From Paragordius varius (Eukaryota; Animalia; Nematomorpha), in NCBI GenBank assembly GCA_964247055.1, contig OZ176050.1, positions 9,548,001 through 9,612,000 on the forward strand: a stretch of 64,000 nt of DNA. The letters run 5' to 3'. The notes under the pieces are model-generated. The model was not told where the DNA came from, made no database searches, and saw only the letters and a list, made by a program, of their open reading frames with translations. The position numbers and the translations under genes are program-made. The number at the start of each line of letters is the position of its first letter. Positions within the stretch are counted from its first letter, which is position 1. Below are positions 1-64,000 of this stretch, piece after piece.

Positions 1-443
1 AAATACACATTAATATACAATTGAAATAGTTAGTTAAATATTTAATATAAAGCTCTGCAAAAATAAAGATGAGCTACAATAGTCCCTTACTTTTATCATT
101 ATTATCTAATAAATATACCTTTGCTACATAAATTTTTAATTACTTTTATATTATATTATTATAATTATTCTTTCTAAATCAACATAGTAATCTCTCAGCA
201 TATAAGTTCTTGTTTTCTTATAAACATATAAAACCTTATACCTGTATATATTTTATTGTTATATTTTTATTCCTAAATTTCATTATAAGAAAATATCATT
301 TAAGTAATAGATTTTCCAACCTAAGATATTGAATTATTTTCGGCGTATTCATTCTGGATCTATATTCCTTAACAAAATGTGATTTAAACCTTATGAATTA
401 AATTTAATAATTTTCATTATTCGATTCACTTGGCATTTAAAAC

Positions 444-500
444 ATGCATTTGTTAACACCTCGTGCAATTCTTTTATTAGTATTCTTACCCATAGTTGAG
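444..500 (+). other. uif exon 1 encoding the signal peptide
   Basis: ATG at 444 reads [19 protein letters not shown], then GTAAAA donor. It joins in phase 0 to [11 protein letters not shown] (2211) and WNSYQSTCY (6743), the start of the C-type lectin domain. Confidence 0.8.
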
Positions 501-2775
501 GTAAAAGAATTTATATATGATTTATATGATACATATATCAAAACATAAATACTACCAAAAAATGATATTATATTCTAAACTGTCCTCCTTTTCATCTGAG
601 CATCCGCCAAAACAAAATAAGATTCTTTTGTGTTAAAGTTTTTTCTAAACTTTTAATAATTGGGTGTAGCTGCCTCTCTGTCCCATGTCTATACACAATT
701 TTCGTTTATATTGCTCCATTAACTTGCCCACTCAATAAAATTGTTTAAGCGTGCCCATATTTAAGATTTTAACCCTTGATCAGAGTCCATAAATATCTCC
801 ATTTTTCAATGTCCTATATTTCGTTTATTCATTTGTAACTACTTCTAAACCCATCCCCTTTAGTCATAATGTTAAAATCTAAAACTCTCAAAAAATCCAA
901 AATGGTAGCGACCTAAATACCTATCTGAAATATATTACATATTCATATAATTCTCATAGTCGAAAGTGATTGCCTCAACATTTCTACCTATACAGTCGTT
1001 CTTAATAGTTTATTCTACATTTTAACCTTATCTAACACATTACTAACTTTAATTTTGCTTTTTATTATTTAAATTAGTATATGTCCCAAAAGACTCAATA
1101 TACATAAAGTTCCCTTAATATATCTAATAATCAATGATAAATTATTACGCGTTTATTTTTGTTTTAATCACAAATCCCTCTTTAAAAATAATTTTATTAG
1201 GTTTATAGGACATACATTTTACTTTTAAAAATCGAATTTTTTTACCAAATATTTTTTCCTATTCCTTAAAAAATTTAAGCTAAAATAGCCCGAGCTCAGT
1301 GTCTAAATTTTATCCCACAACGTTTATATAAGTTTTAAAGTTTCACCACTGTTGAACATTCGTTTTAGTATTCTAACCGTTTTTCTGAACTATTCAAGGA
1401 TAATTAAGTTTTTTTATCAAAACATTCCCCATTTCACATTTAACATATTACCCCTTTTCATTATTTTCTTGATGCATTAAGCCTTTGTATTTGGTATCCG
1501 TCTATTTATTGGAGACTAAAATCAAAATGCTTCCAATAGTTTGTTATACATTTAGGGTCATTTGTATGAGTCCTTGAGCATCCTCAAATTTGTTAATTTT
1601 ATATAATCATATCTTCCGGCTAAATTTTAAGTGCGATAAAAATGGTGATCTAAATTAAAGTATTTGTAATATTTCAAATTACTTGGTTTAATTTTATGCC
1701 GGCTCATTGTCCAAAAGGTCTTGGTATATCATTCATACGGACCATATTTTTTACACCAATTCAAATCAGAATCTTCCTCTCATATATATGTAAAAAATCA
1801 TACTTTGTAGATTTACAACATTTCTCTTTCGTTAATTTAATTGTTCTGCCTCTTATATCCCAAAAAATAATCGAATTTAATTCTTAAAGGCCCTTTATAT
1901 AATATACAATTGACGAAAATAGGAATCAACTTTTTTAAATAAATTTAGCCAAAACTTCCAATTTATAAAAACTAAATCCGAAAATGTATTTTTTAAACTG
2001 CTGATATGCATTGGATAACCATTCCAGAAATATTAATATCAATAAATATTTTGAATAAAAAAATGTCAGTGAAAATCAATATATAATTACATTTAAAATC
2101 CATGGAAAAATGTCTCATCAACAAACATAAATCAATTATTATTATAATAATAATTGATCTCAAAATTATCATAATTTTTATATTTTATATAATTTTTATT
2201 TTAATTATAGGCAATCACGGAAAAGTTTGAATGCCTAAAAGGTTAGTCAATTTTTTATTATATCATTACAACATTTTTTATTTATATAAATTTTTTATTT
2301 AGACATTCTCTTATTTTTTACCACATAATAGTGACTTTCTTCTTAAAATAATTTGATATAAAGGTGACATTTTATGCAAACGGTTAAATTTAAATTAACC
2401 ACGACCTTTTCTAACACTTTTCTCTTAGAAAATAATGTTATATATGTATTATTTATAATTGTATACTGAAATTTGACCTTTCACTCTCCTCTTGATTCCA
2501 TTTACAATTAATTTTTATTTAAATTTAATTTTATGAGATACAGGTAGAATGCAGGAAGTTTAATATATCCTCAATTATTTTTTTCTTGCAAATATTTTGG
2601 TCAGTGTTTTCATTCTTTTATAATAATAAATATATTTTGACATACTAAAAACGTAAAAATTTATATCGTTCTTGTTAAAAAAACAAAAAAAATGTTTTTT
2701 TTTTACCTTGTAATCGATGATACATTTTTGCATTTTTTTGAAATCATACTATAATAAAACAGAATAAATGATAAC

Positions 2776-2823
<48 letters not shown>

Positions 2824-4349
2824 ATATAGGTGAAGAAATAAATTTACGTTTTTTTACGCTTAAGGAATCGTTTTTCTTCTATTCGATCTGGATTTTTTGT
2901 TGCAACTACCTGTATATACAATTGTTTATTAATTTTTTTTATGTTAAATATTTATAAGACAAAAGTGCTGATTACTTAATTTATAGAATAAAAAAATTAA
3001 ATTTAATTAATTTTTAAGATAGAGAAGATACGATATTAACAGTTGATCTCCCATAAATGTTAGTAGAGTACTAGGTAATCTCTAATTAAATAATAAAACT
3101 GATTAAAATTCCTATTGCTGTAAATATTGAGTTTGCATAATTAAGATATGATATTGTCAAAGTTTAAACGTCGACTAACTGTAGCTAACTTTAAGTAACA
3201 ATTCTAAAACTAAAAATTAATATATAAAATAGGTTTTTATTTTTCCTAACAAAAAATTTGCTTATGACTGTTGCCTATCGAATGACCGATTCATTACTTA
3301 TTGGATAAAATAGTAATGTTTTGTCCATAAGTTATATAATATTAAAATTTAAATACCTCAGAATATGAAAAAACTCGTATTATGATAGATTTTTACATTA
3401 TGTACTTTTTTTTATTAATTAAACAGAAAAACGCTGTATAATGATAATATATTATCATATAAATCTTAATATATTATAAAACATGAATATAATTAACCTT
3501 TAATTGATTCCTTATTCTTCGCCTTAACGAAAATAAAATAAAAATCTCTGATAAACCATCAAAACATTTTAGCTTGCGCGAACATAGACACACAAATAAT
3601 GTCTGACATCTCTAAGTTACGCTCATTTTTTGGCTATTTATTTAAGTCAAATTGAATATTAATTTCTGACTACTTTCCCAGAATATTTACATTTAATATA
3701 CACACTGGACGAATCGGGGTTTTAAAAAGTCTGATAAAATATATATATTCTGATGAAAAAAATAGTATGGGAAATCATATGATACTTTTGGTTTTTGGTC
3801 TTCTTTCATGGTAGCTCCATATCAAAAAAAATCTCAAAATTTAGATCGCGTGATAACTATTTTTAACATATACCGGATTATGAGATCAATATAAGTTATT
3901 CAAAAGGTGCAAACTTTGCTTAAACAATAAAATTTGGCAAAATTTCGATGAAACGTATTTTATAGTATTTTTAAACATGATGAAAACTGTGTAAAATTAG
4001 TGTAAAATAACGCTTTATCTATCTAATTTGATAATGCTTAACATTTCTATCATTTCTAAATATTAGTCAAAAGATTAATTCGCCAATTTCTGTAAAATTA
4101 AAATTGTTTTTAAAAAAAGTTTAATTTTATATAAAAAATGTTTTGGCTTAAGTTATTTCATACTATAGTTGGGCAATTTGCAACACACTAGCGTATGGAA
4201 AAAGAAAGGAATAAATTGTTGACAATGACAATAACACGGGGTGCACCCCTTTTTACAATTGGTGAACCAATTGTCAGAGTACCGTGAGCTATATAAGTAT
4301 TTGAAAAACCTTTTAAAATTTTTCTAATAAAATATTTATGATTGCAAAT

Positions 4350-4388
<39 letters not shown>

Positions 4389-7300
4389 TACTATTATGAT
4401 AAATTTTTTACTGTAGGTTAGTGTTATTAAATTATTATATTAGAAATAAAAAGGAATTAAAAAAAAATACCGTACATAACCTGCGCTTTGGAAAGGACAT
4501 TATTGTTTGATTTTTGGAACAGAGGTTTGATATTAATAGAGTTGTTGATAAGTGACAATAGTTTTAATTAAATGAAACGTTAACGACAAAAAACAATTAT
4601 GATTTAACCGAGCAGACGATAACCCAAATAAAATTTATAAGAATATATGATTAAAAGATTATTAAAAATATAATTTAATAGAAAAGGGTACTTATCTTTG
4701 ATTTTCCTGTGGCATAGGTACTGTTCCCCTAAACAACTGAAGTTTTACCAGTGACTCAACTTTTATTATAAAAGAATATTCATTTCCGAGTATCGAAAAA
4801 CTTCATCAGGGTAATAAGCCTCTTTGGATTGCACTCTTTACAAATAAGGAATCATCCATATCCCTAAAGTATAAATATATAATATGTATTTGATGGTTCT
4901 GGTGTGTTCTTCTAATATCCAAAAGGCAGACGATTTCGACCGAATCGCGAAAAGCCCAAAATGATAAATTGGTAAAGCATACCTTACTTTTTTTAAAAGC
5001 ATATGAAATCACCACATGGTTTAAAAAGGAATGTATATCGGAATAAATTGTTTATTCAACATTTTGTTGTTTTCCCTACACTACTGTTATGCAAATTGCC
5101 TTACTATAGTGCAAGTAAGCAACCATTGAAATGCATACTGTATATCGGCTGTATAAGATTCTGACCCAACATGAGCAGTTAAATCATATAATTTTACCAT
5201 TTTAAAAACTCTTTACATCTCTACTAACTATAAATTTTTACTTTTTTTATATTTATATTGAAAATTAATACATTAAAATATTTTTTGTTTAAAGTTTAGT
5301 GTACCATAAAAGTTATTTTTATGATATTTATCATGTCAATATTTACATGGATTTTTAATTGTTAACATCCTGGTAGATGAATTGGATTCATTTGGATTAC
5401 ATTACATTACAATTAATTAACTTATGAGTATTACTAATTACAATACTTTTTACGGTATATCATATAGTAGATTAATTATTTATTTTTTATTTCCTTGTAT
5501 AATAAATGAATAATAATATTTTAAAATAAAATTTTTATATTTTAGACAAAATTTCCTCGAGAAATGATAGATAGACTATGTATCAGATGAAATATACACC
5601 GTTTCAAATATTAATATCTTATTAACTCTTCTTCTTTTAAACAGTAATTTTCGATTAATTGAAATTATTTAACAGCAATCGAATTGATTTAAAACAATTT
5701 TTCGATTGTTACAAGTTATCTTCTAAAAATAAAATATACGAAATTAGAAATGAACTAAAAAAAACTTATTCGTAATGTTATTAAGAAAAAAGTGTTTAAT
5801 TAAAAGTAAAAATTAGGATATTTATTTGAGGGATTTGAACCTAAACCATATCAACCTAAAACCCAGAACAATTTAGTTCTTAAACTGGTGGTTTTAACTT
5901 TTTAAGCCATTTGGTTGCAGTTTTAAAGCAAAAAATATTCAAAGATTAAATTTAAAAAATATCCGACCGAAATGGTAAATTTAATCAATATTTAGAGAAT
6001 GATTAAAAATAATCCTTATAGCTCATTTAATTATTATATTTATTTACATCATATTACATCATATTTTTGCATTATTTAATTTATCTAATAAATTTTACTT
6101 GATTCAATATGTATATTTCTTTTTATAAAAAAATAAAGGTATTTTTGGCTTAGGAAAGCGTCAGGTTTTGCCTAGAGTTTACTTTAAAAAAATTGAAAAT
6201 TGTTTGTCATTTCATTAAAATATAGTTTGAAGTCAAATATATGAAAAAGAAGCGTGTTACAGAGTATTCCAATTTTAAGGAACCGATTTTGGTTCAAAAA
6301 ACACCCTATTTTTTTTTAAAAAAATAGAAAGTCATTCTGGTTCATTTCGAAATTTCGAAAACCGGTCCGGTTTGTGTTCAAACCGTACAGGAACCACCCT
6401 GGATTTCAATTTATAGCCAGGATATAGGATATATATGGACCATTCCTCAATTTTATAGTGCTCTTATAACCATCGTCATTTAAACACTTAATGCTACCAT
6501 ATATTTTTTCGTTTTTACGGATAAATGTGATTAAACTGATCGGATACTCAGCTATAACTCTATTTTTTCTCTAGTAAATGATGATTATTAATTAGCATCA
6601 GAAATAAGTGTTTAGTGTATAAATAATCAACCATTTTTGTTCAGTGGGCCCAAATTTATTTTTTCCGCTTTTAACCCAATCTAATAACTAAGCCTTAGCC
6701 CGTAACACAAATTCATAATTTTTTATATTTATGATTTGATAGGTTGGAATTCGTATCAATCCACATGCTATCGCCTATTCCAAGTTTCTATGTCATTCCA
6801 TGCTGCTCAACAAACTTGTGAAAGGTAAGGACACATTTTGATTTGAATCTTTAATTTATTGAAAATCTGTGAAATAAAATATAATTATAGTTTTTTATAA
6901 ACTGCAGATATCAATTTAACCAACCTTTTTATTTTAGCTTTTGGACAATATTTTATATAAGTGTTTTGTTTTTATTATATTCACTAATTGTTTAATTCCA
7001 TGGTGGTTTATATGGCATTTGTAACATTCTAATATCTACGCAATCGACAAAATTATTTTCAAATCTTATATTTAGCAAATTAATCAATCAAAAAATATTA
7101 AAATGCGTAACAATTAGAAATCTTTGAGATCAGACCCAATCCCTATTTAAAAAAATTATTTTTATTTTGTATGAAACAAGTTACTTGAGCCATATTTCAG
7201 CCCGGTTTTTCCCTTACCAAACTTTCAAATAACGCAATCATACTAAAAGTTAAACATTTTTCGCCAATATTTATAACATTATTTACCATGTACTTACTTG

Positions 7301-10300
7301 TCCATAACTCATATATATTAGCATCCTTGTAATTGATTTTAATTAAAGGCCAGAAACTCTGGTATTAATTGATTTTAATTATTGTCTAGAAACTCTGCTA
7401 TTAATATTTTATAAGCTTCTAGCCAATTTTTTTAAAGTATATATCAACCCCTGTGTATTATTATATTTGTGGCAAAAAACGATAATATACCATTTTTTCA
7501 AATTTATCCTTAAACAATTCTAATTCACCCTAAAAATAAATTTTGAGTTTTCGGGCTAATATAACTCATCATTATACGAATTATATCTTTATGCCATAGT
7601 TTATTATTTTTCAGTATTATTTTTATTTTAAACCAGAATTTATTTTTAAAAATATAAAAAAAATATAGATAATTTTAATTTTAAAAACGATAATATATTT
7701 TAGGGTGAATTTGAATTGCTTAAGGGTGAATTTATATTGTTCATGGGTGAATTAGAATTGTTCAAGGGTCAATTTGAACTGTAAATGGTATACTACAGTA
7801 TATGTATTGATTAGACTCAAACTACCAGGCTTTCCAGCTCTTTATAAACTGAGATTGCATCTGGCTATTATATAATATTAAAACTATAGTACATACATGA
7901 AGCATAGATGCAAAATCCCTTATACCATTTTCAAAAACTTCCATAAATTCAAAAAAATGACATACAGTTGTTTTTTATAAAATCTGATTTGTAAAAATTT
8001 TATAAATTTAAAAATACAGCCTAACTTTTTTTGGGCTCATTTTCTAAAAATTGATCCCTTTTTATCTCTTTTAATTTGATATTAAACACCGAAATATTTG
8101 AAATTTTTATTTTGAAATTATGTGTTTTTTTACCTTTAGCTTTATTCGTCTGCCAAAATACTATAACATTTAGCTATTTATTCTCTATTAAATATTTAAT
8201 TTTTCACAATTAAATTTTCACGAGTTTTAAGTGACGATCAAGTAAAATAATCTTTAAATTTTTAGATAAATTTATAATTTAGAAAATGTAACCATTTAAA
8301 TTCAATAATAAACAACTCATCTAATAGGTATTGCAAAGGTTTTCCAATTATATGATATATCTAACTAACATTTTCAAATAAAATAAACAAAATTTATCAT
8401 TTTGCAAAAAATATATAATTTAATTTTAATTTGTCATTTTTAATCACATTTTATACATTATGTTTGTTAATCTTAGAATATTTTAATATTGTTTATCAAT
8501 TGTTATATTTAGCCTTGGTGGAGTGGCAAAAGCATTGAATGTGCTTTTTACCTCATAGTTTTAAAGGCAATTTTACACAAAAGTTTAATAGTTGACCATG
8601 TATCTTAATTTATTACATGACTTTGGTATATAACATCGCCCGCCCAAATTTTGTTGATTTGAATTATTATATTAGTATATTACGAATAAAGTAATCTTTT
8701 ATTTTAGCTTTGGTGCTCATTTGATCAAAATAACCGACACTGATTTAAACACTGTAATTGGGTACAATACAAAAGAATCATATAAAGACATAGATATATG
8801 GATTGGTGAGTATTATAATATTTAATATATTTATAACTTAATAATTTATTCCACACTAATATACCTCCGCCGACACGCATTTATTTTATAATAATGAATT
8901 CCTGTTTGTCATACTTCAAAAGTTTTTAGGAACGTTAATCGGAAAAAATTCAGTCATACGCAATATAACCAAAATCGTTACTCTCTGTAATATTTACCAC
9001 TTCATTCTTTATCATCCTTTTTTTGTCTCACGGCTTAGTAAAAAAAACTATTATGAAAATTTGTGCTAAAATATGATTTCAACATATCTAACGAGAAAAT
9101 TTTTTATTTTTTACCGGCAATCTAAAATCTAAATTATGCCACCCAAATTTAATTGAAACATACAACTTTCACAAAAATTATCGAAAACTTGCTGTTAAAA
9201 TAATATACAGTCATGTATCCTTTATTTTATCAAAAATTTATTTTTTTCGTTAAATGGGCATAAATATTTGGTAAAGAATGAAAAAAAAACAAGAGCTCTA
9301 TGGTAATTCCTAAAATATTTATACCCATTTAATGAAAAAAAAAATTTTGATAAAATAAAGGATATATGACTGTATATTTAAAATTATTACCATTCCATAT
9401 TTTAATATGCCAATATTTTTATGGATTTTTCAAAAATCTAAAAATTGTTTTAAAAAATCGATTTTATCCTGCGCCTAAAAGCTTATAGAATGCATCATTA
9501 AATTTGGCCCATTATCATAGGGGTAGAAAACTTAAGGTATGGAAGTATTAAATTTCATTTTTTTGAATTGGATAACATAAGCTTTGTTAATTTTTTGACT
9601 GCAACAAATCTATGTTTATACCATTTAGATAAGGTGCTTATAATGTTAAAAAAGGTAAAACACATAAAGCACCTGAAATATAAATAAATGATTGCGCAGA
9701 TTTTATTTTGAGGTAGAGTAAGTCGTAAATTTGGTAGGTTGACCGCTTATTGCTCAAAATATTATATTGTAATTAAATATACAAAAAACCATTCATTTAA
9801 ATTTTATACGTGTTAGACATTAAAAATAATATTTTTTGGAGTTCAGGCGCCTACGCATTCCTAGAAAATTCTACTGCAAGTCACTACCCAAACAATTACC
9901 ATTATAAATGGACGGACGGAGAACCATTTTCCGAATATGCCGGTATATGGGGTATGGGTCAACCCAATCTTGTTGACGGGCAATGCGTTAGTCTACGAAG
10001 TCAATCGGCTACACCTCTTATCCTTCATGACCTCATAACGAATTCATTGGCTGTTAATCAGCCCAATTTTTTAAAGCGCACTCAAAATGATACATTAAGT
10101 AGCTTGTACGAGGAGGAGGAGCAAGGACTTAAATTTGAATGGTTCAATAATCAATGTGATGCTTTAAAACCGTTTGTTTGTCAACTCCCTGCTTGCTTAA
10201 ATGGTATACTTATATTTAATCTTAAATATACTTGGATATTACATTTATGTTAATAGAGGTGCAGCTATTAAATTCAATTTTGAAGTGACAATTTTAAATT

Positions 10301-13300
10301 TTCATATAATTAATAAATGTATCATTATCGATTTAGTTGGTTTTTATAAAAACAAGAACGAAAAAGGATCCCTATTTATAAAAAAACAAATTAATTTTTT
10401 TATAAATGTATTCTATACATTCGTCACATAATTTTATCGTCCAAAATTATTTAATGTCAAATATGCTTTTATTTGTAGGCCAATTTCAATGTACCAATGG
10501 GAAATGTATCAAAATGGCTTGGAAATGCGATGGGGAAGACAATTGTCATGATAATTCAGATGAATTAGATTGCCCTAGTAAATTTTATTTAATTGACAAA
10601 ATTAAAATAATTATTCAATAGGCATATATCATAAATACTTAATTATAATTTTATATACAGCCCTAAACTCGTATTATTTGGAGGGAACATCAGGCCAAAT
10701 CCAAACACCTCGTTTTCCGTCGAATTATCCCCCGAATTCTGTTAGTAGATGGTTGTTAGAAGCCCCAATCGGAAGTCAAATAGAATTGCATGTAAATTTT
10801 AAATCAAAACTCTTGTATGAATCGAATGATCATAAATAAGTTTTAATAATATTTTTAGCGTTTGGTTGTCGGATATTTTAAGTTATATGTCTGTGATTTG
10901 ATCTTGCTACTCAAAATAGTAATGTCAAGTTTTTTATTGAGTACCCCTAGTTTTATTTCACCTCTAAATTTATTCAAGCTAATTAAAATGTGTTAACTAA
11001 TAAATTTTACCTTAAAGAATAAAAACTCTAATTTTTTTAAATTCAAATACAGTAAAATACATGGATCCGGTAAGTTTTTAAAATAATATATGTATATACA
11101 ACAATAATTTAAAAAATATTTTTTTTTCAAAAATATTGAGGGAAATGGTCAGAAACTGTTATAATGACAGACTTGAATGTTTCACCATTTTTTTGCCAAA
11201 GGTTTCAAATATAATTAAATTAATTCCATGTTTTAGTTTACAGTGTTTAAAACCGAAGATGCCGATATTGTTGATATATATGTGGGAGGTAAGACCAAAG
11301 CCAAAAGTGTATACTATACATCCCTGAGTGGAAATGGTCGGACATTGGATAGATCTCAATTAGGACACAACAAATTTACATTACATCGCAACGCCTACAA
11401 TGAAAGTATAAAACAGGATATTGCGACAAACAAACTCCAAAATGCCCAACAACTAACCATACTTAGCCCAAATCACTTTATGATCATTATATTTACTTCA
11501 GATTCTTATCGGGAAGAGCGTGGATTTTCCGCGAAATGGAATGCAAGTAATACTCTAAAAATAATATAACTAATTTTTGGCAAGGCCCATTAATAAAATA
11601 CTTGGTACGAATATATATAAAATGGACACGAAAACTATCTTTTGTCGATTTTTACACTCTTTTTTAAATTAACTATTTTTTAATTTATATTTATCGCAAG
11701 ATAAATGTTGAAAGTTGACAAGTTACATTAAATTTATATTTTGATATTAATCTTCATTGTCAGGGACTGATATGAAACGATGTGGCGGAACTTACGAAGT
11801 TTCAGATATATTGCAAACTCTAAATTCTCCTAATTACCCATCATCGTATAATTTAGCCCAAGAATGCAATTATATTTTTACTGCTTCACCTGGTTCACAA
11901 ATAACGTTTGAGGTATAAAAATAATATTTTTACACGTTTATGAAAATATATTTAACGTTTTTATCGATACATATCTGGGTATAATCTTTATCTAATGAGA
12001 TAAGATCATAGTTTAAAATGTAACCGTTTTAGTTCCGTATATTTCTGTAATAAATACCAAGATATATTATTTAGCCAACCAAATAAGACAAAAATAAAAA
12101 ATTTATCTTTTTTTATTTTCCATATTATTTTATTAATTTTTTAACAAAAAAGTTCAAAATGGGTCATGGTGCGGATAATAATGAGCCATGTTTTTTTTTC
12201 GGGTTAATTATATCCACACTATAGATTAGGATATCCCTGTATATTCACTTTAAAGAAGTGTTTCCGTAAATGTTTAAAATATTTAAAAAATATTATAAAA
12301 AAGATTTATTTCTACTTACTAATTAAAAAATTACGCTTTAAAGTTGTACATTTAAATATTATTTTATTATGTAAAAATAGGTGGAAAAATTTTACCTTAA
12401 ACCCAACGATATACTCATTATCCGTGATACAGCTATTAAGTCTCATCCCACCATATATGCATCTACAAACAGTAGCCTGATCTCATTCTATCAATCAGAC
12501 CTAATCGCTATAAATACCATGCCCTTAACCATAACCACAAGTTCCAATAAAGCAGCCATATATTTTTTGAGTTCCCTCAATCCAAGTCCGAAAAATCAAA
12601 TTACATATCTACTTAACCCTGGACCAACATTTTCTCCGGTCTTCCAAATTAACTATTTGGCAGGTAGGGTTTTTTAAATCTTTAAAGTATTATAGGACAT
12701 ATAATTAATTTTTTAGGATTATATATCTATTTTTTGTAAATTTGTGTATAATTTTAACGTATTTATTTAGGATGTGGTCATCACATAATCAAAGATTCAG
12801 GTTATTTAACGAGTCCAGGATTCGGTGTTACTACTTATCCTTTAAACGTTCAATGTGAATGGCTCATTGAAGCTTTGAAAGATAAACCATTTACCATTAT
12901 TATACATATGGCCAATATTAATCCCGATGGTGATTATTTACAGGTTATTTAATTTTTTAAAATTATTTATATAATGTTTAAAAAAATAAATTAAAAGTTT
13001 TATTAATCATTCAATTTTCTGTTGTATAGATCGAAGAATATTTGGAGAATTACACGCAAAATCGTATGAAAAAACGCATAGAATCAGAAATTAAGCATTC
13101 AACCAAAGTACGGATAGCGACTGGAAAAGCACAACTCCGATTCGTAACAAATGAGTATGGTGTTAACAAGGGTTGGAACCTAACATTTTCTATTGGTACA
13201 TACAACTTTTTTATAATATTTATTCGTAACAATTGGATAAGTTTTAACTATAGGGTTGAAATAAAAAGTACCTTTACAATATTATACCTTTTTCGAATTC

Positions 13301-13737
13301 CATATGGATCAAGCTAATTTTTATGAAAATATAACTACCGTACTTTTTCATTGTGCTTTCAGAACAAAACATAACAAATAAAATATCAATTTAAAACTAG
13401 AAACGTACCACTATGTATATTACTATCATACAGGATTAAATTTATAATCATTTTGTTAGTTTAAATTATAAATCCATACATATTTGTTTTTGGTAAATTA
13501 ATTATTTTTATTTGATGTGAACAGATTGTCCCCCTCTTACAATTCCAAATCATGTGCAAATCTTAGAGATGCAAGGTGGAGATCATGAATTCGGATCCTA
13601 CAAAAAACTTAAGTGTGAATCCAATTATGAATTCATCACGCAAGAAAAATCACCCATTGAAACAGTTTGTGGGAATGATGGGAAATGGTCTGTTCCTAAT
13701 ATCCCTGAATGTGGACGTATGACATAATTTAATTCTA

Positions 13738-13774
<37 letters not shown>

Positions 13775-16700
13775 CAAAAAGATTGTTTTATATACCATTT
13801 ACAATTCAAATTCACCCTTGAACAATTCATATTCACCCTAAAAATAAATTATGTGTTTTCGGGCTAATATAATTTATTATTAATATAAAAAATATCATTA
13901 TCGCTTTGTTTATTATTTTTTCAGTATTGTTTTAATTTTAAACAAAATATTGTTTTTAAAAATATAAAAAAATATAGCTAATTTTTAATTTAAAAAAACA
14001 CATAATATTTTAGGATGAATTTGAATTTTTCGAGGGTAAATTTGAATTGTTCGAGGGTGAATTCTAATTGTTCAAGGGTAAATTTGAATTGTTCAAGGGT
14101 GAATTTGAAGTGTAAATGGTATATAAAGCAATCAAACTATATAATTAATTATAAATAATAGCACATCATCGTTTTCAGAGCCAATAAAATTAAAATTTTA
14201 ACTGCTATTACATATATTTATTAAAATACTTTTATTATCGACTTTAAGAACAAATCTTTATCGTTAAATTAATTAATTAATTTTTTGTTGGTGTTACTCA
14301 ATAATTAGTGAAAATCTAAGGTTTAAATGTTTGTTGTAATAAAAAATAATTACAAAAAATAATATTTAAATTAAATTAACATAACCAATTTCTTTCGGAT
14401 TTAATATAATTTTTATGTATATACAGCTAAATATTGTGGCGCTGTACCTATGATAAACAATGGTTTCGTAGTTCAAGCGGATAAAGTAACCTATGGTGGT
14501 ATCGCTATTTATGAATGTTATCCAGGATTCCATTTCCCAAATAAGGCTCAGCGGCAAATAATTACATGCACAGATGAGGGATGGTCAGAATTGCCTATTT
14601 GCACCTGTAAAATTAATAATTTTTAATTTTGTACTTAGTAAAATGTGCTTTCTATTTATTGTTGCATTATTTAATACCAAGTAAGATTTATAAGCATTTG
14701 ATTATTTTAGCTACAACATGTCCGCCTTTCCCAACGCTAAAAAATGGTGAAATTAATGTGATAACAGGAGATGGGAATTCATATGGGACCTTGCTTAAAT
14801 TTAGTTGTGATCTCGGCCACGTACTGATAAATCCCCCTGTTTCTCTTTGCGGTGCTGATGGTAAATGGTCTAACATGGCCCCAATGTGTCAAGGTCCATA
14901 TATATATATATTTTTTAATTTGTTTAGATTTAAGCTTTATGTCTAAAAAAAATTGATTAGACATAGCTATTGTTTGAAATAAAATTTTATTTATCATAGA
15001 ATGAGAGCGCATAGTATGCAGATATATAAATTGACAAATCCTTATTATATGGATAGTTATTGTCATCAGTATAATGTAAAACTTTTTTTACGATAAGCAT
15101 ATTTTTTCAAAAATTTACATTACTAAACAATAGTAAGAAAATAATCCTTATAGGATAATTTTTAGATGTCATATGTTATTAGAATTATTTTGTTAAAATT
15201 TTAATTGCCATACTTATCATATAGCCATTAAATGTACATCTATCCCATCAATACCCTATGCAAAATATAAAGACGGAACCCCAGGATGGCTAACATTCAA
15301 TGAAACTTTAGATGTTACTTGTATGTCCGGTTTTACTGTTTCAAATCCAAATGTCACTTCCGTGCGTTGTCAAGCTAACGGTACTTTAACACAACCTACG
15401 CCTGTTTGTGTAGATATAAATGATTGCACATTTTCTAATTTTGATTTCCCTGATAATGAGACAATCAGTAGCAACCCTAATAGTGTACAGCAAACCATTT
15501 TAAACCAGTGTGTAGATAGCAGCACTATATGCGTCAATTCTATAGGCAATTATGAATGTCAATGTAAAAAGGGATACCGTCCTAATCTTGGTAAAAACTA
15601 GGAGCTTTTTAAATTATTCTTTAAAATTAAGTTTTATACAACATTAAAATATTTTCTATGAAAAACAGAATGCAAGCAGACGATACCGCTCGGCTTACAA
15701 AACGGTGTGATAGAAGACAACCAAATCAAAACTTCGATGCCAAATCAGTTTAATTCTTTAATCCGTTTTAATTCACGGGATGCGTGGTGTGGTCACGAAA
15801 ATAATGTACCTGAAAGTAATTGGATAGAGGTTTATATTTTGTTGTTGATTTTGCCATTATATAGTTAATACATTTATTCGTTTTTTATCAATCAATAGGT
15901 CGATTTTCGATCGCCACGAATTATTAAAAGACTGCAAGTACAAAATGGACCTATGAAAGATGGTAGCAGTGGGTTTGTCAAATATTTCGAGATACATTAC
16001 AAAAATAATGAAACTGAGTTTCAACCATTAATACAGAGGAATGAAGTAATATTTCGCTTAAATTTGTTTTTTTTTGTTACCAGATATTTTCTATATTTTT
16101 GTTTTTCTTTTCAACAAGGTCATGAAATTTAGAGGACTTTCAGTTGTTGACCAAGTCAATGAAAGTTATATTGATTTACCCTATCCAATCGAAACTAGAC
16201 ACATTAAGATTATAATGAAAGAATTTGAATATGCTCCTTGTTTGCGCCTTGAATTATTTGGTTGCGTAAAAACAGAATGTTTGGGTGAGTTTCTATATTT
16301 AACAATAATGGCCAGTTCTTAACCGAGCTGAAATTCGATAAAAATAATTTAAAATAATTATAAATAATTTAGATATAAATGAGTGTGAAGAGGATCCAAC
16401 ATTATGCAATCCCATATGCAAAAACTTGCTTGGCAGCTATGAATGTTCCTGTTTACCGGGGTTTGTACTATTCAAAGAGAACGGGACTAATGGCAATTTC
16501 CTACCCAAAGGAGAAACTGGTTTACTAAGGCATGATACTATGCGTCTTAATCACACCTGTTTAAGTAAAGCAATGCTCTTTTTAATTTAGCTAAAATGAA
16601 TTGATAAATACATATATCATAATTATTTTTTGTTGTTTAGAGATTCAATGCCCCTTACTTAAAGCACCTCGAAACGGGCAATTAATTTCAAATGTTACCA

Positions 16701-19700
16701 ACGGGCTATTTTATTTTATGGAACGCATTGAAATCCAATGTGAAATAGGGTATCAATTAGTGGGGAAAAGGTTTTTACGTTGCATGAAAGATGGGGAATG
16801 GGATAATCCTTTACCGCTTTGTCAACGTAATATATCCTAAAATATTGGCTTTGAATGCGATTACATATTAAAACAATAATTTATCAAAATAATGGAATTT
16901 ATTAAAGTCACATGTATTATATGATCTTTACCATTGGCTTACTTTTAAATATCAAAAATATTGACATATATTATTTTATTGTTATTACACAAACATGTAG
17001 CTATCAAGTGTAAGGGCCTTTCCTCCGATTTTCACCAAAAAGGCTACATAGCTATGCCTGATGGGAAAGATGTATCATATAAATCCAACATTTCAGTCAG
17101 ATGTATATCACCTAAAGATTTTCCTACCTTTTCAATATCGGACATTTCTTCCGAAAACTCAGCGAAATCCAGAATCGAACCCAATCATGCTGGGGAGAAG
17201 AATTCACCTCTGAGGTATCGTAAAAGTTTGGGTACCCATTTCAGTCAATTTCGTCAATGTGTTTTTGATCCACAAATCCCGATATACAATTTGGATGGAC
17301 GCGTTGACAAATATGGACATCGCGGTAACACTAACCAAATTGCTCATAATGCAACATTTGATATCATAGAGCGAACCATGATAGATCCACATTCAGTGTA
17401 TTGGTTATCCGGGAAAATCCCAAGTTGTCCTGGTAAATATAATTTACATTCAAGTTTTTTGCAAAAAATGTGCCTACCTTTTCTATTAATAAATTATAAC
17501 TTTAGTCTAAACTTAAATTATTTTATAATTAATTTGGACATTATATTGCAACGATTTATTTGTTGTTGTAAATATAAAAAAATGACTTGCGATAAAAGTT
17601 AGCAAAATCAAGATATTCATGAAATAATTGTATTTCCCGCACTTTAGTGGTAAGATGTGGACCGCCAAATGTTATGACTGGTGCCAATTACATATTCGAC
17701 GTGAACAATGATACAACTGTCGGAACGTCTTTTGTTTTCGAATGTAAACTGCCATACAAATTGTCGGGACAAGGAATCCTTAATCACATTAATCGAGTGT
17801 ATTGTGATGAAAGTGGTAATTGGCAATTCGGAACGCTAATATGCAATGGTATTACTTTTTGTCCTTTGCTGGCTATGAAACTAATTTAAATTGCTAATCT
17901 AAGTGTGTTGAATAAAATGCCGTGATTTACCCTACATATGGGAAATTCATAAATTTGTCTTTTTTAGGTCCAGTTTGTAAGGATCCAGGTACCCCTGCAG
18001 GTTCTCAACAAAATGCTCAATCGTTTGAGGAGGGCCAAAGCATAAATTACACCTGTAATCGGCCTGGCTTTATACCAGAATCTCGAATACCCTTAACCTG
18101 TACCACTCACGCCATGTGTGAAAGAATTACTGAGTTAGGTCTTAGTTCCAATACCATTCCGGATTCTGCTATCATAGTCTCCTCTCACTTACCTGGTTAC
18201 ACTGCAAATGTATGCTTTCAGGCTTATAAATTTTAAAACATTTTTACTATATATAATATATTTTTTTAGTATGTCCGTCTAAATTCTCCTAAAGCTTGGT
18301 GTGGTTTCGATTACCCCCCATCTTTAAGGATAGATTTAGCGCGTGAAAATTCTGATCCAGTCTTAGTTACTGGTTTTCGAATTCGCGGATACATAGATAG
18401 TAGTGTTATGGGTCAAATCTCCATATTTAGTCTCAAATACTCGCTTAATCTGGGTATCTATGATATAAACGATGAAAATAGTAATAATGTTTCCCAATTT
18501 GATAATCGTCGTACCCTAGGATACCGTAAATTTTTAATGGCAAACACATACACTTTGTATCCAATAAACTTTACGCTGCCTGAACATCCAATAGGACAAC
18601 TCCGTACATTTACACTTAATCCCCCAATCCTGGCACGCTCTATAATTATTGAAACGAATGAGTTTCGAGAGCTACCATGTATGAAATTAGAACTTTTGGG
18701 TTGTTCCGGAGAAGCCATACTCATTTCAGATAAACTAAGCGGGGAAGATAATACCATATCTGCACATGACCATATCACGGTTGGATGGGATAGGCCTCCT
18801 CCAGTGTGCATAGGTAATGAGGCATATATTTAGACTATTAAATAATTTATGTTTATTTTTTTACATAAGTGATGATTAGTAAACTAGGTCAATGCTCGAA
18901 ATTATTTGGCTTAAAATAATTTTCATAACTTAATAATTTACTAAACAAATGTTTTAATTATTTCACGCATTATATAGATATCGAACCCCCAAGATTTGTG
19001 GATTGCCCCAGAAATCCGATATACGTTCCTGATTTTCATGAAGGATCAGTAATGCGAATAGCAAATTTCTCTAAGCCTCAGGCTATCGACAATTTTGGAG
19101 TTGTAGGTTATTTGGAATCACCTCCATTTATTGAACCTCCTATTTATATGAGTGAACCGGAAATGCAAATAACATATACGGCTTTTGATTATGCGGGGAA
19201 TCAAGCTGTGTGTACTGTTAAACTCATAGTTTTGGGTAATCCTTTCTACTTGAATATATTAATAATTTTCTGATCAAATTAGTAAAAAAAACAAATAGTT
19301 ACCAAAATATTCATTTTTTCTCATAACAACAAGTTTATAATAACAAAATTTTATTAATAAATAATTTTTTGGTTTATCCTATCGCATCCATCTAGTGTAG
19401 ATTATTAAATTATTGTCTCCGATCTTACAAATAGAATTTTCTTTGTTATATATTATTTTTAAATTTGCCATCGATCCAGATAAAACTCCCCCGACTCTTG
19501 TTTGTCCATTGTCCTATGTAAGGGATGTTGAGGAAGGAGTTGCATTCCTAAATCTTACTTTCACAGAAGATAAGTATGGCGTTACCGATGATTTGGAGGA
19601 TAAACAATCTGGCTCCACTGATTCTGACCTATTATCACGCAAAAAATTGAATATAACCGTTTTGTTTGAACCGCCTTATGCAATTATCCAAACAGGTAGA

Positions 19701-22700
19701 ACTCAGCAGGTTCAAGTGACAGCATACGATCATTTCCGCAACAAAGCAACCTGTACTTATCATGTATCGATTCAAGGTTGGTAAATAGTTTAAAGATTTG
19801 TTATTAATAATATACTTGTAGCATGTCATCATTTTTATAGAAAAAATCATCTTATAATGTTAATTAAAGTGCTGTTATTATATAATGATTTAGGCCCTAA
19901 GTGCAGTCTTAGTACACTCAAAGAAATCAATCATGGCGATAAAATATGCGAAAAAACAGGAAGTTCTAATGCATGCCGATACGTTTGCCATGAAGGATAT
20001 CGTTTTATTGATACCGAAGAAAATCAAAAACTATATAAATGCATTGATAATCATTGGATGCCCAATGAATTTGTATCTGATTGTGTTAAGGGTATTTGCT
20101 TAGCATTTTATAAATAATCGATTAGAGAGGAAAATTTTGCTGGTTTTGTAAACCAAAATTAATTGCAATTGTGATTACAATTTTTATTATGTTAGCCGAT
20201 GATTATGCCAAGTATTACATCCATTTGGATATTTTGTACGGGAATCAAGATGTCATAAACTCAGATTGTATGCCCATATATACCAACACATTGAAATCAA
20301 AGTTTCCTGTTATTGAGAGATCCATCAAAGATTCTTGTTCTCTCGGAACGTTACAAATCCTCCCAAATTTCGTTAATTTTTCTCTTGTGGCCAAAACTTC
20401 ACATCAGGTAATATCCATAAATTATTTTATATAATAACAAACCAACAGTATAACATATAAAATTTTAACGCATTTGCTAGATTGAAGGGAAATTTGAGGT
20501 CCATCTTGATGCCAAAAAAGAGGCTTTTCCTCTGCTCAATCGCTGTTTTGCAACGATTGAACTTATGATGAATTATGCTCAAGGAGATATTGCCACTCTG
20601 CTAACAATTAACAAAAATGATATTAATGGTGGTAATGTTCAGGCCCCATCGTTTGAATGTCCAATACTTCAAGCATCAAATGCAAAGAAAAATGAAACAA
20701 AAGTTTACAATACGTATAATTGCAAACCTGGATACATTATAGTGATGGAAGAGGATCGACCTGTTTGTCGTAAGTTTTATGATTGTTTTGATTTTTAACA
20801 CATATTTTAATTCCCTTTCTTTCCCAAAGTCTGCGGCTAACACCATTACCACCCCCTAGAAATATCGGTTGGTTCATAAAAATGCGTGACCGCATTTTTG
20901 AGCGTGGGAAAATTTTTAGTACAAGAGCATACCGTAAAAACATCCTTATGCCCCATAAAAGGGGTCATAAAGATATCTAACTTCTCCGATTCATTTAAAT
21001 TATATCATTTAACACTCCATGACCATTTAGGATAGTTTTATGTCCCAGAGTGATTTGTATATCCTAAAAAGTAGTTAATGTATTAACCCGAATATAAAAA
21101 TATGCTTTTATTAATCTTTTAGGCGCATACAAGTTTTATAAAATATGTAAAATTGAAAAAAATCCTCATTTCAAACTTTTTCGCCCACAGGCAAATTAAT
21201 GTATGTTGTGGTTAAATGCAAGTAACTAGCTTTAAAAAACACTCAGACTACATTTTATCAGCAAAATATGATTTTAAAACCAGCTGTTCGTTTTATTATG
21301 TTTTGGAGCTATCCCAATTTGAGACTCTAGAAGTCAATTGTAAAAATAGCTTTATTAAATACATAAGATAAAGGTTTGATAATTATATTTTAACTAAAAT
21401 AACTTTCAAATTGTAGTTTATTTACAAAATTGAGCTCTGTGATATAAAACTACCCTAACTTGTTAACTAAGACAAAATAAAAACGTCATGGAGTGTTAAA
21501 ATAAAATATAACCAACAAGGTTATATATTGATAGAATAAAAAGTTTTCTTGGCAATACAAGTTATATATAAATTATGTATGTATTTAGTACCCTGCAGCC
21601 CTGGGACTTTTGAACATGCCAATCGGACATGCAACCCTTGTCCGCAGGGATCTTATCAAGATAATTATGCCTCCATTGAATGCAAAAAATGTCCAAGCCA
21701 AACCTATACAATAAATGAAATGTCGAAATCTCCTTTGGATTGTTTGGGTATACAAAAAATTGTTGATGCTAAATTTTGATTGGTTCCAAATTTAATATCA
21801 GTGTAATTAATTATTTGTAGAAATTTGAGGCATTTGAAAATTAAATTGAGCTTGATTAAACTAATAGGTCAATACCATTGATAAAACACATCGTCATTCT
21901 TTGAAAATAAAATTTTTAGAAAATGGCGTATATCCTGTTTTTATTTCCAAATCAATAAATGCATGCATTGGAGAACTTTTAATTTGAAATATAAAGTAGT
22001 ATAGAGAAAGCAACATATTTTATGTTTGGATGTGATATGACAGTATAAATTTTTAATTTGTAAAAAGCAAACCAAAAACGAATTGCCCTAAATACATAGA
22101 ATAACAGATAAATCATTTTTTTGGCAAATGAAAATTTTAGAATCGATTTCATTCGGAACGTTTAATATATTTTTAACCGAAGACAACAAAAACTTTGAAC
22201 CCGAAAGGTTCTAAATACATCATTCATTTATATGTAAATTATTGTTAGTAATTATTTTCGATCAATATTTTTTTCCAAAAGATATTTGCGGGAATGGAAC
22301 ATATTCGCCCAGTGGTATGGTCCCGTGTCAAGCATGTCCCTATAATACATTTACAGGAGATGCTCCAAACTTTGGCACGAAGGAATGTCATCCTTGTCCG
22401 GAAGGCAAATACACGGTTGGACCTGCTACTATAAACGCTTCGTCTTGCAAAGGTAGTTGTAAAAAAATTATGGCATAAAATACTTTTTAATATTAGTGTT
22501 ATGTACGTCTTTGGCTAATTTAATGGTTTAAAAATATCCATAAAACTCTTATATAATTTGTATAGAAACATGTTTACCTGGATATTTTTCACCGACTGGG
22601 TTAGAACCGTGTTTTGCATGTCCGCACAACCATTACCAAAACAAGAGTGGACAGACCTCTTGTAACGAGTGTGCTGATGATTACATGACAATAAAAAATG

Positions 22701-25700
22701 GTTCCATTCAACACACCGATTGTGTTCTTGGTATGATTATTCACAAATTTTTTAGATGTCTTACAATTTATTTTGCTTACAATTATTTATATTTTTGCGA
22801 AGTTTTATCTGATACAAAACCCTTTAATCGATTTATTATAGTTTATTAATTAACTTTAATTTATAATTAGTAAATTGCACGAAATCGTGTCAAAATGGTG
22901 GTATTTGCAAAGTGTTGTACCACAAGGAGATTTGTGTTTGTCCTTCTGGTTTCATAGGGACACAGTGTGAAACTAATATCAATGAATGTGACACTCTACC
23001 CTGCTTTAATGGTGGCACCTGCAGAGATGGAAACAATGGATATATGTGTGAATGTCCCAAAGGTTAATTCATAAATACAAGTTGAAAATGTGTTGCTTTT
23101 AACTTCATTATTTGCAATGAAATATATTCAACAAAATCTGTTTTTAATACTCATTTTACAATGCATTGTAACTAATAATATTCCTTTTTTAACGACATTA
23201 AATGCAATTATTAAACTAAAAATTTCACAACAACCTACATTATATAAATAAAATACAGTTTAGAGTCTCTTTTTTCCTTTTTTATTAAAGAGGGCTTAAA
23301 TTGTATCCGCACTTGTGAAGGCTTTAACATTCGCCTGTTCAGGGCTGACAGTGATGACGGAAAAATTGCGTAGTTCCGGGGTTCGAACTCAGGCACGCAG
23401 AAAGTCCGGAGCCCTACCTATTATGCCATCACGCCTCTAACAACCTACACTATATATTAGTTTAACAATAATATTATGTCATAGGTTTTAGCGGTTATCG
23501 ATGTGAATTAGTCCCAGATAATTGCTTGGATGGCAATGTGTGTTCACCTAATTCTATGTGCCGCAACGTTCAGGGTACTCATGAATGTATTTGCCGAAAA
23601 GGTTATACCGGAAAATGGTATAATTAATATATTTATCTTATCAACAATAAAAACGTTTTATATTTTTTTAATTTGTTCATTATATGGCAAATTCGTTTAT
23701 AGGTGTAATGAAACGATAAACAGTTGTGATTCAGATGAAAATCCTTGCTTCAATGACGGTGTGTGTATACCAGGTCCATTAGATAGATATCGATGTGAAT
23801 GCTTAGATGGATGGACTGGAAAATATTGTCAGATAAATATAGGTAATATATAATATTATTTTTGTTAATCTAAAAAATTTTTAATCTTATTTAAAAAAAA
23901 ATAAATATTGTGCATAAGTAAAATATAATATAGTTTTATTACCATAATAATAATAATAATAGTTTTAACGTTATAGGGATTATATTATAATATAATCCCT
24001 ATAACGTTAAAACTACTGGTTATATTTGGACTTCAAAATCAATAAATATTAATTTCGATTACAAAAATATTTGAATAGATGATTGTGCCGAAAACCCTTG
24101 CTTGCTAGGAGCCAAATGTATAGATCTTCACAATGATTTTTCTTGTGAATGCCCGCCGGGATTTACAGGAAAACGATGTGAAACGAAACAAAATCTATGT
24201 CTTCCAAACATTTGTAATAATGGAACTTGTGTCGATAGATTATTTAGCTATGAATGTGTATGTCCGTATGGATATTCGGGTATTCTATAGAAAATGTTTC
24301 CTTAAACATAAACTTCGTCAATAAATTTATATAAAGGAGAGAATACTTTTATAACTTTTAACCGAGTTAGTTCGTTTGTAAGGTTTCAGCCCCCAACTAT
24401 TTAATTATATACTCATATTTTCAAAATAAAAAAGGTCAACATTGTGAAGAGAATATCGATGAATGCGAATCGAATCCTTGTCAAAACAATGGAACTTGCA
24501 TAGACCTTATAGATAATTTTGAGTGTGCTTGCTTACCCGGTTTTACTGGTCATGAATGTCAATACAATATCGATGATTGTGGAGATAGCAATCCATGTTC
24601 AAATGATGGAGTTTGTGTGGATGGAATTAACAGTTTTGAATGCAAATGCCCAGATGGAATAACAGGTTTGAATTCATTTAATAACCATTTTTTGCTAAAA
24701 TGTTAATTTCTCATTTATCTTTGATGTATCAGGGGTTGTAATATATTAAAAGCGACATGAATTTACTAGATTAGCAAAAAATAAGTAATGCCCGTGATGT
24801 TAGGCAATAAAACTCGAAAAAACCAAAAACTTTTTTAAAAAATATCTTCGTGATATATTGCGATAATATCTATATCTTAAATAATAAATGAAATAAATAT
24901 AATAGGTGATTTATGTGAGATCAATATTAACGAATGTGCCGAAAATCCATGTAACATATCTGGGTCAATCAATTGTACCGATTTGATAAACGGTTATGAA
25001 TGTCATTGTCGACTGGGTTACCAAGGGAAACAATGTGAGGTAAAGAGAGTTTATTGTAATGGTAAATGACCGATTGATTATGTTTTGTAAAATAACAGTT
25101 GCTAAATCCATAAGATAAACGAAAAATAAATAGAAAATTAATTGAAAGTTATATTTATTAACAGAAATTATAAATAATATGTAAAACCCTTTCCCCAATA
25201 GTAATCGACTAGTTTTGTGCTTGGTTATTACAAAGAAAGTTTATGTTTATGCTAAAATTTTGGCCCAGATTAAAAAGTTAATGTAATCATAAAATATATT
25301 CTATATTTTATATTGTTTCGCATATCTATCTAACGGAAATTTTTCAACATAAAACAGATAAATATAAATGATTGCGCATATAACCCGTGTCTAAATGGTG
25401 GCATTTGTCTTGACCAAGAATCTGGATATGAATGTAAATGTCCCTCAGGATGGCACGGAAAGAATTGCGAAGCTATGATGGACCGTTGTCAAGAAAATGC
25501 CCTCTACTGCAAAAATGGTGGAAAGTGTTACAATACCTTTGAAGATTTCTATTGCGCGTAAATTTTTAAAATCATTTATTTGCAAAATAAAATTAATATC
25601 GTCTATCGACTAGCGACTTTACATTTTTATTTAAATTAATGTGAATTATATTTGGTCAATACTTAGTGATTACTTATTTCGTTAGATGCTCTCCTGGGTA

Positions 25701-28700
25701 CAGTGGAAAACGTTGCGAAGGTACCCCGGATTTATGTGCAGGTAACCCTTGTTTGAACGGTGGTACCTGCCTAGTTGAAAATGGAATGCTACGTTGCCAA
25801 TGCCTTATGGGTTAGTTGTTTATATATAATCCGAGATAATTAGCCATTTTAATAATTGAACCAGCAATAGCGTTTATAATATTTGAAAAGGCACCTTTTC
25901 TGTCTTACTCCATAATGATTAGGGCATTATATCTACATTAAATAACACTAGTCGACAAATTTGGACATTTTTGAGCACCACCACTCAAACTTTTAAATAT
26001 GACTAATTTCAGTGTTTTAAAACCGAATGTGAAAAAACTTTTGATCCCGCCAATCACAATTTTGAAATATTATAGGTTTTTCAATTTTTCAAAAACAAGA
26101 GAAAATCGAGAGAAAATTACATATAACTTTATAATAAAATGTTATTATATTATAAACTTAATATAATTTAATAAAGCGTTTTAAACTCTATCTTTTGAAT
26201 ATAAATATGTCATTTAAATATCAGAGAGAAAAAAATAGTACGGACTTAAACGTCAAAATTTAGTCTTTTTCTTTCAAGTGAATTTTTAATACGTATAAAA
26301 AAATTTTAAAAAAATACTAAAAAAGGCATTCTATGGTTTAAACCTTCGGCTTTCAGATAGGCTATATTTTTTTTGTTAGTTTTTGTTCTTTCGAGTACTT
26401 ATTAGGCTTTTTTTCTTGAGTTGGTTCTTACAAATTAATCCTTTATTTATACCTAGTGGATATACTTAATTTTTTAAAATTATTGGTTGTTTGTATTTTT
26501 AATTTCAGATGGATGTTGTGTAGCCACTTTTAGTAGAATTTACTATTATGGGATTGGACCATTTGTATTTACCTAATCTTTTTATTCAATTTAATTGTAG
26601 AATTTATCTAACTTTATTCTGTAAATTGGTTAATTTGACATATCAATTTGCCTGGATTTTGCTTGCAAGTCTCTCTTATCGGTCTTTACGATTACTTATT
26701 GTTATCTTTGCCATATCTGGCATAATTGGATCGCTTGGGGGATATGCAGAGCTTGTGCAGCCGCCCGGATCTATCACATTATACATAAGCCCCTTTTAGA
26801 TTTTTAATACTTTGGCTCTTAGCTTGTTTAGTATCTTATTTAGTACCTAGAATTTTGTTATTCATGCATGGAATATTACTTGTATCGACTTGTTCGTTTG
26901 AATATTTACACATATGTACACGAGGAATGATTGTTATTTTTAAATTAAAAACAAATTTAAAAATTAAATTTCAGAAAAATCCTATTGGTGGCCTCAATTT
27001 TCTTTTCTGTTTTGGCCTTTCCATGCCATTAGGTATCAGAAAATAGAAAAATAATGGGGTGGTGCAAAACCTTGTTGAGCAGTGTAATGATAATTTCGTT
27101 CTTGTGCTAAAATATCAATTAAATACTACAGAGTTCAGATGTTTTTTCCTTTTAATCCGATAGAAAAAAAAGTTATTAAAAATTTGGGACCTTGAATAGT
27201 ATAGGTAGATTTTATACCATTAATATTTGTATAAAAGTAATTTATTAACCATTAATTATGAAAACTCAAAACAAAAATATTGTCTTAAACTTAAACACAA
27301 ATATTTTTGTGTAGGATTTTATGGTCAAGGTTGTGAAAAAATGAAAGATCCATGTTTGGAAAATCCTTGCAAAAATAATGGTCATTGTCAGAGTCATTTA
27401 AGCAACCCGATTGGAACATTGGGCGAAACACTATATGTTACAGGAGCAAAACATCCTACATTTACGTGCTCTTGTTTGGATGGATTTGAGGGTGAATTTT
27501 GTCAAACCAATATAGATGATTGCTATGATGAAAATGGAGGTAATTTTATCTTTAATATGGTGCTGTCTTGACCTAAAAACGCTTTTACGATATTTATTTA
27601 TTTAAAATTTATTCGTACATACAATATGATGTTATAAGCATGAGTAATCGTATCTAAAACTTAATTTACTCAAATATTTTAACCCAGAGGAATCCAAGCT
27701 TTGCTCGATTTGCAAAAGTGCTCTAAAAAAGAAAAAATTGTATTTCAATGTCCAAAATTTACGATTATTTTGAAGATATACCATCGGTTAAGCTTAAAAT
27801 AAAAAAACAAAATCATAACCAGCCTGAGAAGATATTTGTGTTGGACACCCCTGTTTAGCCCCTAGCTTTCTTTTTAATGAGTGTGAGCGTTCATTTTGTA
27901 ATTTTAGTTTAAACCAAACCTATTATTGTGTCAAAATGCTAACAGGCACAAAATTAATATTTATTGTCCAAAGATGTTTTAAACTACATTATCCGTTAAT
28001 TAGATGGCATTTATTATATAGTTATTATATTATAATGTGATGAGATGAATTCTGCTAAACCAATTATGAAATATTTTTTTATTAATATTAATAAACAGAG
28101 TTCACAAAGTTATAGAATAATATCCCTATGAAATATGTTTATCATGATAACAGAATGCTATGGGTTCTTGGTGCTTTTGGTTTTGAGGCTTACGAGTCAT
28201 TTAAGAAAGTTAATTCAATTTTTTATATTAATCCAAAATTAATTATCCGATTACACTCCATATTATAAAATTGTACTCATCGTATATCAATACCCATATG
28301 TTATGGTTAAGTATTCAAGGAACAAAACAATATTAGTCAAAAGTCTTGCATTCTCGAATTGGTTTTTAGCAATTTATCCTAATTATGTAAGAGACACTTA
28401 CTAAGCACAAATATACTTTCAATGCCCTGAAGCTATCCATTAGTAAAAAAGAATATAAAATTTGGGGTTTTTGTTTAAAAGAAAGGCATGAACCTATTTT
28501 TACACATTTTAAAAATGTAAGACCGTTGAAGCTCGCATAAAATAAACTTTTATTTTGATGCATTAAATTTAGCAGAAGTATTATATTTATGATATAGTGC
28601 GAAATCTATTATTATGGATTCAGCTAAATATGAAAAATTGTTATAATATTTCAAGACACATATCCAAAATTTCAATTTTGTTCTTTTGTCAGACTCTACA

Positions 28701-31700
28701 TAATATTTTTTAATTGCCTTCTGTAGGAAAATTAACTTTTATACTCTATGTTTTTAGCAAACAAATGTCCCAACTTTGCAAAATGTGTGGATGGTGTCTC
28801 TTCATTCACCTGCCAATGTCCCTATAATTTGACGGGTACTCTGTGTGATAAAGGTAAATATCATGTATAAAAAAATTTTTTTGAGTCATAGTGCCTAAAA
28901 AATGTTAAATATTTGTATTTAAAATAATTATATTTATAACATCGGTAGAAATTGATACGAATTGGGATCTCTACATAAACAACGATAACGGAGTTTCTGG
29001 TGCTTATCAAAAAAGTCCGATTCATTTACCTTCCCGCACTTTTACGATTGGATTTTGGTTTAGATTTCGGGATAGAAATGGCCAAGGCACTGTGTTAACA
29101 ATATGGAGCACTGAGTAATATAATCTTAATTTACATTTTAATTTTTATGATATGCACTATTTCATTTATCAAATTTTAATGTCAATTGAAATATTGTTGC
29201 TTCAGATATCAATGGGAATCCTTTAAATAATAGCTTTATTCATTGTTCAAAAATAATGATATCTAAATAGGTCTGATAACATTCTAATGGCTGACCGAAA
29301 ACTTATTCACGTTACGCATCTTGGCATACATTTAGATGTGTTTAAGGAGGAAAAAACTGTATTTCTACCTTTTGAACACATTTCTGATGCCACAGTGACC
29401 GAACTTCATACCATCTCCTCCCCTAATCATGAACAAAAAGAACAATTTGAAGTGGAAACACTTACTATTGCAGGAGGCACTAGGAAAGTAAATGATGGTT
29501 TATGGCATCATTTAATCCTTTCGGTCGATGATAGCGAAGGCAATTACTTTGACCTTATACTTGATGGAGTGAGAATCGTGGCAAAAACATATATGACGGC
29601 TAATGTAAATAACTCACCTAGTTCTGGCTCACCAAGGGCCTTCCAATCAACTTTTCCTGAAAATGTTTGGATCACTTTGGGTACCATGAAGAGTACAGCT
29701 TTATCACTTAGTAAGGATGGTGAAAGAGATATTTTGACATTTCCAACTGATAATTTTTCGGGTTACATAAGCCGAGTTAATGTGTGGAGCCGTAAACTGA
29801 ATTATGACAATGAAATTCCGTTACAGGTTTTTTTTGGTCTTTATTAATATCGGTTTAGGAGAGAGGTTGATGGCCTTTTTAATAATTTATTGGGTAATAT
29901 ACTATAAATTATTGAGTTTACTGTTTAATTAGTATATAAATTAATTGTTTATTTTTTTGTTTAGAGCGTAAACTGTGTTAAGGCCCCAGTAATATACAAC
30001 GGATTGGTTTCTAGATGGGCTGACTATATAATGTATGGTGATACAGAAAAGGTTCCAACACATTGCGGACAATCCCTTTGTGATGCTGGAAAAACCGAAT
30101 TGGCCGTAGGCGAAGATATTAAGCACCGTGAGTATTTTAAATCTTTGGAAAAACTGCGTCTCACACTACGTAGTAAACACTGTCAACAAAAGCTGGGTTT
30201 AGGGTCTCTATTGCTAACTAGTATAAAATTTCCAATCTACAACTACTAGGCTAACTATTATCTGCTCCCCTTAATTACTTATAAGGAGATTTGTTTTTCG
30301 TTTTACTTTTGTTTGAGTCATTTATATAGAGTTTTCATTCATTTTTTTAAAACACCAATCTTTTCACAATATAGAGAAGGGTGTAAAATTAATTTCGTGT
30401 CCATCGGATATAATTACCACCACAAACCAGCGAGGAACTCAAGTTTATTGGACACCTCGAATTCTTGTAAATGAGAAGCAAATAAATAAAATTGAATCGA
30501 CACATATTTCAGGTATTTAAATATGCCATATAAAAAATAACCTTTTTTATATTTAAATTATTTAGAATATTCTTGCCACTGTAATTTGGTGAATTTTTTA
30601 TGCGTAAATGAGCTAATTTCACACTTAAAATTTTTTAAAGAAAACATAGGCGATATACATTTTAATTTATGTTTAGGCTCCTACTTTTTGGCTGGAAAAC
30701 ACACTGTGAACCTATACGCCAAAGACGTCTTTGGTAACGTTGATTGGTGCGATTTTAACATTTACGTCAATTCGTACGGACAGACCTGTAAAGATTCTAT
30801 GAAATTAATCATGGATGAAAGTCAAACACTTAAAACCACCACAGGTCTTAGCGTAAACTGTGGGAATTGGGGAACAGACTCACAATTTGCATTCTGTTCG
30901 TTAAGTTGTGATAAAACCAAAATTGATTCAAAACGCAACATTAGCTTTGCACAAGAGGCCCCAAAATATTTTACATGCAAAGAAGATGGTATATGGCATC
31001 CCCCAATTAATATTATGTCACCATCATTTCCAATTTGTTCAGGTATAATTTTAAAGAAAATCCTAAATTTTTATTTTGACTTGCATAAAATTAATTTTAA
31101 AATTTAGGCATGTCACCTGCAAACCAAAGAATCAATATTTTGGCATATTTCAATACCCGTGGACAATGTAATACGGCTGGTAAGGAAGAGCTAACAAGGC
31201 GTATAAATTTGGAAATGCAAGAACTAAATAGGCACTGGGACTTGTTTTGTATAGAGAATGCGGTTTGTGATCAAAAAATTGATATATTGGTAACATGTCA
31301 GAATGTAAATAAGCGTGACGCTCTTCATCCGCCGTCGGTATTATCTAACTTGGCTCTGAGTCAAACAGCACTTAATCGACCCAAAAGACAAATAAAACAG
31401 TTAAATGAAACTTCCCCCGATTACAATCATTACAAAGTTAATGTCCAATTTATAACAACAAGGTATGTATGCTAAATTATTTTTATATATTTATGAAATA
31501 CTAAAAATAAATACATATTTAGCGATCCTATCAAAAGCCGACAATCAAATGTTAGGAAATCGATTAGGGATGTTTTAATGAATTACTTTTATGTTACGAA
31601 CGGCTTTGATTTCGAAAACACTTTACCTGGCGTGAAAATTGACAAGCAGCGTGTCAATGTCCAAATTAAACCGTTCTGTCACCATACTGGCCAAATTTTA

Positions 31701-34700
31701 CTGGATGGTCAATGTATTAATTGTTCTGTCGGAACACATTTTGACACAAAAACAAAATCGTGTAAAGAATGTCCCCTTAACACATATCAAGACAAAGAAG
31801 GTTCAATGTTTTGCCATCCGTGTCCATTGATTAATAATCAACCCTCAAGGACACCAGGTATCGGCTCCAAATCTCGTACTAACTGCAAAGAGACATGTCA
31901 CCCTGGTTACTTTTATGATATGCATGCCTCGTTTCAATGCAAACCATGCCCAATCGGATATTATCAAGGGCAAAGTGGTGCTTTTACATGTTTCCCGTGT
32001 CCAGCCTTACCTTACATCCCCTTGGAATATATCATGAGTAACTCAACTTCAACAATTGATGCAAACACATTTGAGGGTTTGACCAGTTTATCATCATCGG
32101 CATGGATTCAACAAAGAACCCGTTTTCCAGGAAATAATGGCACAACATTTGCAGCATCACGTTTAACGAACATTAGAATGACCACTACAGTAACTGAAGG
32201 ATCCATCTCCCTTGATCAATGTGTGGAAGAATGTGATTCAGGACAGGAATATGCATTTATTTCGGAAAATCAGGAACCGGTGTGTACCCCGTGTGTCGAA
32301 GGCTCGTACCGAACCCGTGTACTACACGATAAATGTCAGCCGTGTCCGAAAGATTTTACAACCGTTTCCCGAGGCGCTAAAACCGTTAAAGACTGTAGCA
32401 TACGTAAGGATTTTTTAAATATAAATGTGTGTTGGTATATAAAATTCTGTATCCAAACACTCATTCTAACGCTAAATTTTATTTTATATTTAGCCATATG
32501 CAAATCAGGAGAATATTTGAGTTCAAACACAAAATGTTTACCATGTCCGCTAAACACATATCAGTCTAAAACAAAAGCTACGTCTTGCATTCCGTGTCCC
32601 ACAGAACATATTACGCTCAAGACTGGAATGCGGGATTTATCCGATTGCATATGTAAAAAATATAAATATAATATTTATTTGTGTGTATGTATTCATCTTT
32701 AAAATAAACTTTTGACTTGATTTTATGGGAATTTTAAGGTATCAACGACTCTTTTAAGACTACTGTCATTATTAATTATACATTAGGATTCTGATGCTAC
32801 TTTTTAGGTTTTTAGTGGTATTATCATATAATCAGAATAAATATTACATAAGTGAATACTGTTTTCTAGCGACAAACGAATGTGAAACGGGAGAAGCAAA
32901 ATGTGTGGCTAACTCAACGTGCGTCAACACAAAAGACGGTTATGAGTGCGAATGTAATGAAGGTTTTGTCGGTAATGCTTTCGTTCACTGCAACGATACG
33001 AATGAATGCCGTCTTGGTCTCCATAATTGCCATGCATATGCCCAATGCATTGATACCGCTCAATCATTTAAGTGCCTCTGTAAAACTGGTTATGTTGGAG
33101 ATGGAATCTTTTGTAAAGGTTGGTATTGATGAGTTAACATTTGAAATTTATAAAGAATGAATGCATGTGTTGGTATGTAAACAATCAATGTATCATTTAT
33201 GTTACTAGATTCTTGTGATGGTTTTTGCATGAATAACGGAATTTGCCGTAAAAATGAGTTTGGTGTCCAGTATTGTGAATGTACGGAAAGTTTTTCTGGA
33301 TTGATATGTGCAGACAGTAAATACATTCGTTTTTTTCTAATATAATTAAATTAAATATGGTAAACTTTGAAAATAATTTTTGCATTAGAAAATCGAACCA
33401 GAGAATTGAAATTTATTGTGGGCGGTATTGCAGGAACGACCATACTTTTGGTGTTAACAGCCTTTGTGATTTGGATGATTTGTGTCAAGTATAGAAAAGT
33501 TAAATATAATTTTTTTGAATGATTATATTTTAATTTTTAATGGTTTGTTCTTGATAAATATGCAAAACACATTACTAAATAATAAATGAGTTATAATAGT
33601 ATAAGTTTTTTATTATTTAAGCATAAAACAACGCATATTTTCAAGGCCCAATTTTCATATATATCAGCCTAATATTATATTTATTGATCATATATCGTAT
33701 TATTTAGCATATTTCTCAAAAATGAACAAATTAGAATATGTATTAAAAGAATCAAAAAATTTGTCATATCCTAAAACACCTCTTTATCCGAAACTAATAC
33801 CATAAATTTTATAAAATATTTAGTTAATTTCTTATAACGTCGTACTCTATTTATTTGCGCAACTTATTCTTACAATCAGGAACACTTCAAAGACTACTGC
33901 TTACAAAAAGAAGACGCATGAAAAGATGTCAAATGGTTTACCATCATACGATGCATACATCAATGAAGATATATACGGATCCAAACTTATGAATGGTGGT
34001 GGGACCGCGAAAATATCGGGTAATCGGAAAAAGCTTAAAAACAAAAATAAAAAAATGTCAAAACTTCATGCTGCTGCCATGTTGAATGGAGGTGGCCACC
34101 ATAATATTGGAAATGGTTATAAGAAGTCGTCAAACGAAAAGAATGGCATGCTTGTACCCTATCAAAATCATTTAGTAAATCCTATGGCGGCTTTGAATGG
34201 ACCCAGCAATATTATTCATGGACCTTCTATCGTTGAATACCAATCACCTCAAGAGATACTCGGCAACGGAATATATGGTATACCTTTTGCATCTATCTAT
34301 ACATATCTAGGAAAAAACTTGTAAGAATGTTATTTGATCACTAAAATGACTGTTTTTATACTGTTTAGGAACCCATAAACAGCCATTAGATTTTCGACCA
34401 GCACCCATGCTTATGTCAAGCACCAAAGATGATAACTTTCTCATTGCCCCTATTCCCCAGGGTATGGCTTCCTTGGTAAGTTCTGCGCTTGTGGCAAATA
34501 ATCATTTAACAACTACCCTTCCCAGGTATACATTTTAAAAATATAAATTTAAAAATCTTAATACCTAGCATGATATATTATAGGGCTTTTTAATTATAAA
34601 ATACTTATGAGAGAAGCTATCAATGATTGCATTTTGCATTTTACAAAATATATGTCAATTTATTAATTTTTCCTGTTTTAGGCCAAAGATATATGGTGGT

Positions 34701-35689
34701 TTTCTTAATCATACTCCCTCACAATCTCAACAAATGTCTCATCATAATGGTTCTAATTTGTTGGAAGGAAGCAGTTTTGATACTTTACCCTATACATCAT
34801 CTATTTTAGACTCATCCAAATCCAAAGTGGCACACAATACTAATCAGTAATTAATGTTTTTTAATGAAATATTAACCAATTTTAAAAATTATTATTCAAC
34901 ATATATTAAACTGATTTCGTTGACATATTTATATAGGATTGGGAATGGTAATGTACCATATCATAATAATACAAACACAATCAATAACCCCAATAACCAT
35001 AATAGCAACACCAATAATGTTGGCCATCCAATAAATTATCATAATCAAAATCATAACAGCGTTCTAGATGGTTTTAACAATAATGAAAATATGTTTTCTA
35101 ACTCTATGACCAGCAGTAGTACACCATACTTTATCACATACCCTGCTTCCATGCGAGGCCCCAGTTTTTATGATTATGGAACAACGGTTAAACAGAACGC
35201 GGCACCTCACCCGCCAGCTCCTCCACCGCCACACCCCTTAACCCTTTTGAATGGCACACTGAATCGTCAAAATCTAAATAATATTCAAAATAAAAGCCAA
35301 TTATTAAACGGTAATGGTGTTATGCAGCAAAAACAGGGCAATGGTACACATCATAACATGACACTACATAAGAATGAAGATGATAACTTTTATGACATTT
35401 ATACGTATCAAAATCATGCCTATAATCCGACCCCGGGTAAGTTTTATGATACCCTGTCATTTATTTTATCCAAGTTTTCTTAATTTAAGATTTATTAATA
35501 TTTTTACAATATTAATATCAGATTTTTTGGTTAATACCTACTTTATTAATATCAATAACCTTTGCTGAACTCTTACCATATTTTATATTATCATTTCTTT
35601 TAGAAGAATTAAATGCTGAATTTTTGAATTCTTACCATGACAAAAGCAACGATGAAAGCAATAATGTTAAAGGTTATTCTTTTTTAAAT

Positions 35690-35725
<36 letters not shown>

Positions 35726-35778
35726 TTATTTTAAAAATTGATATAATTTTCATATTCAATTTAGATACTCGTGTTTAA
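444..35778 (+). CDS. uif: Uninflatable/SP1070-like giant type I transmembrane protein, 60 exons, about 4365 aa
   Basis: Exons, all GT-AG, phases consistent, total 13098 nt: 444-500,2211-2241,6743-6824,8708-8805,9847-10203,10479-10577,10661-10791,11237-11546,11764-11912,12381-12663,12771-12943,13030-13195,13525-13716,14427-14606,14711-14893,15225-15590,15669-15829,15899-16045,16119-16284,16373-16564,16641-16826,17001-17432,17648-17848,17968-18209,18270-18813,18978-19235,19480-19776,19894-20091,20196-20407,20481-20769,21589-21747,22282-22452,22566-22730,22871-23062,23485-23617,23703-23842,24079-24279,24435-24665,24906-25039,25358-25557,25686-25810,27315-27539,28758-28853,28949-29114,29271-29826,29965-30127,30375-30512,30677-31042,31108-31462,31523-32403,32494-32652,32870-33118,33209-33316,33389-33488,33880-34277,34369-34525,34682-34846,34937-35436,35604-35672,35765-35778. 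Domain order is CTLD-LDLa-CUBx3-sushi-EGF-FA58C-EGF-sushi-FA58C-HYRx2-ephrin-receptor-like Cys repeats-EGF array-LamG-HYR-Cys repeats-EGF-TM. This order and motifs such as [42 protein letters not shown] and GGIAG..IWMICV match Drosophila Uif as I recall it. Confidence 0.92.
600..1870 (-). mobile_element. Heavily decayed Ty3/Gypsy-like pol remnant in uif intron 1
   Basis: Minus-strand fragments broken by stops occur in RT-RNaseH-integrase order: IKLTKEKC (~1810), HFDFS..TD (~1510), DSDQG (~785), LNGAI* (~715). The motifs are short and degenerate. Confidence 0.35.
2778..2821. repeat. (TA)n microsatellite
   Basis: Pure TA run. Similar runs at 4353-4383, 13743-13771, 35693-35722, 51615-51650 and 55103-55132. 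Confidence 0.95.
6260..6401. mobile_element. Possible degenerate hAT-type MITE
   Basis: Imperfect termini CAGAGTATTCC ... GGAACCACCCTG with internal GGAACC/AACCGG motifs; no TSD seen. Confidence 0.3.
7486..7792. mobile_element. Foldback-type MITE, copy 1, with 21-bp subterminal tandem repeats
   Basis: TATACCATTT...AAATGGTATA termini, repeated AGGGTGAATTTGAATTGTTCA-like units inverted at the two ends, and a shared core TTTTCGGGCTAATATAA with the copy at 13791. Confidence 0.75.
9208..9372. mobile_element. Tc1/mariner-type MITE
   Basis: TA-CAGTCATGTATCCTTTATTTTATCAAAA... and ...TTTTGATAAAATAAAGGATATATGACTG-TA: roughly 60-bp inverted arms with TA on both flanks. Confidence 0.7.
13791..14123. 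mobile_element. Foldback-type MITE, copy 2
   Basis: Same termini, core and 21-bp units as 7486-7792, with a different number of units. Confidence 0.75.
23247..23438 (-). mobile_element. tRNA-derived SINE with target-site duplication
   Basis: Minus strand shows an A-box-like TGGCATAATAGG, a B-box GAGTTCGAACCC and an A-rich 3' tail. Flanked by AACAACCTACA(T/C)TATATA at 23229-23246 and 23439-23456. Confidence 0.7.
23960..24015. repeat. Perfect 56-bp spacerless palindrome
   Basis: TAGTTTTAACGTTATAGGGATTATATTA|TAATATAATCCCTATAACGTTAAAACTA; the second half is the exact reverse complement of the first. Confidence 0.95.
33389..33488 (+). other. uif transmembrane exon
   Basis: Encodes [27 protein letters not shown] directly after the last EGF exon. 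Confidence 0.9.
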
Positions 35779-36699
35779 TAGAATAAACTACTTAAGGATG
35801 ATGAACCTCGCTGTATTCAAATTACGCATTTATCCAAGGCATTTCCATTATTTACTTCTAAACACCATTTATGTATAAATAGAAAATAAATATTATTTAT
35901 TTTTAAATAACGTGGATTATATCACTTCGATAACACTAAGTTACAGTAGACAGCATTATACAAAATTGTAAAGTTTATTAAAAGAAGACTCCATGTGATA
36001 TTATTGATAACTGTATTTAATTTTTTTAATTTGGTTATTTATTAACTTGAATCACTTTATTAGCTTTTGGTGTAGTTTTCCATCCCGATAACCTACTATG
36101 ATATTGGGCATCTAAAAATATTCAGTCTATGATCTTTTAGGAGCCTTATACAAAAAATAGTTTTAATAAATGTAAAAAAATACTCATCTCAAACTTTCAG
36201 CCCCCATTTTTTTAATATTATTAACTAAAAATGGGCAAAGAAATAATAAAAAACATAAGCTTTTTGACTACAGAATTTTAATTTTTAATCTGGAATCATC
36301 TGTTAGTTTAAGTGGATTCTGATGTCTCGATTTTTATTTTAAATCTTCAATATTAAAAATAAAATAAATGGGTGATAATCATTTGTTAGTCAAAATGACT
36401 TAGTATTATTTTAAATTAGAAAATTAGGCGTGATTTTATATACCCCAGTTTTCTAAGTTACTTCTGCTAATGAAGTGTTAAAAATCTTGCATGTCTTCGT
36501 TTCCTCTTGGGATTTTCTTTTCCATATCAATTAAAATTTGGATATCTTCAAAATTTCAGGGCGATTTCGGCCCTTAGTTTTTTGCTAAACATTATTGCAA
36601 ATGTTTAGAACAGAAATAGTTCCGTATATTAGATATCACATACTGAAAATCTGCACATATACCCCATTATACAACAGAATCATTGGTCTAAAATAGAGG

Positions 36700-36963
36700 T
36701 AACATGCGGCCCTCCTAAATATTCCTGCCGCCTGCGTGAAATTTAAGCAAAATTAATTTTCTTACACAAATTCTTTGAATAAATTTTCCGAATTTCGACG
36801 CTCCAGCAGCAAAAATTGTTAAAAAAATAAGTAGTTTTTACAGTCTTATGTATTAAATCTAATAAAATATTTGTTAATGCCCATATATTTTTCGAATGCG
36901 GCCCGTTAAATTATTTGATCCGAAAATGCGTCACCCTTAGCCATTTATGTTGGAAACTCCCGG
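36700..36963. mobile_element. Truncated hAT-type MITE related to 57991-58242; mirrored at about 51016-51280
   Basis: Shares ACAYGCGGCCCTCC, GCAAAAATTGTTAAAA, GTCTTATGT and CGAATGCGGCCC blocks in the same order as the 57991 element. Confidence 0.65.
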
Positions 36964-37933
36964 TGTAAAATATAAATTTTTTGGTAATAAAACATCAAAA
37001 TAGATATAAAGATATATTGTTAGCAGCCACAGAGCCAGTGGATGGCTAACATTAGATGGGTCCAAACAATTAAATTACCTAAATAAAAATTATGCAGGTA
37101 TAACAAAATCAAACAATTATAGTGAATGGTGATCAAAGTTGAATTATAGTCGTCATAAACACACTGGATCACAGAAAATAAATTGATTCTTTAACCTTAA
37201 TGCCATAAATATTCAACTAAAGTAAGAATACTGTTAAGTTTAACTGAATAATTATTACAAATTATATGAATTTTATCCAAATTATTTTTAAACCTTAGTG
37301 GATAGCAATAAATTTTGAGAATCATTATTGAAGGCTGTTTTCAGATTAATTTATTAAATAATTCCAATTGATAAGCGATAAAAAGAACGATCTGTCTCCA
37401 TCTTTACAATTCATTTTCTATTCTGAAATTTAAGATTCCACAAGATTCTGTGGGTATATATAGGGGTAAACTATTAATAATTTACGCTACCCTGTTGATT
37501 TGACATTTAGCAAAATTTAAGCTGATCTGGCCATTAAAATTAACCAAAAAATATCACGTGGAGTCGTAATAGCCCTAATAATCACAATATGATAAATCTG
37601 GTTTTACATTCTGGGAACTAATATCACAATCGACCGGTATTTTGATACACACAAACATAAAAATAATCATAGTAAAACTCATTCTTTTTAAAATATTTCC
37701 CATAAACATATAAAAACTATTTTTATTATTTATTATATTTTTTATATATGTATTATGATATTCAATCATCAATCCTTAAACGAACCACAAATCGGAAGTG
37801 AAATTATCACTTTTTTGATTCTTTTTCTTTTTTTTAGGGTTTAAAGTATATTTTGATTCAATTGAAAGTTGAATTTGTCTCAAGGAGGAGGAATCCAGAT
37901 GTTGATTGAAAATGTCTTGGGTCCATTTACTTT

Positions 37934-40900
37934 TTAATATTTTATTATCATCTTTCTTCGAATCTGAATTAAAGTTTTCAATATCATGGTTTGAAATTTG
38001 TTTTTCTTGGATTCGCAAATCACAATCATCCTTAAGTTTGGCCTCATTGAAAATTTGGTTAGCGATGATATTGACTTCAACATACAGGGTTTTGCACTAG
38101 ACGAAGCTCTCGGCGATATTTTGTCAGGATTTTGCAAAGCACTATCAGCTTTCAGTTTGGCATCTTTTAAGATTTGGTTAGCGATGATATTGACATAATA
38201 CTCTAACATACAGGGTTTTGCACTTGACGAACTTCTCGCCGATACTTTGTCACGATTTCGCAAATCACTATCAACTTTCAGTTTGGCATCTTTTAAGATT
38301 TGGTTAGCGATGATATTGACATAATACTTCAACATACAGGGTTTTGCACTAGACGAAGCTCTCGGCGATATTTTGTCAGGATTTTGCAAATCACTATCAG
38401 CTTTCAGTTTGGCATCTTTTAAGATTTGGTTAGCGATGATATTGACATAATACTTCAACATACAGGGTTTTGCACTAGACGAAGCTCTCGGCGATATTTT
38501 GTCAGGATTTTGCAAATCACTATCAGCTTTCAGTTTGGCATCTTTTAAGATTTGGTTAGCGATGATATTGACATAATACTTCAACATACAGGGTTTTGCA
38601 CTAGACGAAGCTCTCGGCGATATTTTGTCAGGATTTTGCAAATCACTATCAGCTTTCAGTTTGGCATCTTTTAAGATTTGGTTAGCGATGATATTGACAT
38701 AATACTCTAACATACAGGGTTTTGCACTTGACGAACTTCTCGCCGATACTTTGTCACAATTTCGCAAATCACTATCAACTTTCAGTTTGGCATCTTTTAA
38801 GATTTGGTTAGCGATGATATTGACATAATACTTAGACATACAGGGTTTTGCACTAGACGAAGCTCTCGGCGATATTTTGTCAGGATTTTGCAAAGCACTA
38901 TCAGCTTTCAGTTTGGCATCTTTTAAGATTTGGTTAGCGATGATATTGACATAATACTCTAACATACAGGGTTTTGCACTTGACGAACTTCTCGCCGATA
39001 CTTTGTCACAATTTCGCAAATCACTATCAACTTTCAGTTTGGCATCTTTTAAGATTTGGTTAGCGATGATATTGACATAATACTTAGACATACAGGGTTT
39101 TGCACTTGACGAACTTCTCGCCGATACTTTGTCACGATTTCGCAAATCACTATCAACTTTCAGTTTGGCATCTTTTAAGATTTGGTTAGCGATGATATTG
39201 ACATAATACTTCAACATACAGGGTTTTGCACTAGACGAAGCTCTCGGCGATATTTTGTCAGGATTTTGCAAATCACTATCAGCTTTCAGTTTGGCATCTT
39301 TTAAGATTTGGTTAGCGATGATATTGACATAATACTTCAACATACAGGGTTTTGCACTTACCGAACTTCTCGCCGATACTTTGTCACTATTTCGCAAATC
39401 ACTATCAGCTTTCAGTTTGGCATCTTTTAAGATTTGGTTAGCGATGATATTAACATAATACTTCAACATACAGGGTTTTGCACTTACCGAACTTCTCGCC
39501 GATACTTTGTCACGATTTTGCAAATCATTATCAGCTTTCTGTTTGGCATCTTTTAAGATTTGGTTAGCGATGATATTGACATAATACTTCAACATACAGG
39601 GTTTTGCACTTACCGAACTTCTCGCCGATACTTTGTCACGATTTCGCAAATCACCATCAACTTTCAGTTTGGCATCTTTTAAGATTTGGTTAGCGATGAT
39701 ATTGACATAATACTTCAACATACAGGGATTTGGTCTAGACGAACTTCTCGCCGATACTTTGTCACGATTTCGCAAATCTCTATCAACTTTCAGTTTGGCA
39801 TCTTTTAAGATTTGGTTAGCGATGATATTGACATAATACTTCAACATACAGGGTTTTGCACTAGACGAAGCTCTCGGCGATATTTTGTCAGGATTTTGCA
39901 AATCACCATCAACTTTCAGTTTGGCATCTTTTAAGATTTGGTTAGCGATGATATTGACATAATACTTCAACATACAGGGATTTGGTCTAGACGAACTTCT
40001 CGCCGATACTTTGTCACGATTTCGCAAATCACTATCAACTTTCAGTTTGGCATCTTTTAAGATTTGGTTAGCGATGATATTGACATAATACTTCAACATA
40101 CAGGGTTTTGCACTAGACGAAGCTCTCGGCGATATTTTGTCAGGATTTTGCAAATCACTATCAGCTTTCAGTTTGGCATCTTTTAAGATTTGGTTAGCGA
40201 TGATATTGACATAATACTTCAACATACAGGGTTTTGCACTAGACGAAGCTCTCGGCGATATTTTGTCACGATTTTGCAAATCACTATCAGCTTTCAGTTT
40301 GGCATCTTTTAAGATTTGGTTAGCGATGATATTGACATAATACTTCAACATACAGGGTTTTGCACTTACCGAACTTCTCGCCGATACTTTGTCACGATTT
40401 CCCAAATCACTATCAGCTTTCAGTTTGGCATCTTTTAAGATTTGGTTAGCGATGATATTGACATAATACTTCAACATACAGGGATTTGGTCTAGACGAAC
40501 TTCTCGCCGATATATTGTCACGATTTCGCAAATCACTATCAACTTTCAGTTTGGCATCTTTTAAGATTTGGTTAGCGATGATATTGACATAATACTTCAA
40601 CATACAGTGTTTTGCACTTGACGAACTTCTCGCCGATATATTGTCACGATTTCGCAAATCACTATCAACTTTCAGTTTGGCATCTTTGAATATTTGGTTA
40701 GCGATGATATTGACATAATACTTCAACATACAGGGTTTTGCACTAGACGAACTTCTCGGCGATATTTTTTCACGATTTCGCAAATCACTATCAGCTTTTA
40801 GTTTGGCCTCCTTTAAAATTTGGTTAGCGTTGATATTAACACAAGTTTTCGGCTTCCGTGGCTTTAGAAAATATCCATTAGGAATTGGTAGAAAATAGTT

Positions 40901-40981
40901 TTCTGCAATATTTGTGTTTGCTTTAAACTTTTGGATTGAATCGTTTTTGTTAGAAAACGTAGTGAAAGTATTAATAAACAT
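37934..40981 (-). CDS. Hypothetical 1015-aa protein of 42-aa tandem repeats (81-aa head including a partial unit, 21 full units, 52-aa tail); coding status unproven
   Basis: ORF track. Unit KPCMLKYYVNIIANQILKDAKLKADSDLQNPDKISPRASSSA; DNA period 126 bp (e.g. 38161 vs 38287); 81+21x42+52=1015. Confidence 0.5.
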   Translation of the reverse strand: MFINTFTTFSNKNDSIQKFKANTNIAENYFLPIPNGYFLKPRKPKTCVNINANQILKEAKLKADSDLRNREKISPRSSSSAKPCMLKYYVNIIANQIFKDAKLKVDSDLRNRDNISARSSSSAKHCMLKYYVNIIANQILKDAKLKVDSDLRNRDNISARSSSRPNPCMLKYYVNIIANQILKDAKLKADSDLGNRDKVSARSSVSAKPCMLKYYVNIIANQILKDAKLKADSDLQNRDKISPRASSSAKPCMLKYYVNIIANQILKDAKLKADSDLQNPDKISPRASSSAKPCMLKYYVNIIANQILKDAKLKVDSDLRNRDKVSARSSSRPNPCMLKYYVNIIANQILKDAKLKVDGDLQNPDKISPRASSSAKPCMLKYYVNIIANQILKDAKLKVDRDLRNRDKVSARSSSRPNPCMLKYYVNIIANQILKDAKLKVDGDLRNRDKVSARSSVSAKPCMLKYYVNIIANQILKDAKQKADNDLQNRDKVSARSSVSAKPCMLKYYVNIIANQILKDAKLKADSDLRNSDKVSARSSVSAKPCMLKYYVNIIANQILKDAKLKADSDLQNPDKISPRASSSAKPCMLKYYVNIIANQILKDAKLKVDSDLRNRDKVSARSSSSAKPCMSKYYVNIIANQILKDAKLKVDSDLRNCDKVSARSSSSAKPCMLEYYVNIIANQILKDAKLKADSALQNPDKISPRASSSAKPCMSKYYVNIIANQILKDAKLKVDSDLRNCDKVSARSSSSAKPCMLEYYVNIIANQILKDAKLKADSDLQNPDKISPRASSSAKPCMLKYYVNIIANQILKDAKLKADSDLQNPDKISPRASSSAKPCMLKYYVNIIANQILKDAKLKADSDLQNPDKISPRASSSAKPCMLKYYVNIIANQILKDAKLKVDSDLRNRDKVSARSSSSAKPCMLEYYVNIIANQILKDAKLKADSALQNPDKISPRASSSAKPCMLKSISSLTKFSMRPNLRMIVICESKKNKFQTMILKTLIQIRRKMIIKY
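38010..40840 (-). repeat. 126-bp minisatellite array, about 22 units
   Basis: Recurring CATCTTTTAAGATTTGGTTAGCGATGATATTGACATAATACT every 126 bp. Confidence 0.98.
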
Positions 40982-42141
40982 TTTTATTTATAATGTGTTT
41001 TGTGAATTTTTAGATTATTGTCAATAATTTACGATTGTTGTATAATAATAAGGTTTAATAATATGCTAACAATCAAAATCAATTTTAGTTAGAGTAGCAT
41101 TAACACTACATATAATATTATTTAATCAATTGACTTTAAAATATATTAAAAAATTGTTTTAATTTTACCTAGTACGCTTTAATGAAATACAGTGGAGTAT
41201 GGCTTAACAAAAGTTTGTACATGCAGTAAAAATTGAAATTATAGGACAAAATGCAATATAAAAATAAATTATATCTAAGGCAATCATACTTTTTAAACCC
41301 TTAATTTTTCTCATAAAAGCTATTTAGTTACATACAGAATTGATTGTGTTATTAATATATTTCTCTCTTTCAAAATTTGCCATTCAAAACATTTTTTGTT
41401 TTTTACCATACGCTTATGTGAATAGAATCATTGGCATTTTTTGCCTAATATGAAAGTTTTATAAAATTTATACGCTACTTCCAACTTGGTATTGTATTGT
41501 ATGTAGCTAAAGTCGTCGATTTATAAGTTTTTCATAGGTGATTTAAGCAAGGGTTATAAGATTTTTTAATAAAAAGTTTGTATTCTTAGTTTTCTCTCCA
41601 GCGCGTTTCGCGCTTTATTTTTCGTTAATTGTCATTTAATATTCCGATTTTTGTGCTTTAACAGTGTGTCCAGAATACGATTAGAGCCATTGGGGGTTTT
41701 ATTTTTTCGAGAACTGATTTTTTGTCTCTCCATATTAGTTTTGATAAAAACGCTTGTCGCTTTTTTATGGTCCAGTTTCTAGCCCCTAATAACATTGCCG
41801 GGAAGATTAGAAAATTTTGAGTCCTAATTTTTGCTGATAGTTTAATATCATATTATAAAACTTCCTTTTTTAGCGATATGTTGTCAGATTTGTTTTGCCT
41901 AACGTAATTCGTCTGATATTTGTCGTGCTATTATTGTTATTGTTAATAAGACTTGACGGATGTATATATTTGGAAAGTGCATTTATTATTTGATTTCCAA
42001 TGAATGTTGAAAAATATTGTATGGGCAAATTGCAAATTATCAAAAAATTTCAGTGAGATCATTTTTATACCCAATTTGATAAATTTTATTTATAGATTAA
42101 ATATATGTAGTAAATGAAAATTAAAACTTTTACCCCATATG

Positions 42142-43110
42142 TAAGGTGACCAGATTTTTTGAAGGAAAAAGCGGGACAAATCCGAGAAGGGTGGGTTATT
42201 GGGGGATACAACCAAAAATTTTTATACAAAAAATTTATTGTAATATTTATTTATTTTTAACACAAAAACATTATAAATATAAAAAAATTTGTACCTTACA
42301 GGTTGTTTGTACCTTATTCAAAAAATTTACATGTGCACGAACAAAGGGTGAAGTGATTGTAATATTATAGGAAAAAATAATAAATACGAAATCATCAAAA
42401 AGTGCGCTGGGTGATGCAAAAAGCGGCACAAAAAATATTTTTAACAATTTAGCGAGTAATCTTAATCAAAGCAATTATTAGCAGATACACAAAGCTATTC
42501 AAACAGCTACTAATTTGTTACCCCTGGAGTGGAAAATATAGTATCTTAAAATGCATTGATATTGAAGAACTGTTGGTTAGCTCTTTTGCCAGCGATTGAA
42601 ATATTTATAAAAATGTGATCTCCCAGAATCCTATTTTTTATCACAGGAAAGGTCAAAAGTCAAAAAAAGGTTAGAAAATAATTTTATACCATTACCTAAT
42701 TGCAATATAATAAAGCATCCAGAAAAACAAGGCTCATTGAATAGCCAGAATATAAAAATGTTTTAAAACAAAAACGATTATTTGGAAGACAAGACGCAAT
42801 GACACTTTTTTATGAAGTCTCAATATGATAAATATATTGAATGAAAACTTATATTATGGACGACAGAAAAAAATACGTAGGATAGAAATGGTTAAAATAA
42901 TCATTTTTAAACAAACTATGTTACATACAATAATATTTTAATTGTAGTTGCAATATCTTTACCTGAACCACTGCTATTGAACGCGTTTTTCCACAGTAAA
43001 TCAAGTTTGGACACGGAAAAATCAAATATAAATGTTGAAACTTTAAAAGCCATTTTATCTATAAATATAATTTGGCAAATTATTATGAAGACTTATACAA
43101 TATTTTAAGT
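42142..43110 (+). mobile_element. Deleted, diverged hAT derivative (terminal region plus transposase patches); mirrored at 45755-46723
   Basis: Begins TAAGGTGACCAGA. Blocks at about 42320, 42495, 42570, 42670, 42780 and 42955-43107 match transposase positions 44230, 44650, 44810, 45065, 45185 and 45490-45650 in order, with many mismatches and large deletions. Confidence 0.8.
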
Positions 43111-43375
43111 ATTTTTATTTTTTAACACAAAATCTTTATAAATATAAGAAAATATTTTATTCTTTGGTATATTTTTTGTTTGAGTGAATGCGTTTTAGCA
43201 GATTGTCATCATTTTTTAAAATATTGTAGAAGTTTTCACAAGAATTTGTCAAATTATATTTGACAGATAAAACGGCCTTTAAAGTTTCAACATTTAAATT
43301 TGATTTTTCCGATCACACCTGATTTACTTTGGAAAAACGCGCTCAGTAGCAGCGTTGGTTCCAGGTAAAGATAGT

Positions 43376-46300
43376 TAAGGTGACCAGACGTGCCGTTTTT
43401 GGCGGGACAGTCCCGCTTTTTCCTACTTTGTCCCGCGTTCTGCTACGTTTTTAAAATGTCCCGCTTTTTCACGATTATATAAAAAAATTTTTTTTTATAC
43501 AAATAAATTTTTTTTATCCGTTTAAATATCATTAAATATCTTTAATATCTATATAATTTTAAATTAAAATTTTTTATTTTTAAATTATTATTTATTTTTT
43601 TCGAATTTATATTATATGATTATACACTTTCCTTCCTACTACTACTGTGATCATTATCAAAAAGCCAAGTTAATTCCACAAATCTCTAGATTAAAAGACA
43701 AATTGATACCACAAATCGGTACCTTACACGTTTATTCCAGAAAATTAATGTAATATAATATTTATTATACTAATATATTAGTTTTATTACTTGTCAACAT
43801 AATTAAACTTTACACGTTTATTTCAGAAAACAAAGGTAATATAACATTTATTATACTAATTGTAGTTTATGAATATGAGCACAAAAAGAGGTTATAAATT
43901 CAACGATGAATTAATGAAAGATTTTCCTTTTATCAAAAAAGAATGAATCATCTGTTAAATGTCTTATATGCGAGGGGAAATTTACCCTAGGACATGGCGG
44001 CAAGCATGATATTACAAAGCATATGGAAACACAGAAACATGATCAAATGTTTAGATATGGCTGCATCATCTTACAAAATGAGCGATTTTTTTCGAAAAAC
44101 CGCTTTTGGAGAGGAAAAAAAGAATTTAGCACTAGATGAAGGCGTGTTATCTTTTCACGCCGTTAATCACAACCATTCCTTTAGATCTATGGACTGTACC
44201 TCACAGGTTATTCGCACGTTATTCCATAAAAATTTACATGTGCCCGTACAAAGGCTGAAGCCATTGTGTGCTTTGTCCTTTCGTCACATGCATTTTCTGA
44301 AATACAAAAAGATTTGCTGAAAATTAATTTCTTATCCCTATACTCTGATGCATCAAATCACCATGAAACAAAATTATTTCTAACCTTAAAGATATTTTTA
44401 TTCTGAAACCGGAGTAAAAATTAAAAATTTAGATTCAATTTCTCTACCCGGCAAAAATTCCGAAATAATATTAACTTCAATAATGCATATTCTAGAAAAA
44501 AATAATTTAAAAGACAAAATTATCGCATATTGCGCTGACAACACCAATACGAACTTCGGTGGAAAAGCAAGGAGGGGAGCGAATAATATTCATAAATTAG
44601 CATATACATTATTGGCGTTGGGTGTGCAGCGCATATTATGCACAACGATATTCAAACAGCTGCTGATTTGTTACCCCTAGATGTGGAAAATGTAGTTGTT
44701 AAAATATATTCCTATTTTTATATATACACGGTACGTGTTGAAACGCTTAAAGAATTCTGTGAAAATGCAGAAGTTCAATATCAAAAAATGCTTGGATATT
44801 GTAAAGCTCGTTGGTTAGCTTTTATGCCAGCTATCGAAAAAATTTTTAAAATGTATGATCCTTTAAAATCTTTTTTTTCACAGGATAAATGTCCTACAAC
44901 TTTAAAAAGTTTTTTGAAAGCGATTCTTCAAAAATATGGTTAGAATTCTTACATAATCTAGCTTCTCTCTTTCATAATGTTATTAAATTTATAGAAGGTC
45001 ACAAAGTTTCGGCAATCGAAGTAGCCAATGAAGTTAGTAACCTAAAATTCCAATGTCAAGAACGGTTAGAAAATAATTTTATACCATTAACCATCCGCAA
45101 TATAATAAATAATTTAGAAAAACAAGGGTTAATAAATTGCCAAGATATCCTGTACCAAATAAAAATGATAAAAACTGTAAAGATTATTTTGAAGACTGGA
45201 CGACGCAAATTAATGAAATTGATTATTTTCATTGGATAACATTAAATACAGAATTTAATTGGTGCGATGTTCAAAAATCATTTGATTATATCTGTTCCCA
45301 AAAATTCTCTAAAAATCTTTCAGAAAAAAATGATCTTTTTTCTAAAGTATCATTAGTTAAAAGATATATTAATAATGAAAAACTTAAATTAAGGACAACA
45401 GAAAAAAATACAGTAGAAAAGAGGTTATAAATATTTCATTATTTTGAAACAAATTATGTTCCATACAATTTGAAAAATGTGGAATTTGTACTATCTTTAC
45501 CTGGAACCAACGCTGCTACTGAGCGCGTTTTTCCAAAGTAAATCAGGTGTGATCGGAAAAATCAAATTTAAATGTTGAAACTTTAAAGGCCGTTTTATCT
45601 GTCAAATATAATTTGACAAATTCTTGTGAAAACTTCTACAATATTTTAAAGAATGATGACAATCTGCTAAAACGCATTCACTCAAACAAAAAATATACCA
45701 AAGAATAAAATATTTTCTTATATTTATAAAGATTTTGTGTTAAAAAATAAAAATACTTAAAATATTGTATAAGTCTTCATAATAATTTGCCAAATTATAT
45801 TTATAGATAAAATGGCTTTTAAAGTTTCAACATTTATATTTGATTTTTCCGTGTCCAAACTTGATTTACTGTGGAAAAACGCGTTCAATAGCAGTGGTTC
45901 AGGTAAAGATATTGCAACTACAATTAAAATATTATTGTATGTAACATAGTTTGTTTAAAAATGATTATTTTAACCATTTCTATCCTACGTATTTTTTTCT
46001 GTCGTCCATAATATAAGTTTTCATTCAATATATTTATCATATTGAGACTTCATAAAAAAGTGTCATTGCGTCTTGTCTTCCAAATAATCGTTTTTGTTTT
46101 AAAACATTTTTATATTCTGGCTATTCAATGAGCCTTGTTTTTCTGGATGCTTTATTATATTGCAATTAGGTAATGGTATAAAATTATTTTCTGACCTTTT
46201 TTTGACTTTTGACCTTTCCTGTGATAAAAAATAGGATTCTGGGAGATCACATTTTTATAAATATTTCAATCGCTGGCAAAAGAGCTAACCAACAGTTCTT

Positions 46301-46723
46301 CAATATCAATGCATTTTAAGATACTATATTTTCCACTCCAGGGGTAACAAATTAGTAGCTGTTTGAATAGCTTTATGTATCTGCTAATAATTGCTTTGAT
46401 TAAGATTACTCGCTAAATTGTTAAAAATATTTTTTGTACCGCTTTTTGCATCACCCAGCGCACTTTTTGATGATTTCGTATTTATTATTTTTTCCTATAA
46501 TATTACAATCACTTCACCCTTTGTTCGTGCACATGTAAATTTTTTGAATAAGGTACAAACAACCTGTAAGGTACAAATTTTTTTATATTTATAATGTTTT
46601 TGTGTTAAAAATAAATAAATATTACAATAAATTTTTTGTATAAAAATTTTTGGTTGTATCCCCCAATAACCCACCCTTCTCGGATTTGTCCCGCTTTTTC
46701 CTTCAAAAAATCTGGTCACCTTA
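43376..46723 (+). mobile_element. hAT-Blackjack-like DNA transposon, 3.35 kb, rearranged
   Basis: TIRs TAAGGTGACCAGA...TCTGGTCACCTTA with subterminal GGGACA/GTCCCG motifs, like the TAGGGTGACCA ends of MER81/MER94/Blackjack as I recall them. Contains a hAT transposase. No matching 8-bp TSD: AAGATAGT on the left vs CATATGGG on the right. Confidence 0.85.
43875..45708 (+). pseudogene. Frameshifted hAT transposase
   Basis: Across several frames: BED-like finger CLICEGKFTLGHGGKHDITKHMETQKH, YSDASNH, YCADNTNTNFGG, GCAAHIMHN (CxxH), ARWL, and the C-terminal LSLPGTNAATERVFS...LNVETLKAVL. Multiple frameshifts and stops. Confidence 0.88.
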
Positions 46724-47883
46724 CATATGGGGTAAAAGTTTTAATTTTCATTTACTACATATATTTAATCTATAAATAAAATTTATCAAATTGGGTATAA
46801 AAATGATCTCACTGAAATTTTTTGATAATTTGCAATTTGCCCATACAATATTTTTCAACATTCATTGGAAATCAAATAATAAATGCACTTTCCAAATATA
46901 TACATCCGTCAAGTCTTATTAACAATAACAATAATAGCACGACAAATATCAGACGAATTACGTTAGGCAAAACAAATCTGACAACATATCGCTAAAAAAG
47001 GAAGTTTTATAATATGATATTAAACTATCAGCAAAAATTAGGACTCAAAATTTTCTAATCTTCCCGGCAATGTTATTAGGGGCTAGAAACTGGACCATAA
47101 AAAAGCGACAAGCGTTTTTATCAAAACTAATATGGAGAGACAAAAAATCAGTTCTCGAAAAAATAAAACCCCCAATGGCTCTAATCGTATTCTGGACACA
47201 CTGTTAAAGCACAAAAATCGGAATATTAAATGACAATTAACGAAAAATAAAGCGCGAAACGCGCTGGAGAGAAAACTAAGAATACAAACTTTTTATTAAA
47301 AAATCTTATAACCCTTGCTTAAATCACCTATGAAAAACTTATAAATCTACGACTTTAGCTACATACAATACAATACCAAGTTGGAAGTAGCGTATAAATT
47401 TTATAAAACTTTCATATTAGGCAAAAAATGCCAATGATTCTATTCACATAAGCGTATGGTAAAAAACAAAAAATGTTTTGAATGGCAAATTTTGAAAGAG
47501 AGAAATATATTAATAACACAATCAATTCTGTATGTAACTAAATAGCTTTTATGAGAAAAATTAAGGGTTTAAAAAGTATGATTGCCTTAGATATAATTTA
47601 TTTTTATATTGCATTTTGTCCTATAATTTCAATTTTTACTGCATGTACAAACTTTTGTTAAGCCATACTCCACTGTATTTCATTAAAGCGTACTAGGTAA
47701 AATTAAAACAATTTTTTAATATATTTTAAAGTCAATTGATTAAATAATATTATATGTAGTGTTAATGCTACTCTAACTAAAATTGATTTTGATTGTTAGC
47801 ATATTATTAAACCTTATTATTATACAACAATCGTAAATTATTGACAATAATCTAAAAATTCACAAAACACATTATAAATAAAA

Positions 47884-50045
47884 ATGTTTATTAATACTTT
47901 CACTACGTTTTCTAACAAAAACGATTCAATCCAAAAGTTTAAAGCAAACACAAATATTGCAGAAAACTATTTTCTACCAATTCCTAATGGATATTTTCTA
48001 AAGCCACGGAAGCCGAAAACTTGTGTTAATATCAACGCTAACCAAATTTTAAAGGAGGCCAAACTAAAAGCTGATAGTGATTTGCGAAATCGTGAAAAAA
48101 TATCGCCGAGAAGTTCGTCTAGTGCAAAACCCTGTATGTTGAAGTATTATGTCAATATCATCGCTAACCAAATATTCAAAGATGCCAAACTGAAAGTTGA
48201 TAGTGATTTGCGAAATCGTGACAATATATCGGCGAGAAGTTCGTCAAGTGCAAAACCCTGTATGTTGAAGTATTATGTCAATATCATCGCTAACCAAATC
48301 TTAAAAGATGCCAAACTGAAAGTTGATAGTGATTTGCGAAATCGTGACAATATATCGGCGAGAAGTTCGTCTAGACCAAATCCCTGTATGTTGAAGTATT
48401 ATGTCAATATCATCGCTAACCAAATCTTAAAAGATGCCAAACTGAAAGCTGATAGTGATTTGGGAAATCGTGACAAAGTATCGGCGAGAAGTTCGGTAAG
48501 TGCAAAACCCTGTATGTTGAAGTATTATGTCAATATCATCGCTAACCAAATCTTAAAAGATGCCAAACTGAAAGTTGTTGGTGATTTGCGAAATCGTGAC
48601 AAAGTATCGGCGAGAAGTTCGGTAAGTGCAAAACCCTGTATGTTGAAGTATTATGTCAATATCATCGCTAACCAAATCTTAAAAGATGCCAAACTGAAAG
48701 TTGATGGTGATTTGCAAAATCGTGACAAAATATCGCCGAGAGCTTCGTCTAGTGCGAAACCCTGTATGTTGAAGTATTATGTCAATATCATCGCTAACCA
48801 AATCTTAAAAGATGCCAAACTGAAAGCTGATAGTGATTTGCAAAATCGTGACAAAGTATCGGCGAGAAGTTCGGTAAGTGCAAAACCCTGTATGTTGAAG
48901 TATTATGTCAATATCATCGCTAACCAAATCTTAAAAGATGCCAAACTGAAAGCTGATAGTGATTTGCAAAATCCTGACAAAATATCGCCGAGAGCTTCGT
49001 CTAGTGCAAAACCCTGTATGTTGAAGTATTATGTCAATATCATCGCTAACCAAATCTTAAAAGATGCCAAACTGAAAGTTGATAGTGATTTGCGAAATTG
49101 TGACAAAGTATCGGCGAGAAGTTCGTCAAGTGCAAAACCCTGTATGTTAGAGTATTATGTCAATATCATCGCTAACCAAATCTTAAAAGATGCCAAACTG
49201 AAAGCTGATAGTGATTTGCAAAATCCTGACAAAATATCGCCGAGAGCTTCGTCTAGTGCAAAAACCTGTATGTTGAAGTATTATGTCAATATCATCGCTA
49301 ACCAAATCTTAAAAGATGCCAAACTGAAAGCTGATAGTGATTTGCAAAATCCTGACAAAATATCGCCGAGAACTTCGTCTAGTGCAAAACCCTGTATGTT
49401 GAAGTATTATGTCAATATCATCGCTAACCAAATCTTAAAAGATGCCAAACTGAAAGCTGATAGTGATTTGCAAAATCCTGACAAAATATCGCCGAGAGCT
49501 TCGTCTAGTGCAAAACCCTGTATGTTGAAGTATTATGTCAATATCATCGCTAACCAAATCTTAAAAGATGCCAAACTGAAAGTTGATAGTGATTTGCGAA
49601 ATCGTGACAAAGTATCGGCGAGAAGTTCGTCAAGTGCAAAACCCTGTATGTTAGAGTATTATGTCAATATCATCGCTAACCAAATCTTAAAAGATGCCAA
49701 ACTGAAAGCTGATAGTGCTTTGCAAAATCCTGACAAATATCGCCGAGAGCTTCGTCTAGTGCAAAACCCTGTATGAAGTATTATGTCAATATCATCGCTA
49801 ACCAAATCTTAAAAGATGCCAAACTGAAAGCTGATAGTGATTTGCAAAATCCTGCCAAAATATCGCCGAGAGCTTCGTCTAGTGCAAAACCCTGTATGTT
49901 GAAGTCAATATCATCGCTAACCAAATTTTCAATGAATCCAAACTTAAGGATGATTGTGATTTGCGAATCCAAGAAAAACAAATTTCAAACCATGATATTG
50001 AAAACTTTAATTCAGATTCGAAGAAAGATGATAATAAAATATTAA
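47884..50045 (+). pseudogene. Second copy of the 42-aa repeat ORF, 14 full units, frameshifted in unit 13
   Basis: ORFs 47884-49776 and 49773-50045. A 1-nt loss near 49737 (GACAAATATC) and a 3-nt loss at ATGAAG (49773) relative to the other units. Confidence 0.6.
48025..49965 (+). repeat. 126-bp minisatellite array, about 15 units
   Basis: Mirror of 38010-40840 with a different order of internal units. Confidence 0.97.
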
Positions 50046-51387
50046 AAAGTAAATGGACCCAAGACATTTTCAATCAACATCTGGATTCCTCCTCCTTGAG
50101 ACAAATTCAACTTTCAATTGAATCAAAATATACTTTAAACCCTAAAAAAAAGAAAAAGAATCAAAAAAGTGATAATTTCACTTCCGATTTGTGGTTCGTT
50201 TAAGGATTGATGATTGAATATCATAATACATATATAAAAAATATAATAAATAATAAAAATAGTTTTTATATGTTTATGGGAAATATTTTAAAAAGAATGA
50301 GTTTTACTATGATTATTTTTATGTTTGTGTGTATCAAAATACCGGTCGATTGTGATATTAGTTCCCAGAATGTAAAACCAGATTTATCATATTGTGATTA
50401 TTAGGGCTATTACGACTCCACGTGATATTTTTTGGTTAATTTTAATGGCCAGATCAGCTTAAATTTTGCTAAATGTCAAATCAACAGGGTAGCGTAAATT
50501 ATTAATAGTTTACCCCTATATATACCCACAGAATCTTGTGGAATCTTAAATTTCAGAATAGAAAATGAATTGTAAAGATGGAGACAGATCGTTCTTTTTA
50601 TCGCTTATCAATTGGAATTATTTAATAAATTAATCTGAAAACAGCCTTCAATAATGATTCTCAAAATTTATTGCTATCCACTAAGGTTTAAAAATAATTT
50701 GGATAAAATTCATATAATTTGTAATAATTATTCAGTTAAACTTAACAGTATTCTTACTTTAGTTGAATATTTATGGCATTAAGGTTAAAGAATCAATTTA
50801 TTTTCTGTGATCCAGTGTGTTTATGACGACTATAATTCAACTTTGATCACCATTCACTATAATTGTTTGATTTTGTTATACCTGCATAATTTTTATTTAG
50901 GTAATTTAATTGTTTGGACCCATCTAATGTTAGCCATCCACTGGCTCTGTGGCTGCTAACAATATATCTTTATATCTATTTTGATGTTTTATTACCAAAA
51001 AATTTATATTTTACACCGGGAGTTTCCAACATAAATGGCTAAGGGTGACGCATTTTCGGATCAAATAATTTAACGGGCCGCATTCGAAAAATATATGGGC
51101 ATTAACAAATATTTTATTAGATTTAATACATAAGACTGTAAAAACTACTTATTTTTTTAACAATTTTTGCTGCTGGAGCGTCGAAATTCGGAAAATTTAT
51201 TCAAAGAATTTGTGTAAGAAAATTAATTTTGCTTAAATTTCACGCAGGCGGCAGGAATATTTAGGAGGGCCGCATGTTACTGCTGTTTTAGACCAATGAT
51301 TCTGTTGTATAATGGGGTATATGTGCAGATTTTCAGTATGTGATATTAAATATACGGAACTATTTGTGTTCTAAACATTTGCAATAT

Positions 51388-51611
51388 TGTACTGTAACTT
51401 AGTATCGAAGTGATATAATCTACATTATCTAAAGATAAATAATATTTATTTTCTATTTATACATAAATGGTGTTTTGAAGTAAATAATGGAAATGCCTTG
51501 GATAAATGCATAATTTGAATACAGCGAGGTTTATCATCCTTAAGTAGTTTATTCTATTAAACACGAGTATCTAAATTGAATAAATAAATATTATATCATT
51601 TTTTAAAATAA

Positions 51612-51614
<3 letters not shown>
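51388..51614 (-). pseudogene. Antisense duplicate of the uif last-intron end, terminal exon (51557-51570) and proximal 3' UTR
   Basis: TTAAACACGAGTATCTAAATTGAAT is the reverse complement of 35754-35778. The adjoining roughly 170 bp match 35779-35948 with about ten differences. Confidence 0.92.
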
Positions 51615-51652
<38 letters not shown>

Positions 51653-51849
51653 ATTCAAACGCGATTTATCTTTAGTTCTTGCAGCTTTTTCAAGGACCCG
51701 TTAAAAAATGTAAAAATTTTATCTACGATTTTTGGGATTATCCTTATGTTACATATTAATAAATAAATTTATGTGTATTTACTCTTTGTATTTTTTACTC
51801 GACCTAAATGACCATAAAAATGCGTTGCTTGATATTGAATCTATACTAT

Positions 51850-53640
51850 AATTTTTACCTTTTTAGGTATTATTTAAAGACTTTATTGAACTCGTATGGC
51901 TTCTTAAGTTTTTTGAAAATTAGCTCCAAAACCACGGCATTTTTGTATGGCGTCTCAGTTTTAAACCGGTAGACCCCTACCCAGAGACCTAAATGGAAAA
52001 AGCGCTGAGTTAAATTCTTTGCCTTTACAGGGCAAATATTTGTAATCATCTTTGATATCATCCTCTGGGTTTTTCGGAAAATATCTCAGCGCTAAATAAT
52101 GGCTACATGATGGCGTATTTTTAGGACATAAAGGCCCCAAAACGGCTAAAAAACGCCTGACCTTTTACCTAGTTGCGGGTAACATTTCAGGCTTTTAGTG
52201 AGCGCATATGGCTTCATAAAATTTCTGTAAATTAGCTCCAAAACAACGAATTTGGCGCAATTTTTGGCGGGTGGCTCCTTAGCCAGGGGCGGGTACAAAA
52301 AAGCGCTGGCCAAAATTTTTGCCTTTATATGCGGTACTAAGATTATCATGGATTCCATATGTTCCCATATCTTAGAAATATTGCTTTAAAACTAAAAAAC
52401 TGTTTTATGGCAGCGCATTTTTCAGGGCGTAAAACTTTACTTAGCGATTCATTAAATAATCCCCACACTAAAATATTTGTTTTTTAAGAGGTAATAAATA
52501 TTTTAGGCTCTTGTTGAACTCACATCTCATATTCTAAATTTGGCTCGAAAAGCATGCTGTATCGATATGCGGACGCAGTTTTACGCGGGTAACCCCCTAA
52601 CCAGGGGCCAAACAAAAATATGCCGATTTTTTGCCTTAATTTGGATAGTACCTCAAATCATGATTGATTCCATAAGCTCTTGTAAGATTTTTGAAAAATT
52701 GCTTCAATATAAAAAAAATCGTTCTATGGTGGTGCATTTTTTAGGGCGAGGGCCTAATTAGGGGTAATTTAATAAAACCGCTTTACTTAAATTTTTGCCT
52801 TTTTCGAGTAATACTTCAACCCTTATTGAACTCATATGGCCTGATATGTTTTTTAAATTTGCCCCCAAAGTCAGGCTGTATCGATATGGCGCAGTTGTTG
52901 GCGCGTAGCCCCCTACGCAGAGGCCAATATAAAAAAGACGTTCGATAAAAAATTTTGCCTTTATAGGGGAATACCTGGAATCATCATTCATTCCATATGT
53001 TCTTAATAGTTTTTGGAAGAATGGCTTCAAAACTCAATAATCAACGATAGCGAATTTTGGGTGTAATGGGTCTAATTAACGGCTAATTTAAGAAAACCGC
53101 TCGGCTTAAATTTTTGCTATTTACGGGTATTATTTCAGACCCTCATTAGACTTATATGTCCTGATAAGTTTTCCTAAACAACGCAATTTTGATATGGTGG
53201 CGCAGTTTTTGGCGGGTAGCTCCCTACCGGAAGCTGATACAAAAAAGCGCTTCATTAAAATTTTTGCCTTTTTAGGAAGAATACCTGGAATCATGATTAA
53301 TTCCATATGCTCTCATTAGTTTTTTGAAAAATTGCCTCGAATAAAAATCACTATATGGTGGTGCATTTTTCAGGGTGTGAAGGGATTAATTAACGGCTAA
53401 TTAAACCGCATGACCCTAATTTTTGCCTTCTTACGGATAATATTTTAAGCATCTATTGAACTCATATGGCCTGATAGGTTTTCTGCCTCAAAAACACGCT
53501 ATTTCGATATGACGGGGTAGATTTAGCGAGTATCCGTTTACCCAACAGCCAATATAAAAAAACGCTTCGACTAAAATTTTTGCCTAACAAGGAATACCTG
53601 GAATCCTCATTAAAATTTACGGTTATACCTTGGGTGAAAA
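51850..53640. repeat. Degenerate satellite with ~157-bp monomer and ~314-bp dimer, about 6 dimers
   Basis: GAACTCATATGG-like anchors at 51888, 52200, 52516, 52828, 53149 and 53458; AAATTTTTGCC-like motif twice per period. Confidence 0.8.
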
Positions 53641-55098
53641 AGACATTCAAAAAATTATTTTTATGGACCTTGTTTTTTTTTCAAAAAAATAGCATTTTAA
53701 GGGGAGACCGGGTAAAAAGAGGGTTTAAATTATAAAAGCGAGCCGATTATGTTCGGCGCAATTGAAAAAAAGTAAAAAAAATCATTTTGAAATTGAATGG
53801 TCCACCACTTTTTCCGGAAAACTGAATCAACCGATTTTTGTGGACTTATGTTTTTTAAAAAAACCGTTTTTTACACGGGGTGATCCTGAACTGGGGTCTA
53901 ATTCAAAAAAAGGCGAGGCTATTGTCGAGGCATTTAATAATTATATTTTTCGACATTTGGATTTGAATGGGTCTACTGGTTTTCCGGAAACAGATCACAA
54001 AGCCATTTTCATATAAATATATAGATCATCATATTTTACGCGCTTAGATTTTATCCACATCAAAATATATTTGTTATATAGAAATTAAATAAACTTTTCT
54101 TTTGTTAAACATTTACATTGTTGCGTTGGGAACCAATTCAGTATATCTATTTCTCCACTATTATAATTTAAAAATACTTTGTGACATACGCGTAAATTTG
54201 GTTATTTTTTAATAAATCAAATAACAGATACAACTGATAACAATAATAGGTCTTGCTACTCTGCTATATGTTAATCATGTGAAAAAATAGCGTTCTGGTT
54301 TTGTATTTCATTATATTACATACATTATGAGTAAGTATACTTTGCTAGTTTTTCATTAATTACTGCCAAATAGAATGTCATTTTTCAGTCAAAAGCAAAT
54401 TCTAAGCAAACGCAACATTTTTTTAATCAAGTACAAAACTTTTTAAACGTAACATTTTATCATCCAAACGCTATATTTTTTCATTTGTGTTGCTAATGTT
54501 GCGTTCAGTTGAAATAATATTGCATTTTCTTGAAAATATTGCTTTTGTCAGAAAAATGATATATAAAGGGCAATATAATTAAGTGGTATATCAATTTTTA
54601 CTATTTTGCTGCATGTACTATTTGGCAATATTAATAAAAATTTGGCAATGCATACTTACTCATACTGTACAATAAAATTGGATATAAAGCAATAAATATA
54701 TTACTTAAGTTAATAAAAGAGTAAAATAAAGTATATTAGCGTATGGCTTTTCATTTAGTATAGTTCGCAATAATAGAAAAAGATTGTTAAAATATTAGGG
54801 AAAATGTTAAACTACACCAGGTGTAAACCATAAACTACTGTAAATAATGGCCTAAAAGACTAGAAAATTTAAGCTTTTTTTATATATAAAGATTAATAAT
54901 TTAGCATGGGAGGGAATTAAGGATAACCGTTTCCATGTGACATGCAAACAAATATATAAATGACCAAATCTAATCTAATCAATTTCAAATTTTTGTTATT
55001 GTATCAAATGAAAATAAATTTTAAGATAGGTGGTATTTTTTGTACATTTTTTGATCACATTTCATTTCTGTTTGCTCAAGTAATGTGATAGTACTGAG

Positions 55099-55133
<35 letters not shown>

Positions 55134-55547
55134 TTAACCTTTTTAAATATATATATTTCTTAATTGGCGCGACGTAGTATAAATTTATTTTGGAATAAAC
55201 ATGAAAATTTTTGAAAAATTGCGGAGTTTATTTGTGAAATAAAATATTTGATTTGGCAACAAATGGCTTGATTGGCTTTAATTCTTGCAGTATATAAAAA
55301 ATTATCCACCTATTTTTTGTTTGCCTTTTATTCGTGTCATGTGGCTTTTTGCTGCTTGACAAACAAAAAGTAAAACATTAATTAACTGAGTATATATGAT
55401 ATGTGTATGCATACTGTCCATATTTTTCTACAACTAACCACACAGATGACTGATTGAAAAAAATAAAACATAATTTAAACAATCTTTATTACCACAATTT
55501 TTTTTTGCTGAAAATTTTAATGATCATAACTTTTTTCCTTTGATATA

Positions 55548-58500
55548 ATGCAAATAACAACTTTTAATGAAGCCAGTTTGATCGAGGATATCCCTAACAT
55601 AGCTGAAAACGGTAATATTTATACAAATATATTTTATATTTAATTTCATTGTTTTTGTTTAATACACCTATTTAGAATTATATCTAATTTAAATTCGTAT
55701 TTTATAAAGAATCAAATTTAATCGCGACCAAACAATTAAAATTAATATATTATTATTTATGAGTCGAAAAAATTGTTAACATACTAACAGGGGCGTACCG
55801 AGGTGGGGGCAAGGGGGTGCATCATGCCCCGGGCGCCGTTATTTAGGGGCGCCTAAATGATTTTTAAAATTAAAATTTAATTATGCAAAAATAATAAGAA
55901 CTTTCAAATGAGATTTTTCAGCAATAAATCCCTATAATATATACTCTATTATTCACCTAATTATTACCATTGAATAAATTTAGTATCATATAAATATATA
56001 TATTTAATAGATTTAAAATTTATATGACTGTGCTGTCTTATCTAAGGTCCTTACGTTACAACGTTTAAATTTTTTTTACTGATTTGTCTTATTGGCTTTT
56101 AAAAAAAAAAGGGGGGGGGGGACGCCATAAAAGTTTTATGCCCCGGGCGCCGCAAATGCTTGGTACGCCACTGCATACTAAGTTTTTCTTGATGTTAAAA
56201 GTAATAAAGGTAAACCTATTTTTTAAATATATCATATGCATTAGCGTGCGGTAAAAAAATAATTGTTGAAATTAGACAATTTTTATCTAAAATTTTAACA
56301 TTAATTTTGTTTATAATATTATGAACAAAATTTGTTTTATACCATACGCTACTGTATTTTGATTTCAATGAAAATCTAACCTAAAATTCATTTCTATAAT
56401 TTATAGGGATTGATGTGCTAGAAGTTGAAAATATAGTGCCGATTAAACATGCCAACTCGTATCTCTGTTATAATCAGACTCTGAAAGACATAACAAATCT
56501 AAATACACTTCAAAGTATTGAGCACACGTGTCCATTGCTTGAAAAGGAATCAAACATTTTAAAAGATGTAAAAAATATTTTGATTAATACTGTTGATAAC
56601 GAATCATTTCTCAACAACAAACATACACTCATTAATCATCAAAAGCACCAAAATGGTATGCTAAAAAATAGTTATGAGGGAGATAACTCAATCGAAAATG
56701 TCGGTAAAACAAATCGTAAAAACGGATTGAACAAAAAATTTAATATCTTTCCTCAAAAGGTAAGAAGGCTGAGCAATGATAAATCTGTCAAGTCTGTACC
56801 AATGACCATAAATAGAAAAATAAAAATTAACCAATCAATCAACCAAAGCTACGTAAAATCCCCATTGAATCTAACAAACTATTATTCAAAAGATCTTTTA
56901 GGTACTCTATTTTTCAATAATACAAACTAAATTTAATTACAGTAGGGTATGGCATAAAACAATATTAGTTCATCATAGAATGAAAAAAATGTTATTTCTT
57001 GAAAAACAACTCTATTTGTATATGCACATATCCATAATACCCCCTTGTTTTTTTAAAAAAACATTTTTTTTATTCTTTTATAGACTATTTTTGTTTTATG
57101 CCATATGCTACTGTATACGCATTTCAAAACGTGCATTGTTAAATTTATATTGAAACTTTTTCAAATGTTAATATTGGTATTTAATTAAATTTGATTAATT
57201 AAATTTTAAACAATAATTTATTAGCTGATGCGGAACCCGTAACGCTCCATAATATATTTCATGACATTGTTCTTCCATCTTTTCCCGACTGTCCTGCAAT
57301 CTATTACCAAAATAAGGAAGAGAGTTGGATGAAATATACCTTCATTGATTACTACAAACAAATATGCATTGTTGCAAAAGCATTTATTTCAGTATATAAT
57401 TTATACATACACATTAATGATTGAGAAATGTAATTAAACATTTTCCTAATACTTAAGCTTTACTCTTTTTCATTTCAAAATTATATACTATGCGCTACTA
57501 TATTACGAAAATCAATATAGTGTAATGTGCAAAACTAAAAAATACCATTAAAAAAGAATTTTTTAGGTAAAATCCTTTAAGTTAATTTGGATTCCTAGAG
57601 AGCTTGTTTGTGATTCATAATGATTAAAACATATAGCTATTTCCTATATATAGCCGGATAGCATATATTTAAATATCACTTAAAAGTGAACGCATTTTTG
57701 CCATTTTGAAATCGCCAAAAAGAATTATAATTGACCAATATTAAAATAAATCATGAAAAAGATATTTAAACGAATATTTTTTTTTGCTGTTTATGCTATC
57801 TGCAATATTTATAATAATCTAGAATCGTTTTGATTAGTTATAGTTTCCCTCTAAACGATAATCTGGCAAAAATATGGAGATAAACATAAACCAATGTAGG
57901 GAATATTTGTATTTTTAACGCTCGAACTAAAACGTTTTACCCAAGCTTTGTCAATAACAAATAAATAATAACTTTTAGGAAAAATTAAATCAGGGGTGTC
58001 CAACACGCGGCCCTCCAAAATATTTTTGCACCCCGCGAGAAATTTCAAATCTAAAATCTAAGATTTTTTAAACAAATTTTTTGAACATGTCTTTCCGAAC
58101 TATGACAATAAACTAGCAAAAATTGTTAAAATAAATAGTAAGTTTTTAGAGTCTTATGTTGAAATTAATAAAAGATTAGTTAATACCCGTATATTTTGCG
58201 AATGCGGCCCATCGAATTTTTCAATGCCAAAGGACACCCCTGCATTAAATGAATCATTTACGATTGTGCTATCTCACGATAGCGTATGGTGTAAAATTAT
58301 ACCTAAATATAACATTTTTCCGCTTTATTTAACTTAGAATATTATACGCTATATTAGCATTAAGTATGGATTAATTTACTAAATGTCATATTAATGCATA
58401 CCATTGGAGCCAAACTTATTTACTTTTTAATATAACGGTTAAAAATGTATCAATTACTCATATAGTTAGGATTGGAGAGATCACACGCAGTGGCTATTAT

Positions 58501-61500
58501 GGGGTTCAATTCGCCTGAATGGTATATAAGCAACTTTGCTGCCATTTTTGCTGGGTATCATATTTATAATAGTTTAACTGTCGTTAACAAACTATAATCA
58601 ATAATAGTATATATATCTCCCAAATTTAACTGCCTTACTCTTTTTTTAATTAGAAAAAAATTATAAATTATATTTATAAATATAGTGGTCTTTCCGCCGG
58701 AATATACACCACAAACACGGCCGAAGCTTGCAAGCATATCTTAGTTGATTGTAAAGCCAATATTTGCGTGATTGAAAACGAGAATTATTTGGATAAAATT
58801 ATGCCAATCCTTTCGGATTTGCCTCATCTTAAAGCTATAATTCAGTATAAAGATACGTTAAAACCGTCTAATATCGATATTGCACAAAAATTCCCGCATA
58901 TAAAATTTGTTAAGGTATAGTTATTGGTTTTATTACCCCATTATTTTAAATTGAAAATGATTGTATCTATAGTTGTATAGTATTCTTATAGCTAAATTTA
59001 TTTTTTATGAAAAACAAGGGAAATTCAAAAATATATGTCGAAATCAGCATTGAAATTTAAAACAATTATATATTTATTAGTGGTCAGAATTACAAAATTA
59101 CGAAACTAAACTTGCAAATGTCCAATTCGATTCTATTATGAAAAGTGCTAAACCCTCAGATCCTTGCACTATGATTTATACATCTGGAACGACTGGAAAT
59201 TCTAAAGGCGTAATGCTAACCCATGATAACGTAAGTGAATTTCGATAATAAATGGTTTGGTAAAATATATAAATCTTCAGAATTCCTGACATTAAATGGG
59301 GAATATTAGGGAATATGCCCTCTAGAACCTATAAATAAGGATTTGATATTTATCATAATATATTTTTATTTTAAACTACTCTTCTTTAAATATTTCTAAT
59401 AATAAATAACCTAGTTAACTAACTATGTTTTGATTTGACCTAAACATACAATAGATGCTTTTACGGCAAAACAGATTACATATATATATATATTTAAAAT
59501 ATATAAATAATCCATTAAAATAAATGCGGATCTACCTTTGATCTTGATTTGAGGTAAATAAACCCAGAAAAAAGCATACAGATTGAAATCTGATTATTTA
59601 TGCCTAATAATTTTATGACTCTCAAAATCGGACAAGTGTTGATAGTGTTTAGAGCATATGGATTTTTTACCTTTTTTACGATGCCCAAAAGTAATACAAA
59701 TTTATTATAATTATCCGACAAATTTTGATTGTGAGAATAAATTTGACCATCTTTGAATAATTCTTTGGATTGTTTAACATTAATAATAATGATTGTAGAT
59801 CGTATGGACTACAAGAGCAACGATTCGAGTTTTTGAATGCCAAATGCTTGAAGAAAGAGTCATTAGTTATCTCCCTTTAAGCCATGTCGCTGCTCAAATG
59901 TTAGACATGTATGCTATGCTTTTCTGCGCATCCCCCGTCTGGTTTGCTAAACCTGATGCATTAAAGGTATGTCTCATTATGCAAAAATATAGGTTATAAA
60001 ACTTGAAACCTGTTGTACAACTAATGCATTTCGCCTACCCTTTTATTTATAAAAAAGTTTTAGAGTAAACATAAAAGTAATATTGATTATTTTTTATAAC
60101 GAGAATCAGATATTTTTTTGATACTTGATTCTTTCTACCGATAAACGATGTGACATATAAAAGTGAATGTTTTACCAATTTATATCTCCATTTGCTTTCT
60201 TGCAACCAAAAACGATGATATGTCTTAAAATAAAAATTTGGCGTTTTTAGATATGGCGGTCTATATAACCCTTTTTAATGATGTGTTTTAATAATTTTAG
60301 TTTTTGCATTAAAACTTTTTAAAATTAAATAGGTAAAATAAATAAATAATAGGGATCATTAGTGGAAACAATGAAAGTTGTCGAACCAACTATATTCATT
60401 GGAGTCCCGAGAGTTTGGGAAAAAATTTCCGATCGTCTGGCTTTCTTGGATAAAGCTCAGGGCCTTAAAAAGTATGTGATGGAATGGGCCAAAGAAGTTG
60501 GATTAAAGAGTGCCTATGCTGCCATGTTGGGGTATTCATAAATGATAATAATGTTGATTTCTTTTCATGTATAAGGAAGACATCAGAGCTTAGAAGCAAA
60601 TTGATTTTAAAATTGATAATTTTAGTAACCGTCAAGTCGTTTATTCGAATTATTTAAATGAATATCAAAGTGAAACTATAAAAATTTTAAATTATATGGT
60701 TTTTTTTTAATTTAATTACACAATCAGAATAAAACATTATTTATAAGGCGGACATTACTTAGCAGTCAAAATTAAGTCTTCTCTATCTTCTAAGAAAATT
60801 TTTCCTAAAAAATATGCATTTGGCTCATAATCATTATATACCTCTTTTACCATATTACCTATAATTAATTGTTTTTAAAGCTGATTTGGTCAAAATTATA
60901 CATTGTTATTTTATTCAGCCAACCATTTCCTTGGGGATATCCCCTTGCCAATCGGGTTGTTTTTTCGAGAATCAAGCAGGCACTTGGCTTAGGATCGTGT
61001 CGATACTTTGTGAGTGCGGGCGCTCCGTGTTCCCAGACATGTATACAGTATTTTGCTTCCCTCGGCATATTTATACATCAAATTTATGGGGCCAGCGAGA
61101 CAACTGGACCTATATCAATCGGTTACACTACAGTCGGTTCTAATTGGGTCGGTAGTTGTGGTCTGCCTCTTCAAGGGATGGAAGTTAAAATTGATATAAA
61201 AATGCCAAATAATGTGCCCATCAACGCCGCCACTAGAATTAGTGATTCTGCAGGTTTCTTTTATCTCAAAGCTATGCTTTTCCCTAAACAACTTCAATTT
61301 TATACCCACAATATTTTCAACAATAAACTATTTTTCGAAAATCTAAAAAGAATGCACTTAATTTTATTATTTATAAATTATTACACGCAAATCGTTTTAA
61401 ATCTGGTTTTAAAACGAAAAACGAATCTTTAGCTGATAGGCTTTTCGAAAGATTGCACTTTTTATATGATTGTTATTTTTGGCTAAAATATAAATATATT

Positions 61501-63616
61501 GTAAACATAGTAGACTAAATAGCAAGGCTAATTACAGTATCAAACATATTATACTCCCTAAGTTATATGGCTTCAAAATATTTAACAGATGAAAAATATT
61601 TTATGCATTGTTTTTTATTCATACCATAGAAAATCAATGTACCGTTATGAATGAAATGGATTTTAATGCTAATTCGCCAAAAATAATGCAAAACAATATA
61701 ATAGAAAGCCTGGAAGGCGAGGTTCATATATACTTGGTTGTATGTACTTTAAATTAATAAGTTAGACAGGCGGTAAGGATAATGCATTTGATACCGCGTC
61801 TGTCACAACTTTTAAAAATGTCTTTTGCATTATGACATTAGGATAAATCCTTTTTATGAGATTGTATAGTTTTTTGCCCTGAACATGGTATATAAATTAT
61901 ATCAAATATGCTTTGTTAGGAATATTCGTATTTTATCCGACAAGATTGTAACTATACAAAATTTAAAAAAGTTTATTCGTATGTTGTCAAAAATCATTTT
62001 ATAAAAATTTTATAATTATTTTTCTTTACAAATTTAGGAAATTGAATAATAAAATAAAACATATAAATAAAGTCAATAAATTTAACTTATGAACATTTTT
62101 TTATTGGTGTAATATGCATTTCGGCGGCCTCTGTCAGCACAGGCCAATTATAGTTTTGGTTGCCCCAAAATTCAGGGATGCGTTTTATTTAAAAATTAAT
62201 ATATAAACGAATTATGTCATATAAATTATTTTTACTGGCAGATTTGTGTTAAGGGGCGAAACGTGTTTCAAGGTTATTTAAATTTGGAAGATGCAACAAA
62301 GGAGGTAATAGATTCGGATGGATGGTTTCATACAGGCGATATGGGAAAACTGGTTTATACTTGTACTGGTGGTCCCTTTATAGTAATTACCGGAAGATAT
62401 AAAGGTAAAATAAATTTTGTTGATATGATTTTAAAATAAACACAAAAAATCAAAAAAATATCAATATCTTTGAATTAAGCGCAATTTCATCTACAAAAAA
62501 TTATATTAATTTTAAACGATGGCCAAGCCTTATTTTAAAATCGAATTTATGGCTAGCCGTCAAACGTGTAAAAATTTGATTATTTCAAAGATATTTATAA
62601 TTTTAATCAAATAATCTATCAATTTTTTTTGTAATTAGCTATTAATATATGTATATAGATAAAAATTTTATAAAACATTTTTATATTATTAAAAATAAGA
62701 GCTAATTATAACCGCGGGAGGCGAAAATGTAGCTCCAGTTCCCATCGAAACGGCAATTCACCAGCAATTGTCGCACATTATAAGTAATGTTATGGTCATT
62801 GGGGATTACAAAAAATTCTTGTATGCACTTCTTACTTTACAGGTATAAATTTCATTGGTAAAATGTCATTTTAAATAACATAATATATATAAGGATATTG
62901 TATGATAAGTGTAAGCTTATATGGTATTAATATTACAAATTATATTGTTGACAATTTGTTTAATAACTGTAATATAAAACTATACAAAACATTAAATTTC
63001 CTGTTTATTCCAATTCTTTTATTTTTTTTAAATGTACGAAAAAAGCTAAATATATGTTTTTATTGTGAAGGTAAATGACGGATTTATAATGTTTAATAAC
63101 AGGTGTTAAATCCGTAAAATAATGATAAACGAAAATTTAGAAAATTAATTTAAAATTTATATATTACAAAAATCATAAACGATATGTGAAACCCTTTGGT
63201 CAATAGTAATGTCAGACTAGTTTCGTGCTTGTTAACACTCATCAGTACGACACAACTATTTGACTTGGGGTTTTCATATATCGATTTCGTGTGTATATAT
63301 ATATCCAACTTTGCAATTTTGGTATAAATGCGGTTGTTTATACGAATTTAAATTAAATTTAATTGACATTTATGTAAATTAAACTGAAAATTTGAAAATA
63401 AACTACAAATTTGAAAATAAACTGAAAATTAACACTAGGTTTAACCCTAGATTTAGAGTATAGCTACTTAGATTTTTAGATATTTATTGATGCAATTGAA
63501 CATTTCTTTTTTATAGACTGAAATAGACAGTAAGACTGGTTTACCTACATCAAAAGTGACCCGTACAGCTTTACAACAAATTGAGATGATAGTGGGGAAT
63601 GCTGATAAGACTAAAG
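55548..63616 (+). CDS. ACSBG: Long-chain fatty acyl-CoA synthetase, bubblegum family; 3' end lies beyond the window
   Basis: In-phase exons 55548-55611,56407-56901,57225-57391,58466-58554,58686-58914,59081-59230,59799-59966,60353-60531,60919-61253,61630-61721,62242-62404,62700-62842,63517-63616. Motifs [102 protein letters not shown]. The start exon is the least certain part. Confidence 0.92.
55788..56173. mobile_element. hAT-type MITE with perfect 8-bp TSD
   Basis: TIRs CAGGGGCGTACC...GGTACGCCACTG; CATACTAA on both flanks (55780-55787 and 56174-56181). Confidence 0.88.
56940..57113. mobile_element. Tc1/mariner-type MITE
   Basis: TA-CAGTAGGGTATGGCATAAAAC...GTTTTATGCCATATGCTACTG-TA. Confidence 0.75.
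57991..58242. mobile_element. hAT-type (Charlie-like) MITE
   Basis: TIRs CAGGGGTGTCC...GGACACCCCTG; near-TSD AATTAAAT/CATTAAAT. Confidence 0.8.
63185..63278 (-). ncRNA. Minimal type I hammerhead ribozyme motif
   Basis: Minus strand reads CUGAUGA-GUGUU(AACA)AGCAC-GAAA-C(UA)G-UC. The flanks pair as an interrupted stem I (UGUC/GACA, GUCAAAUAGU/ACUAUUGAC, GAAAACCC/GGGUUUC). Confidence 0.7.
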
Positions 63617-64000
63617 GTAAGTTTATAATATCTTTTTTTACAGAGGCTTCATTGAATACATATGTGCATATTTAACGATATTTACAAAAAAATTTCCATA
63701 GTTAATCATCACCCGAAACTGTGTATAATCTTAATAATCCTTTCTATAAATCTTAAGTAAGTTAGATTTTTTATAAATAAATTTTTCCACTTTCTTATAT
63801 CTTATTCGTTTTATTAACTTAGAAATGTTAAAAAAATATGGAAAAATTAGTTTTCAATAACTATTTTATGGTTTTCTTAAATTTTTATCACTATAAAAAT
63901 TTAATATAAAAGCCTGATCCGTAGTTGAACTAGGCTCATTTTGATAATTAAATATACATATTAATGAAATTTATTGTTGAATATAAATTTTTTAATAGAA

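Follow-up and report, generated by a model that had tools for sequence, protein, structure and literature searches.

A 16-kb palindrome centred on a hAT transposon beside a uif-like gene in Paragordius varius

Layout of the palindrome

The window (the whole stretch of DNA that was analysed, 64 kb long) contains a palindrome with a spacer. It lies in the intergenic region that separates a uif-like gene from an ACSBG-like gene (Table 1). An inverted repeat with a 2114-bp spacer had been reported here by the first-pass annotation and was found in the sequence at the same positions. The order of arm contents described there also holds. From the centre outwards, each arm carries the 3' end of a transposase gene, an inverted, deleted and diverged transposase copy, the 3' terminal inverted repeat (TIR) of the element, 1160 bp of flank, an ORF encoding a 42-aa repeat, a MITE-like element and about 260 bp close to the uif-like gene. 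Matching arms were found at this locus alone in the genome.

Table 1. Coordinates of the features of the palindrome, counted from the first letter of the window (T, the full-length hAT element; J1, the inner new junction)
Feature	Position	Strand	Partner or mirror	Description
Left arm, inverted duplication	35693–43375			7683 bp
Right arm, inverted duplication	45490–51650			6161 bp
Unique centre	43376–45489	+		First 2114 bp of T; 5' TIR and transposase gene in at least 5 broken frames
T	43376–46723	+		3348 bp; collinear with at least 40 genome copies; TIR at both ends
Inverted copy of T positions 2115–3348	42142–43375	-		99.7% identical to the original; abuts the T 5' terminal base
J1	43375–43376			Blunt join between the T 5' terminal base and the complement of T position 2115
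3' flank 8-mer CATATGGG	46724–46731	+	42134–42141	Remaining target-site copy of T
Inverted, internally deleted, diverged (76–88%) transposase copy inside T	45757–46630	-	~42235–43108 (left arm)	
(AT)15	35693–35722			Outer end of left arm
(AT)18	51615–51650			Outer end of right arm
Diverged outer zone of left arm	35687–36698		51281–51651	265 bp at 93.6%, 640-bp segment, 110 bp
Short interspersed MITE-like repeat	36701–36982		50997–51278	About 1000 first-look candidates in the genome
Left repeat ORF	37934–40981	-		1015 aa, 22 units of the 42-aa repeat; 126-bp array at 38012–40841
Right repeat ORF	47884–49776	+		Open for 630 aa; array at 48024–49964

The two arms were compared segment by segment. 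Identity was 99.5–99.8% outside the 126-bp arrays and the outermost ~375 bp (~94%). Positions 40805–43375 aligned with 48060–45490 without gaps (99.8% identity, 5 mismatches in 2571 bp) and positions 36589–38019 with 51390–49960 at 99.5% identity. All 7 mismatches of the latter comparison (1431 positions) fell in the 110 bp lying just inside the 640-bp segment. In the outermost part (35687–35948 against 51651–51390), identity was down to 93.6%. The arms are unequal in length because the array has 22.5 units on the left and 15.5 on the right, and because the left arm has 640 bp in excess. This 640-bp segment (35949–36588) is present in the left arm only. From the sequence, the difference is more probably due to a deletion in the right arm than to an insertion. 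A young insertion is unlikely: the segment has no TIR or target-site duplication (TSD), and its repeated core is only 75–81% like other loci.

As the first-pass annotation had proposed, the duplication is inverted and takes in host DNA, a member of a lineage-specific repeat-protein family having been duplicated. Paired gene copies had also been claimed. Two copies are indeed present, but the claim is weakened: a frameshift in repeat unit 14 shortens the open frame of the right copy to 630 aa (1015 aa on the left), and both copies are devoid of the conserved C-terminal part of the paralogues. Pfam searches with the repeat protein and two paralogues gave nothing significant. The 3' end of uif, said to lie in the arms, was reduced to ~260 bp located downstream of the uif-like gene, at 210 bp from its last long ORF, which can be considered at most as a putative 3' UTR.

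The hAT element and its family

T is made up of the palindrome centre plus the adjoining 1234 bp of the right arm. It is bordered at both ends by the 13-bp TIR TAAGGTGACCAGA. hAT TIRs start with the consensus YARNG, to which TAAGG conforms. The 3' TIR lies at 46711–46723 and its mirror at 42142–42154. Target duplications of 8 bp (0–1 mismatch) were read in about 23 other copies of the family and gave the consensus nnYATRnn. The hAT dimerisation domain (PF05699) was detected in three other copies (28.1, 31.7 and 27.9 bits, cutoff 21.4). The TIR, the TSDs and this domain bear out the earlier assignment of the central element to hAT. No target-site copy survives at the 5' end of T, whose 5' flank is absent.

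In the transposase pieces of the window itself, which are broken, PF05699 was below significance (Pfam), and the …ATERVF… motif is readable at 45491–45538. Pfam searches with the central transposase pieces returned no domain, the RNase-H-like DDE core included. A 206-aa central piece resembled DUF4371/FAM200-ZBED5 RNase-like clusters in a language-model feature search (score 0.97, 213 shared features), which is to be read as a lead and not as an alignment. In the genome sample, no transposase frame longer than 395 aa, and hence no intact one, was found among 150 scored matches.

The inverted transposase copy inside T is best matched between 45757–46067 and 45329–45649 (80%). Its presence in both arms agrees with the first-pass annotation. 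An antisense remnant of this kind is present in every copy of the T family; it is therefore no special feature of the palindrome, and that part of the claim was dropped. Terminal branch lengths of other copies of the family were 0.3–4.1%, and the copy in the window is changed at about 5%.

Junctions and origin of the inverted duplication

Other genome copies of T match exactly the interval 43376–46723, so 43376 is the terminal base of the element and the inner junction coincides exactly with it. On the other side of J1, T position 2115 falls within the codons of the hAT dimerisation domain (…LSLPGTNAATERVF…). The join is blunt, with no shared base or microhomology. Since the inner seam is placed exactly on the last base of the transposon, a mis-repaired transposase cut is most likely its maker. 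The 8-mer beside J1 is AAGATAGT, with AT at positions 4–5, as in 45 of 45 TSD readings of the family; it fits only this invariant core of the target consensus, a fit with a chance probability of ~0.1.

The same junction bears on a transposase-free origin, by an error of replication or repair. The (AT)n run and some site would have been linked by template switching (FoSTeS/MMBIR or ODIRA-like) or by fold-back repair, and the match with the terminus would be due to chance or to secondary structure. Template switches usually leave microhomology, however, and an exact match with the terminal base would be expected by chance at about 1 in several thousand positions. Had T folded back at its internal inverted repeat, the centre would moreover lie at 45650–45756, and not at the T 5' end. 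This origin is in better agreement with the outer boundary, where both arms end in self-complementary (AT)n, typical of template switching, and with the state of T, which was already old and broken in a genome sample where intact transposase was not found. Overall, it is considered unlikely.

At the outer junction, neither a transposon end, nor matching 8-mers, nor any other transposase signature was found. Runs of (AT)n such as those found there make up 0.3% of the window. The TIR was searched for in the 64 kb with at most 2 mismatches. Three matches were obtained, only one of which sits at a new junction, in addition to one chance-level match at 30261. No match was obtained among the 8-mers of J1, both outer ends and the T 3' flank.

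These results were set against the mechanism put forward in the first-pass annotation, Ac-type alternative transposition (sister-chromatid or reversed-ends), in which 5' and 3' termini from sister chromatids or from neighbouring elements are inserted together. A hAT element is at the heart of the structure, one of its termini is at the inner junction, and the DNA adjoining it is duplicated in inverted form. In maize, sister-chromatid transposition (SCT), re-replicating or not, yields inverted duplications containing inverted parts of Ac (bioRxiv 10.1101/2020.01.07.897926). Two termini are required by this mechanism, however, and an 8-bp TSD is left around its product. Here only one of the three TIR matches lies at a new junction; both 3' termini retain the same original flank, and no 8-bp duplication bracketing the structure was found. 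All the single-element routes that were drawn up on paper call for a second junction bearing a terminus, which is missing here. The attribution to Ac-type transposition was consequently not retained, and we judge it quite improbable.

An assembly artefact was also evaluated: the join could be chimeric or of fold-back type, or two haplotypes could have been merged with one of them reversed. Long-read data are known to fail at palindromes, sequencing runs with the same species label contained only 0.27–0.60 of the sampled words, and exact-protein look-ups for independent contigs gave no match. Haplotype copies would nevertheless have both flanks in common, and the two outer flanks here are unrelated to each other and each single-copy. 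Fold-back chimeras have identical arms and are spacer-free; the present structure has a 2.1-kb unique centre and its divergence is uneven. The arms differ by 12 non-array substitutions, a 640-bp indel, 7 array units and one frameshift. The locus is located 9.59 Mb inside a 15.2-Mb contig, the window is N-free, and a false join exactly on the terminal base of a transposon is improbable. An artefact is thus very unlikely, and the 16-kb locus looks like a genuine inverted duplication.

Our preferred explanation, to which we give somewhat better than an even chance, combines a one-ended transposase cut, an inverted join, closure at (AT)n and arm-to-arm gene conversion. The old element T would have been cut by transposase at its 5' terminus alone. 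The freed 5' end would then have been attached to T in reverse, at position 2115, either within the same molecule or across to the sister chromatid, by one-ended strand transfer or by end-joining. By this join, the last 1234 bp of T and 4.9 kb of host flank would have been copied backwards. The structure would have been closed at a self-complementary (AT)n run, with loss of the original 5' flank of T. Only one transposon end appears to have been used, the second junction lying at (AT)n. The arms would subsequently have been kept near-identical by gene conversion between them, except for the outer ~375 bp beyond the 640-bp indel, and the 126-bp arrays would have changed length by unequal exchange. 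The missing intact transposase frame and the outer junction devoid of a transposase signature count against this explanation.

Five other schemes were considered and rejected. If T had simply inserted into an older fragment of its family, the 8-mers at its two ends would match, but they differ (AAGATAGT and CATATGGG). Fold-back priming at the internal inverted repeat of T would have had a 107-bp loop (45650–45756) as its centre. Replication of a hAT flank hairpin predicts a spacer-free palindrome made of flank only, lacking the 3' part of T. Landing of T in a pre-existing palindrome followed by conversion was discarded, the T 5' flank and target-site copy being absent. A mobile foldback-type element with long TIRs was discarded as well: the outer ends have no TSD and the arms occur at a single locus.

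Divergence between the arms is ~6% in the outer 375 bp versus 0.1–0.2% inside (Fisher p = 3e-8). In this one genome, the identity gradient suggests arm-to-arm conversion at the kilobase scale. A single long repair tract of recent date, primed from an older short inverted repeat, would account for it equally well. Halved, the outer divergence (~3%) falls within the range of terminal branch lengths of other family copies, so activity of the family at that time would still be possible. Were the 0.2% divergence between the arms the true age, the cut would have taken place long after the ~5% change in the T copy, and a recent trans-acting transposase would then be needed.

Relation to known systems and significance

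The palindrome was compared with the products of maize Ac/Ds (SCT products, composite insertions and the 'Ac killer' alleles p1-ww-id1/id4). In both cases a hAT element is involved, part of it is included with host flank in an inverted duplication, and a terminus lies at a rearrangement junction. A potential transposon hairpin RNA, predicted here from the sequence, is shared with the Ac killer alleles. The maize products have two termini and perfect 8-bp TSDs; the palindrome has a single terminus, its second junction lies at (AT)n and it lacks a TSD pair. It is also natural, old and from an animal, and much smaller (6–7.7 kb versus 0.3–3.2 Mb for maize Ac/Ds).

Maize Mu killer (Muk) is of natural origin and consists of part of a DNA transposon duplicated in inverted form beside host DNA (bioRxiv 10.1101/2020.01.07.897926), and the present locus resembles it in these respects. 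In the hairpin configuration of the Muk and Ac killer type, 1234 bp of T are found here in inverted pairs, 99.7% identical, around a 2.1-kb loop. Muk differs in belonging to the Mutator superfamily and in its demonstrated silencing.

Hybrid element insertion of the Drosophila P element, with flanking duplications and deletions, was reportedly described by Preston, Sved and Engels in 1996 and by Gray et al. in 1996. The common point is that ends are used aberrantly once replication has taken place, and that insertion is often into the element itself or beside it. The differences are the P superfamily and the two-ended products with 8-bp TSDs; a second terminus is absent here. Primate sex-chromosome palindromes are said, after Rozen et al. 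in 2003, to be kept alike by arm-to-arm gene conversion. They have in common with the present palindrome long inverted arms, a unique spacer and very high arm identity against more diverged edges. The palindrome is much smaller than these and is a single case, in which conversion is deduced from the identity gradient and not from a comparison of species.

A functional role was also envisaged, in which the locus would be an animal counterpart of maize Mu killer and Ac killer. One-ended hAT strand transfer would have generated a hairpin whose stems each have 1.2 kb of transposase sequence and whose loop contains the remainder of the element. Maintained by conversion and transcribed by read-through from the uif-like gene, it would give small RNAs helping to shut down the hAT family. 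We regard this as a long shot and any hairpin-RNA effect of the locus as speculation; most probably, the locus is a neutral scar.

Laboratory stocks of maize, rice and Drosophila have provided well-documented cases of inverted duplications made by transposons. To our knowledge, clean natural scars of such duplications have rarely been described in wild animal genomes. The locus is considered as a scar left in nature by a process already described in maize, and not as a system of a new kind. The preservation of the junction at the exact terminus allows the initiating cut to be inferred. The duplication also doubled a lineage-specific repeat-protein gene and put 1.2 kb of transposase sequence in a hairpin configuration. 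If the structure is true, it would be a useful case of how palindromes, duplicated genes and possible triggers of silencing may arise from DNA transposons in animals.

Structure of the palindrome and its central element

The 16-kb inverted repeat described at 35693-51650 in the first-pass annotation was recovered by an inverted-repeat search and by self-BLAST of the window, and pairwise BLAST sharpened its bounds. The left arm is longer because it holds 640 extra bases (35949-36588) and more units of a 126-bp array (22.5 versus 15.5 in the right arm). Identity between the arms was 99.8% over the inner 2571 bp (5 mismatches, 0 gaps), 99.5% between 36589-38019 and 51390-49960, and only 93.6% over the outermost 265 bp. 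The window contains no N. Its contig is 15.2 Mb long, one of 44 in a 110.6-Mb assembly, and the window spans 9.55-9.61 Mb of it. An origin of the palindrome as an assembly artefact is unlikely, on indirect arguments: the arms are non-identical and differ in an uneven pattern, the 2.1-kb centre is unique, the outer flanks are single-copy and unrelated to each other, the locus lies deep inside the contig and one junction falls exactly on a biological landmark.

Palindrome features in window coordinates
Feature	Position	Remark
Left arm	35693-43375	bounds refined by pairwise BLAST
Unique centre	43376-45489	2114 bp
Right arm	45490-51650	bounds refined by pairwise BLAST
T, the window's hAT copy	43376-46723	full length

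The window's own assembly was searched with 43200-47000 as query. At least 40 near-full-length copies of T were found (86-90% identity), all starting at window position 43376 and ending at 46723-46728; one of them, at locus L002, is collinear with T across positions 1-3353. Both ends of T carry the 13-bp TIR TAAGGTGACCAGA. Matching 8-mers flank ~23 copies (consensus nnYATRnn, the AT at positions 4-5 being invariant), and the hAT C-terminal dimerisation domain PF05699 scored above the Pfam cutoff in three copies. As a lead only, language-model features placed a 206-aa central piece among the DUF4371/FAM200-ZBED5 RNase-like proteins, a hAT-derived group. Taken together, these features make the assignment of the family to hAT sound, and the TIR, the 8-bp duplications and PF05699 bear out the original reading of the central element. 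The T transposase is broken across at least five frames, and a …LSLPGTNAATERVF… motif is still legible at 45491-45538.

Family target sites often lie within (TA)n tracts (e.g. L002 and L003), the same kind of sequence as the palindrome bounds. Copies with near-identical match patterns are regularly spaced on contigs C2 (15-20 kb; G000:C2:11203542-11258333) and C8 (36 kb; G000:C8:71032-110433), which suggests tandem segmental duplications containing the element. About 0.2 of the 31-mers sampled from 41400-47400 occur in each of runs X5-X9, which carry the labels of five other organisms (B-F) and come from five studies; the source may be a related species, carry-over or transposon copies in common.

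New junctions and their proposed origin

At 42142-43375 the left arm ends with T positions 2115-3348 in reverse complement (99.7% identical to 45490-46723), and this inverted copy adjoins the first base of T. The junction, 43375/43376, is without microhomology: the arm would continue as …GATAGT-ACAAATTCC, and the actual sequence is …GATAGT-TAAGGTGACC. The 8-mer beside the T terminus, AAGATAGT, bears the AT core that is invariant in family target sites (chance ~0.1). Both arms contain CATATGGG, the 8-mer of the 3' flank of T. It was found neither beside the 5' end of T nor at either outer flank, so the original 5' flank of T has been lost. The outer ends of the palindrome are (AT)15 and (AT)18; (AT)8 or longer runs make up 0.3% of the window.

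On cleavage by hAT enzymes, as established for Hermes and Ac, the element end keeps the 3'-OH and the flank is left with a hairpin. An exact blunt join at the transposon terminal base is the product expected of a transposase-cleaved end. We propose that the cut 5' end of T alone was transferred to the opposite strand, at a point 2.1 kb within T itself, or to the sister copy. Such a transfer would yield the inner junction exactly, leave T continuous on one side and form a loop-and-stem intermediate. Outward copying of this intermediate would give an inverted repeat of the 3' part of T and its flank, and closure would occur by a second junction made without transposase, at hairpin-prone, self-complementary (AT)n.

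Ac-type alternative transposition had been put forward for the locus. The two-ended maize schemes were followed through on paper with one element, and each predicts either a TSD pair or a second junction at a terminus. Both are absent, and the two-ended model is unlikely. No further terminus of the T family was found in the window. The closest known systems are Mu killer, P-element hybrid element insertion, conversion-maintained palindromes, and maize Ac alternative transposition with the 'Ac killer' composite insertions (bioRxiv 10.1101/2020.01.07.897926; see also PMC3744419). The locus works like these systems and is not new in kind, but it lacks the two defining features of the two-ended Ac model.

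Arm divergence, timing and host DNA

The outer 375 bp are ~6% diverged, in significant contrast with the rest of the arms (Fisher p = 3e-8). Five mismatches lie in the inner 2534 bp. In 36589-38011, all seven mismatches fall within the first 110 bp and the following 1313 bp are identical. The 126-bp arrays are collinear and near-identical at both ends (L1-4 = R1-4; L18-22 = R10-14), and their middles differ by whole-unit gains or losses. The 640-bp left-arm segment is without TIR or TSD and contains an old repeat whose identity to other loci is 75-81%; the segment is more likely ancestral and deleted from the right arm.

Trees of 32 family copies were considered for the 3' and 5' parts of T. 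The stem of the window pair (3' part) measures 4.9% and its two terminal branches 0.4% and 0%; the terminal branch of the 5' part is 6.1%. Since terminal branches of other copies range from 0 to 4.1%, T is the oldest copy sampled. In 150 scored matches, the longest open transposase frame did not exceed 395 aa. Under an age set by the 0.2% arm divergence, T would have decayed long before the event. An age set by the outer 6% (~3% per arm) would place the event in the inserting period of the family, and the transposase reading is then coherent. With this age, everything inward of ~36698/51281 must have been homogenised afterwards, through arm-to-arm conversion or through one long repair tract.

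With its HYR, laminin-G, ephrin-receptor-like and EGF domains, the upstream gene (+ strand) fits a uif/SVEP1-like protein. Position 35483 is the stop of its last long ORF, so of the uif 3' end previously placed in the arms, they can contain 3' UTR at most. The 42-aa-repeat ORF (left-arm copy 37934-40981) belongs to a lineage-specific family, for which Pfam gave no match. It has at least seven further paralogues, each a single ORF of 400-500 aa (L055-L061; e.g. G000:C1:13386436, C3:8436460 and C2:5292876). All have the N-terminus in common, their repeats are similar, and the C-terminal part (…KKVRWIDEI…) is conserved. Both window copies are without this C-terminal part, so their long open frame may reflect recent unit homogenisation, not selection; the right copy is frameshifted in unit 14. 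The family repeat type is …Y(T/V)NIIANQI(I/L)K(E/D)A…, which resembles RI-anchoring (RIAD/AKAP-like) amphipathic helices, and the KKVRW motif is reminiscent of a PP1-docking RVxF/W site. A third, more diverged copy of this repeat gene, a fragment with stop codons (L062, G000:C1:9638665-9639087; 60-74% identity), lies ~27 kb right of the window end.

An inverted transposase copy in the family

Positions 1954-2274 of T correspond at ~80% identity to its positions 2692-2382 in reverse, and additional collinear inverted blocks span 45757-46630. An inverted, internally deleted copy of the element's own transposase, 76-88% identical, lies in the 3' ~970 bp of T and of L002-L012 and L029-L047. Any full-length family transcript would consequently end in a ~310-bp imperfect hairpin. 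The diverged, deleted transposase copy had been correctly seen, but it was not made at the palindrome locus, since it is family-wide. Because every other family copy has the same internal reverse match, the family founder already bore the inverted, deleted copy in its 3' part and had itself arisen by inverted self-duplication.
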